The notes beneath the pieces are model-generated. The model saw only the letters and a list, made by a program, of their open reading frames with translations. It searched no databases and was not told the origin of the DNA. A DNA stretch of 32,000 nucleotides, taken from Candidatus Saccharimonadota bacterium (GTDB lineage: Bacteria; Bacteroidota; Bacteroidia; Cytophagales; Amoebophilaceae). The position numbers and the translations under genes are program-made. How positions within the stretch are numbered: the stretch's first letter is position 1; every line of letters begins with the position of its first letter. Of the stretch, positions 1 through 32,000 are shown one piece after another. The stretch spans positions 570,001-602,000 of the forward strand of contig NZ_CP022339.1 in the NCBI RefSeq assembly GCF_003351905.1. Reading direction: 5' to 3'.

Positions 1-194
1 GAATCACTACGACCATACTTATTATAACCTAAATGGTTATCCATTTCTGACTGTAACGCTTTTTCTACAAGACATTTGCTTAATTCTTTGAGTAAGCCGC
101 CTTGATCAAAAAGCGTCGATAGGTCTACCCTTCAGTCTATCAATACGTCTATCGATTTGCTTATACCATCTTTAGGTGTATCTTTTCTTCTCAT
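1..194 (-). pseudogene. IS256/mutator-family transposase, N-terminal fragment (runs off window edge, in-frame stop)
   Basis: Reverse-strand translation from ATG at 194 gives MRRKDTPKDGISKSIDVLID*RVDLSTLFDQGGLLKELSKCLVEKALQSEMDNHLGYNKYGRSD. The L.E.AL..E...HLGY.K block is the conserved N-terminal signature of IS256-type transposases. There is an in-frame TGA at 132-134. Confidence 0.6.
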
Positions 195-314
195 TGTTTT
201 AAGTTTAAAGGTTACTTCTAGAGGAATAAAATCCAAATGAATTTAGACGAACTATGTTAATAAGCAAATTTTTTGTGATAAAAATATTTCGTTGTTAAGG
301 TTTATTTTGATTGA

Positions 315-362
315 GATGTGGATTTATGGATAACTTGATAAAGTTATCCATAAGTCCACATC
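315..362. repeat. 48-nt near-perfect palindrome (22-nt arms, 4-nt loop) with core TGGATAACTT/AAGTTATCCA
   Basis: GATGTGGATTTATGGATAACTT gata AAGTTATCCATAAGTCCACATC, with one arm mismatch. The arm is about 19/22 identical to an arm of the palindrome at 14583-14631. Confidence 0.85.
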
Positions 363-438
363 ATAACTGTTATATTTTTAATTTATATTCCTCATCAAAT
401 AATAAATTGTAAATTATTATCTTTCCTCTTTAGGCAGA

Positions 439-1225
439 CTAAGAGCTGACCTTTAGTTTAGATACATGGCCATCTACATAAAAAGTATTGTCGCGCATAA
501 TAGCAAATACTTGTCTAATAAGCTTGTTAGCTACTGCAATCAGTGCCACTTTACTAGGCTTACCCCTTTCTTTTAAGCGCTCATAAAATTCCTTACAGGC
601 CTTATTAAAGCGTATAGCTGACCAAGACGCCACATAGAGCAAAGGACGCAACCCAGGGTTTCCATGACGATTAATATGGCCTTTTTTTCTTACCGATGAG
701 CCTGAATGTTCATAAGTAGGCGCTAGCCCAATGTATTTAGAGAACTGCTTAGCACTTTCAAAATGGTGACCGCCACCAGTGGCAACGATAAGCTCCATAG
801 TCGTTCTATTGCCAAGACCTTTAATAGAACTGATCTGTTTATAGAGTTCTTTACAGCGTTCCTGTGTAATAGTAAGCATTTCTTGCTCTAAGAAGGCTAT
901 TGGTTCTTCTCAAGAAGATATATTTTGATTGATCATTTTTAAGGTTACAGCATCTGTTTTAGGCAACACATTAAAAAGACTCTAACAAATTATAAGACAT
1001 CGTCAGTTGTTTTTTCAACTGTGAAAGAAGTGTTTTTTGTTGCTTTAAGGCTTGGATACTTGCTACAGGCATTTGGTAGGATTTAGGTTCCATGTTAGCA
1101 CCATATAAAGCAATAAGTTGCGCATCTACCTTATCGGTTTTAGTTATATGATGCATTGCCTTAGCAAAGTGTTTGATTTGTCTTGGATTAACAACTGAAA
1201 CAGCTAGCTTAGCTGCTATAAGCAG
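439..1225 (-). pseudogene. IS110-family transposase relic (5'-truncated, frameshifted)
   Basis: ORF 971-1156 plus in-frame upstream codons read LIAAKLAVSVVNPRQIKHFAKAMHHITKTDKVDAQLIALYG, the IS110 N-domain motif. ORF 439-879 has the C-terminal block GLAPTYEHSGSS..KGHINRHGNPGLRPLLYVASWSAIR...GKPSKVALIAVANKLIRQ. The pieces are in different frames with stops at 880-970. The DEDD N-terminus (M..GIDV.K) is absent. Confidence 0.8.
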
Positions 1226-1233
1226 CTAAGCTA
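1205..1233. repeat. Perfect 13-bp-arm hairpin at the truncation point of the IS110 relic
   Basis: TAGCTTAGCTGCT ata AGCAGCTAAGCTA. One arm is the last recognisable IS110 coding sequence and the other is its inverted copy. Confidence 0.75.
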
Positions 1234-1327
1234 ATAATACCAAAAGATAAAAAGTATGATTTATGAGAAGAATTTAGCTAAATTTGAATCAGCTAAAGTA
1301 TGATGCATAGATCAACCCCATCCATAT

Positions 1328-2131
1328 ATGTTTAAAGTAGCAACCTTATATAAATTTGTGCCCTTACATGACTTGGGACTACTACAACAGCAACTTCAAT
1401 CTATATGCAGTGCGTTAACGGGTACACTGCTTATTGCCTCAGAGGGAATCAATGGTACCATTGCGGGCCCGCCCGATTTACTAGACCATGCGATGGCTCA
1501 GATAGCGGCTATCCCTTCGTTTAATGAGTTGTGGTACCAATATTCTGAAGCGGGTCATAAACCCTTTCGCCGTCTAAAGGTTCGGCTTAAAAAAGAAATC
1601 ATCACCATGCACCAACCAGAGGTGCAATCTATGCAATTACGAGGTCAGTATGTCTTAGCTGCTGACTGGAATAAAACCCTGGACCAGGCAGCTGTTGTAG
1701 TGGACGTGCGCAACGATTACGAGTGTCGGTTGGGCAGCTTTGAAGGGGCCATAAATCCTAAAACAACCTATTTTAGCCAATTCCCTGCTTTTGTTGAAAA
1801 CCATTTAACGGCCTATAAAGAGCAGCCCATTGCTATCTTCTGTACGGGAGGTATTAGATGCGAAAAAGTATCTGCCTATATGCTGGCCAATGGTTTCAAA
1901 GCGGTCTATCAACTCAGTGGCGGCATCCTACAATATTTAATGCATACCCATGAAGCGCAATCCAGATGGCAAGGCGAATGTTTTGTTTTTGATGAGCGGA
2001 TATCCCTAGGCCATGGATTAAAAAAAGGCAATAGCCTACTTTGCTATGGCTGTCGTATGCCTTTAACAGAGGCAGATATAGATGTAGATTACCAACCTGG
2101 TGTGCGGTGTAAATTTTGTGTAAAACGATAG
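1328..2131 (+). CDS. trhO: Rhodanese-domain tRNA uridine(34) hydroxylase (UPF0176/YceA family)
   Basis: The 267-aa ORF starts with the typical N-terminus (VATLYKF..L), followed by IASEGINGTIAGP. It has a rhodanese core (VVDVRNDYE...G.F.GA) and the active-site loop FCTGGIRCEK. There is a C-terminal Cys cluster (CYGC...CKFC). Confidence 0.85.
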   Translation: MFKVATLYKFVPLHDLGLLQQQLQSICSALTGTLLIASEGINGTIAGPPDLLDHAMAQIAAIPSFNELWYQYSEAGHKPFRRLKVRLKKEIITMHQPEVQSMQLRGQYVLAADWNKTLDQAAVVVDVRNDYECRLGSFEGAINPKTTYFSQFPAFVENHLTAYKEQPIAIFCTGGIRCEKVSAYMLANGFKAVYQLSGGILQYLMHTHEAQSRWQGECFVFDERISLGHGLKKGNSLLCYGCRMPLTEADIDVDYQPGVRCKFCVKR

Positions 2132-2167
2132 CTGCTTTTTAATTCTGAACGACACACGTTATCATAT

Positions 2168-3067
2168 ATGAAAGGCTATTTATTTCCTGGGCAAGGCAGT
2201 CAATACATAGGCATGGGCAGGTCGCTCTATCCACACAGTAGGCAAGCACGGCAAATGTTTGAAACAGCTGACCGAATAGTAGGTTTTGATCTGACGCGCA
2301 TGATGTTGGAAGGTACACAGGAAGCTTTAAAGACCACTACGGTGGCACAGCCTGCTGTTTTTTTGCATGCCGTTGCGACTGCTTTTTTAAGTAATACCTT
2401 TCGTCCAGCAGCTGTGGCAGGCCATTCCTTGGGTGAAATAGCTGCCTTGGTCGCTATTGAAGTCATGTCATTTGAAGAAGGGCTCCATTTGGTATCAGTC
2501 CGCTCTAAAGCGATGCAAAAAGCGTGTCAGCTTTGCCCTGGTACCATGGCTGCTGTACTGGGTATGCAAGATGAGGTGGTGGAAGCCATCTGTGCAGAGA
2601 TTACAAAGGAAGTAGTTGTACCGGCTAATTACAATTGCCCAGGGCAATTGGTGATTTCCGGTAGCCAGGCAGGTGTCGCATTGGCTACAGAAGCTTTAAT
2701 CAAGGCGGGTGCGCGGAAAGTCATACCCCTACAAGTAGAGGGAGGGTTTCATTCTCCGCTGATGGCGCATGCCCAGGAAAGTGTGGCTGCAGCACTCTCA
2801 TCTATTCCTTTTGCTAAAGGGATTTGCCCCATTTATCAGAATGTGACCGGACGCCCTGTGCATGATCCCGCAGTCATTAAAAACAACCTCCTCCAACAGT
2901 TGGTAGCACCTATTTATTGGACCAAAACCATTCACCATATGATGGAAGATGGGATTACGGCATATATAGAATGTGGGCCAGGAACGGTTTTACAAGGGTT
3001 AGTTCGAAAAATCGCCCCTGCGTCTATGTACGTAACCCGCCATCTACTTGAATCACCTGTCCTGTAA
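2168..3067 (+). CDS. fabD: Malonyl-CoA:ACP transacylase
   Basis: FPGQGSQYIGMG N-terminal motif, GHSLGE active-site nucleophile elbow, and a later GGFHSPLM motif. The 299-aa length is typical. Confidence 0.92.
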   Translation: MKGYLFPGQGSQYIGMGRSLYPHSRQARQMFETADRIVGFDLTRMMLEGTQEALKTTTVAQPAVFLHAVATAFLSNTFRPAAVAGHSLGEIAALVAIEVMSFEEGLHLVSVRSKAMQKACQLCPGTMAAVLGMQDEVVEAICAEITKEVVVPANYNCPGQLVISGSQAGVALATEALIKAGARKVIPLQVEGGFHSPLMAHAQESVAAALSSIPFAKGICPIYQNVTGRPVHDPAVIKNNLLQQLVAPIYWTKTIHHMMEDGITAYIECGPGTVLQGLVRKIAPASMYVTRHLLESPVL

Positions 3068-3770
3068 TGTAGCTTGATGCATCAGAAGCTAAAAAAAGCG
3101 CACAGTTGGCCACATCCTCCGGAAGTCCCGCACGTTTAAGAGGAATCTTGTCGACCCAGCCTTTCTGTAGGGATGTATCCAGTTGATCCGTCATAGCGGT
3201 TGCTATAAAGCCTGGTGCAATCACATTCGCACGAATGTTTCTACTGCCTAGCTCTAAAGCGATCGATTTCGTCAACCCAATCATACCTGCTTTGGAAGCC
3301 GCATAATTCGCCTGTCCGGCATGGCCACTGATGCCTACAATAGAAGATATATTGATAATAGAACCACTGCGTTGCTTGAGAAAAGTTTTGGTGGCTGCCT
3401 GTACGGTGTTAAAAACAGATTTTAAATTGACATTTAATACCGCATTCCAATCCGCTTCTGACATACGTAGTAGTAAGTTGTCTCTAGTGATGCCTGCATT
3501 ATTAACTAGTACATCTAGTCCGCCAAATACTTCTACCACATCCTCTATTGCTTGATGCGTAGCCTGAAAGTCAGAGGCATCTGCATGGATGCATTTGACT
3601 TTCACATCTAAGGCGCGTAATGCCGCTTCTGTAGCTTGAACCGTTTCTAGATCAGATCCGCAATAGGTAAAAGCAATGTCACCCCCTGCTGCTGCTAATT
3701 TAAGGGCAATAGATTGGCCAATGCCTCGTGAAGCGCCTGTAATAAATATTTTTTTTCCTTTTAGATCCAT
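3024..3770 (-). CDS. fabG: 3-oxoacyl-ACP reductase (SDR)
   Basis: TGASRGIGQSIA Rossmann motif, NNAGITRD, catalytic YAASKAG, and the IRANVIAPGFIAT and ITGQVIQVDGG tail. The ORF is 248 aa. Confidence 0.92.
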   Translation of the reverse strand: MDLKGKKIFITGASRGIGQSIALKLAAAGGDIAFTYCGSDLETVQATEAALRALDVKVKCIHADASDFQATHQAIEDVVEVFGGLDVLVNNAGITRDNLLLRMSEADWNAVLNVNLKSVFNTVQAATKTFLKQRSGSIINISSIVGISGHAGQANYAASKAGMIGLTKSIALELGSRNIRANVIAPGFIATAMTDQLDTSLQKGWVDKIPLKRAGLPEDVANCALFLASDASSYITGQVIQVDGGLRT

Positions 3771-3840
3771 AATAAAAAACGTTCACTATATCCTTGTTCA
3801 GCCAATCGTGTTGGCTTAAGGAGTATATGTGTTATTGACT

Positions 3841-4150
3841 GTCCAATAAAAGTGTCTATGCACGGACATGGGTTCCTAAGGTATTTTTACTTTTTTCTTG
3901 ATAAGAAAGTAACCAAAAATCAAGTCCTCGGAAAAAAATCGCTAAGATTGTCATCTGACAGATGGAAAAACAGAAAGGCCCCCAAAGGGGGCTACTCTAT
4001 AAATATAACCTTTTTCCTTATCTAGTAGCATAGCAGGATTGAAAGTTTTCTAAAAATTGCTCCCATAGCTTGAGCATATCATGGGTCTGAGTGTATTGCA
4101 TGAAATATTTCATCATGCGAAACGGTTGCTTCTGCTTGATTGGATCATCT
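3841..4150 (-). repeat. Dispersed repeat copy A (decayed footprint of the SSS/HD-family C-terminal linker plus about 125-nt non-coding core)
   Basis: 3841-3964 aligns by eye at about 70-75% with 18549-18672. 4100-4150 (catcatgcgaaacggttgcttctgcttg) aligns with 18741-18770 and with the coding sequence at 15530-15590 of the 1200-aa gene. Confidence 0.6.
3966..3993 (-). terminator. Probable intrinsic terminator (reverse strand)
   Basis: The reverse strand reads GCCCCC ttt GGGGGC (6-bp GC stem) followed by CTTTCTGTTTTT. It lies downstream of the 4264-7632 gene. Confidence 0.5.
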
Positions 4151-4263
4151 GGTGTAGTATAACAGCTTTACGAATGGATTATCTCCTTCCATAAGCGCTT
4201 GATCAAGATGGGGCTAAACAACGTCCATGGCTTATATGAACAGTGGTCATCAAATATATTTTT

Positions 4264-7200
4264 TTAAGACTTTACCATTGTTATATTTAATGCCCTTTCA
4301 GCATGTAATTGCAGTTCATCAGTTATATCAACCAGTTGTAGCTGCATAGCCAATGGTAGATAAAAGTCTTGAATTAATCTTATTTTCTCTAGCTGCTTTT
4401 CGATGGCGTGACCAGCAATCGTTCTTGCATTATGTAACACATCTGCTAGCCTAATCAGTATCGCATCTTGTTTTGTATGAGCTATGATTTGTTCGATATA
4501 GGTAGCATAATCCTCTTTTTGGTTGGGTAATTCTTTTTCTAAGCGTGCTGCCGCCCATACCGTCTCTGTAATAGCAGGGCCAAATAGCGTCGTTAAGCCT
4601 GCTTCTGTAAAGGGTGTATTTTGTACCACATCATGGACTAAACCTGCAATAATTACACTGGTGTCTTCCGTTATCGTCAGTAAAATGGAGGCTACGGCCA
4701 TGGGATGTAAGTAAAAAAGTTCACCTGTTTTTCTTCTTTGCGTGGTATAATAGATTTTAATTAATTGTAGTGCATCCATTACTGCATCTACCTTAAGTCC
4801 TTTCTTCTGCTTAACCTTTTCTAGAAAATCAGCTTCTGCTTGTATACTTATTGGGTCCAATACCGTCGTTTGTGTATAGACAACAGGTGAAAGCGTAGCA
4901 AATGCCTTCGTAATTTCTTGCACGTTGACAGGTATTACGTATAAATGGGTGATTTCTGATGCAGAACAGAATCGCTCATAGTACCCGTAATGTGCATGTA
5001 CAATATGTTGATTTTCTGAATCTATTTTTTCTTCATACGCATCTAAGATTTGAATATCTGCCATTTCTGCCACCTTATAAATGGGGGCTATGGCAGGCAA
5101 TTGTGTGGCAGTGGTGATGCAAAAGCTGATTGCATTGATTTTTTGTAACTTACCTTGTAACAGTGTGAGTCGATAACCTAACTGTGTATCATCTATATAT
5201 ATATAGATATCCTTTCTTTGATCGCTATGTAGAGATTCATGTGTGCTACAGGCGTATAAACTACTGATGATTAGATTTTTAATGCTTTCTATTGCACACT
5301 GTATATAGAGGTGTTTGGTGTTGATCATTACATAGGGCGTCTCATATATATTGCTGATTGTTATTGTATCAAAACATTCGGCTAATAGTTGATCAATGCT
5401 CATCCAATTCGTAACTAAATGGAGGTTATATTTTAAATGTTGAAAGATGCTGTTAAAATATTTTTTTAACCTAAGTGTTTGATCTGCATAGGTAAGGAGT
5501 CGTTCCTCTGGTTGATCCAATCGCATGAGTTGGTGGTTCAATTGGGAGATGATCCAACTGCTTTCATAAGCCAGTGCTTCTACTTGTTGTTTATTAAAAA
5601 ATTGCCTGGCATTTTGCTCTTCTTTTTCACTAGTTAATGTTTGTATGATTGATAAGCGCTTACCTAAGGCATGCGTATGGTATAAAAAACCGCCCACCAA
5701 AATGAAGAACATAAGTAGGGTGTAGGCAATATGCAGATTCAGGTCTAAAGGGTAATCGATCAATGCAACGGTGCCGTCCATATAGTGGCGCAAGGTCCAC
5801 ACTACTATAGTACTCATGATGCAGCCAATGAGTAGCACGATCAATGGGGTAATAAAAATAGATAAGAGCAGGTTGAGTATACAAATGGTGGTATATAAGT
5901 AGGTGAATTTACTAAGCATAGCCATGCCCGTACCTACTAAAAAAAGAAAATAGACATGACTGAATGGCCATATTACTGACGCTATTTTTCGGATATAGCG
6001 TTGGGGCGAAATGAAGGGGTAAATGAAAAAAAATGTGGCCACAAAGAGGCTGGGTAAAAGCATAAAGACTTCTAGTCTGGTATGCCATATGGGATGACTG
6101 GTAAAAGTATACAAGGAACCATAACCTGTTAGAAGGATATAAAAACCAAACAGTATATAGGGTAGGTGATGCTTGGGTAAGGATAGGTAATCCCCAAGAT
6201 TAAATGGCCTAATCAAGGCATGTTTAGACAATCGCTTCCATAACGGTGGCGGTTTAACTACCGGATCTTGGGCCAACCTATTGGTGCAGTGCGGTGGGTT
6301 TGTACTTCGTTTACCCTTGAAAAACTGGATCACTAATATGCTAAGTAGGTTCACCATCATAGCTGGGAGTAGACTACACATACCTGGGTTAGCTATACAG
6401 CAGGACCAGGTTATAGTCGTTAGACCACCTGCTAGCATACCTGCTAAAACCGCGTGGGGATGTAATGCAATGCCGATTAATGAGAGTAATAAGGGTAGGC
6501 TTACCATGGTTTTAAACAAAATAATAGCCATTGCTATCAGTTGTTCTTGTGTGTATAAGGCAATAAGCGTGGCCATCATGCTTACTATTGCCTGATACAG
6601 GATCGGCTTTTTTACCCATTTGAATAGATCTGGCAGGTCGTTGGTTATTAAACGTGTGGCGGCGTGTAAATTTGCACCTGCTGTAGACAGCGTCAATGCG
6701 GCGGCACCTATCATAAACAACCCTTTTAACCCTAGATAAGCCTCAAAAGAAGTCATGACCAATGGCATTAATTTGCCTGCGTTTTTTTGTGCCAACAGCG
6801 CCACCCATAGTAAAAGCAAGTTGATGCTTAATGACAAGAAACCTGCACTATTAAAAGTCCGTTTTACTTGCGTAGCATTTTCAGCAGCTAAAATGGGTGC
6901 TACCTGAGCAGGGTAGAAAGCAGGTAGGACAAAAGCCATACCATACACCATATGATTCAGTGGAACCGCATCACGCAAACGATCCCAGCCATCTTTAATG
7001 GCTAAAGTAAAATGCGCTTGATCCCCATAGGGGTGGGTTACCATGCTTTTCCATAAAATCCAAGCGATGAGGGGGAGCAATATGCCAAAGGTCGCACAGC
7101 GTGCTACACGTACCAATGTTGGCGGGTGTATCTGGTTGGGTCCAACAGGCAACATGATCAAGAGTGCCGCGATCAGCAGGCTATAATGTGGTTGCATGGC

Positions 7201-7632
7201 AAAGTACCAACCTATAGCCACGGAAAGTAGCTTACACTGCATAGCAGCTGCTGCAGCGCTATGTAAGATACCAGATAGGGCGACCATTTTTCGAATAGGG
7301 TTGCCATAGAGCCGGCCCATTATTTCTGCTACTGATCCAGTATTAAAAAAAAGATGCAACCGATGGGCCAGCAGGTTGCCTATTATAAAATAGCTGAGCA
7401 TGCTGCCTGCCCAATATAATAAGCCATCTATATGCAACGGATTACACAACACCTCTCCTCCATAGGTTATCGCTAAGATGGCTGTTATAGTATGCGCTGC
7501 TGTAAAGTGCGTATATGGGTGGGAGGAATGTTTGGTAGCACGGATGCTAACGAATAGGTAGGCTAATAAAAAAAGAAGAAAAATAATACTGTCTAAGTCC
7601 ATTACCGGTCCTGTAATTATTGTGCTGAACAA
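4264..7632 (-). CDS. Giant polytopic protein: degenerate SSS-transporter-like domain + second TM block + histidine-kinase-like module + RelA/SpoT-type HD domain
   Basis: The ORF is 1122 aa. The N-terminal multi-TM region is paralogous to the 14889-18491 and 18788-20218 proteins (SVAEIMGRLYGNPIRKMVALSG vs SIAQTMGHVYGRYARIVTALVG). The mid region has an H-box-like ISQLNHQLMRL and a CA-like tail IVHAHYGYYE...LYVIPVNV. The C-terminus reads GELFYLHPMAVASIL...AGLVHDVVQNT...RLADVLHNARTI, matching (p)ppGpp-hydrolase HD motifs. Confidence 0.75.
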   Translation of the reverse strand: MFSTIITGPVMDLDSIIFLLFLLAYLFVSIRATKHSSHPYTHFTAAHTITAILAITYGGEVLCNPLHIDGLLYWAGSMLSYFIIGNLLAHRLHLFFNTGSVAEIMGRLYGNPIRKMVALSGILHSAAAAAMQCKLLSVAIGWYFAMQPHYSLLIAALLIMLPVGPNQIHPPTLVRVARCATFGILLPLIAWILWKSMVTHPYGDQAHFTLAIKDGWDRLRDAVPLNHMVYGMAFVLPAFYPAQVAPILAAENATQVKRTFNSAGFLSLSINLLLLWVALLAQKNAGKLMPLVMTSFEAYLGLKGLFMIGAAALTLSTAGANLHAATRLITNDLPDLFKWVKKPILYQAIVSMMATLIALYTQEQLIAMAIILFKTMVSLPLLLSLIGIALHPHAVLAGMLAGGLTTITWSCCIANPGMCSLLPAMMVNLLSILVIQFFKGKRSTNPPHCTNRLAQDPVVKPPPLWKRLSKHALIRPFNLGDYLSLPKHHLPYILFGFYILLTGYGSLYTFTSHPIWHTRLEVFMLLPSLFVATFFFIYPFISPQRYIRKIASVIWPFSHVYFLFLVGTGMAMLSKFTYLYTTICILNLLLSIFITPLIVLLIGCIMSTIVVWTLRHYMDGTVALIDYPLDLNLHIAYTLLMFFILVGGFLYHTHALGKRLSIIQTLTSEKEEQNARQFFNKQQVEALAYESSWIISQLNHQLMRLDQPEERLLTYADQTLRLKKYFNSIFQHLKYNLHLVTNWMSIDQLLAECFDTITISNIYETPYVMINTKHLYIQCAIESIKNLIISSLYACSTHESLHSDQRKDIYIYIDDTQLGYRLTLLQGKLQKINAISFCITTATQLPAIAPIYKVAEMADIQILDAYEEKIDSENQHIVHAHYGYYERFCSASEITHLYVIPVNVQEITKAFATLSPVVYTQTTVLDPISIQAEADFLEKVKQKKGLKVDAVMDALQLIKIYYTTQRRKTGELFYLHPMAVASILLTITEDTSVIIAGLVHDVVQNTPFTEAGLTTLFGPAITETVWAAARLEKELPNQKEDYATYIEQIIAHTKQDAILIRLADVLHNARTIAGHAIEKQLEKIRLIQDFYLPLAMQLQLVDITDELQLHAERALNITMVKS

Positions 7633-7757
7633 TATGCGTTTTTATAAGGATCTGCTCCACAGTCACCTATCAAATCTTTTAGGTAAGCAAGATAAAGCAC
7701 TTGTCAGCCCATTATTAAAACCATATGGAACAGCTAGCGCAACTATTCAAAAACTAT

Positions 7758-8162
7758 TTAGTATAGTGCCTGAGATAGCAAGGCGCTAAGGTGTTGCAAC
7801 GACCTAATAACAGCCTTATTTAAAATAGGATAGTGGATCTCTTCCTCTTTTCCAGTATACACATATCCTATTAAAAAGGCAAACCCGGTAGGCGCTAAAA
7901 CATCATCCAATAGATATTTATTGATGCGATAGGCTTCTCTAAGCAAGCGTTTTACTTTATTACGTTGTACAGCAGAACGAAGGTGTCGCTTAGAAACAGC
8001 AAAAAGAACTTGATTACATCTAAATTGTTCTTGCTTTTTTTGCAGGTAAAAGACGCTACAGAGATGTAACCTAAGCCTGCGCCCCTCCTGAAAAAGCATT
8101 TTTATATGCTTTCGATTGGTTAGTCTATGGCACTTGGGCAGGTTATTTTTCCCCATAACCAA
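7758..8162 (-). CDS. rnpA: Ribonuclease P protein component
   Basis: FAVSKRHLRSAVQRNKVKRLLREAYR is the RnpA RNR-type motif. The gene lies 18 nt downstream of rpmH in the classic rpmH-rnpA arrangement. Confidence 0.85.
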   Translation of the reverse strand: MVMGKNNLPKCHRLTNRKHIKMLFQEGRRLRLHLCSVFYLQKKQEQFRCNQVLFAVSKRHLRSAVQRNKVKRLLREAYRINKYLLDDVLAPTGFAFLIGYVYTGKEEEIHYPILNKAVIRSLQHLSALLSQALY

Positions 8163-8180
8163 TAGCGGCAGGAAAAAATA

Positions 8181-8339
8181 TTAGCGTTTATGTCTAGGTT
8201 CATCAGAAACAGTTAACTTCTCCCTTCCTTTGGCGCGTCTTCTGGCTAATACCGCACGGCCATTGGGCGTGGACATACGCTCCCTAAAACCATGCTTGTT
8301 GCTTCTTTTTCTAAGTGAGGGTTGAAATGTTCTTTTCAT
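8181..8339 (-). CDS. rpmH: 50S ribosomal protein L34
   Basis: This gene is not in the ORF track because it is under 60 aa. Reverse translation gives [52 protein letters not shown], a canonical L34. Confidence 0.95.
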
Positions 8340-8668
8340 AGCTGCTTAATGACCTTTTTAGATATATGAGACTTTTATTGTTTATATTTCCCTTGCGATA
8401 CAAAGTGATACACATTAAATTTGCCTTGGCAAGGTAGGTAAATCTGTGGTAGAATCCAAATACTTGTATCAGCGACTGCAAGCGAGGCGCATGCCAAGCA
8501 TCGATAAAAAATATATTATTATTTAATAATCAATACTAGTTATCTTTTCAGTGGGTGCTATTGCAGGTTTGGTTTATGTTAGGTACCTATTATAGGTTAT
8601 TTTAGGCTTACATGTATTTCATGCGCTCGTATCTTACGCTTTTAATTAATGTTAAGTGATACATCTCC

Positions 8669-9250
8669 ATGCAATATAAAATAAAGCAGTTGGTATGGTT
8701 CTTTTTGATGGGCCTTATGGTATGGATGAAGGTTCATGCGGCACCTTCCTCTACTTTGAAAAAGTTGAAGAAAGGCATCTATGAAGAAAATCTTGTGGTA
8801 TACAGGATTGAATTTTGCAAACAGCCTAAGGCGGTCAAAAAAGCACCACCTATGCCATTGGTCTGTTTATTGGACCAAAGCGACCATTTGGCCCAACGTT
8901 TGGCACAACGCAAGGCAGCTTATCTAGATAGGCATAGCTTAAAAGGGTATACCATACAGCTTTATATGGGTGGCAGTAGAACCGCAGCATTAAAAGCCCA
9001 AGAGTTGGGGCGTACCTTTTCCTACCCTGCTAAGTTACATTACAGGCAACCCCATTATACCGTTCAACTTGGGTTTTTTTTAGATCGGCTAGAGGCCTAT
9101 TTGGTCTATTTGAATGTAGTAAGCAAAATAACGCATGCCATGATTCGACCTTGTATGCGCACTAGAGAGGCCTACTTAGCCGATAATGTAGGCCCTCCTA
9201 CCACTGAGGCCTCCAAAGAGATAGTAGGGGATGCTTTGCCTGTAAAATAA
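8669..9250 (+). CDS. Secreted SPOR-domain (peptidoglycan-binding) protein
   Basis: N-terminal signal-like segment (FFLMGLMVWMKVHA). The C-terminal half, YTIQLYMGGSRTAALKAQELG...YRQPHYTVQLGFFLDRLEAYLVY, fits the SPOR pattern. Confidence 0.6.
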   Translation: MQYKIKQLVWFFLMGLMVWMKVHAAPSSTLKKLKKGIYEENLVVYRIEFCKQPKAVKKAPPMPLVCLLDQSDHLAQRLAQRKAAYLDRHSLKGYTIQLYMGGSRTAALKAQELGRTFSYPAKLHYRQPHYTVQLGFFLDRLEAYLVYLNVVSKITHAMIRPCMRTREAYLADNVGPPTTEASKEIVGDALPVK

Positions 9251-9363
9251 TGATGGTAAGGATGCATTTAATGCAATCATGCACGCTATTCAATATTTTT
9301 GGTTATTTTTGATCCTATATTGGTCTGCACTTTTGCGACAGCAAAATAAATCACCCCTTTAAA

Positions 9364-10581
9364 GTGGCCGTGGTGCCCACTAATAGGGATCAATATAATA
9401 TTTATATGACAATGGTTTTTAGTATGTTTCGGTTCAGATATTTGTTTTTTATATGGTTGTCATTGGCTTCCTTTGCAGGTCTTCGTCGCAATCACCCTAC
9501 CAGTCAATCTCCCGGTAAGGTAAGCCAGACGACAGGGCGTCCTTTTAACCAGCCAGATACCCTTTCGGTAGTTCCTTGTAAGGCAAGGCCACCTATTCCA
9601 GGTATGGTCTATATTGAGGGAGGGTATATGATCATGGGTAACTTAGGTGAAGATAAACTGGGTACAGGGGGTTGTTGTGCCAAGCCTGTTACCGTTAATT
9701 CTTTTTGGATGGATGAAACACCTGTTACCAATTTGGCCTATAGAGAATACCTCTATGATTTGAAACAGCGTGGCTTGATGGAACAATATCAGGCTGCTAT
9801 GCCCAATCAGCAAGTTTTTATAGAGCACTTTAGCTACAATGACCCATTGGTAGACAATTATTTATATGCACCTGGTTTTATGTACTATCCTGTTGTGGGC
9901 GTCAGTTGGGAGCAAGCTATGAAATATTGTGCGTGGCGGACCGAGAAACTTCATGAGGCGATTAAGAAACGCAAAGGAAGTCCAGTTCCCGATCCTGATC
10001 CTGATGCGGGATCCTCGAATGGTGAAGATGAACCAAAGTTTATGGTTCGGTTGCCTACTGAAGTAGAATTTGAATATGCTGCGCGTGGTGTAGTGGGCGC
10101 ACCGGATATAAGCTATTTACAAAGTCATCAGCGCAACTACCCTTGGGATGGATCTTCTCCAAGAGGAAAAAATGGTCGGTTTTTAGCTAATTTTAAGCGC
10201 GGTAAAGGCAATTATAAGGGAATGGCTGGTGAATCTGACCATTCGGCACCAACTTCTAACGTCTATGCCTACCCTCCTAATGCAGTTGGTCTTCGCGATA
10301 TAATGGGTAATGTCTGTTGTTGGACACTTGATACCTATAGGCGCATACAAGATACAAGTGATTTAAATCCAGTTAGGCGTGATGGTTTTTTGGATCCTGC
10401 TGCGCACTATAGTGCAACCCATAAGGCTTCCCTGGTGAATGATGATGCAAAAGTCTATAAAGGCTGTTCTTGGGCAGACTGTGCCTATTTTTTACAAATA
10501 GGTACCCGCCGGTATTTGAATAAAGATTCGGCTACGGCTACCATTGGTTTCCGGTGTGTGGTTTCCAGCTTAGGGCAGTAA
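9364..10581 (+). CDS. FGE-sulfatase/SUMF1-fold protein, GldJ/GldK-like
   Basis: GMVYIEGGYMIMG, FWMDETPVTNLAYREY, YPVVGVSWEQAMKYCAWR, LPTEVEFEYAARG, GNVCCWT and FRCV are the spaced motifs of the formylglycine-generating-enzyme fold used by Bacteroidota GldJ/GldK. The track start is GTG. The ATG at 9406, followed by a hydrophobic leader, is a more likely start. Confidence 0.7.
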   Translation: MAVVPTNRDQYNIYMTMVFSMFRFRYLFFIWLSLASFAGLRRNHPTSQSPGKVSQTTGRPFNQPDTLSVVPCKARPPIPGMVYIEGGYMIMGNLGEDKLGTGGCCAKPVTVNSFWMDETPVTNLAYREYLYDLKQRGLMEQYQAAMPNQQVFIEHFSYNDPLVDNYLYAPGFMYYPVVGVSWEQAMKYCAWRTEKLHEAIKKRKGSPVPDPDPDAGSSNGEDEPKFMVRLPTEVEFEYAARGVVGAPDISYLQSHQRNYPWDGSSPRGKNGRFLANFKRGKGNYKGMAGESDHSAPTSNVYAYPPNAVGLRDIMGNVCCWTLDTYRRIQDTSDLNPVRRDGFLDPAAHYSATHKASLVNDDAKVYKGCSWADCAYFLQIGTRRYLNKDSATATIGFRCVVSSLGQ

Positions 10582-10603
10582 TAGATGCTGGGTCAGCCTA
10601 TTT

Positions 10604-11299
10604 TTAGGCTTCTACTACCGCTATGGTGGCAATGCTTACTTGGGCTACACCTGCCGCTAAAAGCGCATGGGTGCAAGCGGTCAAGGTCGCTCCTGTAGTG
10701 AGAATATCATCCACCAGCAGCAGGTGTTTGCCTGCTAGTAAACCTGCGTCTATAACTTTAAAGGCATCTTTAAGGTTGGCGATACGTTCTATTTTATTTT
10801 TGGTTGTTTGGGAGGGCGTATAACGGGTCCGTGCTATGCATGCTGTGTACAAAGGCATGTTTAGTGCAGCGGAGAGTCCTTTTGCAAAAAAATCACTCTG
10901 GTTATAGCCCCGTTCTTTGAGTCGTTTGGGGTGCAGTGGAACCGCTACAATTCCATCGATGGATGGCATCATCGGTGCCTGATGTAAGATCTGGCCATAG
11001 CGTTGCCCTAGCATCTGTCCGATTTTGGGTTGGTTTTTATACTTCATAGCAAAGAGTACTTGTTCAAGATGGCTCTTCTTTCTTAACTTGTAAAGCGAAA
11101 ATCCATAGGCTATGGTCACTTTACCTATAAAGTAGTTGGTAATAAGGTTGTCTACTAATGTATGCGCGTTGGTTTCTGGAAATGCACTCAAACAAATGGT
11201 ACAAACCCATGTTTCTCCCTGAATCAGTTTATGGTTGCATCCCACGCATAGGGGTGGAAAAAACAAATCCAATAGCCCAGCGATCAATCGTTTCATCAT
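10604..11299 (-). CDS. comF: ComF-family phosphoribosyltransferase-like protein
   Basis: N-terminal double CxxC (CVGC...CTIC), a central HP.RL.ERGYNQS motif, and the C-terminal PRT motif LLLVDDILTTGATL. Confidence 0.8.
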   Translation of the reverse strand: MMKRLIAGLLDLFFPPLCVGCNHKLIQGETWVCTICLSAFPETNAHTLVDNLITNYFIGKVTIAYGFSLYKLRKKSHLEQVLFAMKYKNQPKIGQMLGQRYGQILHQAPMMPSIDGIVAVPLHPKRLKERGYNQSDFFAKGLSAALNMPLYTACIARTRYTPSQTTKNKIERIANLKDAFKVIDAGLLAGKHLLLVDDILTTGATLTACTHALLAAGVAQVSIATIAVVEA

Positions 11300-11334
11300 A
11301 TAGAAGTATGTGTTCAGCGCATTGGTTTTTATTA

Positions 11335-11387
11335 GGCATCTGTTCCAATCACTGGTTTTTTGTCCACTTTTTTATCAAGAAAAAAGC
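11335..11387 (+). repeat. Dispersed repeat copy C, left part (interrupted by IS110)
   Basis: ggcatctgttccaatcactggttttttgtccacttttttatcaagaaaaaag matches the reverse strand of 18600-18722, with an internal deletion of about 65 nt. Homology stops exactly at 11387. Confidence 0.6.
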
Positions 11388-11397
11388 TATTATCTTA

Positions 11398-12098
11398 CTA
11401 TGCAAGTTTTTTAGTCATTTTGTACTCGTTTTTGATACTTTTGACGAAGCTTCTTTTTTGTTGTATAAGCTTATGCGCCAGCTCTAGGAGCTTCCTCATA
11501 CATGCTACGATAGCCACTTTTTTAGGCTTATATTTACCTACTAATCTATCATAGCATTCTTTTAAATATAGGAACCACTTTTTCCCTGCTAATACAGCCA
11601 TATACAGTGCATCTCGTGGTATTTTCCTTCCTCCCCTAATAAATCTTTTTCCCTGTTTTTTCCCACTATCAGCCGCATATGGTGCTATACCTACTAAAGC
11701 TGATAGTTGATTACTACTGTAGCTTCTATCACCTAATTCAGGTAAAAAACTGACTAATTTAGTGGCTAAACATTTCCCGATTCCTGGAATGGTTTCTAGT
11801 ATATTAGCCTTTTCGTCTAGATCCTTATCAGTAGTTATGGTTTTATTTAACGCTTTATCAATAATTTTTATTTCTTTTTCTAAAAAATCGATATGCCTTT
11901 CTATGCTTTCTTTATCTATATTAGTCTGGCTATGGTGTAACCGTTTCTTTTCATTGCTTAATGTAGCTACCAGCTCTTCTCTTCTTTGTTGTTGCCTTTT
12001 AAGCCGATCTGTTGTAATATAATAGCTGTAATTAGCTTTCAATCCCCTTTCCTGTCCATAGCGAGCTAGTTTAAAAGGTAGAGTAGAGCACTGGCGCG
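11398..12098 (-). CDS. IS110-family transposase, 3' exon (downstream of group II intron)
   Basis: The C-terminal block IPGIGKCLATKL...LVGIAPYAADSGKKQGKRFIRGGRKIPRDALYMAVLAG...KPKKVAIVACMRKLLE is Transposase_20-like. The frame stays open upstream of the track TTG start back to the intron 3' end (ARQCSTLPFKLARYGQERGLKANY). Confidence 0.75.
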
Positions 12099-12192
12099 GT
12101 GAAGTATAGGACCAGGTTTATCCGTGTCCATCGTTTCCGATTTCGTGCCTAAATAACCCAATCTCTCTTTCCCGTTTCCAGCACCCCCTCGT

Positions 12193-12226
12193 CGCACCGT
12201 ACGTGAGGTTTTCCCTCATACGGCGC
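12193..12226 (-). ncRNA. Group II intron domain V
   Basis: The reverse strand, GCGCCGUAUGAGGGAAAACCUCACGUACGGUGCG, folds as the canonical two-helix hairpin with an AC bulge and a GAAA-type loop. It matches the consensus ..GCCGUAU....GAAA....ACGUACGG... Confidence 0.85.
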
Positions 12227-12249
12227 ACGGATCGTCTTCTTCGTCTGCA

Positions 12250-13548
12250 TTACGTCCATCTGTATCGCACCCGATAAGCTCCTACATTGACTAATTTGTA
12301 CACTTTGTGGAGCTTCTCGTCGGGGAGTTCCTTATACCCGTTCTTCCTACTCCCTTTCTTTTTCATGATAAATCTTCTCAGACGCCTGTTTGCATGCCCT
12401 TGTACTTTCCTAAATCTCCTAGAACTGGCCGTGTGACGGTAATACTCCGTCCACCCCAGTAAGGATGCGTTTAAGTCTTTAACAATAGTTTCAACACTTT
12501 CGTGCAACCGGTTCCGATAGGTCAATTGCGTGACTTTCTTAATAATCCGCTTGATTGCATCAGGTGTAGGATACATATGGGTAACGGGTTTCTGATATCT
12601 TGGCGAGTATCCCCTTTTAAAGGCATACCCTAAGAAATTGAAACCTTCTTCGGCCGTGGTCATTCGACTCTTTTCTTCATTGATCGAAAGGCCCAAGCGT
12701 TGCAGATACCCACATAAAATACCCAAAATCTTCTCTACCGGTTTATTCGACACTATCACGAGATCGTCCGCATAGCGGACAATCTGTGCATTCCACCCAT
12801 TCCTTTCGGTCATCCGCTTGACCCATACTGTGTCTAGCAGATTCAGGTATATATTAGAAAGTAAGGGCGAAATGGGGGACCCTTGAGGGGATCCTTGTCG
12901 AGTAGCAACTTCTTCGCCTTTAAGGACTCCTGAGCGAAGCCAGGCTTGTATTAACTTTAGAACATACCTATCACTGATTCGCTTTTGAATGACTTTCATA
13001 AGCTTATCGTGTGGGATTGAGTCAAAGTATCGCTTCAAATCAATATCTAAAACTTGGGTGAGCCCGTAATTAAGCCATTTATATATTGATAGACTTGCAT
13101 GGACTGCGGATCGTTTAGGTCGAAACCCAAATGAGCATTCTTGGAAGTCTGCTTCAAAAATTGGCTCTATAACAAGACGGGTTGCAGTTTGTACTAAGCG
13201 GTCCTTAATCGTGGGCACTCCCAAGATTCTTATTCCTCCTTTCGGTTTGGGTATTTCCACGCGCTTTGTCTTATTGCTTCGGTAGCTTCCTGATTCCAGT
13301 TCTTTTTGAACTTGTCCAAGAAACGCTTCTTCCCCTTGTTCTTTGATTTGTTCTATTGTTATTCCATCTATGCCTGGTGCCCCGTGATTTGCACAAACCT
13401 GTTTCCATGAACAGACCAGTACGTCCAATCTATATATTTTGTCATGAAGGGTGTAGAAGCTGCGTTTAGGATTAGACTTAGCAGATCGATAAAGTTCTCG
13501 CTGCAGTTCTCGGACGCTTTGTGCCATGTGGTTACCTTGCGGAATCAT
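12250..13548 (-). CDS. Group II intron-encoded reverse transcriptase/maturase (no obvious En domain)
   Basis: APGIDGITIE (RT0/1), RRVEIPKPKGGIRILGVPTIKDRLVQ (RT2), FGFRPKRSAVHA (RT3), VLDIDLKRYFDSIPH (RT4), VRYADDLVIV (RT5 YADD), then FLGY and GW..YYR of the X/maturase domain. The ORF is 432 aa. Confidence 0.92.
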   Translation of the reverse strand: MIPQGNHMAQSVRELQRELYRSAKSNPKRSFYTLHDKIYRLDVLVCSWKQVCANHGAPGIDGITIEQIKEQGEEAFLGQVQKELESGSYRSNKTKRVEIPKPKGGIRILGVPTIKDRLVQTATRLVIEPIFEADFQECSFGFRPKRSAVHASLSIYKWLNYGLTQVLDIDLKRYFDSIPHDKLMKVIQKRISDRYVLKLIQAWLRSGVLKGEEVATRQGSPQGSPISPLLSNIYLNLLDTVWVKRMTERNGWNAQIVRYADDLVIVSNKPVEKILGILCGYLQRLGLSINEEKSRMTTAEEGFNFLGYAFKRGYSPRYQKPVTHMYPTPDAIKRIIKKVTQLTYRNRLHESVETIVKDLNASLLGWTEYYRHTASSRRFRKVQGHANRRLRRFIMKKKGSRKNGYKELPDEKLHKVYKLVNVGAYRVRYRWT

Positions 13549-14074
13549 GGTATCTTTCCCTGTTTTGAAAACATGACGAAACTGAAGATCCTTCGCTCCG
13601 GTAAGGTTTTGTTGTCCTTGCCATCTTCACTACTACTATCTTCCCGACTTCCTGCACAGCATCGGAACGAACTTCGACTTGCGCCTTATATCCTTCCTTA
13701 CTCTTGGAACTTAAAGACCGTGCAGGATCTCCCACGTTTCTCCTCCTTTCTTTCCTACGTGCCGCCCCTGCTACGCCGGGAGATAAGTGACGGTTATTGA
13801 CCTGTTATCTTTCCGTCACTTTACAGCTTTCGCCCACCAGACGAGAGGCTCAGCATCTCCAATTCCCAGATTTCTCTGGTAAGACCTTCACGGCGCTACA
13901 TATAGGTTCCTTGCGTACGGCCCGCAGTTTGCGTAGCTCCTTGTACAGAGCCGTCGTCGAGTGGCTTCATCTACAAAAATTACTCTTTATAGATGCACTC
14001 CTCGCTACCTGGCCAACAGGCCTATTGCCAGGGTGGGACTTGCACCCACTAGAAAGGAGGCCTTCGTGGCACGC

Positions 14075-14372
14075 CATCGTGTTTATCCGTTTTACAGTGG
14101 TCTAGAGATTTACTAAATGAACTAAAAGTATATGTATTCACTTGATGTATGTGTACATTAGCGGCATACAATTTCTCACAAATGGCTCTTTCATATCCCC
14201 CAGTTGGTTCACATACTATAATTTTAACAGCTACTTGATCTAAATAATCTATAAGTTCCTTATGGCCCTGCTCATCGTTACGAAACCTTTTATATACAGA
14301 TTTAGCCTCTTGACTATAGAAACATGCATCCAGCCATGTTTTCCCTATATCTAAACCAAGTATTCTGTTCAT
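14075..14372 (-). CDS. IS110-family transposase, 5' exon (upstream of group II intron)
   Basis: MNRILGLDIGKTWLD is the DEDD first-Asp motif (GLDIGK), followed by IVCEPTGGYE and CKTDKHD. The track ORF runs on to 14049 only because it reads into the intron. Confidence 0.75.
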
Positions 14373-14712
14373 TTTATATTATATTTATTTATATTTCCTT
14401 ATTCTTATCGTACAAGACAGTTGTAGGCAACTTCTTCTGCTATTTGTTCAAAGAAAATAAAGGTAAGCAGGTACTTAAGCTTTTTTCGACTATTAACTAT
14501 ATAAAGTCCAGTGGGATACAAGTAACCTGCTACCTTTAAAATACAATCTTTTTAAATCTTAACTACATCTAGAATCTTTCTTAAGCTGTGTTTTTGATGG
14601 ATAACTAAAGTTATCCACAAAACCACAGCTTACCTACTACTATTTTTTACTATAAATTGAATATGATTCAAGCTACATCTATAGCTATATCTATCTAGTG
14701 CTAAGATATAAG
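14373..14712 (-). ncRNA. Candidate IS110 bridge RNA region (non-coding left end)
   Basis: This is the 340-nt non-coding left end upstream of the recombinase. 14510-14521 (AGTGGGATACAA) is identical to the flank 14711-14722. 14478-14487 is the reverse complement of the other junction at 11380-11389. The two segments are 22 nt apart around a short stem. A strong palindrome lies at 14583-14631. Confidence 0.4.
14583..14631. repeat. Imperfect palindrome of about 48 nt, same family as 315-362
   Basis: AAGCTGTGTTTTTGATGGATAACT aa AGTTATCCACAAAACCACAGCTT. It shares the TGGATAACT/AGTTATCCA core with 315-362. Confidence 0.85.
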
Positions 14713-14760
14713 TGGGATACAACTCATTATTAATCAGTATCGTGAACAGATACGAGTGAG
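14713..14760 (+). repeat. Dispersed repeat copy C, right part
   Basis: tgggatacaactcattattaatcagtatcgtgaacagatac aligns with the reverse strand of copy B (taaaaataaaactgccttaccaaccagtgtcgtgaagagacac), including the conserved hairpin. Confidence 0.55.
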
Positions 14761-14888
14761 GGGGGGGGAGAGGTATTAGCGTTATCTTTGCCTGTTCCTA
14801 ATCTATCCTCTAACCCATTACAATTTAAAAATTGTCAGATTAGAGCTTGACTACTACAGCGGAGTCAGTTTAAGGCCTGGGTTTTTTG

Positions 14889-17800
14889 TTACTTGTTTTT
14901 GTTAACTTTTCCTTTTTTTATGTTTACTGTATCCTTATCAATATCAATCTTTAGCGCCTCTTTAGCTGCATGTTCTAATGCAGTGCCTATCTCTGGACCT
15001 AAGTAAGTATGGGCTAACTTCACATCTATGTCTAAGGTTTCTTGCGCCATATGGTGCACCTCTGTTGGATGGATATAACTTGCCGCCTGGTGTAGGTCAT
15101 AGAGCCGCTCGGCTAGCTTAATAAAGAGTACAGAAAGCTGTATATGCTCTTCCTTAATCGCTTCTTTCAATCGATTTTGCACATAAAGCAAGGAAGGGTG
15201 GTCTAAGTCTTGGCGTTTGTCTATACTTATTACATTCAATACAAAGGCATAAACCCCTAAGTTATAATGTTCCTTGACATAAGAAAGTGGTAGGCAGGTA
15301 TGGCGCACCAGTTCATAGAGCAAAGCAGCATAAATTACTTTAGGGGAGTGAAAGACCCATTCTACTATTAACGTGGTAATCCCTACCGCACGTACATAAA
15401 ACAATTGACCCGAGGCATGCCGTTTAAAGCCAAAATGTTTCCGTAGTAATAAAAGCAAACCTGAAATCGTACCTAGGTCAATAGGATCGGATCGATGAGA
15501 AGACTGGCAGATATAGTCATGGAACTGCATTAAGGCCATCATGGAATCAGCTTGCTCTTTAGGGGTAACAGGGGTTTCTGAGGTTAAGCAATCTAAAGGT
15601 AGCTTAGCCGTCATCTTACTCAGCATATCCGTCACATCATTAGGCAGTACCAGTAGCATAGTGGGTTGCTGCTTGTCATCGCATATTTCCAAATGGCCAT
15701 AGTGAGCCCCAACAATACTGGATATGGTTTCTTGTTGGAGGTCTATAGATGGTGGCACTGCTTGTTTCCCTGGATCGTCTATAGCATCTATCCCATCATC
15801 ATAGATACCCTGCACTTTAGGCAATGCCTCAGGGGAAGTAGTAGCTTGACTGAATACTAGGGCAGTCGCTTGAAAAAGCATATATACAGGACAGCTGCTG
15901 TCAATAGGGTCAGCTTGCTTAAACTGCAACGTGGTGCCATGCAGTTGTACCTTTACAATGGGTACAGTATTATCCTCTAGCTTACCAATACGTAAAACAG
16001 CTTGTACCAGCAAATAGACGATTTGGTTGATATCGCATACTATATGCGGGCATGGACCCCCATTAGGATGCATTATCTTTTCTACCAGCAGTCTAGGTGG
16101 ATCAATCACCTCTTGGGATAATGCCAACTCTACCTTACGCATCAACTGATCGAAGGTAATTTGAGCGGGTTGTAGTAGGGCATGCTTTTTAGCTTTTGCT
16201 CTCCTATTAAAATAGGCCACCCAATCATAAAGCTTATTGATAATACTTTGAAAATCTTGCTTATAAAGTGGTACGTTGCTATCTAAAAAAGAGATGGATT
16301 CCTCAATTTTCCCTATTACTTGCGTTAAAATGGCGCCATAGCCTTTGGCTTGACTCATCGTAGTGGTGGGCACCATGGCTGAATCGTAAAGAGAAGCTTT
16401 GAGTTTGCGATCCTTTGCAATCTTTTCTTGATTTTTTAGGTAAAGAATTTGAGCAATATAGCGATCTTGTTTGATTTTAAAGAAAATAATAATAGCGAAT
16501 AGGAGTAGTAGACTCACTATACATAGCGGTAATAAAGAAGATAACAGCGGAAAGCAGGGACCAGTAGCAATAGGATAAATGGATATGAGTAAGGTGGTTG
16601 TTGCCACTCCTATTCCTAGATAAAGGGGTAATCCCCATAAGATGACACCACAATGGGCTAAAGACAAAGAAGCCGAAAAAATCGGTTCTGTTAGATACCA
16701 CCAGGTACCAAGCAAATTCAAAGGAAGATAAACGGCTAATCCTACTAGCCAACATAGACCAATAAACCAACTGGGAATATCCCTTATCCTTTGGAAGATA
16801 TCATAGAGAAATGGGTAGCCTAAATAACAAGCCGCTCCAAATAGTTGCAGTATAAGCCAGCAGACATGATGCGCAATAGGCGCTATAAAATAAGCCAGTA
16901 AACTAGTCACGGCTATATAAATGCCTACACATATGATCATAGTATGGTTGGGTATCAGGTTAGCCAAAGTGATTTTTCTATTGGCCCAACCATTTTTAAT
17001 CGCTTCTTTTCGTTCCGCCTGCTTGCGTGCATGCGCTTGTTGCATTTGTTTAAAATCGGGGTCTGGCCCTACCCAACCAGCCTCTTTTGGCTGTTTGAAT
17101 AAATAATGGGCCGCTAGCATAGCTAAGCCATTGGCTAACATGGAAGGGAAGGCGCCATTTATTCCCATCTCTGGGTCAAGTGGCTCAATCCATTTGTTCC
17201 AAGCTAAAATAGTTAGTGCACCTGTAGCCATACCGATTAAAGCAGTACGAGTGGTGCCCCGAAAACCGAAAATAGCCAATATAAAGGGCGCTGTTATAAC
17301 AGGGATAGCAGAATCAAGAACCCAATATGTTAATTTTAACAGATCTTGACAATAAAAAGCTAGCATCATAGCTAATAAGCCCAACACTAGCGTGGTCCAT
17401 CTAGCTATTTTAAGCTGATGCGCATCATCAATTTGTTTTTCCTTGTGTATACTTTGCAATATATCATAGCTAATCATAATAGAACAAGCATTTAAGCAAG
17501 AGTCAGCTGTAGACATCGCCATAGCGAGTAAACTAACGGCCAAAAATCCTTTAAAAAAAGGGGACATATGAGTCATAATGTACCCCCAAACCTCTTCTTT
17601 AGACAAGTGTGGTGCACCTACAAAAACAAATAGGCCAATTAGAATAATAAAAGAAGCTATAATAAGATTAAAAACAGTAGCATATGAAAAAACCTTTTGG
17701 GCCTGAATGGTACCAGAAGACATGTATACCCGCTGCATAAGTTGGGGTTGGACTATATAGGATACTAAGACAGCCAATATGAGGGAAAACAAAGCTATTA

Positions 17801-18491
17801 ACTTAGTATCAAAATGGAATAGGGTACTAAACTGAAATTTAGCTTGGTTGTGCAGTATAGGAATGATGGTTGATACTGGTTTACCTGCTTTTAGAAATAT
17901 AAACCAAGTCAAAAGAGGAATAATAATGGAAAAGGTTAGAAACTGTAGTATATCTGTAAAGGTAACGGCACGGACCCCCCCAAATGTTGAATAGAAAACA
18001 AGGAATAAGCTGGCGAAGATAGGTACTAAATAGGGGTTATCTACGTGCACACACATAGTAATGGATCGAGACATTACAGTAATCTGCATGGTAATTATAA
18101 TGATACAACGACAAGTACCAACCAAAGCCGTCACGATTCTTGCATATCTGCCATAGACATGACCCATCGTCTGTGCGATAGAGAAGTGTTGCATAAATGG
18201 ACCCATACGTAAGGCTAACTTACCAATAGTCCATAAACCAAAACAATCTAAAAATACAAGAACTATCCACCATAAGCCATATTCATAGACGCACTCTACG
18301 TCACACATTAATGTGCAGCCAGCATATAAAGTGGCCAATACCGTAGCAACTAAAGTAGCGGTAGCAAACTGTTTATTCCCTACTGCATATTCTCGAAAAG
18401 TGGTTTTTTTTCTACTAAAGTAAATGCCTACAACCAAGGTTAGCAATAAAAAAATGGCCACTATAAATAGGGAGATGTTTAAACAGAGCAT
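14889..18491 (-). CDS. Giant polytopic protein: SSS (sodium:solute symporter)-like domain + second TM block + degenerate histidine-kinase-like module + degenerate RelA/SpoT-type HD domain
   Basis: The ORF is 1200 aa. It carries the SSS hallmark FGGVRAVTFTDILQF and about 13 TM segments in the first 480 aa or so, then 6-7 further TM segments and a coiled-coil. A CA-like region follows (IVCDINQIVYLLVQAVLRIG ... IVGAHYGHLEI...TMLLVLP). The C-terminus, SGQLFYVRAVG...AALLYELVRHT...IKLAERLYDLHQ, aligns to the HD_4 motifs with HP, HD, ED and N replaced. Confidence 0.75.
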   Translation of the reverse strand: MLCLNISLFIVAIFLLLTLVVGIYFSRKKTTFREYAVGNKQFATATLVATVLATLYAGCTLMCDVECVYEYGLWWIVLVFLDCFGLWTIGKLALRMGPFMQHFSIAQTMGHVYGRYARIVTALVGTCRCIIIITMQITVMSRSITMCVHVDNPYLVPIFASLFLVFYSTFGGVRAVTFTDILQFLTFSIIIPLLTWFIFLKAGKPVSTIIPILHNQAKFQFSTLFHFDTKLIALFSLILAVLVSYIVQPQLMQRVYMSSGTIQAQKVFSYATVFNLIIASFIILIGLFVFVGAPHLSKEEVWGYIMTHMSPFFKGFLAVSLLAMAMSTADSCLNACSIMISYDILQSIHKEKQIDDAHQLKIARWTTLVLGLLAMMLAFYCQDLLKLTYWVLDSAIPVITAPFILAIFGFRGTTRTALIGMATGALTILAWNKWIEPLDPEMGINGAFPSMLANGLAMLAAHYLFKQPKEAGWVGPDPDFKQMQQAHARKQAERKEAIKNGWANRKITLANLIPNHTMIICVGIYIAVTSLLAYFIAPIAHHVCWLILQLFGAACYLGYPFLYDIFQRIRDIPSWFIGLCWLVGLAVYLPLNLLGTWWYLTEPIFSASLSLAHCGVILWGLPLYLGIGVATTTLLISIYPIATGPCFPLLSSLLPLCIVSLLLLFAIIIFFKIKQDRYIAQILYLKNQEKIAKDRKLKASLYDSAMVPTTTMSQAKGYGAILTQVIGKIEESISFLDSNVPLYKQDFQSIINKLYDWVAYFNRRAKAKKHALLQPAQITFDQLMRKVELALSQEVIDPPRLLVEKIMHPNGGPCPHIVCDINQIVYLLVQAVLRIGKLEDNTVPIVKVQLHGTTLQFKQADPIDSSCPVYMLFQATALVFSQATTSPEALPKVQGIYDDGIDAIDDPGKQAVPPSIDLQQETISSIVGAHYGHLEICDDKQQPTMLLVLPNDVTDMLSKMTAKLPLDCLTSETPVTPKEQADSMMALMQFHDYICQSSHRSDPIDLGTISGLLLLLRKHFGFKRHASGQLFYVRAVGITTLIVEWVFHSPKVIYAALLYELVRHTCLPLSYVKEHYNLGVYAFVLNVISIDKRQDLDHPSLLYVQNRLKEAIKEEHIQLSVLFIKLAERLYDLHQAASYIHPTEVHHMAQETLDIDVKLAHTYLGPEIGTALEHAAKEALKIDIDKDTVNIKKGKVNKNK

Positions 18492-18548
18492 AGGGAAAGT
18501 CGTTAAAAAATTATAATATATGTTATAATAAGTTTTTTAAACTAAAAT

Positions 18549-18787
18549 TCAAAATAAGTGTCTCTTCACGACACTGGTTGGTAAGGCAGTTTTATTTTTA
18601 CTTCATTCTTGATAAAAAAGTGGATAAAAAATGCAGCCCTCGGCAAAAGCCGCTGAAAGTATCATTTTACAGGGGCGTTGTTCTTTTAACGTAAAAAACC
18701 AGTGACTTGCACAGATACCATAACTTAATATGGAATAGCATCATAGCATCCGGTTGTTGCTTAGGGGTAACAGGGTAAGGTAAGCCA
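18549..18787 (-). pseudogene. Dispersed repeat copy B: relic of the deleted C-terminal part of the truncated SSS paralog
   Basis: The reverse strand reads YPVTPKQQPDAMMLFHIKLWY..., compared with TPVTPKEQADSMMALMQFHDY in the 1200-aa paralog. It then decays into the non-coding core shared with 3841-3964. Confidence 0.6.
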
Positions 18788-20218
18788 TTATAGATAGTTT
18801 GGTGATTTGGCACAACTTAACTTGTATTTTCCTACTATTTTAAGTAGATAGTGGGCGGTTATCATAGTCAAGCCATTGGCTACCATAGCAATAAAAGAGC
18901 CGTCTACCCCTGTTGATGGTTCAACCCATTTGTTCCAAGCTAAAATAGTGAGTACACCTGATGCCATACCGATTAAAGCCGTATGGGATGTGCCTCGAAA
19001 GCCAAAAACAGCTAAGATAAATGGGGCAACGGTAATAGGTAGATAAAGCCCAAGATTTAATTTGAGCAAATCCAACAAATTGGTATAGTAAAAGGTTAAT
19101 ACCATAGCAAATAGCCCTATAAAAATGGACGCAATTCTTGCTAACTCGAGCTGATAAGGATAGGTTTTTGTACTACGTATAGATGCCAGTATATCATGAC
19201 TCACTGCAATAGCGCCTGAGTGTAAACAGGAGTCAGCAGTAGACATAGACATAGCTAGTAAACTAACAGAAAGAAACCCTTTAAGCACAGGTGGAATGTC
19301 CGTCATGATATAGTCCCAAACCTTGACTACTGAAACCTCTGGTGTACCTACAAAAATAAGTAATCCAATCAAGCATATAACCATATTGATGCATATCCCA
19401 AAAAAACCAGCATACCGGAAAACATTCCTAGCCTGTGTGGGGCCAGAAGACATATACACCCTATGCACAATAGGCGCGTCTATATAAGATGCAAGGATAG
19501 ATAAAGCCAGCGCAACCATGGCCACTAGATTCATATCGTAATGGAATATGGTACTGAGTTGAAATGTATCGTGTTCCTGTAAAAGTGGAAAAATTTCTAA
19601 AAATGGTTTGCCCAACTTCATAAATATAAACCAAGAAAAAAAAGGTAGAATAACAGCAAAAGTCATAAATTGTACTACATCGGTAAATACAACTGTACGA
19701 ATACCTCCAAAAGAGGAATAGAAAATCAGGGCTAAAGTAGAACAGACCGCAATGAACTGAGGATCAACTGTATGTATGCATATGCGAATCGATGACGCCA
19801 TTACATGCACTTGCATCGCAACCATTGTAACGGAAGAACCGATACTGCAAAGCGCCACAATAACCCTGGGGCACTTGCCATAGACGCTACCTATCGTTTC
19901 TGCCATAGAAAGATTTTGCATAAATGACCCCATACGTAGTGCCAACCCACTCACCACCCATAAGCCTAAGTCGCCTAAAATAACTATAATCATCCAATAA
20001 AGCCCAAGTGTATGAATCTGTTCTACATTACGGGCCAACCCACTTCCACTATAAGCAGTAGCCAATATGGTGGCTACCAAGGTAGCGGTAGCAAATTGTT
20101 TGTTCCCTATCGCATATTCTCGAAAGGTGGTTTTTTTTCTACTAAAGTGAATACCTACACCCAAGGTCAGTAATAAAAAAGCGGACAGTATACATACCGA
20201 GACATCAAAAGAGATCAT
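18788..20218 (-). CDS. SSS-like membrane protein, truncated tandem paralog of the 14889-18491 N-terminal domain
   Basis: The 476-aa ORF is collinear with residues 1 to about 470 of the 1200-aa protein (FSRKKTTFREYAIGNKQFATATLVAT, FGGIRTVVFTDVVQF, LIGMASGVLTILAWNKWVEP). It ends where the paralog continues. Confidence 0.75.
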   Translation of the reverse strand: MISFDVSVCILSAFLLLTLGVGIHFSRKKTTFREYAIGNKQFATATLVATILATAYSGSGLARNVEQIHTLGLYWMIIVILGDLGLWVVSGLALRMGSFMQNLSMAETIGSVYGKCPRVIVALCSIGSSVTMVAMQVHVMASSIRICIHTVDPQFIAVCSTLALIFYSSFGGIRTVVFTDVVQFMTFAVILPFFSWFIFMKLGKPFLEIFPLLQEHDTFQLSTIFHYDMNLVAMVALALSILASYIDAPIVHRVYMSSGPTQARNVFRYAGFFGICINMVICLIGLLIFVGTPEVSVVKVWDYIMTDIPPVLKGFLSVSLLAMSMSTADSCLHSGAIAVSHDILASIRSTKTYPYQLELARIASIFIGLFAMVLTFYYTNLLDLLKLNLGLYLPITVAPFILAVFGFRGTSHTALIGMASGVLTILAWNKWVEPSTGVDGSFIAMVANGLTMITAHYLLKIVGKYKLSCAKSPNYL

Positions 20219-20346
20219 AAACTTAAGTCGTTAAGCTACAAAAGAGCTACAAGGTTCATACAGAAGCACCTATTATAAGAAGTTTTATTTAAGAATCAAA
20301 CAAAGGGGTTGAAGAAAAAAGTAAGCTTAACCATGTGTTTCCCATA

Positions 20347-20982
20347 TTAAAGCGTGAGATAAGGCATGATTTTGTTTCCCCAATTGGAGCTGTAGCCTGG
20401 TAGCCTTTGAATCGCATTTAAATGGGTAAATTTTCCTTGTTGCTTTCTATAGTTTATGATCGCTTTGGCCATAGCAACTGAGATATAAGGATGAAAGACC
20501 AATGCTTTAAAAGTTGCTTGGTTTAAGGATAATTTTTTAGGTCTGTACTTGGCTGGTATCGTGGTCCGCTTCATGAGTTTTATATGAAGGTGGTGCGGTA
20601 GACCATATACTTCTTTATATTGATCCAACGAAATGAATCCACCTAGCTTGTCTCTATACCGTAGGATGCGCATAGCCAGTGGTTGCCTGATGCCTGCTAT
20701 CGTTTGCAACTGGTTTGCCGTAGCTGTGTTGATATTAAGTAGGGTGTATGTACGGGCATTTTCTTGCAGCAGGGTTAAGTTTTTTTCCAATAACGCAATG
20801 TCTGCACGATGATCTATTGGCTGATGACTAACGTATAGCTGATATATTTTAGGTGCAATGATGGTGAGCAGGATCAGCACAATAATGGCTAATAAGCCGT
20901 TGCTTTCCCTATTGGAGAAATGAAAAGCTTGTTTGATCCAATGTTTGAATTTGTGCAACATGATGCCTACGTGCTGTGACAT
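20347..20982 (-). CDS. comEA: ComEA-like helix-hairpin-helix DNA-binding protein with N-terminal membrane anchor
   Basis: One TM segment (LLAIIVLILLTIIAP) and two HhH units (LNINTATANQLQTIAGIRQPLAMRILRYRDKLGGF; LSLNQATFKALVFHPYISVAMAKAIINYRKQQGKF). Confidence 0.75.
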   Translation of the reverse strand: MSQHVGIMLHKFKHWIKQAFHFSNRESNGLLAIIVLILLTIIAPKIYQLYVSHQPIDHRADIALLEKNLTLLQENARTYTLLNINTATANQLQTIAGIRQPLAMRILRYRDKLGGFISLDQYKEVYGLPHHLHIKLMKRTTIPAKYRPKKLSLNQATFKALVFHPYISVAMAKAIINYRKQQGKFTHLNAIQRLPGYSSNWGNKIMPYLTL

Positions 20983-21967
20983 ATTTTTCCCATTTCTCTA
21001 TCAGTTTAATAAAGTTTTCTGGTAAAGGTGCTTCAAAGGAGTGGGCTGTTTTTGTTATAGGATGGGTAAAGCCAAGCACAGCTGCATGCAGTGCCTGATG
21101 AGGCATCAGTTTAAAACAGTTGTGCACAAAGGCCTTATAAGAGGCATATCGTTCGCCACTAGCGATTGCGTCACCGCCATATTGCGGATCACCAAAGATA
21201 GGATGGCCGATATGTTTCATATGCACGCGAATTTGATGGGTCCGTCCGGTTTCTAATCTACAGGCTACCAGGGCTACATGATGCAGCCGCTTAACGACTT
21301 GGTAATGGGTAACGGCTCTTTTGCCTTGTTGAAGATCCGGGAAGGCGGATATTTTTTGATGGTTATGACTGTCTTTGCCTATATTAACATCAATGGTTCC
21401 GTGCTCATTTTGGGGATTGCCCCAGACCAATGCATAATAGGTTCGTGTGACCGTATGGTTATAAAATTGACGCGCCAAAGCGTCCAAGCTTGCTGTTGTT
21501 TTGGCTACTACCAGTAGACCGGATGTGTTTTTATCAATCCGATGAACCAATCCAGGCCTGGTAGGCATATCGTCTTTTAAAGGCAACGCTTTATAACGAT
21601 ACAATAGGGCATGGGCTAGTGTGCCCGTTCGATGGGTCGTATCTGGGTGCACCACCATTTGAGCGGGCTTGTGGACAACCAGTAAGTGGTCATCTTCATA
21701 TACAATGTCCAATGGGATTGCTTCTGGTGTAAGGGTTTCAAGGTCGATGGGGTTGGGTATGCGTGCTACTATCTCATCTGTAGTCCGAACCATATAATTG
21801 GATTTGATAAGTTGCCGATTAACCGAAACCCATTGGTTGGTAATGGCTTCTTGGACTTTGTTTCGGCTGATTGGTAAGACCTCAGCTAAAAATTTGTCTA
21901 TACGAAGCCCGGACTGTTCTTTGGTAACCGTAACCACATATGCTGGTTTTTCAGTGGAATCTTTCAT
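20909..21967 (-). CDS. rluD: RluA-family 23S rRNA pseudouridine synthase (RluD-like, S4 domain)
   Basis: N-terminal S4 motif (RIDKFLAEVLP.SRNKVQ), VVHKPAQMVVHP, catalytic HRIDKNTSGLLVVAK, and GRTHQIRVH. Confidence 0.88.
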   Translation of the reverse strand: MKDSTEKPAYVVTVTKEQSGLRIDKFLAEVLPISRNKVQEAITNQWVSVNRQLIKSNYMVRTTDEIVARIPNPIDLETLTPEAIPLDIVYEDDHLLVVHKPAQMVVHPDTTHRTGTLAHALLYRYKALPLKDDMPTRPGLVHRIDKNTSGLLVVAKTTASLDALARQFYNHTVTRTYYALVWGNPQNEHGTIDVNIGKDSHNHQKISAFPDLQQGKRAVTHYQVVKRLHHVALVACRLETGRTHQIRVHMKHIGHPIFGDPQYGGDAIASGERYASYKAFVHNCFKLMPHQALHAAVLGFTHPITKTAHSFEAPLPENFIKLIEKWEKYVTARRHHVAQIQTLDQTSFSFLQ

Positions 21968-21979
21968 CCCTACACCCAG

Positions 21980-22348
21980 TTATACGGTAAAATTTTTTCG
22001 CTGCATCAGCGCATCTACCAGCAATAGATGTCTAAATAACCTTCGTTTGCGGCCTAAAGTCGTTTTGTATTTCACTATTGTGTGAGTAGCGAGTGGAGGA
22101 TTTTCGGTTGTTATCTGGCGCAAAGGCGCAGGTGGCGCTACTTGGTCTACCACTTTGCGCATGATGGGCATAGGCGGCGCTATATTTTTTACTTTATTTG
22201 TACCTGTATAGGTCTCTTCATCTAGTTCCTCCTCGGAGGTTGAATCATCCGAAGCAGCCAAATACTTATATAGCCACCGAATGCCCCAAAGGATTAAAAG
22301 CACACTGATCTTAACCTCTGTTTCAGATTTGCCTGTAAAAAATCCCAT
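21980..22348 (-). CDS. Hypothetical small membrane-anchored protein (acidic and Pro-rich linker, basic tail)
   Basis: This is an ORF only: one N-terminal TM, no recognisable motif, sitting in the operon position between infB and rluD. Confidence 0.3.
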   Translation of the reverse strand: MGFFTGKSETEVKISVLLILWGIRWLYKYLAASDDSTSEEELDEETYTGTNKVKNIAPPMPIMRKVVDQVAPPAPLRQITTENPPLATHTIVKYKTTLGRKRRLFRHLLLVDALMQRKNFTV

Positions 22349-22397
22349 AAATTAAACCTAAAAAACAAGAAAAAAGCCTTTTCAGCTACCTTTCTTT

Positions 22398-25139
22398 TTA
22401 AAGTTGACGCTTGATTTCTTTTTGTTCAAAGCCTTCTATAATATCCCCCACTTCAATTTCGTCAAAATTTCTGATATGTATCCCACATTCAGAAACAGAT
22501 TTGACCTGTTTGATCTCCTCTAGCCCATGTTTAATGGTATGGATTGTACCGGTAAATATAACCTGTTCTTTTCTGATGATACGTATGGGATTGGCTTGTT
22601 TAATAAAACCTACTTGTACTTGACAACCTGCAATATTACCAATTTTTGAAAATGTAAAGATCTTTTTAATTTCTGCTCGACCTGTAGTCATTTCTTCTAT
22701 GGTAGGTGCCAAAAGCCCCTGTACCGCACTACGCACATCATCTATCGCGCTGTAAATAATTGAATATTGCTTGATTTCTACCCCTTCTCTTTCGGCTAAT
22801 TTTTTAGCTTGTGCAGAGGGCTTAATATGGAAGGCAATAATAATCGCTTCAGCGGTAGCAGCAAGGAGTATGTCAGACTCTGACACAGCTCCTACACCCT
22901 TATGTAGAATATTCACCTCTACCTCTTCATGGGATAACCGAAGCAATGCATCTGCTAAGGCCTCGATAGAACCATCCATATCTCCTTTGATGATAATATT
23001 GAGCTCCTTAAAGTTGCCTACAGCCAAACGACGACCAATTTCATCAAGGGTAAGGTGAGACTTGGTACGCAACGTTTGCTCGCGCAACAATTGCTGCTTT
23101 TTTTGTGCCAATTCTCCTACCTCTTTTATGCTGCTCATCACACGAAAGGTATCTCCTGCTCTGGGCGCACCATTTAACCCTAATATTTGCACAGGTGTAG
23201 CAGGGGAAGCTACTTTTTGGGTGATGTTTTGGTGGTTTAACATCGCTTTTACTTTGCCATAGTAGACACCCGCTAGCACAATGTCGCCTACATGTAGGGT
23301 CCCCTCTTGTACAATACCGGTGGCCACGTACCCTCTACCGGGATCTAGGAAGGACTCAATAATTGTACCCCTTGCTTTTCTAGCAGGGGTCGCTTGCAAG
23401 TTGAGTAGCGAGGCTTCTAAAAGAATTTTTTCTAAAAGCGCATTGATCCCTTGTCCTGTTTTGGCTGAAATCTCTTGGCATTGATACTTCCCACCCCAGT
23501 CTTCCACCAAGATGTTGCAATTGGCCAAATCTTCTTTGACTTTTTCTGGGTTGGCCTGTGGTTTATCAATTTTATTGATGGCAATAATAATCGGGCAACC
23601 CGCTACTTGTGCATGGCTGATCGACTCCTTGGTCTGGGTCATAATGCTATCATCTGCAGCGACCACAATGACAATAATATCAGTTACCTGTGCACCTCTA
23701 GTACGCATAGCTGTAAAAGCTTCATGCCCAGGTGTATCCAAAAACACAATCTTTTTGTTTTGATCGGTAGTAATGGCATAGGCCCCAATGTGCTGGGTAA
23801 TACCACCTGCTTCTTTTGCGGTTACCTTTGTGGTACGGATATAATCTAATAAAGAAGTTTTGCCATGATCTACGTGGCCCATAATGGTGACAATAGGCGG
23901 ACGTTCTACCAGTTCACCCGCTACCTCGTCTATATCCTTACAGGTTGTTGCATCATGCAGGTCAACAAATTCTACGCTATAGCCAAACTCATCGGCTACA
24001 ACGGTAATGGCTTCTGCATCTAGACGTTGGTTGATAGAGATAATCATGCCTAAAGACATACAAGTAGAGAGGATCTCATTGACTGTAATGTCCATAAAAG
24101 AAGCGAGTTCATTGGCAGATATAAACTCTGTGATTTTTAAAACTTTTTCTGTTTCCTGACGTTGACGCTTTTCCTCAGCCTCCAGGTGGGCACTGCGCCG
24201 ATCTCTTTTGTATTTAGACCGTGCTCCATCACCGGCACCTTGGTTTAACTTGGCTAAGGTTTTTTTAATTTGGCTTTCTATTTCTTGAGCAGATACGCCG
24301 TCTTGCTCTTTGGGGCCTACGGTTGTTTTAGGATGTTTTGTATTGCGTAAAGCATCAGCGGTTGCGTTAGATTTATATGACCCTGCTTTTTTCCCACCTC
24401 CTAGTGGTCTAGCGCCAGGGGTAGGGGTTGTAGGAGGGGTAGCCCTACTGTGTGGTTTTGCGCCACCTGTTTTAGGTGTGCCCATGGAACCACTTAACTT
24501 TTGAGACAGTGCGCCACTGCTAGGGCGGTGCCTTCTAAAAGTGGGTTCAGGTAAAGTCATTTTGCCTACTATCGTAGGTCTTTTAAGCGGCTCTGAAAAG
24601 GATATTTTATCCGGTTTAGCAGGAGGTTGTTTCGTTGCGTCATCCAAGTGACTTGTACCGCCATCTGCTGTGCCTGATGGCAGCTCTGCAGCCTCAACAG
24701 CAGTAAGGGGCGCCTCAGCTTTCACTTTTTCAGTAGCCAACTCTATTTTCCCAACTGCCTTTAAGCCAGGTAAAACCGGAACAGAGGCTTCATAATGAGC
24801 TGGGGGAGTAGGAGGCGTTTGTTCCACCCTTTGGCCTTGCATTTCTGTTTGCTTATGGACGGGTGGCGCTTCTGTATGGGTTGTACGTGTATGCTTACTA
24901 GCTGGAGCAGAAAGACTTACATAGGTTTTACCGATGGTGACATGCGCCGCTTCCTGTTTATCCACACCAGCTGAGATAAATTCAGTAGCCAGTATATTAA
25001 ATTGTTCGACCGTTATTTTAGCATTGGGTTTGTTATCTATGACAAACCCCTTTTGGGCTAAAAAAGAAGCAATCGTCTCTGTTCCGACATTTAACTTTCG
25101 AGCCACTTGGCTGAGTCGCATGTTTTTTTCTTCATTCAT
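22398..25139 (-). CDS. infB: Translation initiation factor IF-2
   Basis: Bacteroidota-type N-terminus ([25 protein letters not shown]), a low-complexity linker, and G-domain motifs [17 protein letters not shown] and NKID. The ORF is 913 aa. Confidence 0.97.
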
Positions 25140-25174
25140 GGATTATCTTTCTCTACCTATAAGGTATATTTAGC

Positions 25175-26416
25175 TTAACCATTAAGCGCTTGATCTAATA
25201 TAGCATAGATTTCATCTATTGTTTCCTGCTCCAAGTCCACACGTTGCTCAAGGGTAGCTTTAGATAAGGTTAAAACACTTCTAGCTGAGTCTAAACCAAC
25301 CTGATGCAACGCTTCCAAAATCCAAGGTTCAATGGTGTCACTAAACGCAGTAAGCGGAATATCATGCGCCTCTAAATGGCTAGGGATATCCCTATAGACA
25401 TCTATTTCTTTGCCAATCAGCCGACTGGCTAGTTTAATATTTTGCCCTCCTTTACCAATGGCTAGTGCCACTTGGTCGGGATCTAAATAGACCGCTACCC
25501 GCTCACCATTTTGCTCTACCCGGTTGATGCATGCAGGGTTTAGGGTACGCGCAATATATAGCTCTAAGTTATCTGTATAATTAATAATATCAATGTTTTC
25601 ATACTGGAGCTCTTTGGTAATGCCATGTATACGTGAGCCTTTGATGCCTACACAAGCCCCAACGGGGTCAATTCTATCGTCAAAGGTTTCAACCGTTACT
25701 TTAGCACGTGCACCCGGGTCTCTGACAATTTTTCTTATGGCAATAAGTCCATCCTGTATTTCAGGAATTTCATTTTCAAATAACCTTTCTAAGAAAAGAG
25801 GCGACGTCCTAGAAAGTATAACGCGTGGCGTGGCATTATTAAAGGCTACCTTGTAGATCACCGCACGAATATGTTCCCCTTTTTTAAATTGATCTTTAGG
25901 TATTTGTTCTGACTTTGGTAAAAAAAGCTCATTGTTTTCATCATCTAATAAGATGACTTCCTTACTCAAAATTTGATTTACTTCAGCTGAAATCAAACCA
26001 CCCACCAGCTGCTCATATTTATTGTACAGGGCCTCTTTTTCCAGTTCCCGAATCTTTTGTATCAGCATTTGCTTGGCAGTTAGTATCAGCCTTCTACCAA
26101 AATCAGAAATTTTAATTTCTTCAGATAGTTCTTCCCCCAGTTCAAAGTCGGCTTCTATTTTTCTAGCTTCTGAAAGCGATACCTTGTTAGGCGCACCTAC
26201 ATCTGCCGCATCATCAGCTACTACCTCACGGAAGCGCCATATCTGTAAATCCCCTTTATCAAGGTTGATAATGATATCAAAATTGTCACTATTGCCAAAC
26301 TTACTCAGCATGACGGAACGAAACACATCTTCTAAAATACGTATGACGGTGGGTCGATCAATATTTTTAGATTTGGCAAATTCTGCAAATGACTCTACTA
26401 ATTTATTACTATCCAT
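25175..26416 (-). CDS. nusA: Transcription termination/antitermination factor NusA
   Basis: NusA N-domain, S1 (GEHIRAVIYKV), two KH motifs (ACVGIKGSRI, AIGKGGQNIKLAS), and the position upstream of infB. Confidence 0.95.
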   Translation of the reverse strand: MDSNKLVESFAEFAKSKNIDRPTVIRILEDVFRSVMLSKFGNSDNFDIIINLDKGDLQIWRFREVVADDAADVGAPNKVSLSEARKIEADFELGEELSEEIKISDFGRRLILTAKQMLIQKIRELEKEALYNKYEQLVGGLISAEVNQILSKEVILLDDENNELFLPKSEQIPKDQFKKGEHIRAVIYKVAFNNATPRVILSRTSPLFLERLFENEIPEIQDGLIAIRKIVRDPGARAKVTVETFDDRIDPVGACVGIKGSRIHGITKELQYENIDIINYTDNLELYIARTLNPACINRVEQNGERVAVYLDPDQVALAIGKGGQNIKLASRLIGKEIDVYRDIPSHLEAHDIPLTAFSDTIEPWILEALHQVGLDSARSVLTLSKATLEQRVDLEQETIDEIYAILDQALNG

Positions 26417-26724
26417 TGATCACTAAAACAATAAGCACGTACATAAAACATAAATAGGCGTAAAAAGGTAACACAAAGCGCACCCTAAAACAACCTTAAA
26501 ATGATGCTTTTTTAGAATGATTCCAGTTTACACCGGTAAGATTATAATCCTAGCAATATACAAAAAAAATAGCTTTAAAACATCTATCGATGCATCCTTA
26601 TGGCAATGCCCTCCCAAAACAAGCAGCAACCGTGATTTGGAGAAAGAGGTGGTGCGCAAGTAGCTTGAGCAGATGAAAAGGCAAACAGCTGCCCTAGCGC
26701 AACAACCCAGCCCGCAAGGGATAC

Positions 26725-27897
26725 TTAAGATTTAGGATTTTTTTTGTACTTATTATAGCGCATGCCTGCCACGTCTTTTTTTAAAGTTAAGAGTTCTTTA
26801 TCAATTTCCCCTTGACTGATGCTTAATAATATGCCTAGTGCAATACCTGTAAATACAAGTGAAGTGCCTCCCATGCTCACAAATGGTAAAGGCAGGCCTG
26901 TTACAGGGCCAAGGCCTACTGCAATGGCCATATTCAGTAAAGCTTGCAATACCAATAACAGGCTGATACCTGTAGCCAAAAGCCCTCCATAGTAATGCGT
27001 TGCTGTAGGCAGCAGGGCAATTGCCCTATATAGCAACAGCAAATAGAGTACCATAACGCATATACCACCTATAAGGCCATACTCTTCGATTAAGATGGCA
27101 TAGATAAAGTCGGAGTAAGGGTGGGGTAAGAAGTTGCGCTGGGTGCTATTACCAGGTCCTTTACCAGCGAGTCCACCTGTTGCAATAGCAATGTAAGATT
27201 GTTCAGCTTGAAAGGATACATCCCCCTTAAGAAAGCTTGCTATGCGTTTGGCAGCTGTGCCTCCACGTTGTCCCCAGAGCAGTGCGCCTCCTGCCACTAG
27301 GCTACCCGAGCATATGATCATGAGTAGGTATTTAATAGGGACTCTACCGATGAACATCAGTACCAAACAAGTACCGAATAGCAGCATCGCGCTAGAGAAA
27401 TTGGTTAAAGCGATCAAACCGCTAATCAAGCCAGACCAGGCCAACATAGGCAGGCAGGCCGTTCTAAAGCAAGCAATATTTTTTTGTTGTTTGGCCAGCA
27501 TATGGGCCATGCGTATAATCAGGGAAAGTTGTGCCAGGTCAGAGGGTTGGAAGGATTTATTGATCAAAGGAATATGCAGCCAACGGGAGGCTTCGTTTAA
27601 TTTTACGCCATATTGCCAAGTGACCAGTAGGAGCGGAATCGATAGCCAAAGCGCCACCTTAGCCATAGCGGCATAGTAGCGGTAATCAATCCGGTGACTG
27701 AGCCACATAGCGGCTAACCCGGCGCCTATTAAGAGTGTCTGTCTGAGCAAATAGTATTCAGTATTATGGTCCATCTGTCTATAGGCTAAAGAGCTAGAAG
27801 CACTATAGACGGTTAAAATACTCAGGTTAGACAAGACCAATGCAATGCCCCATATGATGGGATCTCCTTTTAGTTTTGCTTGAATCAACTGCTTCAT
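26725..27897 (-). CDS. SEDS-family peptidoglycan glycosyltransferase (FtsW/RodA)
   Basis: About 10 TM segments, with FQPSDLAQLSLII, LPHPYSDFIYAILIEEYGLIGG and PLPFVSMGGTS, the characteristic FtsW/RodA/SpoVE motifs. Confidence 0.85.
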   Translation of the reverse strand: MKQLIQAKLKGDPIIWGIALVLSNLSILTVYSASSSLAYRQMDHNTEYYLLRQTLLIGAGLAAMWLSHRIDYRYYAAMAKVALWLSIPLLLVTWQYGVKLNEASRWLHIPLINKSFQPSDLAQLSLIIRMAHMLAKQQKNIACFRTACLPMLAWSGLISGLIALTNFSSAMLLFGTCLVLMFIGRVPIKYLLMIICSGSLVAGGALLWGQRGGTAAKRIASFLKGDVSFQAEQSYIAIATGGLAGKGPGNSTQRNFLPHPYSDFIYAILIEEYGLIGGICVMVLYLLLLYRAIALLPTATHYYGGLLATGISLLLVLQALLNMAIAVGLGPVTGLPLPFVSMGGTSLVFTGIALGILLSISQGEIDKELLTLKKDVAGMRYNKYKKNPKS

Positions 27898-28443
27898 AGG
27901 TGGTCTATAGGGGCTGATGTCTCAACAGGTATCAGGGAAAAAATAATACGATATGCTAATTTGTTAGCTATAAGTTTATAAAACTTTTACTGGGTACAAA
28001 ATTAGCGCATAAAAAATAAAAAGAAGGTTAATGGGTCAACTATTTTACTAATATATAGACACTATGTGTATTTTTTGACTTTCATAGTCAATTATATAGT
28101 TTTTTATTATCTTCTATTTGCTTATATCTTTTTGAGCAAGTAGTATTACCGTTGACTTGTGAAGATGTTCCGTTTATATGGAAAGATATAACCTTAAGCA
28201 ATATACATAGACCACTCTTAAGTAAGTATTTTGATGTTTGAGCAGGGGTGTTTGGAATTGTATTTGATTTTGCTTACTATTCAAAATCGGTTTAATAGAA
28301 TGTATTGGTTCCATACGTCTAGTTTTTTCCTTATCTAGGGCTCAAGCAGATGGCGCAATAGGCCTATTGATGAGGGTATGTACATTTTGATGCAATACTG
28401 TTTAAGTGGTGATAAGCACCATAGGTTTAACCATCTTAATATT

Positions 28444-29307
28444 ATGAAAAAGTATATGCAATATAGCGTAATCCTGCTTATCGGGCTATTAGGCCTACAG
28501 ACCTTGTCTGCTTGTGTACATACAAGAGCAGCAGTAGGTTGTAGGGGCAGTGTATGCACAGAGCAGGTACTAGACTTGGACATGGAGCGCAGCGGAGATA
28601 GCAGCCAGGTAAAAATTAAAAAACCAAACACTACAGCTTATATGATGCTAGGGTGTCTGTTAGGATGTATAGTAACGGGTTGCTTGATGCTACCGGTTTT
28701 TCATAGTTATTTTGATTATTACGTAGGTTCATCCAATACATTTCAGTTCAATAGAAGCAATCATTGTACTCATGCAACCACCCCTTCACAATTCATATTA
28801 GACGTAACCACTATGTCCAGCATGGTTAACATGACTACGGAAAAGGAACGATTCGTTATAGATGCGATTGGTACGTCAAAATGGAACGCAGTACCTGCAC
28901 GCCCTTTAGATGACCAGGTTATGGATGATCTTATTAGTGAGTTTTCAATAGAAAAGATAGCAGAGTGGCTTGCGAAAGGCTTAGATATAAACGCACCAGA
29001 CGAGAACTTGGGATACACGTTATTGATGCATGCCGTATGGTATAATAGTCGACATATTGTTCAATGCTTAATAGAGAAAGGAGCGGATGTGAATGCACAA
29101 GGTAAGGATGGAGCCACGAGTCTCATGATAGCAGTCAAGCAAGATGATGCGCCTATGGTTTCGTTTTTAATAGAACATGGAGCAGACCCATGTATAGCAG
29201 ATCACCAAGGTAACACAGCGCGGTCCTTAGCCCAAGCTATTGCTAAACATACCCAGTCTAAGACTATAATAGTAATGTTGGATCGAGCACAGCCATGTGT
29301 AGCGTAA
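28444..29307 (+). CDS. Ankyrin-repeat protein with lipoprotein-type signal peptide
   Basis: The start is moved to the ATG at 28444. MKKYMQYSVILLIGLLGLQTLSAC has an L-S-A-C lipobox-like end. A second hydrophobic segment follows. The C-terminus has about 3 ANK repeats (GYTLLMHAVWYNSRHIVQCLIEKGADVNAQ, GKDGATSLMIAVKQDDAPMVSFLIEHGADPCIA, DHQGNTARSLA). Confidence 0.8.
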   Translation: MKKYMQYSVILLIGLLGLQTLSACVHTRAAVGCRGSVCTEQVLDLDMERSGDSSQVKIKKPNTTAYMMLGCLLGCIVTGCLMLPVFHSYFDYYVGSSNTFQFNRSNHCTHATTPSQFILDVTTMSSMVNMTTEKERFVIDAIGTSKWNAVPARPLDDQVMDDLISEFSIEKIAEWLAKGLDINAPDENLGYTLLMHAVWYNSRHIVQCLIEKGADVNAQGKDGATSLMIAVKQDDAPMVSFLIEHGADPCIADHQGNTARSLAQAIAKHTQSKTIIVMLDRAQPCVA

Positions 29308-29318
29308 GATGCATGGCC

Positions 29319-30851
29319 TTATTGCATGTTGGTTGCACTTGACCTGCAAGTTGGGCAATCTACCTTACCTATTAGGTGGTGGTATTTTTTTGCAAGCATA
29401 CGGGCTGCTGCAATCCAAGTGAGGCAAATTAAAAAAAACAGGACCATTAAAAATGGTGCCAGTTGATTTGGCTCGGCAGCTGAAAAGATAGTATAACAGA
29501 TGACTTGTACAACCGCCCCTGCAGACTTCCCTATTTTTCCCCCTAATATATCCACCGCTGCTTTTCCTTTTGTGCTCATCTCTTGGTCTAAAGGAATATA
29601 GGCCATCTCTTTAGTGACATCAAAAAAACAATATTTCGTTCCCTTTGCCAATACATTTTGCAGGCCGCCAATCACTACAATAGCTGTTAAAGTGGATATA
29701 CCCATGATCGTCTTTGATACAAGGTGGTAATCCACTGCAATAATCAGCAGGAAAAAAGCACTACCTACTATAAGGGTGGTAACAGGTGTGATCAGTGCTG
29801 CCCCTAGCCAGTTTAGTTTCCGAATCACTACATGGCCAAAACAAGCACAAGACAATGTGCAAATGCCCGTCCAGAATAATACCCTACCTTGGTAGGTAAT
29901 AAAATGGGTAGGATCTTGCTGGTATAGCTGACAGGTTTCATAAAACCAGAGGCCCTCTATTAAATGCACAACCATAGAGTAAGCAATCATCAATATACAA
30001 ATTAATGAAAGGTATTTAGACCTAGCAATCATTTTAAAACTTTTATATAACCCCAGGTGTAGTCTAGTGGTATGCCTGCCTTGTATCCTTTGGCCGCAGA
30101 TGATATATTGTTCGATATACTTATGTAAAAGCAGCATGCAGAGGCATAGCGTGGCAATAACAATCATGAGTGTGGCTATTTTTGAGGCTGTTGCCACTGT
30201 ATACCTACCTATGAAACGCAATAAAAAGTGATCAGCACGCGAAAAGTAGACCATGATACTGCCAGAGATAAGCAGGTTGGCTTGTCCAATCAAGTTGAAA
30301 AAGAAGTAAAAGCGACCCGCTTCTTCTGTTGTCGTTATTTTGTTAGCCAACTGCCAATACAACAAGGTAAAGACAATCATAGGCCAAAGTTCACCTAACA
30401 TATAGAAGAGTATTAAGGTCCATTTACCCCACATGATAAAAAACCATTTCAGATAGGGGTAAAGCCTAATGTAGGCATCCACCTTACAAGGATCAGGATG
30501 CAAGAGCCCCTGGTAAGGGAATAAAAAAAAGCCGAATAAAAGAAAAAAAAAGAGAAAGAAGACGATAATGCCTCTAAAAATCTTTTCTGTGGTTACCCTA
30601 TTACATAAGACCGTATAGACCACTACAAATAAAATTCCTGCGGGCATTTCAACAAATAGCTTAATAAAGCTCAATACTTCTGCCCCTATTAAGGTGACTA
30701 CTAGACCATCTTTTATGCCACGGATTAAATTTTGATTCAGTAAGATAAGAAACATCAAGATAGCCATAGAAAAAAATTTTTGCAGTGCGTGTCCCTTAAT
30801 AGGCCACTGCATAGGATGCCATTTTTTTAGTAAGGCTGTTACATGTTTCAT
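29319..30851 (-). CDS. tlc: ATP/ADP (nucleotide) translocase, Tlc/NTT family
   Basis: The ORF is 510 aa with 12 TM segments. The N-terminal region KFFSMAILMFLILLNQNLIRGIKDGLVVTLIGAEVLSFIKLFVEMPAGILFVVVY follows the Rickettsia/Chlamydia Tlc signature (F.ILFNY.ILR..KD.LVVT..GAEVI.F.K). Confidence 0.9.
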   Translation of the reverse strand: MKHVTALLKKWHPMQWPIKGHALQKFFSMAILMFLILLNQNLIRGIKDGLVVTLIGAEVLSFIKLFVEMPAGILFVVVYTVLCNRVTTEKIFRGIIVFFLFFFLLFGFFLFPYQGLLHPDPCKVDAYIRLYPYLKWFFIMWGKWTLILFYMLGELWPMIVFTLLYWQLANKITTTEEAGRFYFFFNLIGQANLLISGSIMVYFSRADHFLLRFIGRYTVATASKIATLMIVIATLCLCMLLLHKYIEQYIICGQRIQGRHTTRLHLGLYKSFKMIARSKYLSLICILMIAYSMVVHLIEGLWFYETCQLYQQDPTHFITYQGRVLFWTGICTLSCACFGHVVIRKLNWLGAALITPVTTLIVGSAFFLLIIAVDYHLVSKTIMGISTLTAIVVIGGLQNVLAKGTKYCFFDVTKEMAYIPLDQEMSTKGKAAVDILGGKIGKSAGAVVQVICYTIFSAAEPNQLAPFLMVLFFLICLTWIAAARMLAKKYHHLIGKVDCPTCRSSATNMQ

Positions 30852-30976
30852 AAAGTAAGTTTAAAAATTTCTTAAGGGTTACAATTGGTCCATGGTGTCA
30901 TTCTTACATTAACACCATGTCTTGAACAGTTTAAGTTACTTAGCGCAGTACAAACCGAGTAGGTATATCTTGCCCT

Positions 30977-31735
30977 TTAAGCTTTTCCCAAGAAAAGCAT
31001 GACTAGGCTATGGGCAACAGAGTAGGGAACAATTTGCAAGATGCGCATGGTTAATCCATTAAAGATGGCAAGAAACTTCTTTTCTACTGTAATGTTATGT
31101 TTAAGTCGTCCTATCCAAGTCATAGGCACCTCTGAGCCACAATTTTGTGTGGCGATTAGATCAAATGGCATCGTTAAGGCAGATACAGCGATACCCAATA
31201 CCGTACTAACCATCATATTAATCCACACCCCACTGATATCCTTTGTAAATTCATATGCCAATATAGAAGCGGAGCCACTCAGTATATTCCTTAAAAAGAT
31301 CGGCGTTACAATATCACTCATCCTTTCTTTTCGTTTCATTAAAGCCCCTTTATTAGCAGCAATTTCTTTTGTTTCGCTATATATGGTTACGGCTGTTTCT
31401 ACCATTCCTGCTAAGAAGCACTCCCAGATAACCAGTAACGCAAAATTGCTTATCGCATAATAATCAGTAGAACAAAGGAAAAGCCACTGAGAAACTCCAA
31501 AGGCCAAAGCCGCTATAAACTGTCGAAGTGCATAAATATGTGCGCCGGAAAAAAATAATTTAAAATTTTTAGTACGTATGCACCTGGTCACAATAGAGGC
31601 ATAAGATTCGCCGGTTTCTTGGTAGACTACTTTTACAAACTGAGCAGGTGCCACTAAGTAGGCTACGACCATACAAGCGATACCATGTGCAAGTGGATCA
31701 AAAAAAAAGCGGTATAGCAGTGTGTTGTATTCCAT
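30977..31735 (-). CDS. Short 6-TM protein with mitochondrial-carrier-family-like tripartite motifs
   Basis: The ORF is 252 aa with six hydrophobic helices in three pairs. After the odd helices come PAQFVKVVYQ (aa 30), YSETKEIAAN (aa 119) and PFDLIATQ (aa 190), resembling the P.[DE]..[KR]...Q carrier signature. Each is followed by F.G....LRQ/LR-like segments (LFFSGAHIYALRQ, IFNGLTMRILQIVPY). Confidence 0.45.
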   Translation of the reverse strand: MEYNTLLYRFFFDPLAHGIACMVVAYLVAPAQFVKVVYQETGESYASIVTRCIRTKNFKLFFSGAHIYALRQFIAALAFGVSQWLFLCSTDYYAISNFALLVIWECFLAGMVETAVTIYSETKEIAANKGALMKRKERMSDIVTPIFLRNILSGSASILAYEFTKDISGVWINMMVSTVLGIAVSALTMPFDLIATQNCGSEVPMTWIGRLKHNITVEKKFLAIFNGLTMRILQIVPYSVAHSLVMLFLGKA

Positions 31736-32000
31736 ATTTATAGATGCTTTAGCTTAAAGTTATGTATTGCAGTAGCACTAAGTGTGGCAGAGGTAGAATA
31801 CCTTGCAGCGATACAATCGGGTATGATAACTTTAGCGATTCCGTTTTATGTTAGGTTACGCCTTGGTCCAGAGGGAACCTAATATGGGCAACGGACCTAG
31901 TACTAAGGGCCAAATATAGTCTTTTCAAAGGACTTTTTCAACTAATGATTCACCTTAGTAACTCGTATGTCATCCATGCTATACATCATTGTGCATCTTA

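Follow-up and report, generated by a model that had tools for sequence, protein, structure and literature searches.

A Candidatus Cardinium membrane protein with Gln-Asn at the Glu-Asp diad of its RelA/SpoT-type HD domain, a candidate ligand-binding pseudoenzyme

The hydrolase domains of RSH proteins fall, to our knowledge, into two sorts, active enzymes and, in RelA, regulatory modules that are thoroughly degenerate. The 3'-pyrophosphohydrolysis of (p)ppGpp requires a Glu-Asp (ED) diad, because the attacking water, the second metal, or both are held by it. In SpoT of A. baumannii (SpoT-Ab), the E82Q protein has zero activity and the D83N protein is poor with Mg2+ and is rescued by mM Mn2+ no more than partially, and several RSH hydrolases have been killed by mutating the equivalent Glu (PMC11554896). 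The E65A and D66K variants of MESH1 are inactive as well, and D66K served to trap the substrate (bioRxiv 10.1101/325266). In RelSeq, pppGpp is contacted by R44, K45, S46, N148, and T151, with D78 and Mn2+ contacting its 3'-alpha-phosphate (PMC13299517).

Gene and domain architecture

The window, a stretch of 32,000 nucleotides from Candidatus Cardinium, an insect/mite symbiont, contains an ORF at 4264-7632 on the minus strand, the strand of all features given below. Every string quoted from this ORF in the initial annotation was found in its translation, namely GELFYLHPMAVASIL (aa 970-984), LVHDVV (aa 998-1003), HDVVQNT (aa 1000-1006; nt 4615-4635), RLADVLHNART (aa 1061-1071), and ISQLNHQLMRL (aa 695-705). 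The TTG at 7632 is merely the first possible start of the ORF, which stops at 4264; translation probably begins at the ATG at 7602 (MDLDS...), in agreement with the start of a 92%-identical ortholog (P0001). The resulting A-type gene (4264..7602) would encode a 1112-aa protein, numbered 11-1122 in the frame of the 1122-aa ORF, of the SSS / pseudo-kinase / HD family of the Amoebophilaceae. An exact-sequence look-up of the window protein matched no record. The ortholog from cEper1, CAHE_0228, has 1118 aa with 20 TMH listed in total (PMC3486910, Table S4). Directly upstream of the A-type gene, on the same strand, lies rnpA (7758..8162).

The protein comprises three modules: an SSS/SLC5-fold membrane domain accompanied by additional TM helices, a core of the DHp+CA kind, and an HD domain of the RelA/SpoT type. 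The first (6298..7602; aa 11-445) is a diverged membrane domain of the SSS/SLC5 (LeuT-type) fold from which the family hallmark motifs are gone. A degenerate SSS-like N-terminus lacking the GG..TD..Q hallmark had been proposed initially, and this description holds, as there is no Pfam SSF match at E<=1, the thresholds of PF00474 and TIGR00813 are not reached, and the family segment FGG(I/V)KxVTFTDxxQ reads VGPNQIHPPTLVRVARC, while the MSTADS segment reads LSTAGA. The SSF score of paralog B is 62.5 bits. The A-type N-terminal fold is SLC5-like, with Foldseek E-values of 9e-9 to CHT1 and of ~1e-8 to 1e-6 over CHT1, NIS, SiaT, and vSGLT, and with SGLT1/2 likewise among the matches, from an AF2 model with a pLDDT of only ~68 in this domain. 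The dN/dS of the SSS-like domain is 0.30. A second block of TM helices follows (5734..6177; aa 486-633; AF2 helices 490-618).

The DHp-like helical hairpin (5413..5733; aa 634-740; AF2 helices 634-703 and 708-737) and the CA-like alpha/beta domain (4918..5412; aa 741-905) together have a histidine-kinase-like fold with detectable homology, aligning to the cores of true SSS-histidine kinases over 244 columns (hhalign probability 97.9%, E 3.6e-13) and matching the kinase cores of RetS, HK853, CusS, HprS, and ZraS in Foldseek. The CA-like region recognized in the initial annotation is thus a genuine Bergerat-type fold, in which the N, G1 (DxGxG), and G2 (GxGxGL) boxes are missing in an alignment with 17 genuine SSS-kinases and the AHYGY motif (aa 880-884) is invariant. 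Upstream of it, ISQLNHQLMRL had been read as H-box-like; the string is present, but its identity as an H-box was rejected. Its histidine, H700 (nt 5533-5535), sits three residues ahead of the hairpin turn and is a His in just three of the 13 orthologs (otherwise N, D, C, or Q), while profile-profile alignment places the phospho-His column at Y689 (nt 5566-5568), a Tyr that is invariant in the clade. With no phospho-His, no ATP-binding boxes, and no Pfam match to HisKA or HATPase_c in the protein, an active kinase was likewise rejected.

An RSH-type HD domain with Gln-Asn at the diad

The C-terminal domain (4267..4797; aa 946-1122) is an RSH-type HD domain with the all-helical fold of Rel/SpoT hydrolases, far above chance. 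Pfam HD_4 (PF13328) matches aa 954-1098 (E 1.4e-16; 61 bits against a cut-off of 27.2), TIGR00691 scores 92 bits across the N-terminal 158 positions of the model, and phmmer against Rel/RelA/SpoT chains in the PDB gives E ~1e-18. The AF2 model of the domain (pLDDT ~81) superposes on RelSeq (1vj7_B) with an rmsd of 1.7 Å over 188 columns in Foldseek, with 8acu, 6s2t, and 7qpr as further matches and ppGpp-bound states among the matched structures. A RelA_SpoT synthetase domain was absent from the protein in the Pfam scan.

The metal ligands are H976 (nt 4705-4707), H1000-D1001 (nt 4630-4635), and D1064 (nt 4441-4443), equivalent to RelSeq H53, H77 and D78, and D144, respectively, while R967, K968, N1068, and T1071 align with base- and phosphate-contact residues, such that equivalents of the residues that contact pppGpp in RelSeq are retained. 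Among 13 Cardinium orthologs, this 2H2D metal site is invariant and so are the equivalents of R44, N148, and T151 (13/13); K968 (RelSeq K45) is replaced by Glu in one ortholog, from a nematode strain, and R145 of the ADRLHN motif by Val or Ala. Only 57 of the 147 columns of the HD core are invariant, against which the full conservation of the four metal ligands and of R44, N148, and T151 (7/7; hypergeometric P = 0.001) and of 14 of the 16 HD motif positions (P = 3e-5) stands out. The retention of metal- and nucleotide-binding positions noted at the outset is therefore borne out by alignment and by ortholog conservation down to 48% identity alike.

The ED diad itself is replaced. Q1004-N1005 (codons CAA-AAT, 4618..4623) falls directly beneath the ED of HD(T/V)(V/I)EDT in the HMMER alignments, with HDVVQNT matching HDxxED column for column, and corresponds to E81-D82 of RelSeq, E82-D83 of SpoT-Ab, and E65-D66 of MESH1. 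The proposed change of ED to QN at the catalytic diad is confirmed by this C-terminal alignment to Rel/RelA/SpoT chains; the pair thus occupies catalytic rather than non-catalytic positions. The D82 column is Asn in 13/13 orthologs, across an identity range of 48-92%, and the E81 column is Gln in ten, Lys in two, and Arg in one, so that of the QN pair whose conservation had been put up for comparison the Asn is fixed and the Gln gives way to Lys or Arg in 3/13. The side chain at the E81 position is therefore under no tight constraint. The invariance of the D82->N change and of the ligands down to 48% identity indicates that the QN state is old and maintained and not a recent lesion. Neither the A-type HD domain nor any of its orthologs carries the ED diad of an active (p)ppGpp hydrolase, and, judging from the published mutants, catalysis has probably been lost or crippled.

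An intact 2H2D site could nevertheless still cleave something, either (p)ppGpp, slowly and at high Mn2+ only, or a 3'- or 2'-monophosphate substrate, in the manner of MESH1 with NADPH and CoA, for which the second, ED-held metal would not be needed. The substantial activity that mM Mn2+ restores to SpoT-Ab D83N (PMC11554896) and the use of NADPH and CoA as substrates by MESH1-type RSH domains (bioRxiv 10.1101/325266) lend this idea some substance. The invariant Asn at D82 could ligate a metal weakly, and the Lys or Arg at E81 in deep Cardinium branches could replace a cation. Yet E82Q by itself kills SpoT-Ab, the same Glu being essential in several RSH hydrolases (PMC11554896), the natural A-type protein has both substitutions, and the chemical dissimilarity of Gln, Lys, and Arg at E81 argues against a precise catalytic role, which together make a residual or retargeted hydrolase unlikely.

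We regard it as decidedly unlikely that the domain is a structural relic that binds no nucleotide and in which the His and Asp residues hold a structural metal or stabilize the fold for dimerization or protein folding. The pseudo-hydrolase domain of RelA regulates intramolecularly without catalysis (PMC8012599), and family hallmarks have been lost from all three A-type modules, both of which fit such a role; but the RelA domain lost its entire HDxxED motif (PMC8012599) and the A-type domain did not, the metal and guanine ligands are selectively kept although 61% of HD columns vary, and sister lineages free of the constraint lost those ligands.

Conservation, decay, and paralogs

Twelve further Cardinium orthologs of the A-type gene were found, and a full-length ORF is kept in 13 lineages across several Cardinium clades, including those of nematode and insect hosts (48-92% identity). 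The gene order rpmH - rnpA - A-type gene - fabG is shared with three other Cardinium genomes. The A-type gene is under purifying selection, with a dN/dS relative to the nearest strain of 0.23 for the whole gene and 0.20 for the HD domain, in line with its neighbours; values across eight genes of the synteny block, the A-type gene counted among them, span 0.11-0.64, and that of the A-type gene is not above those of the neighbouring fabD, PRTase, and UPF0176 genes. An apparently split gene in a strain from Bemisia tabaci was rejected as a lesion, the break being a run of N at an assembly gap. In the strain from Oedothorax gibbosus (cOegib) the gene has become a pseudogene: it carries frameshifts, stops, and an insertion within the HD domain, and its LAD..HN motif is deleted. 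At least one host can thus harbour Cardinium without this function.

The cOegib pseudogene would also fit an A-type gene that is itself heading for loss in a reductive, IS-rich genome, its apparent conservation reflecting no more than a short divergence time, and in the same direction point the 81 SSS/HD fragments reported from the cTPut genome (PMC12039267) and a truncated B-type fragment that adjoins an integrase at another locus (L001). Such slow decay is very unlikely given an intact ORF in 13 lineages of several Cardinium clades at 48-92% identity, a dN/dS (0.23) no higher than that of the fabD, PRTase, and UPF0176 genes, and the preserved synteny.

Two relatives of the A-type gene are present in the window. 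The B-type paralog (14889..18491; 1200 aa) has a good SSF domain and a fully degenerate HD domain, every catalytic and metal residue of which is replaced (R.YE.RH.E.D pattern), and in tandem with it lies an SSS-only member (18788..20218; 476 aa) with 53% identity to the B-type N-terminus. A-type and B-type proteins form two monophyletic subfamilies, each separately conserved. A third subfamily with the canonical ED diad (RK.H.HD.ED.D.N.T) occurs across Cardinium, Cardinium sp. TP included, and is present in the closest sequenced strain; a substrate for an RSH-type HD domain therefore presumably exists in the cells. In the sister lineages P0045 and P0040 the ED diad is absent and the metal ligands are lost too, from which it follows that their retention in Cardinium is selective and not inertia. 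The initial annotation had taken the different decay of the paralogs to suggest specialization and not simple junk, a view sustained by the separately conserved subfamilies and the dN/dS of 0.23, and strengthened by the coexistence of an intact ED subfamily in the genus.

The SSS / pseudo-kinase / HD family is both sizeable and misannotated. It comprises >100 sequence clusters, a size that emerged from an exhaustive search of representatives, and accounts for an appreciable part of the membrane proteome in both Cardinium and Amoebophilus, which are symbionts that manipulate host reproduction. The public names of its members include 'bifunctional (p)ppGpp synthase/hydrolase RelA', 'GTP pyrophosphokinase', and 'PutP', and none has a synthetase domain; Atkinson et al. 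2011 (PMC3153485) classed the Amoebophilus copies as a 'rickSpo[H] expansion'. A plain profile re-search for homologs gained almost nothing beyond the first set. In a scan of genome contigs with the family alignment, the only Amoebophilaceae family locus among the matches listed was L002, and the degenerate patterns matched ordinary Rel/SpoT genes across bacteria.

Proposed role and comparison with known systems

The evidence leans, by a small degree, towards the A-type protein being a membrane-anchored ligand-binding pseudoenzyme, neither junk nor a working hydrolase. An ancestral fusion of an SSS sensor, a kinase-like core, and a small alarmone hydrolase, of a kind common in the Amoebophilaceae, would have lost the Glu-Asp diad of its HD domain in the A-type ortholog group, while retaining its first (2H2D) metal site along with the residues that hold guanine and the 3'-alpha-phosphate. 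The HD domain would then still bind a 3'-phosphorylated nucleotide, for which (p)ppGpp is the prime candidate, together with a divalent metal, but would not turn the nucleotide over. It would instead sense a ligand on behalf of the dimeric kinase-like stalk and the membrane domain, or regulate them, and hydrolysis would fall to a canonical ED paralog encoded in that genome. We infer that a ligand is bound, as well as its identity and the signalling output. Counted against the proposal are the degeneracy of the SSS-like and kinase-like modules themselves, the unfixed E81 column, the change of K45 to Glu in one ortholog and of R145 to Val or Ala, and the cOegib pseudogene.

In a more specific form of the pseudoenzyme reading, which is a tentative possibility, the protein would sit in the membrane as a receptor whose ligand is (p)ppGpp or some related 3'-phosphorylated nucleotide, having arisen from a hydrolase through the natural counterpart of a substrate-trapping double mutation (E->Q, D->N) and operating alongside a catalytically intact paralog. 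If true, an obligate intracellular symbiont would link a membrane function to its alarmone or nucleotide status, the protein would be the first natural alarmone sensor derived from an RSH hydrolase, and there would be a first functional handle on the uncharacterised SSS / pseudo-kinase / HD family.

In its HD_4 fold (rmsd 1.7-2.7 Å), the A-type domain resembles the small alarmone hydrolases of the RSH superfamily and their solved relatives, RelSeq, Rel-Tth, SpoT-Ab, and MESH1 among them, with which it shares the 2H2D metal site, the R-K-S/T-G-E loop, and the (A)D-x-x-H-N-x-x-T motif. It differs from them in the replacement of the ED diad by Q/K/R plus N and, unlike a soluble enzyme of ~180 aa, forms the C-terminal module of a polytopic membrane protein of ~1100 aa. 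As an inactive yet conserved RSH HD domain used as a regulatory module, the pseudo-hydrolase of gamma-proteobacterial RelA (PMC8012599) offers a precedent, though one in which the whole HDxxED motif is lost and a synthetase is fused; neither feature is found in the A-type protein, where the HD dyad and the other metal ligands are intact and only the ED diad has changed. The changes in SpoT-Ab E82Q and D83N fall on the same residues and introduce the same amino acids as in the natural Cardinium protein, and those in MESH1 E65A and D66K fall on the two residues that are QN in A-type; the laboratory mutants are, however, single changes in active enzymes, whereas those of Cardinium are natural, combined, and genus-wide.

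The remainder of the protein has the same SLC5-fold N-terminus, extra TM block, and DHp+CA core as the SSS-domain histidine kinases of the CbrA/CrbS type, a homology also seen in full-length profile matches, and Bacteroidota relatives such as P0022 carry HisKA and HATPase_c. Unlike those kinases, the A-type protein has a Tyr for the phospho-His, lacks the N, G1, and G2 boxes, and has an HD domain appended, and no cognate response regulator was evident near its gene. RetS-type cores match the DHp+CA region best in structure (Foldseek E ~2e-6), a likeness at the level of the fold, with only 9-12% sequence identity, that does not imply the RetS mechanism.

Set beside these systems, the A-type HD domain is a naturally maintained intermediate, with the first metal site and base-binding residues intact and the ED diad alone replaced, by the same substitutions that enzymologists use to kill catalysis. 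The A-type, ED-intact, and fully degenerate paralogs in one small genome provide a natural series on the role of the ED diad, in water activation as opposed to second-metal binding, and permit asking whether pseudo-hydrolases act as alarmone receptors.

Gene, neighbourhood and selection

The A-type ORF (4264-7632 (-)), in whose 1122-residue frame all positions are numbered, has a TTG as its earliest candidate start, while the start of its 92%-identical ortholog matches the ATG at 7602 (MDLDS...); every motif string quoted for it in the initial annotation was found in the translation. Its top match is an 'HD domain-containing protein' of Cardinium sp. TP (92% identity), with more orthologs in the Cardinium of Nabis, Tipula and Encarsia (C. 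hertigii), amongst others, and the gene order rpmH-rnpA-A-type gene-fabG is kept in three other genomes. A split A-type gene in the Bemisia strain was rejected, as the break is an assembly gap of Ns. Besides IS110 fragments and a group II intron reverse transcriptase, the window, which belongs to a Candidatus Cardinium genome (Bacteroidota, Amoebophilaceae), encodes ankyrin repeats, a TLC ATP/ADP translocase and a mitochondrial-carrier-like protein, a gene content that fits an intracellular symbiont. The host-interaction-type genes lie at 28378-31735 (an ankyrin-repeat protein (+), the translocase (-) and a eukaryote-type mitochondrial carrier repeat protein (-)). The reverse transcriptase/maturase ORF adjoins IS110-family transposase fragments (12250-13548 (-), 11398-12042 (-) and 439-879 (-)), and this stretch looks like a strain-specific zone of mobile-element insertion because the Cardinium sp. 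TP synteny block has other genes there. The convergent ORFs of fabD (+) and fabG (-), as listed, share a 44-nt 3' overlap (3024-3067); both genes are apart in Cardinium sp. TP, so the window may have another fabD end or a fabG ORF of different length.

Compared with the Cardinium sp. TP ortholog (Nei-Gojobori; dS 0.17, unsaturated), dN/dS was 0.23 for the whole A-type gene, 0.30 for the SSS-like domain, 0.24 for the second transmembrane (TM) block, 0.12 for the DHp-like, 0.17 for the CA-like and 0.20 for the HD domain, with seven neighbours in the same synteny block spanning 0.11 (fabG) to 0.64 (rnpA). The gene is not indispensable, because the ortholog in the Oedothorax gibbosus strain (locus L082, 6100-7430) is a pseudogene with frameshifts and in-frame stops, an AT-rich insertion of ~220 nt inside the HD domain and a deleted LAD..HN motif. 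The remnant reads HDIVENT, with Glu rather than Gln in the first diad position.

Membrane and kinase-like modules

The sole Pfam match in the A-type protein is HD_4 (aa 954-1098, E 1.4e-16), and its NCBIfam match is to the spoT_relA model, over the initial ~158 positions of that model. AlphaFold2 models of the full-length protein (pLDDT 68) and of its cytoplasmic half (aa 634-1122; pLDDT 80.8, pTM 0.70), together with Foldseek searches of the PDB, resolved three modules: an SLC5/SSS fold (aa ~11-445; CHT1, NIS, SiaT and vSGLT, E 1e-8 to 1e-6), followed in the model by a second TM-helix block as far as aa ~618; a DHp hairpin with an alpha/beta CA-like domain (aa 634-905; top matches the RetS, HK853, CusS, HprS and ZraS kinase cores); and a Rel/SpoT hydrolase domain (aa 927-1120; rmsd 1.7-2.7 Å over ~190 columns, 24-30% identity), whose matches include ppGpp- and pppGpp-bound structures. 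As initially annotated, the SSS-like N-terminus is degenerate: the FGGxKxVTFTDxxQ and MSTADS segments have decayed, consistent with the absent Pfam SSF match, whereas they are intact in the B-type paralog (14889-18491 (-)), the ED-intact relatives and genuine SSS-histidine kinases.

The middle region of the family aligns with 17 genuine SSS-histidine kinases in profile-profile comparison (probability 97.9%, E 3.6e-13). The phospho-His of the kinases (NVNHELR.P) falls on Y689 of EALAYES, a Tyr invariant in the A-type clade, and none of the N, G1 and G2 boxes occurs in the CA-like domain when aligned with these kinases, its conserved helix reading AHYGY versus AHGG in the kinases. The proposed H-box-like His, H700, was therefore rejected; it lies three residues upstream of the turn between the DHp-like helices, in a column that is His in three of the 13 orthologs and otherwise N, D, C or Q. 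The module is homologous to a kinase core but cannot function as a kinase, with Tyr in the phospho-His column and no N, G1 or G2 box; it is probably a dimeric stalk.

The ED to QN site and the paralog classes

In HMMER alignments HDVVQNT falls directly below the HD(T/V)(V/I)EDT of RelA, Rel and SpoT chains, and this exact alignment with HDxxED confirms that QN replaces the catalytic ED rather than residues at non-catalytic columns. Using the 1vj7 offset, RelSeq R44, K45, H53, H77, D78, E81, D82, D144, N148 and T151 correspond to R967, K968, H976, H1000, D1001, Q1004, N1005, D1064, N1068 and T1071. Amongst 13 Cardinium A-type orthologs, including the nematode-strain P0041, conservation of QN held in full for the D82 column (N, 13/13) and only in part for the E81 column (Q in 10, K in two, R in one). 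R44, G47, E48, H53, P54, H77, D78, D144, H147, N148 and T151 are invariant and K45 is Glu in one ortholog. Against a background of 57 invariant columns of 147 in the HD core (lowest pairwise identity 54%), the metal ligands with R44, N148 and T151 are all invariant (7/7; hypergeometric P = 0.001), as are 14 of 16 HD motif positions (P = 3e-5).

A profile search run exhaustively over 1.84 billion cluster representatives placed the family, amongst the best 150 matches, in Amoebophilus, Amoebophilaceae MAGs, Cardinium, one Roseivirga MAG and unclassified Bacteroidota. An HD domain is present in 106 of these matches, the majority full-length (~1100-1200 aa), and 62 of the 106 carry the complete canonical H.HD.ED.D.N pattern. 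The QN group forms a single clade in the NJ tree, with sisters P0045 (an Amoebophilaceae MAG protein; A.YD.QH.I.N) and P0040 (Y.HG.KH.H.K), which lack the ED and the metal ligands as well. Because these sisters are also without ED, its loss is older than the Cardinium radiation, with the remainder of the site kept in Cardinium alone.

The B-type paralog, which has a good SSF domain, falls in a separate monophyletic group with an HD pattern, R.Y[DE].R[YH].E.D, in which all metal and catalytic residues are replaced, conserved across strains. Directly upstream, an SSS-only ORF (18788-20218 (-)) is 53% identical to its N-terminus. A truncated B-type fragment of 402 aa in Cardinium sp. TP (locus L001, 18690-19898; CA-like plus degenerate HD, YELVRRT) adjoins an rve integrase gene and exemplifies the numerous fragments of the family that this genome is reported to contain. 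A third class (P0107, P0203-P0249; Pfam SSF + HD_4 + HD) has every catalytic residue intact (RK.H.HD.ED.D.N.T) and occurs throughout Cardinium, with P0243 as its member in Cardinium sp. TP. The nematode-strain genome (1.19 Mb) has at least 13 copies that are 63-87% identical, which suggests that membrane-bound alarmone hydrolases, putatively active, have expanded there recently. That ED-intact paralogs are retained suggests the presence in Cardinium cells of a substrate for an RSH-type HD domain. The paralog specialisation proposed initially is thus well supported by comparative evidence.

Precedents and expected effect of QN

The Amoebophilus copies have been described as a 'rickSpo[H] expansion' beside one Rel[HS] (Atkinson et al. 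2011, PMC3153485), and three Cardinium strains have 7, 3 and 2 'spoT / sodium glucose cotransporter' homologs, compared with 18 in Amoebophilus (Brown et al. 2018). Strain cEper1 has 12 SSS-family entries, including CAHE_0228 (1118 aa, 20 TMH; Penz et al. 2012, PMC3486910), and the cTPut genome 81 SSS/HD fragments (PMC12039267, 2025). The detailed architecture, the ED to QN state and the three-way paralog split are not described in the accessible literature, which covered few subscription-journal papers. Members are publicly named 'bifunctional (p)ppGpp synthase/hydrolase RelA/SpoT', 'GTP pyrophosphokinase' or 'High-affinity proline transporter PutP' (P0176, P0090, P0107, P0224), names that are misleading because no synthetase domain was detected in these proteins.

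Zhou, Manisa and Wang (JBC 2024, PMC11554896) mutated Acinetobacter baumannii SpoT exactly as in the A-type protein: E82Q had zero hydrolase activity and D83N was weak with Mg2+, needing millimolar Mn2+ for activation, and in their proposal M1 is bound by the 2H2D motif and a second metal, M2, by the ED diad. MESH1 E65A and D66K are inactive, and D66K trapped NADPH, the introduced Lys salt-bridging a phosphate (bioRxiv 10.1101/325266). In RelSeq-pppGpp the guanine is held by R44, K45, S46, N148 and T151, and N148 and Mn2+ face the 3'-alpha-phosphate (PMC13299517). Residue conservation matched to these mutants and structures suggests that the A-type HD domain has an intact M1 and base-binding site and a disabled M2/water site. 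We infer with moderate to high confidence that canonical hydrolysis has been lost and with moderate confidence that ligand binding is retained; alarmone binding is plausible. Of the initial interpretation, comparative evidence supports well the pseudo-hydrolase with kept binding residues and the specialisation, and the H-box is wrong. The A-type protein would represent an RSH pseudo-hydrolase in a setting new for this kind, that of a membrane protein, its site in the same configuration as that of a substrate-trapping mutant.

Follow-up and report, generated by a model that had tools for sequence, protein, structure and literature searches.

The 32,000-nt stretch of DNA analysed here (hereafter the window), from a Cardinium-like endosymbiont genome, carries a three-layer nest: a REP-like repeat is interrupted by an IS110-family insertion sequence (IS), which is itself interrupted by a group II intron (all features below are on the minus strand unless stated). 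The window holds a single copy of the IS and a single copy of the intron. The IS spans 11385..14712, with core CT at 14712-14711 and 11386-11385; these ends, set from an alignment of five intron-less relatives whose flanks differ, lie within a few bases of those originally predicted (11388-14712). Without the intron the IS would measure ~1.33 kb, and its DNA shows 75-79% homology to four intron-less relatives (L002-L005). Outside it lie the left half of the target repeat (14713..14753, with the hairpin GTATC..GATAC) and the right half (11343..11384, beginning TTTTTCTTGATAAAAAAGTGGACAAAAAA). Using the reconstructed empty site as a query, we found an uninterrupted plus-strand copy of the repeat at 18558..18631 (78% over 74 nt, spanning the insertion point) and a second plus-strand copy at 3889..3933 (80% over 45 nt, also an inverted-repeat match), where the match begins one base before the core CT and runs into the right half. 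The flanks of L002 and L005 also resemble the left half of the window repeat. The three-layer nesting that the original prediction had proposed holds, including its placement of the whole composite inside a third repeat.

The recombinase gene of the IS is split into two exons. Exon 1 (14075..14372) comprises 99 codons and one nucleotide, ends in KTDKHD plus G, and holds the DEDD residues D8, E55, D96 and D99. Exon 2 (11398..12077) comprises two nucleotides, 225 codons and a stop, starts with CT TTT AAA, i.e., (A)FK, and encodes the Transposase_20 domain together with S244; the exon 2 ORF had no record in a sequence look-up. Joined, the exons form an ORF of 325 codons reading KTDKHD-A-FKLARYG, which matches PF01548 (DEDD_Tnp_IS110, N-terminal, 2.8e-19), PF02371 (Transposase_20, C-terminal, 2.1e-14) and NF033542 (160.4 bits, cutoff 140). 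All 17 sequences compared have D8, E55, D96, D99 and S244, and these residues align with those of IS621, to which the spliced protein aligns over 304 residues (E = 8e-28), KTDxxDA included. The predicted insertion into the catalytic KTDK.DA motif is correct, the site aligning with the KTDTVDA motif of IS621. A search for intron-less copies of the IS returned homologues (16 proteins, and DNA for L002-L005), the close ones at 72-74% amino acid identity.

Upstream of the gene, the 5' non-coding region of the IS (14373..14710) is a candidate bridge RNA region. One hairpin within it (14632-14582) is conserved, and a guide-like segment that varies between elements (14521-14510, TTGTATCCCACT) has the same sequence as the left flank together with the core (14722-14711); in 5/5 relatives the variable segment matches the element's own left flank beside the CT core. 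No Rfam family matched this region. The KTDxxDA motif, the CT cores at both ends and the left-flank-matching variable segment liken the element to the IS621/IS110 bridge recombinases (PMC11208160, PMC11208158), the bridge RNA being a candidate here; unlike that of IS621, the recombinase ORF of the window is interrupted by an intron.

Rfam and protein-domain matches confirm that the interruption is a group II intron, as predicted. It occupies 12078..14074 (1997 nt; 5' end GCGUG, 3' end CUCUAC) and, again as predicted, contains its own RT/maturase, an intact 432-aa ORF (12250..13548) with RVT_1 (3e-37) and GIIM (1.5e-14) Pfam domains, the YADD motif and a full-coverage match to TIGR04416 (375.7 bits, cutoff 300). 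A domain search of this protein gave no match to an endonuclease-domain family. Its closest solved structure is the GsI-IIC RT (212 bits), and three further RT/maturase entries, which we take to be IIC, match at 197, 183 and 181 bits, as compared with 151 bits for T.el4h (IIB) and 112 bits for LtrA (IIA). Judged by its closest solved RTs and by relatives of its Rfam D1 family, which sit after terminator hairpins, the intron is class C (IIC)-like, and the Ll.LtrB-like (IIA) character first read from its 3' end does not hold.

Covariance models of group II introns place RF02003 at 13911-14051 and RF00029 at 12078-12228 (46.7 bits, gathering score 40). The former (group-II-D1D4-4, 87.4 bits, E = 4e-18) covers part of domain I and also matches terminator-type IIC relatives, i.e., introns of the same Rfam D1 family that sit after terminator hairpins. 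The 5' end GCGUG is a one-base variant of GUGYG; at the same place, relatives have GUGUG (L008, L062, L065, L072), GCGCG or GCGUG, the last found in terminator-type relatives too. A pairing with the predicted 5' exon does exist: EBS1 CGUC (13840..13843), in the loop after GAGCCU, pairs with IBS1 GAUG (14078-14075). This loop was found by covariation with the 5' exon, with 104/112 cells paired in 28 distinct relatives; shuffled controls gave 48 ± 5.5 cells, and 0/10000 shuffles attained the observed value. As the pairing comprises just 4 bp, one G.U among them, it is insufficient to account for site specificity. A tentative EBS3, the G of GUAG (13771..13771), pairs with IBS3 (C at 12077); in a small sample of relatives, this column is G when the 3' exon opens with C, as in the IS110 clade, U when it opens with A (L010, L011, L025, L026, L052) and A when it opens with U (L030). 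Among the relatives compared, a search for an EBS2-like pairing gave nothing consistent, the candidate upstream pairings disagreeing with one another. GUCAUUC of the Caedibacter copies is complementary to GAAUGAC at -17..-11, and UUAUCU of the window to GGAUAA at -14..-9; both were treated as coincidence, since their registers differ and the bases sit in a stem with three compensatory changes, and L065 and L072 have nothing comparable.

At the other end of the intron, the predicted domain V was recovered within the RF00029 match (12194..12226), with a CGC triad at its base and two helices of 12 pairs in which 97.5-100% of cells are paired, one pair being compensatory (10 relatives). Domain VI (12078..12190) has the basal helix GAG-GGGGUGCUGG / CCAGUGCUCU-A-CUC with a bulged branch A at 12084, the seventh base from the intron end at 12078, and carries a tip insertion of ~83 nt (12177-12095). 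Its 13 pairs are 100% paired, six of them with compensatory changes (10 relatives), and RNAalifold independently predicted the same helix. Together, domains V and VI have 99.2% of cells paired, versus 34-57% in slid controls, and seven compensatory pairs.

In the order of events that we propose, an IS110-family IS of the bridge-recombinase type would have invaded the REP-like intergenic repeat, and a class C (IIC)-like mobile group II intron would then have invaded the recombinase gene in sense orientation, between bases 1 and 2 of the Ala codon after the last Asp of the DEDD tetrad (GAT G|CT). Of this target, the intron RNA would read only GAYG|C, through EBS1 CGUC:IBS1 GA(U/C)G and EBS3 G:IBS3 C. 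An unspliced message would meet a stop 8 codons into the intron and produce a fragment of 107 aa; if the exons are joined at 14075|12077, with A 12084 as the branch point, the product would be a 325-aa recombinase with all conserved residues present. The analysis establishes boundaries, anatomy, intact ORFs, RNA pairings and the recurrence at one homologous codon of divergent IS110 genes; we infer that the intron is spliced in vivo and that recombinase output depends on it. It is reasonable to suppose that the recombinase would be expressed only after splicing, for which RmInt1 in ISRm2011-2 is a published precedent (PMC4238363).

The composite could instead be a decaying relic without any expression logic, its intron, its IS or both being inactive. 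Endosymbiont genomes contain many dead IS, a related Cardinium strain is reported to have 9 IS110 copies of which none is intact (PMC9769881), and several related host copies have decayed (in L006 the junction is shifted by one base, L007 is a chimera, and the junction of L021 carries D -> V). In the window, however, both exons, the 432-aa protein with its full TIGR04416 match and YADD, and every RNA motif checked are intact. Moreover, 1652 nt of the intron (window 13728-12077) recur at 99.94% identity in a second data set, on a contig that stops one base past the intron 3' end, which suggests that the intron exists in several contexts. We regard a fossil as unlikely, if still deserving of some weight.

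Beyond this locus, IS110 genes only 23-55% identical to one another carry relatives of the intron (48-100% protein identity) at the Asp|Ala codon junction (GAYG|C) that is interrupted in the window. Eleven further copies lie at K-x-[DN]-x-x-D|A of IS110-family genes (L006, L007, L008, L062/63, L064, L065, L066, L067, L070, L072 and L021/68); the host was Pfam-confirmed for six copies, recognised by the motif only for L067 and L021/68, and by a custom HMM for L006/L007. The host genes are mutually 23-55% identical where the intron proteins are 84-100% identical. One ectopic copy interrupts a gene for pseudouridine synthase instead, its site being the look-alike AAAAATGATAGCCTTGATG|CT. The sources include a Bacteroidota endosymbiont, Alphaproteobacteria and metagenomes. 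Two Caedibacter plasmids carry the only close relatives found on plasmids, viral contigs gave no relative of the intron, and a single 1.65-kb contig was the sole place where an identical copy of the intron protein turned up. A rough neighbour-joining tree, which carries no support values, places L010 and L011, a lineage outside IS110, within the IS110-associated clade.

The insertion sites of canonical IIC introns follow terminator or attC hairpins. At the IS110 targets an upstream hairpin of the IIC type is absent, the target DNA folding at 0 to -3.4 kcal/mol with z of at least -1.1. By comparison, two of three terminator targets of relatives folded at -14 and -16.8 kcal/mol (z -6.5 and -8.4), the third (L032) being weaker at -7.9 kcal/mol (z = -1.1). 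The recurrence of the intron at one homologous codon of divergent IS110 genes points to a lineage homing to the IS110 catalytic motif. Such homing would be active and would draw on a determinant additional to the pairing of five bases; contacts between protein and the K-x-D/N codons upstream are the probable one. The nest, the IIC-like intron at the DEDD Ala codon, a recombinase restored by splicing and a lineage homing to IS110 make up, in our view, a very probable account as a whole. Its most far-reaching form is a hitherto undescribed class C sub-lineage that would have abandoned hairpin targeting, home to the DNA of the IS110 DEDD Asp-Ala site (GAYG|C plus upstream K-x-D/N), pass across phyla between IS110 elements of just 23-55% identity and gate the expression of the RNA-guided recombinase by splicing; this we hold to be plausible, with about as much to be said for doubt as for belief.

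The same distribution might also be produced by survivorship, if the intron inserted at any GAYG|C and only harmless, mobile, sense-transcribed insertions into IS110 persisted, and the 5-nt span of the RNA pairing, like the finding of no target hairpin and no EBS2, is what one would then expect. Yet in 12/13 independent contexts the intron occupies the one IS110 codon, and 0/13 are intergenic or in another IS family. In addition, the pseudouridine synthase exception mimics the IS110 site at another 9 bases upstream, an argument for recognition of those bases. Survivorship is improbable. Still less probable is that one ancestral IS110 gained the intron once and the two then diverged together, the shared position being due to descent. 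All intron copies do occupy the homologous codon in the same orientation, but the identities of introns and hosts are decoupled: the intron proteins of L006 and L007 are 100% identical and their host exon 2 sequences 27%, the corresponding values being 97% and 55% for L008/L062, and 90-96% and 24-28% for L064/L065/L066. The window IS also has close relatives that are intron-less, and the same Caedibacter intron occurs in the non-IS gene with the look-alike site. Vertical co-inheritance was rejected on the decoupled identities.

The intron boundaries agree with the original prediction at the 5' junction, exon 1 ending at 14075 and the intron starting at 14074. The 3' junction, first placed at 12099/12098, was off by 21 nt, the true site being 12078/12077 and the true length 1997 rather than 1976 nt. 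Intron-less homologous IS copies (L002-L005) align unbroken across the site (807|808 versus window 14075|12077), homology to the Caedibacter introns extends to 12078 with 83% nucleotide identity over exactly the intron, and the junction after splicing reads KTDKHDAFKLARYG, the same as in 16 homologues. That the intron is instead an Ll.LtrB-like element of 12099..14074 ending in CCTATACTTCAC, to give a 332-aa KTDKHD-ARQCSTLPFK product, is scarcely credible: this 12-mer does look like an Ll.LtrB 3' end, but the seven extra residues RQCSTLP are absent from 16/16 intron-less homologues, the intron-less IS DNA joins at 12077, the 21 nt in question are kept as intron sequence in other hosts, the 12-mer and the 12099 site fall within the covariation-supported domain VI helix with its compensatory changes, inside the tip insertion, and the canonical bulged A sits 7 nt before 12078. 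Removing 12099-14074 does give an in-frame ORF of 332 codons, as had been stated; the true boundaries also restore the frame, with 325 codons. Frame restoration is automatic with any precise splicing and so adds no evidence. The predicted ligated exons read ...CACGATG|CTTTTAAA...

B.c.I4-type introns, reportedly described by Stabell et al., carry a 3' extension after domain VI, and the window intron is like them in that additional sequence separates what looks like a D6-type 3' end from the actual splice site. A B.c.I4-like extension was nonetheless rejected, as the basal helix of domain VI closes around the extra sequence and none lies downstream of it.

That group II introns can lie inside IS elements is familiar, and the locus alone is ordinary; what is new is the IS110-tracking pattern across relatives. 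RmInt1, for instance, is a class D/IIB3 intron with EBS1, EBS2 and EBS3, hosted by another IS family. This mobile group II intron has its natural homing site within the ISRm2011-2 transposase gene of Sinorhizobium meliloti, and its splicing was proposed to limit ISRm2011-2 spread (PMC4238363, PMC3035460). The window intron likewise has its site inside the transposase gene of an IS, but it is IIC-like, has a 4-bp EBS1, resides in an IS110 DEDD/bridge recombinase and occupies a catalytic-motif codon common to the IS110 family. With canonical IIC introns (GsI-IIC, O. iheyensis, B. halodurans type) it shares its closest RTs, Rfam D1 family, EBS1 loop position, 5' GCGUGCC, short IBS1 plus putative IBS3, CGC triad in domain V and lack of a matched endonuclease domain; it differs in its domain VI tip insertion, and its lineage in a location within an ORF without a hairpin (canonical relatives' targets, -14 to -17 kcal/mol; L032, -7.9). 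The IIC-attC introns of integrons are similarly a IIC sub-lineage specialised on the site of another mobile system, although they target structured, non-coding recombination sites, whereas the window target is an unstructured coding motif whose restoration upon excision would yield a protein (PMC3001079). No description of an IS110-homing intron lineage was found in the literature covered, paywalled papers and the Zimmerly intron database lying outside that coverage.

An intron clade that tracks a single active-site codon throughout a transposase family, with ~5 nt of pairing and without the hairpin that its closest relatives require, would offer a natural case for studying how IIC-type introns switch target recognition and which RNP component recognises the bases upstream. 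Bridge recombinases are of biotechnological interest, and a self-removing interruption at the active site suggests both a natural layer of control and a design for splicing-gated recombinase expression. Finally, comparable loci currently appear in annotations as 'hypothetical' or as transposases that are split or pseudogenised, and so IS110 copies scored as 'not intact' may include functional, intron-bearing ones.

Within the window, an IS110-family recombinase gene on the minus strand is split by a group II intron with recognizable anatomy, exon pairings and intact open reading frames, at a site that recurs in related elements. Rfam models matched its D1-D4-4 region (RF02003, 14051..13911, minus strand, 87.4 bits) and, in a covariance check proposed with the original prediction of nested mobile elements, its domains V/VI (RF00029, 12228..12078, minus strand, 46.7 bits). 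Between the two matches, the ORF listing places an intact 432-aa ORF (13548..12250, minus strand) with RVT_1 and GIIM domains, which scored 375.7 bits on the TIGR04416 equivalog 'group II intron RT/maturase'; a domain profile search of this protein found no match to an endonuclease-domain family. The upstream IS110 ORF (MNRILGLDIGK...KTDKHD) starts at 14372 and stays open over the first eight intron codons, where it terminates, and the downstream open frame extends to a stop at 11398 (both minus strand). When joined, the exons match PF01548 (DEDD_Tnp_IS110) and PF02371 (Transposase_20), and score 160.4 bits (cutoff 140) on the NCBIfam equivalog 'IS110 family RNA-guided transposase'. One misplaced boundary in the prediction aside, the locus is an ordinary example of nested mobile elements.

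That boundary is the 3' junction. The predicted 5' junction was correct (exon 14075, intron 14074); the 3' junction had been put at 12099, and four agreeing lines of evidence place the intron end at 12078 instead. A search for intron-less IS110 copies yielded four in metagenomes (L002-L005, 75-79% nucleotide identity), which are contiguous where the window splits into two blocks, positions 807 and 808 of L002 corresponding to 14075 and 12077. In the protein alignment, the seven residues added by the earlier junction (RQCSTLP) were absent from 16 of 16 intron-less homologues, whereas the true junction, KTDKHD-A-FKLARYGQ, matches this family; the predicted spliced exons read ...AAACACGATG^CTTTTAAACTAGC (caret, junction or insertion point throughout). 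Using the intron with 200-nt flanks as query, we found copies in Candidatus Caedibacter (Paracaedimonas) acanthamoebae with 83% nucleotide identity over query positions 201-2197, exactly 14074..12078. The same intron is present on a Logan contig (L001, SRR26730806, 1652 nt) that is 99.94% identical to window 13728-12077, encodes an identical intron protein and stops at 12077, one base beyond the intron 3' end. Such an end is typical assembly behaviour when a repeat runs into several different flanks. The agreeing evidence therefore gives an intron of 1997 nt and a spliced ORF of 325 codons; the 332-codon ORF proposed earlier is wrong, though also in frame because the two deletions differ by 21 nt.

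At its 5' end the intron reads GCGUG, and in relatives the corresponding bases are GUGUG, GCGCG or GCGUG. Across ten relatives, 99.2% of cells in the domain V/VI helices were paired, with seven pairs changed on both sides, as opposed to 34-57% when, as a control, the partners were displaced by 1-3 columns; the same helices were independently predicted by RNAalifold. Domain VI reads GAG-GGGGUGCUGG ... CCAGUGCUCU-A-CUC-UAC, its bulged A (12084, minus strand) being the seventh base from the intron 3' end. Comparison of relatives revealed an insertion of ~83 nt at the D6 tip (12095-12177, minus strand); the sequence taken as the 3'-end cue in the original prediction, CCTATACTTCAC, falls in this insertion, and a cut at 12099 would lie inside a predicted helix. 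The insertion is found in the core IS110-associated clade and is absent from L070, an intron copy in an IS110-type gene, and from terminator-type class C (IIC) relatives.

EBS1 was located by aligning domain I with that of relatives having different 5' exons. Among the 112 loop positions of 28 distinct types, 104 can pair with exon positions -1 to -4; shuffling the exons lowers this to 48 +/- 5.5, and not one shuffle in 10000 was as high as the real count. In the window, CGUC (13843-13840, minus strand) pairs with GAUG at 14078-14075, the kind of exon-intron pairing that the prediction called for. The G at 13771 (minus strand) is a tentative EBS3 that would pair with the first base of exon 2 (C at 12077); relatives with a 3' exon starting in A or U have U or A, respectively, in this column.

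The 3' end had been likened to that of Ll.LtrB; relatives, protein scores and D5 point instead to IIC. Bacillus and Paenibacillus relatives, which share the Rfam D1 family and the 5' GCGUGCC, lie directly after terminator hairpins and T-runs. Among solved structures, the intron protein scored best against the GsI-IIC RT (212 bits), followed by three RT/maturase entries that we take to be IIC (197, 183 and 181 bits), with IIB T.el4h (151 bits) and LtrA (112 bits) lower. The D5 base is CGC rather than AGC, a IIC trait. A target hairpin, a defining IIC habit, was not found in the IS110 target DNA (folds of 0 to -3.4 kcal/mol); two terminator targets of relatives fold at -14 and -16.8 kcal/mol and a third, that of L032, is weaker at -7.9.

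Related introns in genomes and metagenomes have flanks that place them at the equivalent position of further IS110-family genes: KTNKNDCND^A (L007), KTNKNDAND^A (L008), KTNKNDRND^A (L062/63), NKSDKQD^A (L065), NKTDKID^A (L072) and VKTDKID^A-EWLAYLLRAGL (L070). In L006 the junction is off by one base, L021/68 is a degenerate copy (GKTDRLV^A), and L064, L066 and L067 were recognized from exon 2 only. Pfam confirmed IS110 domains in six spliced or partial hosts (L008, L062, L064, L065, L066 and L070), the L072 host fell just below the gathering threshold, and the four remaining hosts were assigned by motif or custom HMM. Wherever the 5' exon is known, the sites have only GA(U/C)G^C in common, i.e., the Asp codon and first two bases of Ala, the exception being the degenerate L021/68 (GUCG^C); CGUC is kept in the EBS1 loop of all clade members. 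Intron proteins with 84-100% identity to one another reside in recombinases that share 23-55% (100% versus 27% for L006/L007; 97% versus 55% for L008/L062), and because these identities are decoupled, simple co-descent is excluded. The IS110-associated introns form one cluster in a rough neighbour-joining tree, with a non-IS110 lineage (L010/11) inside it.

On the Caedibacter chromosome (L009, CP008936, 811180-820478), the intron also present on the Caedibacter plasmids splits a gene for an RluA-type pseudouridine synthase at KKNDSLD^A, with the reading frame kept. DNA at this position, AAAAATGATAGCCTTGATG^CT, mimics the IS110 site over nine further upstream bases, which suggests that recognition extends past the five paired bases; no RNA partner for these upstream bases was consistent across relatives.

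We infer that expression of the recombinase depends on splicing: unspliced mRNA would yield a 107-aa fragment, and protein-assisted splicing would restore the 325-aa recombinase, rendering IS110 activity splicing-dependent. The intron lineage would itself retrohome into IS110 genes. Dependence of IS activity on splicing was also proposed for RmInt1 in ISRm2011-2 (PMC4238363). Our literature searches turned up no earlier description of a IIC-type intron clade whose members share the catalytic codon of IS110 as their proposed homing site and do without a hairpin target.

Decay is visible in some of the IS110 copies that carry the intron: L006 lacks one base at its junction (GAT^...^CCAGCG), exon 2 of L007 changes frame and identity, and L021 has GTC in place of GAC, mismatching EBS1. 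In a Caedibacter plasmid record (L142, CP008937.1, 106029-112327), the intron protein and split IS110 exons all carry the label 'hypothetical protein', and annotation therefore gives no sign of such composites.

An alignment of five intron-less relatives that differ in their flanks, covering their 5' non-coding regions and their 3' ends, fixed the IS ends. The left end reads ...CCCA-CT-TATATCTTAG, with its CT core at 14712-14711, and the right end TAAGATAATAG-CT, with its core at 11386-11385 (both minus strand); the earlier limits of 11388-14712 were close to these. Within the 5' non-coding region, a variable 12-nt segment (14521-14510, TTGTATCCCACT) has the same sequence as the left flank together with the CT core (14722-14711), and the corresponding segment matches its own left flank in each intron-less relative (at least four). 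This behaviour is expected from a bridge-RNA target guide (PMC11208160), and we regard the segment as a candidate guide. It is preceded by a long, conserved hairpin (14632-14582), and a lone, ~75% identical copy of this hairpin occurs at 311-379 (minus strand) with no adjoining IS.

The empty site rebuilt from the joined flanks matches 18558-18631 across the junction (78%, 74 nt), as well as 3889-3933; therefore, the IS lies inside a REP-like intergenic repeat, the third repeat that had been proposed around the composite. A small hairpin, GTGTC..GACAC, is present in both uninterrupted copies (plus strand) and shows compensatory changes from one copy to the other; the IS guide segment has 3-5 mismatches to the left flanks of these copies.

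The ComF protein encoded nearby shares 71-76% identity with named proteins from Cardinium. For the IS110 element, the closest named relatives come from Rickettsia and Tisiphia; for the intron, the closest relatives come from an amoeba symbiont. Direct repeats at 17181-17291/18917-19027 and 18319-18492/20046-20219 (80-83% identity, same ~1.73 kb spacing) link a 1200-aa ORF (14889-18491) to the ORF that follows (18788-20218); these adjacent genes probably have paralogous N-terminal portions.

A sister IIC-like clade (L013-L020, L023, L044, L079-L093 and L137-L141) has the 5' end GUGCGUCCUGAAAGA and an EBS1 loop ..CAUG.., and its introns almost always lie directly after ...CATG^. It looks as though this clade inserts just past the ATG of leaderless genes or promoters, judging by its sites, most of which follow a -10-like TAnAnT at a distance of 6-9 nt (e.g., CCTACACTCAGATGCATG^ and GCTATAATGCCGCCCCATG^).

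What the first reader, a model, noticed from the sequence alone, without database searches (positions are those of the whole stretch)
14478..14521. Guide-like segments in the IS110 left end match both flanks of the insertion site (bridge RNA target-binding loop candidate)
Within the 340-nt non-coding left end, 14510-14521 (AGTGGGATACAA) is identical to the chromosomal flank that abuts the element (14711-14722). Twenty-two nt away, 14478-14487 (AGCTTTTTTC) is the exact reverse complement of the opposite junction, 11380-11389 (GAAAAAAGCT). The intervening 22 nt can form only a short 4-bp stem (GACT...AGTC). An RNA transcribed in the recombinase direction would carry one segment in sense and one in antisense to the target. 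That is the geometry described in 2024 for the left and right target guides of IS110/IS621 bridge RNAs. The 12-mer match is unlikely by chance in 340 nt. The 10-mer is A-rich and therefore weaker evidence.
Basis: partly seen in the sequence, partly recalled or inferred. Interest (0 to 1): 0.7.

Follow-up and report, generated by a model that had tools for sequence, protein, structure and literature searches.

The report
Bridge RNA target loop of IS110
The two short matches are real and form the target-reading loop of a bridge RNA, the guide RNA an IS110-family mobile element uses to pick its insertion site; this is a correct call of a mechanism described in 2024, not a new kind of system.

Summary
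Observation confirmed; interpretation supported. The window comes from Cardinium endosymbiont of Sogatella furcifera. It holds an IS110-family element on the minus strand (11387-14710), and a group II intron splits its recombinase gene.

In the RNA sense, the 338-nt left end folds into two stem-loops with large internal loops.
- **Loop 1 (14531->14466):** 5' side UAUCCCA-CU, identical to the left flank plus the CT core. After a small hairpin, the 3' side is GAAAAA-AG-CU, complementary to the right flank TTTTTC, the core, and the last two bases of the element's right end (the "handshake" position).
- **Loop 2 (14453->14397):** matches the element's own ends.

Supporting tests:
- 12 related elements keep the scaffold (18 of 23 base pairs show compensatory changes).
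- The loop sequences change with each element's own flanks; 0 of 100,000 permutations reach the observed match on either side.
- A covariance model built without the window sequence hits 14391-14539 at E = 6e-22.
- The recombinase aligns end to end with IS621 and keeps all five catalytic residues.

- The right junction is 11379-11388.
- Three bases of the 12-mer lie in the conserved stem.
- Two bases of the 10-mer belong to the element.

Not tested: transcription and activity. New member of a known kind.

The parts
11387..14710 (-). IS110-family element, including the intron. The left end starts TATATCTTAGCAC (14710 downward). The right end finishes ...AAGATAATAG (11396->11387).
   Evidence: Pfam PF01548 and PF02371. 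The end sequences are shared with relatives: TATATCTTA... and AAGATAAT[AT]G|CT. Coordinates.
14711..14722 (-). Left target plus core, in element orientation TTG-TATCCCA-CT. The core CT is 14712->14711.
   Evidence: Identical to the 5' side of loop 1.
11379..11386 (-). Second copy of the core (CT, 11386->11385) and the right target TTTTTC (11384->11379).
   Evidence: Complementary to the 3' side of loop 1.
14373..14710 (-). Non-coding left end (338 nt) that encodes the bridge RNA.
   Evidence: fold z = -4.8.
14466..14531 (-). Target-binding loop module: stem, guide, hairpin, guide, stem.
   Evidence: RNAalifold and pair counts: helix 1 has 12 pairs, 9 of them with compensatory changes. CM hit.
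14510..14518 (-). Left target guide UAUCCCA plus core CU. It has the same sequence as the top strand of the left target, so it pairs with the bottom strand.
14519..14531 (-). 5' strand of the loop-1 stem (AGCAGGUUACUUG).
   Evidence: Columns 9-21 pair with 66-77, and U19, U20, G21 are invariant.
14488..14509 (-). Small hairpin between the two guides, the counterpart of the IS621 TBL stem loop.
   Evidence: Relatives keep a 3-4 bp hairpin here with changed pairs: GACU/AGUC, GAUU/AAUC, GAUC/GAUC, GAA/UUC.
14480..14487 (-). Right target guide GAAAAA plus the core-binding AG. It pairs with the top strand CT-TTTTTC.
14478..14479 (-). Handshake-guide position (CU). It is complementary to the last two bases of the right end (AG, donor positions 6-7).
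   Evidence: Position and rule from PMC11208158. The IS621 copy in E. coli shows the same junction-spanning match.
14466..14477 (-). 3' strand of the loop-1 stem (UAAGUACCUGCU).
14397..14453 (-). Donor-binding loop module.
   Evidence: Helices 2 and 3 have 11 pairs, 9 with compensatory changes. The sequence is highly conserved.
14438..14445 (-). Left donor guide AAAUAG-CA, matching the right end ..ATAATAG|CT.
   Evidence: It covaries with the right end: AAAUAG/AATAG (this clade), AAAUUG/AATTG (Rickettsia type), AAGUUG/AGTTG (L009).
14398..14409 (-). Right donor guide GAUAAGA-AUA-AG. AUAAG pairs with CT-TAT and UAAGA with TCTTA of the left-end start, skipping one base.
   Evidence: Read from the sequence. 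Discontiguous RDG pairing is described for IS621 (PMC11208160).
14583..14631 (-). Conserved 49-nt hairpin upstream of loop 1, built from two inverted DnaA-box-like 9-mers. Its role is unknown.
   Evidence: Compensatory changes in close relatives. A second, solo copy lies at about 305-365.
14075..14372 (-). Recombinase exon 1 (DEDD/RuvC-like domain, residues 1-99).
12078..14074 (-). Group II intron with an RT/maturase ORF (13548..12250). It interrupts the recombinase gene.
   Evidence: Rfam RF02003 and RF00029. Pfam RVT_1 and GIIM. Boundaries taken from uninterrupted homologs.
11398..12077 (-). Recombinase exon 2 (Tnp domain with the catalytic Ser237).

Best explanation
14478-14521 is the guide-bearing internal loop (target-binding loop) of a bridge RNA encoded in the left end of an IS110-family element.

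**Layout of loop 1, read on the minus strand:** stem, UAUCCCA-CU, small hairpin, GAAAAA-AG-CU, stem.
- The 5' segment has the sequence of the left half of the insertion site plus the CT core. It would therefore pair with the bottom strand.
- The 3' segment is complementary to the core plus the right half (CT-TTTTTC). It would pair with the top strand.
- Its last two bases (CU) pair with the terminal AG of the element's right end. This is the handshake position, which in IS621 accepts the incoming donor strand after the first strand exchange.

**Loop 2 (14453->14397)** reads the element's own joined ends in the same way (..AATAG-CT-TATATCTTA..).

**Recombinase.** It has a DEDD domain and a serine Tnp domain and needs the intron spliced out. 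Inferred from IS621: a tetramer bound to the RNA would bring the circularised element and the site TATCCCA-CT-TTTTTC together and exchange strands at CT.

**Shown here:** anatomy, conserved structure, guide/flank covariation, and recombinase homology with catalytic residues.

**Inferred by analogy with IS621:** transcription, RNA-protein complex formation and the recombination chemistry.
For: - **Exact matches** at the stated places, anchored at both element boundaries. The anchored 12-nt match appeared in 0 of 20,000 shuffles.
- **Fold.** The MFE fold puts both segments in one internal loop (z = -4.8).
- **Conserved structure in 12 related elements (46-74% protein identity).** 98.5% of cells are paired against 41-51% when partners are slid by 1-3 columns. 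18 of 23 pairs show compensatory changes against 2-9 when slid. No shuffle out of 500 reached the observed values.
- **Guides track flanks.**

| Element | Left guide / left flank | Right guide / right flank |
|---|---|---|
| window | UAUCCCA / TATCCCA | GAAAAA / TTTTTC |
| L089 | AGCGCAA / TTCGCAA | - |
| L001 | UGGGGUA / TAGGGTA | GAGCAU / ATGCTT |
| L092 | CUGUCAA / TAGTCAA | GUAACC / GGTGAC |
| L088 | - | GCAAAA / TTTTGC |
| L009 | - | UAAUUU / AAATTG |

- **Own versus cross pairing.** The mean longest shared substring is 6.2 vs 3.1 on the left and 6.6 vs 3.8 on the right. 0 of 100,000 permutations reached the observed sum on either side.
- **Donor guide covaries** with the right-end sequence in three lineages.
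- **Covariance model** built without the window hits 14391-14539 (-) at 124 bits, E = 6e-22.
- **Recombinase.** PF01548 and PF02371. It aligns over 304 residues with IS621 (8WT6, E = 8e-28) and ISCro4 (9T56). It keeps D8, E55, D96, D99 and S237, matching IS621 D11, E60, D102, D105 and S241.
- **Reference case.** An IS621 copy from E. coli shows the same layout, including a 9-nt match of the 3' loop segment across the right-end junction: UGCGU-AG-AU against AT-CT-ACGCA.
- **Published rules** are in PMC11208160 and PMC11208158.
- **Sister element.** With constant guides, it sits at the same position of at least 3 copies of one repeat.
Against: - There is no transcript evidence, and no promoter stands out. 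The sigma-70-like sites found (5) are no more than chance gives (7.3 expected). Bacteroidota promoters are not covered by that scan.
- A group II intron splits this copy's recombinase gene, and only one copy is seen. Current activity is therefore doubtful.
- No empty site was recovered. The region upstream of comF in two other Cardinium genomes is not alignable and has different neighbours.
- Rfam 15 gives no match.
- My model from relatives does not reach the IS621 RNA or the Chloroflexota loci. Kinship with IS621 at the RNA level therefore rests on architecture and logic, not on detectable sequence homology.
- The right guide is A-rich and weak by itself (3% of shuffles).
- The handshake match is seen in this element and L088 (CU) and in L004 (CA against right-end TG), but not in the other close relatives (AA, AU, AG).
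- The handshake position of the donor loop (GA) does not match target positions 6-7 (CA).
- Several Rickettsia/Tisiphia copies match on only one side.
Confidence: 0.9

Rival explanations
1. Chance. In an AT-rich 338-nt left end, short matches to nearby flanks arise without function.
For: The A-rich 10-mer alone is matched or beaten in about 3% of shuffles. Three bases of the 12-mer lie in an invariant stem, so they are not free to match.
Against: The anchored 12-mer (or even its 9-nt guide part together with the 8-nt right match) occurs in 0-3 of 20,000 shuffles. The same two positions match the flanks in relatives that have different sequences: 0 of 100,000 permutations reach the observed value.
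Confidence: 0.01
2. Duplication of flank into the element. The 12-mer would be a remnant of a nested or tandem insertion or a target-site duplication, like the partial left-end duplication seen at the guide DNA of an E. coli IS621 copy.
For: In L098, IS621 left-end DNA is found inserted right after its own guide sequence (CCGTATCGGGCCT|TGTATTATCCC). Guide DNA can therefore become a junction. The window's left end also contains a degenerate second copy of the left-end start near 14563.
Against: The match is exactly 12 nt with no extension. The bases after it (GGACUUUAU..) are the conserved hairpin, not a left-end start. The segment occupies the same scaffold position in all relatives.
Confidence: 0.02
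3. The structure is a conserved 5' UTR or DNA-level recombinase-binding site. It would regulate translation or act as subterminal repeats, and the loop/flank similarity would not be used for guiding.
For: The element's ncRNA ends about 20 nt before the ATG. No transcript or activity data exist. Some relatives' copies match on only one side.
Against: A pure UTR or binding site would not have hypervariable loop segments that track each element's own two flanks and own ends, with sense on one side and antisense on the other. The homologous recombinases IS621 and ISCro4 were solved as bridge RNA complexes (PMC11208158).
Confidence: 0.05
4. It is a genuine bridge RNA gene, but a dead one. The copy would be a fossil: intron-disrupted, single copy, with guides frozen at the last insertion.
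For: The group II intron sits inside the catalytic D..D motif. One copy is seen. In Cardinium cOegib all nine copies of an IS110 element were reported as not intact (PMC9769881).
Against: Both exons are open, and the spliced product keeps every invariant residue of the family. The intron is on the coding strand with an intact maturase ORF, so splicing could restore the mRNA. Guides match both flanks with zero mismatches, and the stems are intact.
Confidence: 0.35

Closest known systems
IS621 bridge RNA / bridge recombinase (IS110 subgroup; Durrant et al. 2024, PMC11208160; Hiraizumi et al. 2024, PMC11208158; PDB 8WT6)
   Same: - Long non-coding left end and short right end.
- CT core at both junctions.
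- Two stem-loops with internal loops, target loop first and donor loop second.
- The 5' loop side equals left half plus core (7+2). After a small hairpin, the 3' loop side is complementary to core plus right half, followed by a 2-nt handshake position.
- The left donor guide reads CA rather than CU at the core in both.
- The right donor guide pairs discontiguously.
- The recombinase has the same two domains and the same five catalytic residues.
   Different: - Only 27% protein identity.
- The RNA is not detectably homologous by my covariance model.
- The right guide is 6 nt rather than 5.
- The left end is 338 nt, with an extra conserved 49-nt hairpin and about 150 nt not present in IS621 or in the Rickettsia-type relatives.
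- The target is a Cardinium intergenic repeat rather than an E. coli REP.
- A group II intron interrupts the recombinase gene.
IS110 elements of Rickettsia, Tisiphia and Caedimonas endosymbionts (NCBI name for P0013: 'IS110 family RNA-guided transposase')
   Same: - 46-67% protein identity.
- The RNA scaffold is alignable base by base: ACUUG-N7-CU-hairpin-G-N5-AG-NN-UAAGUACC, and the donor loop UUUGAACAAAUUGCAGAAG...AAUAAGAUGAAGG.
- The same left-end start (TATATCTTA) and right end (AAGATAATTG|CT).
   Different: - Their left end is about 190 nt without the hairpin module.
- The guides and targets differ.
- The right end has TTG where the Cardinium clade has TAG, with the matching change in the donor guide.
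IS1111 subgroup / seekRNA (ncRNA downstream of the recombinase)
   Same: The same recombinase superfamily and the same RNA-guided logic.
   Different: There the ncRNA lies in a long right end and the left end is short. Here the right end is 10 nt after the stop codon (11397->11388 region) and the RNA is upstream.
ISCca12 (IS110 family) of Cardinium cOegib (PMC9769881)
   Same: An IS110-family element in the same genus.
   Different: Only a table entry was read (9 copies, none intact). No sequence was compared, so its relation to this element is unknown.

Membership tests
IS110-family bridge recombinase system (IS110 subgroup, IS621-like) | Recombinase with an N-terminal DEDD RuvC-like domain and a C-terminal Tnp domain carrying a catalytic serine | tested here: met
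   PF01548 and PF02371. Aligns with IS621 8WT6 at E = 8e-28 and with ISCro4 9T56. D8, E55, D96, D99 and S237 are invariant in 27 homologs and align with IS621 D11, E60, D102, D105 and S241. The ORF requires removal of the intron.
IS110-family bridge recombinase system (IS110 subgroup, IS621-like) | Long non-coding left end upstream of the recombinase, short right end, and the same core dinucleotide at both junctions | tested here: met
   Left end of 338 nt; right end ends 10 nt after the stop codon; CT at 14712-11 and 11386-85.
IS110-family bridge RNA | Left-end RNA with two stem-loops, each holding a large internal loop and an inner hairpin, supported by covariation | tested here: met
   RNAalifold on 12 sequences. 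18 of 23 pairs have compensatory changes, and 98.5% of cells are paired against 41-51% in the slid controls. A CM built from relatives hits the window at E = 6e-22.
IS110-family bridge RNA | Loop 1: 5' side identical to left target plus core (pairs with the bottom strand); 3' side complementary to core plus right target (pairs with the top strand) | tested here: met
   9/9 and 8/8 matches here. Own-versus-cross permutation across 10 elements gives 0 of 100,000 on each side.
IS110-family bridge RNA | Loop 2: guides matching the joined right-end/left-end donor | tested here: met
   Left donor guide AAUAG equals the last five bases of the right end and covaries in three lineages (AATAG, AATTG, AGTTG). 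The right donor guide AUAAG/UAAGA pairs with CT-TAT / TCTTA. The left-end start is nearly invariant, so right-donor-guide covariation could not be assessed.
IS110-family bridge RNA | Handshake guides: the 2 nt after each right guide pair with positions 6-7 of the non-cognate DNA and not with the cognate DNA | tested here: inconclusive
   The target-loop position CU pairs with donor AG and not with target CA, so it is met here and in L088. L004's CA likewise pairs with its right-end TG. Other close relatives have AA, AU or AG. The donor-loop position GA pairs with neither target CA nor donor AG.
IS110-family bridge RNA | Match to a curated or published covariance model | tested here: inconclusive
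   No Rfam 15 family matches, even at E <= 10. The published Durrant et al. models were not available. My own model does not reach the IS621 RNA.
IS110-family bridge RNA | The RNA is transcribed (in IS621 from a promoter formed at the circle junction) and binds the recombinase | not testable with these tools
   Only a sigma-70-like pair in the right end pointing outward (ATGACT-18-GATAAT, 11418->11389), which is not above chance.
IS110-family bridge RNA | Reprogrammable RNA-guided recombination between donor and target | not testable with these tools
   Needs an experiment.
IS1111 subgroup (seekRNA in the right end) | Short left end, long right end carrying the ncRNA | tested here: not met
   The right end is about 10 nt and the ncRNA is in the left end.

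The most novel reading that the evidence does not exclude
The Cardinium-type clade has added a module to the bridge RNA gene. The module is a conserved 49-nt hairpin made of two inverted DnaA-box-like 9-mers (TGTGGATAA / TTATCCAYC), within about 150 extra nt at the 5' end of the left end.

- It is kept, with compensatory changes, in all five close relatives.
- A solo copy lies beside a second, unrelated IS110-family remnant in the same window (about 305-365).

It could be a host-factor (DnaA-like) binding site or a 5' RNA domain that ties bridge RNA expression or transposition to the host replication state. Together with the group II intron inside the recombinase gene, this would make recombinase supply depend on splicing, giving a bridge system with two extra layers of control.
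Probability: 0.12. Interest if true: 0.55.

Novelty: new member of a known kind. Interest (0 to 1): 0.3.

Why it matters
- **For the scan.** The target-reading loop of a bridge RNA can be recognised from raw sequence by its sense/antisense matches to the two insertion junctions, including the two-base overhang into the element (the handshake position).
- **For biology.** This is a well-resolved natural bridge RNA in an AT-rich insect endosymbiont of a different phylum from the studied cases. Its guides match the target perfectly. It has a 6-nt right guide and a defined donor (AAGATAATAG-CT-TATATCTTAG).
- **For evolution.** Its close kin in Rickettsia, Tisiphia and Caedimonas point to exchange among intracellular symbionts.
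- **Limits.** It adds a compact, sequence-diverse orthologue to the catalogue. It does not change the picture of how these systems work.

Tried and rejected
- **Rfam 15.** Scanning at gathering thresholds found only the two group II intron domains. A permissive scan of 14300-14800 gave only sub-threshold hits, all far below their gathering scores (psm_mec, miRNA precursors and similar).
- **First genome-contig scan.** Run with the single protein, it found nothing. The source genome appears not to be in that collection, so I could not count copies in the host genome or look for empty sites there.
- **Empty-site search through the neighbouring comF gene.** Orthologues were found in other Cardinium. 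Their upstream regions are not alignable with either flank, and a peptidase M16 gene is the neighbour instead of the symporter-HD gene. This gave no information on the pre-insertion site.
- **Reach of the covariance model.** It recovers relatives down to about 50% protein identity, but not IS621 or the Chloroflexota loci.
- **Fuzzy search of the window** for the predicted target TTGTATCCCACTTTTTTCTTGAT, allowing up to 6 substitutions. The only hits were the occupied junction and an unrelated site at 31697.
- **Alignment of the left-end extension with 250-445.** I mis-set the coordinates for three relatives. Only the hairpin similarity between the two window copies is usable.
- **Nested-insertion idea** for the degenerate second left-end start near 14563. 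I considered it and left it unresolved.

Full report
**1. What is in the sequence**

The window comes from Cardinium endosymbiont of Sogatella furcifera. The C-terminal ORF is 100% identical to a protein of that genome.

An IS110-family element lies on the minus strand.
- An N-terminal DEDD_Tnp_IS110 ORF (14372..14049) and a C-terminal Transposase_20 ORF (12042..11398) are present.
- They are separated by a group II intron. Rfam RF02003 matches 14051-13911 and RF00029 matches 12228-12078. An RT/maturase ORF lies at 13548..12250.
- Joining 14372-14075 to 12077-11398 gives a 325-aa protein reading ...KTDKHD|AFKLARYG....
- This is the family consensus. It is also the exact DNA of uninterrupted homologs: GATG|CTTTTAAACTAGC.

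**2. The observation**

- Both matches exist. AGTGGGATACAA occurs at 14510-14521 and 14711-14722, with no extension on either side and no other copy in the window.
- AGCTTTTTTC at 14478-14487 is the reverse complement of 11379-11388.
- In 20,000 dinucleotide-preserving shuffles of the left end, a sense match anchored at the boundary never exceeded 9 nt. A core-spanning antisense match of at least 10 nt appeared in about 3%. The 12-mer is far beyond chance.

**3. Anatomy in the direction of the recombinase gene**

- Left junction: ...GAGTTGTATCCCA-CT|TATATCTTAGCAC...
- Right junction: ...TAG TAAGATAATAG|CT-TTTTTCTTGATAAAAAAG...
- CT flanks both ends.

RNAfold of the 340 nt gives -85.4 kcal/mol against -62.2 ± 4.8 for shuffles (z = -4.8). 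It yields three elements:
- a long hairpin (14631-14583);
- a stem-loop at 14531-14466 whose internal loop carries both matches, separated by a small hairpin;
- a third stem-loop at 14453-14397 with another internal loop.

Written out, loop 1 is: stem AGCAGGUUACUUG, UAUCCCA-CU, GGACUUUAUAUAGUUAAUAGUC, GAAAAA-AG-CU, stem UAAGUACCUGCU.

**4. The published rule**

For IS621 (PMC11208160):
- the 5' side of each internal loop pairs with the bottom strand over 8-9 nt, so it has the top-strand sequence of the left half plus core;
- the 3' side pairs with the top strand over 4-7 nt;
- the core is included in all four pairings.

The two bases after the right target guide are the handshake guide (PMC11208158). 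They pair with positions 6-7 of the donor, which are the last two bases of the right end, once strands are exchanged.

I recovered a real IS621 copy from E. coli to check this on sequence.
- Its guide AUCGGGC-CU faces the flank ATCAGGC-CT.
- Its 3' loop segment UGCGU-AG-AU is the reverse complement of the right junction AT-CT-ACGCA, a 9-nt match that runs two bases into the element.

The window shows the same pattern.
- UAUCCCA-CU equals the flank.
- GAAAAA-AG-CU is the reverse complement of AG-CT-TTTTTC.

**5. Relatives**

A protein search found thousands of homologs.
- The nearest full-length ones (72-74% identity) are on short metagenome contigs.
- The next (about 65%) are in Rickettsia and Tisiphia endosymbionts. 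One of them is already named "IS110 family RNA-guided transposase".

I fetched loci from genome contigs and by exact protein look-up. Alignment of the regions upstream of the start codons shows a scaffold conserved base by base:
- stem-ACUUG-[7 variable]-CU-hairpin-G-[5 variable]-AG-[2 variable]-UAAGUACC-stem;
- then UUUGAACAAAU[U/A]GCAGAAG-hairpin-CUUGYACRAUAAGA..AAGG.

RNAalifold predicts two stem-loops, and 18 of 23 pairs have compensatory changes. Counting on that structure:
- 98.5% of cells are paired, against 41-51% when partners are slid by 1-3 columns;
- 18 pairs show double changes, against 2-9 when slid;
- none of 500 shuffles reach the observed values.

**6. Guides covary with flanks**

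Each element's variable loop segments resemble its own junctions.

Left side, flank / guide:
- window TATCCCA / UAUCCCA
- L089 TTCGCAA / AGCGCAA
- L001 TAGGGTA / UGGGGUA
- L092 TAGTCAA / CUGUCAA
- L096 CTAGGCT / AUAGGUU
- L081 TAACTTA / GGCCUUA

Right side, flank / guide:
- window TTTTTC / GAAAAA
- L088 TTTTGC / GCAAAA
- L001 ATGCTT / GAGCAU
- L009 AAATTG / UAAUUU
- L092 GGTGAC / GUAACC
- L004 TTTTGC / GUAAAA

Ten elements were scored per side, by the longest substring shared between guide and flank. Own pairs average 6.2 (left) and 6.6 (right), against 3.1 and 3.8 for cross pairs. None of 100,000 permutations reached the observed sum on either side.

Agreement is best next to the core and decays outward. 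Some Rickettsia/Tisiphia copies match on one side only (L002, L005, L006). This could reflect later recombination between copies or half-site events.

A sister element with constant guides (protein P0003) sits at the same position in at least three different copies of one repeated motif.

**7. Donor loop**

- The 5' side of loop 2 reads AAAUAG-CA in the Cardinium-type clade, whose right end is ..ATAATAG|CT.
- It reads AAAUUG-CA where the right end is ..ATAATTG|CT.
- It reads AAGUUG in L009, where the right end is ..ATAGTTG|CT.
- That is three states, all concordant.
- The 3' side (GAUAAGA-AUA-AG) can pair with CT-TAT and TCTTA of the left-end start with one base skipped. IS621 also pairs discontiguously here.
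- IS621's left donor guide also reads CA at the core.

**8. An independent model**

A covariance model built from eleven relatives, without the window sequence, finds 14391-14539 on the minus strand. The hit is full length, 124 bits, E = 6e-22, and nothing else in the window is significant. The model also recovers held-out relatives but not IS621 or Chloroflexota loci. The link to IS621 at the RNA level is therefore architectural.

**9. The recombinase**

- 27% identity to IS621 over 317 residues.
- The best solved relatives are IS621 (8WT6) and ISCro4 (9T56).
- D8, E55, D96, D99 and S237 are invariant in the family alignment. They align with IS621's D11, E60, D102, D105 and S241.

**10. Corrections to the finding**

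- The right junction is at 11379-11388.
- The UUG at the start of the 12-mer (14519-21) is part of the invariant stem (C18-G21 pair with U66-G69). The guide is therefore 7+2 nt, and the extra three matches are probably fortuitous.
- Two bases of the 10-mer belong to the element, not to the target.
- The "short 4-bp stem" is the conserved inner hairpin of the loop.

**11. What is not shown**

- No transcript, promoter or activity data exist. The sigma-70 scan is uninformative: 5 sites against 7.3 expected, and Bacteroidota promoters are not covered.
- The intron must be spliced out for the recombinase to be made, and only one copy is seen. The element may be a fossil, although both exons, all stems and both guides are intact.
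- I could not recover an empty site.

**12. Verdict**

This is a new member of the known IS110 bridge RNA kind. Its modest extras are an added conserved hairpin in the left end, an intron in the recombinase gene, and a target inside a Cardinium intergenic repeat.

Noticed in passing
window 12078-14074 (-): A group II intron of about 2 kb with an intact RT/maturase ORF is inserted in the IS110 recombinase gene. It lies between the codons for D99 and A100, inside the catalytic D..D motif, and on the coding strand, so splicing could restore the ORF. Its inferred 5' end reads GCGUGCC rather than the usual GUGYG.
   Followed up: partly
window 14583-14631 (-); also L081, L087, L088, L089: A 49-nt hairpin made of two inverted DnaA-box-like 9-mers (TGTGGATAA / TTATCCATC) lies within about 150 nt of extra left-end sequence. 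It is conserved with compensatory changes in the five Cardinium-type elements and absent from Rickettsia-type relatives. Its function is unknown.
   Followed up: partly
window ~305-365 (-): A second copy of the same hairpin (GATGTGGACTTATGGATAACTTTATCAAGTTATCCATAAATCCACATC). It stands alone between the 3' end of another IS110-family remnant and the start of an IS256-like transposase gene.
   Followed up: partly
window ~439-1230 (-): A second, different IS110-family remnant. ORF 439..879 has PF02371 and is 28% identical to the main element. Upstream, out-of-frame sequence encodes ..VVNPRQIKHFAKAMHHITKTDKVDAQLIALYG... No bridge-RNA-like hit lies next to it.
   Followed up: partly
window ~3860-3935 (+), ~18560-18720 (+), and both flanks of the IS (11335-11386, 14713-14760): The IS sits in the middle of a repeated, partly palindromic intergenic motif (..GTTCACGAYACTG..TTTTTA-CT-TTTTTCTTGATAAAAAAGTGGAYAAAAAA..CCAGTGA..). 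Two unoccupied copies in the window share the right half but not the left-half 7-mer. The sister element in metagenomes targets the same motif.
   Followed up: partly
window 11389-11418 (-): A sigma-70-like promoter sits at the very end of the element and points outward (-35 ATGACT, 18 nt, -10 GATAAT). It would read into the left end in a circular form and into comF in the integrated form. It is not above chance in the scan.
   Followed up: no
window ~14540-14567 (-): A degenerate second copy of the left-end start (GTAGTTAAGATTTAAAAAGATTGTAT) aligns with the true left-end start of Rickettsia-type relatives (GTACTTATATCTTAAAAAAGTGTTAT). This suggests that the 150-nt extension was added 5' of an older end.
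   Followed up: no
L098 1560-1680 (E. coli NZ_CP063349.1): An IS621 copy has a partial left end duplicated exactly after its own guide-encoding DNA (..CCGTATCGGGCCT|TGTATTATCCC..). This looks like an insertion of the element into its own left target guide sequence.
   Followed up: no
L004 (contig DATGXQ010000202.1, labelled Nostocaceae MAG): A related element has a 4-nt deletion at its left junction, and its right-end terminus (AACATAATTG|CT) is displaced about 215 nt from the stop codon. The inserted stretch contains the Cardinium-type repeat motif, so the contig is probably from an Amoebophilaceae-like symbiont rather than a cyanobacterium.
   Followed up: no
(P0012-P0026, L001-L011): The closest genome-borne relatives of this Bacteroidota element are in alphaproteobacterial endosymbionts (Rickettsia, Tisiphia, Caedimonas). 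This suggests transfer between symbionts that share hosts.
   Followed up: no
window 14763-14773: A homopolymer run (C9 on the minus strand, G on the plus strand) lies in the left flank, about 50 nt from the insertion site.
   Followed up: no
window 9364-11299 vs L099/L100: Synteny upstream of comF differs from other Cardinium. There a divergent peptidase M16 gene is the neighbour. Here the IS and the 3' end of a 1200-aa symporter-HD fusion gene are. A rearrangement at or near the IS is possible.
   Followed up: no

Follow-up and report, generated by a model that had tools for sequence, protein, structure and literature searches.

A multi-copy symporter-pseudo-kinase-HD protein family of Amoebophilaceae-type symbionts and a Cardinium member with a replaced hydrolase residue set

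The window analysed here (a DNA stretch of 32,000 nucleotides) contains a complete gene on the minus strand (14889..18491; ATG start, 1200 codons plus stop), whose product consists of a 13-TM sodium:solute symporter (SSS) domain, a block of six more TM helices, a pseudo-DHp+CA kinase-like module and a RelA/SpoT-type HD domain (HD_4), in this order. It is a class C member of an uncharacterised and much multiplied family (SSS-6TM-pseudoHK-HD), other members of which keep the hydrolase catalytic residues. It seems rather likely from the sequence that the protein imports a host metabolite, that its non-catalytic tail serves in regulation or dimerisation, and that it descends from a transporter-linked (p)ppGpp hydrolase. 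The family has already been noted in passing, as expansions; the division into three classes (A, B and C) and the anatomy of the dead tail are set out here. The single 1200-aa ORF with four parts, as given in a preliminary description of the locus, was confirmed by the ORF list and by a full-length match of 100% identity to P0001 (NCBI; Cardinium endosymbiont of Sogatella furcifera), and the homologs are full-length and collinear. All AF2 models are of monomers; the full-length one has a pLDDT of 80.8 and a pTM of 0.69.

The SSS domain (aa 1-470; 17082..18491, minus strand) has the LeuT fold and 13 TM helices. Pfam SSF (PF00474) matches aa 35-424 with the whole model covered (62.5 bits, cut-off 22.8), and the NCBIfam models sss, PutP and PanF are also matched, the sss superfamily model with E=1.5e-20, below its own cut-off. 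Foldseek search with the full-length AF2 model retrieved the sialic-acid symporter SiaT (5nva; E=1.6e-12, target-normalised TM-score 0.85, rmsd of the superposition 3.4 over 488 columns), as well as CHT1, SGLT and NIS. With an AF2 pLDDT of about 90 across aa 40-470, the SSS-type domain of about 13 TM helices, within which the segment FGGVRAVTFTDILQF is located (aa ~169-183), was recognised correctly from the start. In a 29-sequence alignment (class B excluded), residues M326, S327 and D330 of the MSTADS motif are invariant, while T328, A329 and S331 are conserved in at least 90%. The stretch A-M-S327-T328-A-D-S, invariant or nearly so in classes A and C, was fitted by eye to AIMST of PutP, in which S340/T341 on TM9 form the Na2-site Ser/Thr pair. 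As the SSS core including MSTADS is invariant or nearly so, the product is probably active as a transporter.

The SSS domain is followed by a linker (aa 471-515; 16947..17081, minus strand) with a long helix in the AF2 secondary structure (478-503), which separates TM13 from the second TM block and is presumably cytoplasmic and amphipathic. Pfam has no match of any kind in aa 471-775, STAC and PAS included. The second membrane block (aa 516-675; 16467..16946, minus strand), identified by hydropathy scan and AF2, was expected to have six or seven helices; the block is present, with six helices in the AF2 model (516-536, 543-569, 574-599, 603-620, 623-643, and 647-~672) and not seven. The sixth helix is unbroken from 647 to 705 and enters the DHp-like helix. 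By the model, the product spans the inner membrane with 19 TM helices (13+6), and the helix count, combined with a PutP-like N-out topology, would place the tail after the 19th helix in the cytoplasm.

The kinase-like module is formed by a DHp-like helical region (aa 676-775; 16167..16466, minus strand) and a CA-like (Bergerat-fold) pseudo-ATPase (aa 776-961; 15609..16166, minus strand). Pfam HisKA and HATPase_c yield nothing at E<=1 in the product, but the proposal of a kinase-like region is upheld by a family profile of aa 676-1010, which matches the solved structures of ThkA (3a0r, E=1.2e-7) and ZraS (9jfj, E=0.0026), and by Foldseek search with the AF2 model of the region (223 matches at E<=1e-3, E down to 1.2e-8), where the best 50 matches are all DHp-CA kinase fragments, including those of ZraS, RetS, CckA, HK853, CpxA, and DivL. 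The CA-like domain is modelled with a pLDDT of about 90, and its alpha/beta elements follow each other as in kinase CA domains; the AF2 confidence is modest for aa 701-770 (pLDDT 40-70, with aa 701-716 below 50). Two kinase landmarks had been suggested in the preliminary description. The first, QIVYLLVQAVLRIG, is indeed the N-box helix of the CA-like domain; the second, 'AHYG...VLP', was read as a G-lid, but aligns with the kinase 'HGG...lP' strands downstream of the G2 box and not with the ATP lid.

Both the lack of the H-box His and that of DxGxG, noticed earlier, were reproduced by the motif census and the 3a0r alignment. The H-box His of 3a0r is aligned with Thr/loop in the family profile, and no conserved His is found at this position in class A or C; in class C, the sole column with at least 50% His is that of KKHALL (70%), at the DHp/CA boundary. 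According to the motif census, the D.G.G / G.G.G motif is absent in 158 of 160 family members, and Asn occurs in no family member at the Mg-ATP Asn position, which is occupied mostly by R (also H and Y) in class C, mostly by Y in class A, and by S or A in class B. Judged by these residues, the kinase-like module is dead in classes A, B and C, and the DHp+CA fold of the product is predicted to be unable to bind ATP or accept phosphate.

The C-terminal pseudo-hydrolase (RelA/SpoT-type HD, HD_4; aa 1006-1193; 14913..15476, minus strand) had been described as RelA/SpoT-like, in agreement with the Pfam HD_4 match at aa 1019-1161 (33.9 bits, cut-off 27.2) and with phmmer matches to solved SpoT (7qpr, E=1.3e-5), Rel (6yxa, 8acu, 5xnx), and, weakly, Mesh1. 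In the AF2 model the domain is made up of nine helices (pLDDT 75-90); the 50 matches listed for the full-length model by Foldseek are transporters and kinases, with no RSH structure among the matches listed. The domain is collinear with class A members, in which HD_4 scores 91-99 bits. The replacements reported earlier (HP→RA, HD→YE, ED→RH, and ADRLHN→AERLYD) are exact in comparison with the intact family members, the catalytic pattern being HRAYERHERYD versus intact RHPHDEDDRHN. The metal ligands are changed (H→R, H→Y, D→E with D, E or G among paralogs, and D→E), as are the nucleotide-contact positions (Arg of RxSGEP to His; HNxRT to YDL(R/H)x). In class C generally, nine of the 11 scored RSH-hydrolase positions are always replaced, including the RxSGEP Arg, catalytic ED and HN; the tenth (Asp of HD) is Glu in this protein and Asp in some paralogs only, and the Arg inside ADRLHN is the only one retained. 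The general class C pattern is HRAY[DEG]R[HRY]ERYD, with nearly invariant replacement residues. From this residue content, the HD domain is predicted to be incapable of binding the catalytic metal and of canonical alarmone hydrolysis. Coupling of solute sensing to alarmone signalling, once proposed for this protein, is implausible as a canonical mechanism because the RSH-hydrolase residues are replaced in class C; such a role fits the class A paralogs, where the hydrolase residues are all kept.

The family is nearly confined to reduced-genome Amoebophilaceae-type symbionts (Cardinium, Amoebophilus, and related MAGs), and has many copies per genome. The product aligns with 96-100% coverage to more than 100 proteins of 1084-1245 aa, and a search with the kinase-like module among 1.84 billion representatives found only 248 proteins at E<=1e-10, the full-length ones all sharing the same four-module architecture. 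In databases they are labelled 'sodium:solute symporter family', 'HD domain-containing', or 'bifunctional (p)ppGpp synthase/hydrolase'. The architecture, which the preliminary description did not recognise as known, is not a one-off: it belongs to a multi-copy Amoebophilaceae family with a second member in the window. In class A the hydrolase motifs are all intact, and there are several copies in Cardinium and Amoebophilus; this class is present alongside class C in Cardinium strains and A. asiaticus 5a2. Class B is single-copy, with the metal ligands kept and ED replaced by QN. The second family member in the window belongs to this class (4264..7602, minus strand; about 1112 aa; ATG at 7602, ORF open from TTG at 7632), with the same architecture as the class C product, the HD pattern RHPHDQNDVHN, a Pfam HD_4 score of 61 bits, and no Pfam SSF match. 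BLASTP aligns the two proteins (E=9e-17) over the N-terminal 584 aa and the region from AHYG to HD, and the orthologs of the class B protein are single-copy in Cardinium strains (P0121-P0129). Class C, with its dead HD, is an expanded monophyletic group, forming one long-branch clade in a midpoint-rooted neighbour-joining tree, where its nearest neighbours have intact motifs. This derived position of class C in the tree suggests that the intact hydrolase set is the ancestral state.

The whole tail, uninterrupted over ~520 aa, is kept in 83 full-length class C proteins of Cardinium, which come from many strains. Mean pairwise identity among Cardinium class C proteins is highest for the pseudo-HD (67%), followed by the SSS domain (56%) and the pseudo-CA (42%), and lowest for the second TM block (36%). 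Since the HD is the most conserved class C segment, we infer that it is retained for a function, and such a conserved dead pocket would be expected from new ligand binding as much as from a purely structural role. By the tree, class C arose once; it lost the catalytic residues, fixed new ones (R, Y, R, E-R-x-Y-D) at the former pocket positions, and then multiplied. Under the importer reading, its ancestor would be a transporter-linked (p)ppGpp hydrolase. The product would still be a Na+-coupled importer of a predicted host metabolite, with paralogs presumably differing in substrate, while the dead kinase-hydrolase tail would act as a dimerisation or regulatory module, coupling the transporter state to an output that involves neither phosphotransfer nor alarmone hydrolysis. 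Dimerisation via the DHp-like helices would follow solely from the kinase fold. In class A, the transporter state would most likely control the (p)ppGpp hydrolase directly, without a response regulator.

Several other explanations were considered. First, the importer could be gated by alarmones, with the dead HD binding (p)ppGpp or a related nucleotide uncleaved and the kinase-like module relaying this state to the symporter. The former active site holds nearly invariant R/Y/R/E/Y/D and not random residues, and no other segment of the protein is as well conserved as this domain; Arg and Tyr, which occupy the former metal site, are typical phosphate- and base-binding residues. A long Rel[HS] is reported to be encoded by Amoebophilus, to which Cardinium is closely related (PMC3153485). 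Nevertheless, such gating is unlikely, as the nucleotide-contact residues of RSH proteins are changed too (the RxSGEP Arg and HNxRT, see above), which makes canonical nucleotide binding improbable. Second, class C proteins could heterodimerise with those of class A or B through the DHp-like bundle and tune the active hydrolases, similarly to the action of RetS on GacS. The DHp+CA module is common to all classes, the classes coexist in single genomes (here, with 7 kb between the class B and class C genes), and RetS and DivL are among the best structural matches; however, the DHp-like region is only 15-18% identical between classes, which argues against a shared dimer interface and makes this partner role quite doubtful.

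Third, the symporter alone might matter, the kinase and HD parts being functionless, decaying remnants. Truncated SSS-only copies do exist: the upstream neighbour of the gene (18788..20218, minus strand; 476 aa, Pfam SSF 37.6 bits) is a truncated class C paralog that best matches aa 1-462 of full-length class C P0017 (71%) and stops just past TM13, and an independent copy of this kind is found in L081. Databases also contain numerous family proteins that are shorter or partial, and Cardinium cTPut is rich in fragments (PMC12039267). Yet the retention of the ~520-aa tail by the 83 full-length copies despite the strong deletion bias of these genomes, together with an HD part better conserved than the transporter and nearly invariant substituted pocket residues, renders this explanation very improbable. 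Finally, that the HD is still an enzyme, working by metal-independent chemistry or on another substrate, is hardly credible: although the remodelled pocket is conserved, both catalytic acids and four metal ligands are lost (three where paralogs keep the HD Asp), and to our knowledge no HD-superfamily enzyme works without a His/Asp metal site. Some HD_4 relatives are promiscuous: Mesh1 cleaves NADPH, and a bacterial small alarmone hydrolase is reported to be metabolically promiscuous (PMC9765508).

Among known systems, the SLC5/STAC kinases (CbrA, CrbS/MxtR, and RpuS) likewise combine an N-terminal 13-TM SSS domain and DHp+CA in one polypeptide. Besides STAC and PAS, they have a His that accepts the phosphate, a functional ATP site, and their own cognate response regulator. 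In the Cardinium protein, STAC-PAS is replaced by six additional TM helices, the DHp+CA is dead, and an RSH-type HD forms the C-terminus. As had been stated earlier, the window encodes no response regulator: no Pfam receiver match with E<=0.001 was found in any window ORF of at least 100 aa. CbrA is a 'transceptor', active in both histidine transport and signalling (PMC7096432, PMC7918813, PMC13022988), and a 2021 review of SSS fusions does not mention an RSH-type HD domain (PMC7918813).

The C-terminal HD is homologous to the Mesh1/SAH/'rickSpo' group (Pfam HD_4; sequence match to solved SpoT and Rel). The small alarmone hydrolases are soluble, small, single-domain proteins with the H...HD...ED...D...HN set; here, in contrast, the domain forms the end of a protein with 19 TM helices, and in class C that whole set is replaced. 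E. coli RelA (RelA[hS] in the notation of PMC3153485), whose HD domain has lost catalysis, provides a precedent for a catalytically dead RSH HD retained as a structural or regulatory domain. In RelA the dead HD lies beside an active synthetase in a ribosome-bound soluble protein, while its partners here are a transporter and a pseudo-kinase, with no synthetase domain. The non-canonical kinases RetS and DivL share the DHp-CA fold with this protein and act without normal autophosphorylation. Both retain recognisable HisKA/HATPase_c signatures, unlike the kinase-like module described here, which has no Pfam kinase match. The rickettsial SLC5sbd proteins are SSS transporters, some of them fused to a BaeS-like kinase (SLC5sbd+HK); they have proliferated in obligate intracellular bacteria and have reportedly reached Amoebophilus and Cardinium through lateral transfer (PMC5615194). 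As compared by description, they differ in that no HD fusion is described for them. Rickettsial mobile elements carry SpoT-hydrolase and kinase genes together (PMC4316617).

The published accounts of 'symporter' and 'spoT' expansions in the accessible literature were found to contain no dissection or test of the architecture. Atkinson et al. (2011) counted 15 RSHs in Amoebophilus, composed of Rel[HS] and a 'rickSpo[H] expansion' that is mentioned in passing (PMC3153485); these rickSpo[H] RSHs are most likely class A members of the family. Homologs described as 'spoT ... sodium glucose cotransporter' were noted elsewhere (PMC6232779). The published expression data do not tell classes A, B and C apart; the family is noted as 12 'putative symporters' in one report (PMC5698495) and as 19 'putative symporters' in A. 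asiaticus, the latter being regulated according to the life-cycle stage (PMC8831229).

The target gene (14889-18491, minus strand) is one uninterrupted ORF of 1200 codons in the ORF listing of the window, and an annotated protein from the Cardinium endosymbiont of Sogatella furcifera (P0001) matches its product with 100% identity, so that the window derives from this reduced Bacteroidota symbiont. Residues 35-424 match the Pfam sodium:solute symporter (SSS) model SSF over its whole length (62.5 bits, cut-off 22.8), and the NCBIfam models sss, PutP and PanF likewise match this part. The best solved-structure match found by Foldseek for a full-length AlphaFold2 (AF2) model (input of 50 homologs; mean pLDDT 80.8, pTM 0.69) was the sialic-acid symporter SiaT (5nva; E = 1.6e-12, TM-score 0.85 on the target), with CHT1, SGLT1/2 and NIS as further best matches. 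The symporter part is followed by a linker helix (aa 478-503) and, by hydropathy and AF2, by six more TM helices (aa 516-672), the last of which continues unbroken to residue 705 in the AF2 model; the preliminary description had allowed for six or seven helices, and the seventh has to be dropped. PutP has its N-terminus outside, and, if the same holds here, 13 plus 6 helices would place the rest of the protein in the cytoplasm.

The middle region of the protein has no match among Pfam and NCBIfam kinase models, and its kinship with histidine kinases was detected solely by a family profile searched against PDB sequences and by fold search. The profile, built from 30 sequences (aa 676-1010), matches solved ThkA (3a0r, E = 1.2e-7) from the DHp domain through the N-box, as well as solved ZraS (9jfj, E = 0.0026), the latter match pairing the family-invariant AHYG...VLP with the kinase HGG...lP. 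A separate AF2 model of this region (pLDDT about 90 in the alpha/beta part) yielded 223 Foldseek matches at E<=1e-3, the best 50 of which were all DHp-CA kinase fragments (ZraS, RetS, CckA, HK853, CusS, CpxA, DivL). The kinase-type spacing that had been noticed by eye is therefore real, but AHYG, then taken for the G-lid, belongs to the post-G2 strand region and not to the ATP lid. The H-box His and DxGxG had been reported as lacking, and they are: in the profile alignment the His of the solved kinase stands opposite a Thr or a loop, and a motif census of the family revealed no conserved His in the DHp-like helices, never an Asn at the Mg-ATP Asn position, and neither D.G.G nor G.G.G in 158 of 160 members. 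Judged by these residues, the module is catalytically dead and phosphotransfer is excluded.

The C-terminal part (aa 1019-1161) matches Pfam HD_4 with 33.9 bits (cut-off 27.2), and the last 200 residues alone match solved SpoT (7qpr, E = 1.3e-5) and Rel (8acu, 6yxa, 5xnx), with Mesh1 as a weak match, so that the domain falls within the RelA/SpoT-homolog (RSH) hydrolases. The proposed four-part anatomy was thus borne out by Pfam, AF2, Foldseek and profile searches. Alignment to relatives with intact motifs recovered exactly the replacements proposed earlier (HP->RA, HD->YE, ED->RH and ADRLHN->AERLYD): SGEPFYLHP of the relatives is SGQLFYVRA in the target, LLHDxVED is LLYELVRH, and KLADRLHNM is KLAERLYDL. 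With these residues gone, alarmone hydrolysis by the canonical mechanism is, on the sequence, out for the target. The transceptor-like layout suggested in the preliminary description stands, while the alarmone-type signalling attributed to the target protein itself is unlikely by the canonical mechanism, as the catalytic residues are replaced.

The target belongs to a large family with the same four-module layout throughout. A search of 1.84 billion representative proteins with the kinase-like module gave 347 matches at E<=1e-3, 248 at E<=1e-10 and 120 at E<=1e-30; all full-length matches are 1084-1245 aa long and carry the module at approximately residues 670-990, the remaining ones being fragments. 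The organisms named among the matches are Cardinium strains, Candidatus Amoebophilus asiaticus 5a2 (Aasi_0355, Aasi_0939, Aasi_1009 and others), Amoebophilaceae and unclassified Bacteroidota MAGs, and one 'Roseivirga sp.' MAG. A scan of genome contigs with the back-translated universal RSH motifs ADR[LM]HNMR and [AT]LLHD[TVL]VED retrieved generic Rel/SpoT genes of many phyla, the sole family member being on L001, an 899-kb Amoebophilaceae MAG chromosome.

In 160 full-length proteins we scored eleven positions of RSH hydrolases (R, H, P, H, D, E, D, D, R, H, N), and the proteins fell mostly into three classes. Class A (RHPHDEDDRHN; 42/160) is fully intact, and the positions are also intact in 93 of 104 further sequences. 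Class B (RHPHD[QK]ND[VA]HN; 12/160), found in one copy per Cardinium genome, keeps the metal ligands and has lost the catalytic ED. Class C (HRAY[DEG]R[HRY]ERYD; about 90/160) includes the target, and about 14 further sequences are degenerate independently. In a neighbour-joining tree class C forms a single clade on a long branch (0.46), its nearest neighbours having intact motifs, which points to catalysis having been lost once, before the clade expanded. Intact and dead HD versions coexist in single genomes: a Cardinium strain with a 1,193,042-bp contig encodes at least 14 class C and at least nine class A proteins, and all three classes are present in the Cardinium strain of Nabis limbatus. 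The catalytic motifs of the kinase-like module are missing in classes A, B and C alike, so that the module looks, from sequence, like a scaffold or transmission element older than the class split.

Gene content and chromosome sizes of the records bearing family genes indicate that the family is apparently restricted to host-associated relatives of Amoebophilus with reduced genomes. The chromosome of the 'Roseivirga sp.' MAG (L084, CP136537.1) measures 1.446 Mb and bears a class A gene along with DcuAB, Vut_1 and toxin-antitoxin genes; so small a size speaks for an organism associated with a host, not for a free-living Roseivirga of the usual kind, and the label may be loose. Other family contigs carry ATP/ADP translocase, ankyrin, F-box and LRR genes, while the genes of one contig (L083) give no clue to lifestyle. 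Class A was considered as a 'free-living' form of the family and rejected, since it occurs on contigs with ATP/ADP translocase, ankyrin and F-box proteins or on chromosomes of 0.9-1.45 Mb, and since named members come from Cardinium and A. asiaticus. A 206-kb metagenomic contig (L082) carries two class A genes 7 kb apart (1-2823 and 10001-13342; 1115 and 1113 aa), a large ankyrin protein, an F-box/LRR protein and a transposase; the pair points to local duplication in an Amoebophilus-like symbiont.

Conservation was compared between segments as mean pairwise protein identity among 83 full-length Cardinium class C proteins; this measure replaced dN/dS per domain because the closest homolog of the target is just 74% identical in protein and synonymous sites are expected to be saturated. 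The pseudo-HD domain was the most conserved segment (67%), followed by the SSS (56%), DHp-like (50%) and pseudo-CA (42%) segments and the six-helix block (36%). The class C replacement residues are nearly invariant (first His to R, second His to Y, D-R-x-H-N to E-R-x-Y-D), and the positions of the old Asp78 and Asp82 are variable (D/E/G and H/R/Y). Endosymbiont genomes in general shed unused DNA fast; together with this pattern, it means, as far as sequences can tell, that selection maintains the pseudo-HD domain for a role other than catalysis. The SSS core, including MSTADS, which may correspond to the Na2-site Ser/Thr of PutP, is invariant or nearly so in alignments of classes A and C, and the SSS half of the target probably still imports a host metabolite.

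The class C tail probably acts as a regulatory and assembly module. The unbroken helix that joins the last TM segment to the DHp-like region in the model suggests that a conformational change could pass from the membrane part to the tail or in reverse, as in sensor kinases, and the kinase fold suggests that the protein may be dimeric. Class A proteins are most naturally read as (p)ppGpp hydrolases under transporter control, which would not need a response regulator. In a joint circuit connecting nutrient supply with growth control, symporter flux in class A would pass along the six-helix block and then the dead kinase scaffold and so turn a (p)ppGpp hydrolase at the membrane directly on or off with no phosphorelay, and the class B (4264-7602) and class C (target) proteins, as catalytically dead derivatives, would be non-hydrolysing nucleotide sensors or heterodimeric modulators of active members. 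We regard this circuit as unlikely in its entirety; if true, an obligate intracellular symbiont would possess a bank of 10-20 host-metabolite sensors converging on the alarmone level.

As for the class C tail alone, it could sense a nucleotide without hydrolysis in a pocket remodelled with Arg and Tyr; the nucleotide-contact residues are changed too, however, and there is a low probability of such a role. The tail could also allow class C proteins to modulate class A or B partners as heterodimers, after the RetS model, although DHp identity between the classes is just 15-18%, and we hold this to be rather improbable. The conservation data argue against a functionless remnant, which is very unlikely, and a metal-independent new chemistry of the HD domain is the most far-fetched proposal. 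The keeping of a dead RSH hydrolase domain has a precedent in E. coli RelA.

The closest characterized systems are the SLC5/STAC sensor kinases CbrA, CrbS/MxtR and RpuS (PMC7096432, PMC5715377, PMC9100948, PMC7918813), which share with the target the combination of SSS and DHp-CA. Unlike the target, they contain STAC and PAS domains and live catalytic motifs and work with a response regulator, and none of them has an HD output, nor is one mentioned in a 2021 review of SSS proteins (PMC7918813). No response-regulator receiver domain was found in window ORFs of at least 100 aa, in line with the preliminary description.

The fusion and its expansion are already in print, in passing only. The RSH count of Atkinson et al. 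(2011) for Amoebophilus was 15, a Rel[HS] and a 'rickSpo[H] expansion', in a text where the words 'symporter' and 'transmembrane' are both absent (PMC3153485); Brown et al. (2018) gave Amoebophilus '18 homologs of spoT ... sodium glucose cotransporter' and the Cardinium strains 2-7 (PMC6232779); according to Driscoll et al. (2017), SLC5sbd and SLC5sbd+HK proteins of rickettsiae are shared with Amoebophilus and Cardinium through lateral transfer (PMC5615194); and a 2025 paper on mite symbionts tallied fragments with SSS/HD domains as possible debris of mobile elements (PMC12039267). A search of the literature on SSS+HD+ppGpp fusions came up empty, and we found neither the dead kinase module nor the three HD states nor any function described. 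Among gene expansions in Cardinium and Amoebophilus, the symporter set that includes the target family ranks with the largest; published transcriptomes show expression of all these 'putative symporters', two of which are among the top-ranked Cardinium transcripts, and regulation by life-cycle stage in Amoebophilus (PMC5698495, PMC8831229).

The target is thus a fusion of a transporter-sensor with an RSH pseudo-hydrolase, in an annotated but uncharacterized family whose genes have so far been handled merely as 'putative symporters'. Our analysis adds the dead histidine-kinase scaffold and the SpoT-type HD domain in every full-length member, and the intact, half-dead (ED->QN) and fully dead HD versions within single genomes, which side by side allow clear predictions. 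Class A proteins may represent a new kind of alarmone hydrolase, one coupled to a transporter, and class C is a natural, strongly conserved pseudo-enzyme series that raises the question why a dead RSH hydrolase domain is retained. The family lengthens the short list of bacterial 'transceptors' past the CbrA/CrbS type, and it is prominent in important symbionts, Cardinium and Amoebophilus, known for manipulation of arthropod reproduction and for life inside amoebae.

A second family member, of class B, is located at 4264-7602 (minus strand; ORF open from TTG at 7632). It has the architecture of the target, with an SSS half too degenerate for a Pfam SSF match and a membrane half similar to that of the target (BLASTP E = 9e-17); its HD domain (HD_4, 61 bits) retains all metal ligands and has QN in place of the catalytic ED. 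Cardinium strains have this gene in one copy, which is truncated in two strains (database proteins P0130 and P0131). Directly upstream of the target, an SSS-only gene (18788-20218, minus strand; 476 aa) encodes a product 71% identical to another database protein, P0017, over aa 1-460. The unrelated symbiont contig L081 carries an SSS-only copy as well (8475-9917, plus strand; 480 aa), which matches the N-terminal part of the class A gene downstream of it at 89% identity, and both genes stop at one shared domain boundary, just past TM13. The upstream gene was rejected as a conserved partner of the target, being a truncated class C copy with an independent partial duplicate as its L081 counterpart.

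Between the class B gene and the target lies a complete group II intron (12078-14051, minus strand), in which an RT/maturase ORF (12250-13548) is enclosed by the Rfam domains D1-D4 (13911-14051) and V/VI (12078-12228). It appears to be inserted in an IS110-type transposase gene, flanked by the C-terminal part of a Transposase_20 protein (11398-12042) and by a 107-aa ORF (14049-14372) taken by eye for the putative transposase N-terminus; an IS110-family Transposase_20 fragment of 146 aa is found at 439-879 (minus strand). A 252-aa ORF at 30977-31735 (minus strand) matches Pfam Mito_carr (37.9 bits), a eukaryote-type mitochondrial carrier in a bacterial symbiont; it adjoins a TLC ATP/ADP translocase gene (29319-30851, 462 bits), with an ankyrin-repeat protein encoded nearby (28378-29307). 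Finally, a protein with an FGE-sulfatase/SUMF1-like domain (133 bits) is encoded at 9364-10581 (plus strand) in this strongly reduced genome.

Follow-up and report, generated by a model that had tools for sequence, protein, structure and literature searches.

Mitochondrial carriers are regarded as a eukaryotic invention, and the sole bacterial example to have been studied, LncP of Legionella pneumophila, is a weapon aimed at host mitochondria: secreted through Dot/Icm, it enters the organelle and transports ATP (PMC3252375). Further bacterial carriers have been listed in Legionella, including Legionella longbeachae, and, as two copies, in Neorickettsia sennetsu (Dolezal et al. 2012, PMC3252375). 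In Cardinium, the orthologue cPpe_01095 was described as a horizontally acquired "mitochondrial carrier protein" and a core gene (66–67% identity between strains), with a best hit outside Cardinium in Neorickettsia (≤33% over 90% of the length), the remaining BLAST hits being eukaryotic SCaMC-1 ATP-Mg/Pi carriers (Brown et al. 2018, PMC6232779). Both reports are listings of transfer candidates or HMM hits, without architecture, residue analysis, synteny, or function.

The carrier signature is Px[DE]xx[KR] on H1, H3, and H5, which provides the matrix salt-bridge network, and weak salt-bridge networks permit uniport (PMC7611774). Substrate classes have been assigned from contact point II, with R[QHNT] for carboxylates and G[IVLM] for nucleotides; RN occurs at this position in UCP2 and AtUCP1/2, whose substrates are dicarboxylates, phosphate, sulfate, and aspartate (PMC6769469).

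Here, a carrier gene was analyzed within a 32,000-nucleotide stretch of chromosome (the window) from Candidatus Cardinium (Bacteroidota, Amoebophilaceae), an insect symbiont. Since Brown et al. had already named it a mitochondrial carrier acquired by horizontal transfer, the gene is not new as an object, and with carriers already reported from Legionella longbeachae, Neorickettsia sennetsu, and Cardinium, LncP is not the one known bacterial case that a preliminary description of this DNA had taken it to be.

Results

Gene and coding evidence

The 252-residue ORF begins with ATG and lies on the minus strand (Table 1), the strand having been absent from the preliminary description. It is a real, conserved gene, as seen from 23 homologues at 57–97% identity, a dN/dS of 0.06–0.15, and an N-terminus kept among the homologues. 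A 139-residue ORF on the opposite strand (31041..31460) was set aside as a shadow of the carrier gene. Flanking genes in the bacterial chromosome encode TLC, FtsW, NusA, and IF-2, and recent transfer was ruled out because the GC content of the carrier gene (0.40, compared with 0.41 for the window) and its GC3 match those of neighboring genes. Ankyrin-repeat proteins, which are typical host-interaction proteins, are encoded beside the carrier in the window and at related loci. Across Amoebophilaceae loci, the adjoining ankyrin protein is poorly conserved or absent, and the carrier ranks between TLC and FtsW/NusA in sequence conservation.

The Bacteroidota −7 promoter consensus is TAnnTTTG, and a match to it, TATATTTG, situated ~175 nt upstream of the carrier start codon and overlapped by a sigma-70-like match (TTGAAA-17-TATATT), is a candidate promoter for the carrier and the TLC gene that follows. 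An Rfam search around this gene pair returned no RNA element.

Table 1. Positions of the carrier gene, its repeats and motifs, and associated features in the window
Feature	Position	Strand	Basis
Candidate promoter for the gene pair, TATATTTG, matching the Bacteroidota −7 consensus	31911..31918	−	sequence reading
Divergent mitochondrial-carrier-family (MCF/SLC25-fold) CDS, 252 aa, stop codon included	30977..31735	−	ORF, Pfam, AF2, Foldseek, dN/dS
Repeat 1, residues 1–93: H1, matrix helix h12, H2	31457..31735	−	PF00153 23.7 bits, canonical-repeat alignment, AF2
H1 signature P30-A-Q32-F-V-K35-V-V-Y-Q39 (PAQFVKVVYQ, 30–39)	31619..31648	−	sequence; register from canonical repeats
Contact point I, R71-Q72, H2	31520..31525	−	aligned with Arg of canonical repeats
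Repeat 2, residues 94–168: H3, short loop without matrix helix, H4; most divergent	31232..31456	−	PF00153, hhalign, AF2
H3 signature position Y119-S-E121-T-K-E124-I-A-A-N128 (YSETKEIAAN, 119–128)	31352..31381	−	spacing from G110
Contact point II, R149-N150, H4; class R[QHNT]	31286..31291	−	family alignment, canonical-repeat alignment; class from PMC6769469
Cytoplasmic-network motif [YF][DE]xx[KR], Y161-E162-F-T-K165, H4	31241..31255	−	regex scan, canonical-repeat alignment
Repeat 3, residues 169–252: H5, matrix helix h56, H6	30980..31231	−	PF00153 20.8 bits, hhalign
H5 signature P190-F-D192-L-I-A195-T-Q-N-C (PFDLIATQ, 190–197)	31139..31168	−	sequence, canonical-repeat alignment
R231-I-L-Q234, H6	31034..31045	−	sequence, family and canonical-repeat alignments
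Carrier–TLC spacer, 125 nt, 8-bp inverted repeat (catggtgt...acaccatg)	30852..30976	−	sequence
TLC-family ATP/ADP (nucleotide) translocase, 510 aa, directly downstream of the carrier	29319..30851	−	PF03219 462 bits; TIGR00769 382.5 bits

Homology to mitochondrial carriers

The whole protein matched Pfam Mito_carr (PF00153) in two stretches at 37.9 bits (curated cut-off 22.3, E = 1.5e-9), and the same family was matched by 24/24 homologues. Taken singly, repeats 1 and 3 matched PF00153 at the scores in Table 1, and repeat 2 gave no match. The Pfam scan returned no family besides Mito_carr and the NCBIfam scan nothing at E ≤ 10, so that no ordinary bacterial 6-TM family, an outcome entertained in the preliminary description, claims the protein.

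The AF2 model (pLDDT 90.3, pTM 0.86) contains six long helices, in agreement with the six helices in three pairs predicted previously, and a Foldseek search against the PDB, also suggested at that stage, returned mitochondrial-type carriers or carrier-like subunits as the best 11 matches, with TM-scores of 0.60–0.72 for 10 of them and 0.43 for the last (next fold 0.26); non-carrier PDB folds reached TM ≤ 0.41 at probability ≤ 0.51. Full-length alignments of 265–296 columns were obtained with UCP1, the ADP/ATP carrier, and Tetrahymena carrier-like subunits, and identity to solved carriers was 12–15%. Human UCP1 was the top structural match by E-value (E = 1.8e-4, TM 0.67, about 15% identity), and the highest TM-scores (0.71–0.72) belonged to carrier-like structural subunits of Tetrahymena complex IV. 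Searching PDB sequences with the single protein gave no match, and with the family profile gave two insignificant matches only (a SEA domain, E = 0.39, and an MTCH2/UCP1 chimera, E = 1), the ADP/ATP carrier not being found. Since these PDB sequence searches gave nothing significant, the case for carrier homology is made by the Pfam profile and the fold.

Repeats 1 and 3 aligned in register using hhalign (E = 5.4e-5, 71 columns), as did H2 and H4 (E = 0.03), the sole part of repeat 2 to align. When set against canonical repeats, repeats 1 and 3 were again in register, with Pro kink, Gln brace, Gly, and contact-point Arg all coinciding. AF2, Foldseek, and hhalign together predict a six-helix carrier barrel of threefold pseudo-symmetry, built from three two-helix repeats of ~84 residues, compared with ~100 in canonical carriers. 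The ORF encodes a genuine, miniaturized, and degenerate member of the SLC25/MCF superfamily; the resemblance to mitochondrial carriers noticed from the sequence extends far beyond chance.

Repeat architecture and conserved residues

In the AF2 model, matrix helices h12 (residues 45–54) and h56 (residues 207–216) follow H1 and H5, and no separate h34 is predicted, H3 continuing to residue 132, with a 10-residue loop and H4 from residue 143. The three motifs quoted in the preliminary description are all present (Table 1), and 0/3 are canonical. H1 reads P-x-Q-x-x-K, with Gln in the acidic position and the Lys and Gln brace retained; H5 reads P-x-D-x-x-A, with Ala instead of Lys/Arg; and H3, in a register taken from the spacing between G110 and residue 119, since that half could not be aligned by MAFFT, reads Y-x-E-x-x-E, with Tyr for Pro and with Lys/Arg replaced by an invariant Glu (E124). 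For Glu at this position of H3, we know of no precedent that could be cited.

The same erosion recurs throughout the clade. In the 40-sequence family alignment, Q39, Y45, N150, and D192 are invariant, and P30, G80, E113, T114, K129, R149, P190, G200, G227, and R231 are nearly so; E121 and E124 are invariant in Amoebophilaceae. Judged from these residues, only the D192–K35 pair could form a matrix salt bridge (1/3). The cytoplasmic-network motif was found on H4 only (1/3), H2 and H6 being hydrophobic at the corresponding positions. Motif reading and canonical alignment bear out the earlier description of the protein as shorter and more degenerate than canonical carriers, with salt-bridge residues partly lost. 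The predicted lack of a middle matrix helix together with 0/3 canonical signatures and 1/3 cytoplasmic-gate motifs appears not to have been reported before.

The [F/L]-x-G-x(4-6)-LR-like segments that had been claimed for each repeat were found in repeat 1 (F-S-G64-AHIYA-L-R71); repeat 2 lacks the Gly and retains only T-P145-IFL-R149, and repeat 3 (F-N-G227-LTM-R231) has Q234 in the canonical Arg position. Contact point I (R71-Q72) is invariant in Amoebophilaceae and varies in Rickettsiales relatives. The register of contact point II was fixed by R149 + 13 = E162 and by the canonical-repeat alignment. Contact point III, usually a positive residue, is Q234, with R231 one turn matrix-ward. The most conserved residues of the family are the central-cavity contact points R149-N150, R231, E113-T114, Q39, and D192. 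The family-invariant Arg-Asn at contact point II, which would fit the carboxylate/inorganic-anion class and not nucleotides, also seems to be unreported.

A clade of short carriers in intracellular bacteria

A profile search retrieved 46 cluster representatives, mostly 240–273 residues long, of which 36 were at E ≤ 1e-10 and nearly all full length; almost no canonical carriers were retrieved, and none identifiable as a nucleotide carrier. The Cardinium protein matched the profile over its full length, falls within this length range, and has the common invariant residues. Homologues were recovered from Amoebophilaceae at 66% identity (P0016/P0017) and from Rickettsiales relatives at 25–35%, the named members outside Amoebophilaceae being Xenolissoclinum, Xenohaliotis, Anaplasmataceae AB001_6, and a Rickettsiales bacterium. 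The Rickettsiales-type members lie in bacterial gene contexts: the AB001_6 homologue is 1.8 kb downstream of virB10/virB11/virD4-like genes, and another is immediately preceded by two dicarboxylate/amino-acid symporter (SDF) genes. A homologue search started from the Xenolissoclinum protein retrieved that protein alone. There is thus a clade of ~250-residue carriers in obligate intracellular bacteria, comprising Cardinium and other Amoebophilaceae and several Rickettsiales symbionts, and the homologues in other intracellular bacteria that the preliminary description proposed to look for do exist.

In the family tree, whose deep branches are unsupported, Amoebophilaceae formed one clade (bootstrap 100%) nested among Rickettsiales-type sequences. 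The clade most likely arose from a eukaryotic carrier long ago and would then have spread among intracellular bacteria, Amoebophilaceae being a single recipient lineage; that a Rickettsiales-centered clade goes back to an ancestral carrier predating eukaryotes, and not to a eukaryotic donor, is very improbable.

Pairing with the TLC translocase

A locus search with the 24-sequence alignment returned Amoebophilaceae only. The order carrier-then-TLC, on one strand, was found in 10/10 informative Amoebophilaceae loci, down to 59% identity, with other neighbors varying, and the gap is reduced to 17 nt (L002) and 18 nt (L009) in two distant lineages. No terminator-like site was found on the minus strand of the 125-nt Cardinium spacer. 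This constant position directly upstream of TLC in Amoebophilaceae appears not to have been described previously, and on gene order TLC is probably the functional neighbor and operon partner of the carrier. The pairing was absent from the loci of Rickettsiales relatives, so it could reflect co-inheritance and not joint function.

Discussion

Location, substrate, and proposed role

Our preferred reading, to which we give a probability of roughly 45%, is that the carrier resides in the bacterium's own membrane and moves a small anion alongside Tlc. The protein would not be sent to host mitochondria and would instead be inserted in the bacterial inner membrane. Its two termini would lie outside and its positively charged 'matrix' loops would face the cytoplasm of the bacterium, the orientation that a carrier has in the mitochondrion. 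Lys and Arg number 12.2 on the matrix-side loops and 2.0 on the other side, a bias that does not discriminate location, since mitochondrial carriers also have positive matrix loops. The GRAVY value is 0.60 (family mean 0.67), compared with −0.20 to 0.30 for five canonical carriers in the same search, and the mean over the six most hydrophobic 19-residue windows is 1.77, compared with 0.91–1.56, in a comparison set limited to those five carriers and with hydrophobicity and Lys content inflated by AT-rich genomes. Hydrophobicity, conservation, and the tlc pairing lean towards a resident bacterial transporter, and the assumption of a host-directed effector in the preliminary description found no support.

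Such a resident carrier would transport a small anion, of either the carboxylate or the inorganic-phosphate class, by way of a central cavity whose lining residues are R71, R231, and the family-invariant R149-N150. R149-N150, the fold match to UCP1, and the SDF-adjacent homologue all count for an anion or carboxylate class, a tentative assignment, the contact-point rules being statistical and contact point III here being Gln and not Arg/Lys. Because only the D192–K35 bridge (1/3) and the Y161-E162-x-x-K165 motif (1/3) survive, weak gates are expected, and uniport or loosely coupled exchange is predicted in place of strict antiport. In Amoebophilaceae, the gene would be co-transcribed with that of the Tlc ATP/ADP translocase, and the most economical joint role would be that Tlc imports ATP and the carrier balances the accompanying anions; for example, phosphate freed from imported ATP could be exported, or exchanged against a host dicarboxylate.

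That ATP/ADP exchange creates a phosphate-balance problem is established, and a separate 'interacting Pi exporter' has never been identified (PMC2606016). NTT-type translocases are themselves able to export phosphate together with ADP (PMC2606016), which makes a partner exporter dispensable, and since the conserved Lys-rich motif ...STKGKAAVDILGGKIGKS... is intact in the Cardinium TLC, there is no sign that phosphate co-transport was lost. A more far-reaching version is doubtful as a whole: it holds that the protein is the first mitochondrial-type carrier native to a bacterial inner membrane, forming with Tlc an 'organelle-like' two-gene module in Amoebophilaceae that swaps Pi or a small anion for host carboxylate, that it is the missing 'interacting Pi export system' of Trentmann et al., and that it is the smallest functional carrier known, with one matrix and one cytoplasmic gate interaction.

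Alternative explanations

That the protein is delivered to the host as an LncP-like effector, enters the inner membrane of mitochondria or some other host membrane, and alters metabolite or ATP fluxes for the symbiont is unlikely, though a serious rival reading. Its precedent is that LncP, the sole bacterial carrier studied experimentally, is secreted and acts in host mitochondria (PMC3252375). The carrier fold is native to mitochondria, ankyrin-repeat host-interaction proteins are encoded next to the gene in the window and at related loci, and type IV secretion genes lie a short way upstream of the AB001_6 homologue. Against this, the protein is far more hydrophobic than canonical carriers, whereas the segments of secreted membrane effectors tend to be weakly hydrophobic, escaping SRP; its conservation is housekeeping-like, unlike that of the adjoining ankyrin protein; its gene is paired, in operon-like fashion, with that of an inner-membrane transporter; and the signature and gate motifs of canonical carriers are mostly gone. 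To our knowledge, Cardinium is without a type IV secretion system, and it has only a phage-tail-like injection system, ill-suited to 6-TM cargo.

Cardinium depends on host nucleotides, and a resident carrier for adenine nucleotides, similar to ATP-Mg/Pi carriers and adding net nucleotide import to the strict exchange of Tlc, would fit the operon-like link to a nucleotide translocase. The BLAST hits outside Neorickettsia, all SCaMC-1 ATP-Mg/Pi carriers (PMC6232779), and the transport of ATP by LncP (PMC3252375) point in the same direction. This reading is nonetheless improbable: contact point II is R149-N150 and not the nucleotide-type G[IVLM] expected of an LncP-type carrier, the profile search brought in almost no canonical carriers and none recognizable as nucleotide type, and the family profile found no ADP/ATP carrier in the PDB by sequence.

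A non-transport function, in which the degenerate fold was reused for a structural or accessory membrane protein such as an MTCH2-like insertase/scramblase or a partner subunit of Tlc, has still less to be said for it. The loss of all three canonical signatures and of two of the three cytoplasmic motifs, the top TM-scores to structural subunits of Tetrahymena complex IV, and the tight TLC pairing would each be accommodated, divergent SLC25 members with non-transport roles exist (PMC7611774), and the best carrier-involving PDB sequence match was a chimera containing MTCH2, yet at E = 1. The central-cavity contact-point residues are, however, the most conserved in the family, as expected of a substrate site, and the TLC pairing is not universal in the family. 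Resemblance of a non-homologous bacterial 6-TM protein by convergence or chance, which had been left as an option in the preliminary description and in favor of which the low identity to solved carriers, the lack of a significant PDB carrier match for the family profile, and the failure of Pfam to detect repeat 2 might be cited, can be dismissed given Pfam scores past the curated cut-off in 24/24 members, two repeats recognized independently and in register with canonical repeats, a fold match exclusive to carriers, and no rival claim from any other Pfam or NCBIfam family.

Significance

The clade consists of conserved 250-residue carriers that strong purifying selection maintains in the very small genomes of Cardinium and several Rickettsiales. 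If they reside in the bacterial membrane, these symbionts would have copied the import machinery of the organelle, tapping the same cytosolic metabolite pools; the protein would be a natural minimal carrier for probing how much salt-bridge gating is needed, and it might answer the question of phosphate balance in energy parasites. If the protein is instead a secreted effector, the LncP strategy would be extended to two more bacterial phyla. Because Cardinium is a widespread reproductive manipulator of arthropods, a core transporter is a plausible dependency to target.

Comparison with known systems

The Cardinium orthologue cPpe_01095 and the Neorickettsia sennetsu carriers belong to the same gene family as the protein analyzed here, as equated by published descriptions and not by sequences. 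In contrast to LncP, the Cardinium protein has 252 residues, no canonical signature, R-N at contact point II, a markedly hydrophobic composition, and a gene paired with tlc. Among the UCP/dicarboxylate carrier group (UCP1, UCP2, AtUCP1/2, DIC), UCP1 is the best match by structural E-value, and R-N is common with UCP2 and AtUCP1/2; at ~15% identity, about 40–50 residues shorter, without a predicted h34, with 1/3 matrix bridges and 1/3 cytoplasmic motifs kept, and with Gln at contact point III, the Cardinium protein resembles this group but is not placed within the subfamily. MTCH1/2, SLC25A46, and Tetrahymena complex IV subunits also combine a carrier fold with eroded signatures, MTCH1/2 and SLC25A46 being highly divergent and not classical carriers (PMC7611774). 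These are eukaryotic proteins, outer-membrane or complex-bound, and the Cardinium family, unlike such degenerate SLC25 members, keeps a conserved charged central cavity, which argues for transport. The TLC/NTT translocases are an unrelated 12-TM family, a partner and not a homologue of the carrier; like it, they are transporters for host-metabolite parasitism that spread by horizontal transfer among intracellular bacteria.

The carrier gene and its homologs

The preliminary description had reported a 252-aa ORF; this is present on the minus strand with an ATG start, as are its quoted motifs PAQFVKVVYQ (residues 30–39), YSETKEIAAN (119–128) and PFDLIATQ (190–197). It was accepted as a real gene because of its 23 homologs of near-equal length (57–97% identity, N-terminus conserved), its low dN/dS of 0.06–0.15 (pairwise, eleven orthologous loci, ten comparisons with estimable dS), and a GC content (0.397) and GC3 similar to those of neighboring genes. 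A 139-aa opposite-strand ORF was rejected as its shadow ORF. The nearest homologs, labeled 'hypothetical protein' in public annotation, are from Candidatus Cardinium (best 97% identical; best-matching genome locus, Cardinium sp. TP), and remoter ones are from Amoebophilaceae MAGs. Together with window genes that are ordinary bacterial ones (the ATP/ADP translocase TLC, FtsW/RodA, NusA, IF-2, pseudouridine synthase) or code for a protein with ankyrin repeats and for the reverse transcriptase of a group II intron, these homologs show the DNA to be chromosomal, from an arthropod symbiont that is obligately intracellular and belongs to the phylum Bacteroidota. Elsewhere in the window, a 1200-aa ORF joins a transporter to an HD domain, which is architecturally unusual, and the reverse transcriptase marks a mobile intron in a reduced genome.

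Features of the window (window coordinates)
Feature	Coordinates	Strand	Details
ORF, 1122 aa	4264–7632	−	sole match, C-terminal HD_4
FGE-sulfatase (SUMF1-like) protein, 405 aa	9364–10581	+	E = 1.6e-38
Group II intron reverse transcriptase/maturase	12250–13548	−	RVT_1 + GIIM
ORF, 1200 aa	14889–18491	−	N-terminal SSF (sodium:solute symporter), C-terminal HD_4 (RelA/SpoT-type HD)
SSF protein, 476 aa	18788–20218	−	adjoins the 1200-aa ORF
Ankyrin protein, 309 aa	28378–29307	+	C-terminal repeats (Pfam Ank, E = 2.7e-15), N-terminal hydrophobic segment
TLC, 510 aa	29319–30851	−	PF03219, 462 bits
Inverted repeat, carrier–TLC spacer	~30890–30918	−	8 bp, perfect (catggtgt ... acaccatg), loop ~13 nt
Carrier ORF, 252 aa	31735 down to 30977	−	ORF call
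Carrier residues 36–73	~31517–31630		weak SEA-domain matches

Homology and fold

By superfamily and by fold, the protein is a mitochondrial carrier. Pfam Mito_carr (PF00153) matched it at E = 1.5e-9 (37.9 bits, curated cut-off 22.3) and matched all 24 family members, with no other model matching consistently and no NCBIfam model for the carrier. When the protein was searched in thirds, repeat 1 (23.7 bits) and repeat 3 (20.8 bits) were recognized but repeat 2 was not. In profile–profile comparison repeats 1 and 3 were homologous and in register (E = 5.4e-5, 71 columns), and the second helix of repeat 2 aligned in register, weakly, with that of repeat 1 (E = 0.03).

AlphaFold models were produced from 24 sequences (pLDDT 77.5) and from 40 more diverse sequences (pLDDT 90.3, pTM 0.86). 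Foldseek searches of the PDB with the better model returned carriers for all 11 top matches, including human UCP1 (E = 1.8e-4, TM 0.67), yeast ADP/ATP carriers, and Tetrahymena complex IV carrier-like subunits (TM 0.71–0.72), with TM-scores of 0.60–0.72 for 10 of them, 0.43 for the last, and 0.26 for the next unrelated fold; the pattern was the same with the first model. Searching the PDB by sequence produced nothing significant, which shows how strongly the family has diverged (12–15% identity to solved carriers).

Motif erosion and contact points

The register of the six long helices (H1–H6, paired in repeats 1–3) was set by aligning the repeats with 13 strict Px[DE]xx[KR] repeats from five canonical carriers, picked from the tail of the profile search. 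None of the three sites keeps the canonical signature (defined in PMC7611774): H1 reads P30-x-Q32-x-x-K35, with the Gln brace Q39 retained, H5 reads P190-x-D192-x-x-A195, and H3, which MAFFT could not align and whose register was deduced from G110 spacing, reads Y119-x-E121-x-x-E124, with an invariant Glu in the Lys/Arg position. Of three inter-domain salt bridges D192–K35 alone can form, in keeping with the partial loss described previously. The cytoplasmic-side [YF][DE]xx[KR] motif is kept on H4 only (Y161-E162-F-T-K165). In the AlphaFold model repeat 2 lacks a matrix helix of its own, which would explain most of the shortfall of roughly 45 residues. PF00153, fold, and motif loss together support the earlier reading that a bacterium here encodes a eukaryote-type carrier in shortened, degenerate form. 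The proposed common substrate site has three contact points: R71-Q72 on H2 (I), R149-N150 on H4 (II) and, on H6, Q234-I235 (III), below which R231 lies by one turn.

Family beyond Cardinium

An exhaustive carrier-profile search over 1.84 billion representatives gave 46 proteins at E ≤ 0.001, and 36 passed E ≤ 1e-10. Almost all measure 240–273 aa and align over their full length, with canonical eukaryotic-type carriers in the very tail only. Homologs in other intracellular bacteria were thus found, the named members all being Rickettsiales (Candidatus Xenolissoclinum pacificiensis, Candidatus Xenohaliotis californiensis, Anaplasmataceae bacterium AB001_6, a 'Rickettsiales bacterium'), and all inspected contigs of relatives had bacterial neighbors (YajC, EF-Ts, SRP54, ribosomal proteins, type IV secretion genes). 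Across 40 members Q39, Y45, N150 and D192 are invariant, and P30, G80, E113, T114, I125, K129, R149, P190, G200, G227 and R231 nearly so. Neighbor joining placed the Amoebophilaceae sequences in a single clade on a long stem (100% bootstrap), sister to a metagenomic sequence (77%) and nested among Rickettsiales-type sequences, with deeper branches unsupported; from this tree we infer a single transfer into the Amoebophilaceae lineage.

Xenolissoclinum carries two short-carrier paralogs (244 and 250 aa) in tandem, 10 nt apart (L014, 5230–6727), resembling the two-copy state reported in Neorickettsia sennetsu. The family profile also gave recurrent weak matches to SEA domains (1ivz_A, E = 0.39), and 11 stretches of a 3717-aa mucin-like protein (P0048) matched it with a summed E = 7e-18; these are probably compositional or short-motif coincidence (YQET..SY..I....L...N.K.FFSG) and could contaminate iterative searches begun from the carrier family.

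Pairing with tlc

The TLC gene follows the carrier gene after 125 nt on the same strand, and this order and strand were found in 10 of 10 Amoebophilaceae loci extending far enough, out to MAGs 59% identical, with a gap of 17 nt in the Nabis limbatus Cardinium and of 18 nt in one Amoebophilaceae MAG. The next genes, FtsW and NusA, are kept among closer Cardinium strains only. No terminator-like site was found on the carrier strand of the window's spacer, and TATATTTG, which lies some 175 nt ahead of the carrier gene, is a candidate promoter element matching the Bacteroidota −7 consensus. Conserved order, short gaps, terminator-free spacer, and this upstream match make co-transcription of the two genes likely. 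The inverted repeat within the spacer has no T-run after it and was not called as a terminator; it is not conservable in some strains since their spacer is only 17–18 nt.

The pairing was absent in the Rickettsiales relatives examined. On a 1.3-Mb metagenomic contig (L018, 3559–6750), a homolog lies directly behind two same-strand SDF-family (PF00375) dicarboxylate/amino-acid:cation symporter genes (gaps 42 and 48 nt), a single instance that fits a carboxylate-related role. In Anaplasmataceae bacterium AB001_6 (L013, 1–6756), a homolog follows 1.8 kb after virB10 (TrbI), virB11 (T2SSE) and virD4-like genes, with a FliI-like ATPase in between and FliH/FliN-like genes after it, flagellar-type genes being unexpected for an Anaplasmataceae genome. 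The contig of P0069, the closest non-Amoebophilaceae relative (L015, 1–3691), has a 360-aa ankyrin-repeat protein before the carrier gene and, 25 nt downstream, in place of TLC, a 587-aa protein for which Pfam gave nothing significant.

Site of action and substrate

Composition and conservation indirectly favor the bacterium's own membrane as the putative site of action. The carrier has a GRAVY of 0.60 (family mean 0.67, range 0.41–0.97), whereas the five canonical carriers span −0.20 to 0.30; averaged over the six best 19-residue windows, hydrophobicity is 1.77 versus 0.91–1.56, although this control set is small and AT-rich genomes raise Ile/Phe/Lys content. Lys+Arg averages 12.2 on matrix-side-equivalent loops versus 2.0 on the other side, as the positive-inside rule would have it for a bacterial protein of N-out/C-out topology, though mitochondrial carriers likewise have positive matrix loops. 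The conserved partner, TLC, is an inner-membrane transporter and was counted towards the same location. A secreted effector like LncP of Legionella pneumophila, which is a precedent for secretion, is less likely: at 90% identity to the Nabis strain (TLC 76%, FtsW 88%, NusA 91%) the carrier gene behaves as a housekeeping gene, unlike a fast-evolving effector. In contrast, the 309-aa ankyrin protein, convergent to the TLC gene, is 57–79% identical in the closest strain (L001), has no counterpart at that position in the other loci compared, and is typical of the fast-evolving host-interaction type.

By the contact-point rule, contact point II separates substrate classes: G[IVLM] goes with nucleotides, R[QHNT] with carboxylic acids, and R[DE] with amino acids. 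R-N is the pair seen in UCP2 and plant UCP1/2, transporters of dicarboxylates, phosphate, sulfate, and aspartate (PMC6769469, PMC7611774). The family-conserved R149-N150 is the same pair and suggests that the substrate is a carboxylate or an inorganic anion and not a nucleotide. A resident nucleotide carrier providing net uptake, which the SCaMC-1 matches of Brown et al. might suggest, is disfavored by these residues and appears improbable. The cavity is cationic, since R71 (in Amoebophilaceae), R231, and K35 are also conserved, and this conserved charge disfavors a degenerate, non-transporting fold (MTCH2-like, or as in the Tetrahymena complex IV subunits that gave the best TM-scores), a reading that also appears improbable. 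Convergence on carriers with no homology is hardly credible beside the PF00153 and fold matches.

For a resident anion carrier, a single matrix bridge and a single cytoplasmic motif would predict uniport or loosely coupled exchange, since weak salt-bridge networks go with uniport (PMC7611774). ATP/ADP exchange leaves phosphate in the parasite; Trentmann et al. (PMC2606016) stated that an 'interacting Pi export system', never found, would be needed, and then showed several NTTs to co-export phosphate themselves. The pairing with tlc suggests a joint role, and we hypothesize a phosphate/dicarboxylate-type exchanger that would combine phosphate relief with carbon import alongside Tlc. Cardinium TLC retains the conserved Lys-rich motif and so may need no help with phosphate.

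Comparison with known bacterial carriers

The preliminary description took LncP as the known bacterial case; LncP was indeed demonstrated to be secreted and to act as an ATP carrier in host mitochondria, but the HMM search that found it also turned up carriers in L. longbeachae and, in two copies, in Neorickettsia sennetsu (Dolezal et al. 2012, PMC3252375). Nor is the Cardinium gene novel, as had been considered possible: its orthologue was already flagged as a horizontally acquired mitochondrial carrier, 66–67% identical between strains, with its best outside match in Neorickettsia and remaining matches to eukaryotic SCaMC-1 (Brown et al. 2018, PMC6232779), and a full-text literature search found no paper going beyond these two. 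Added here are the delineation of a ~250-aa bacterial carrier clade across two phyla, with its own pattern of motif erosion and a putative anion-type binding site, its invariant pairing with tlc in Amoebophilaceae, and indirect pointers to function in the bacterial membrane which, if confirmed, would be a first.
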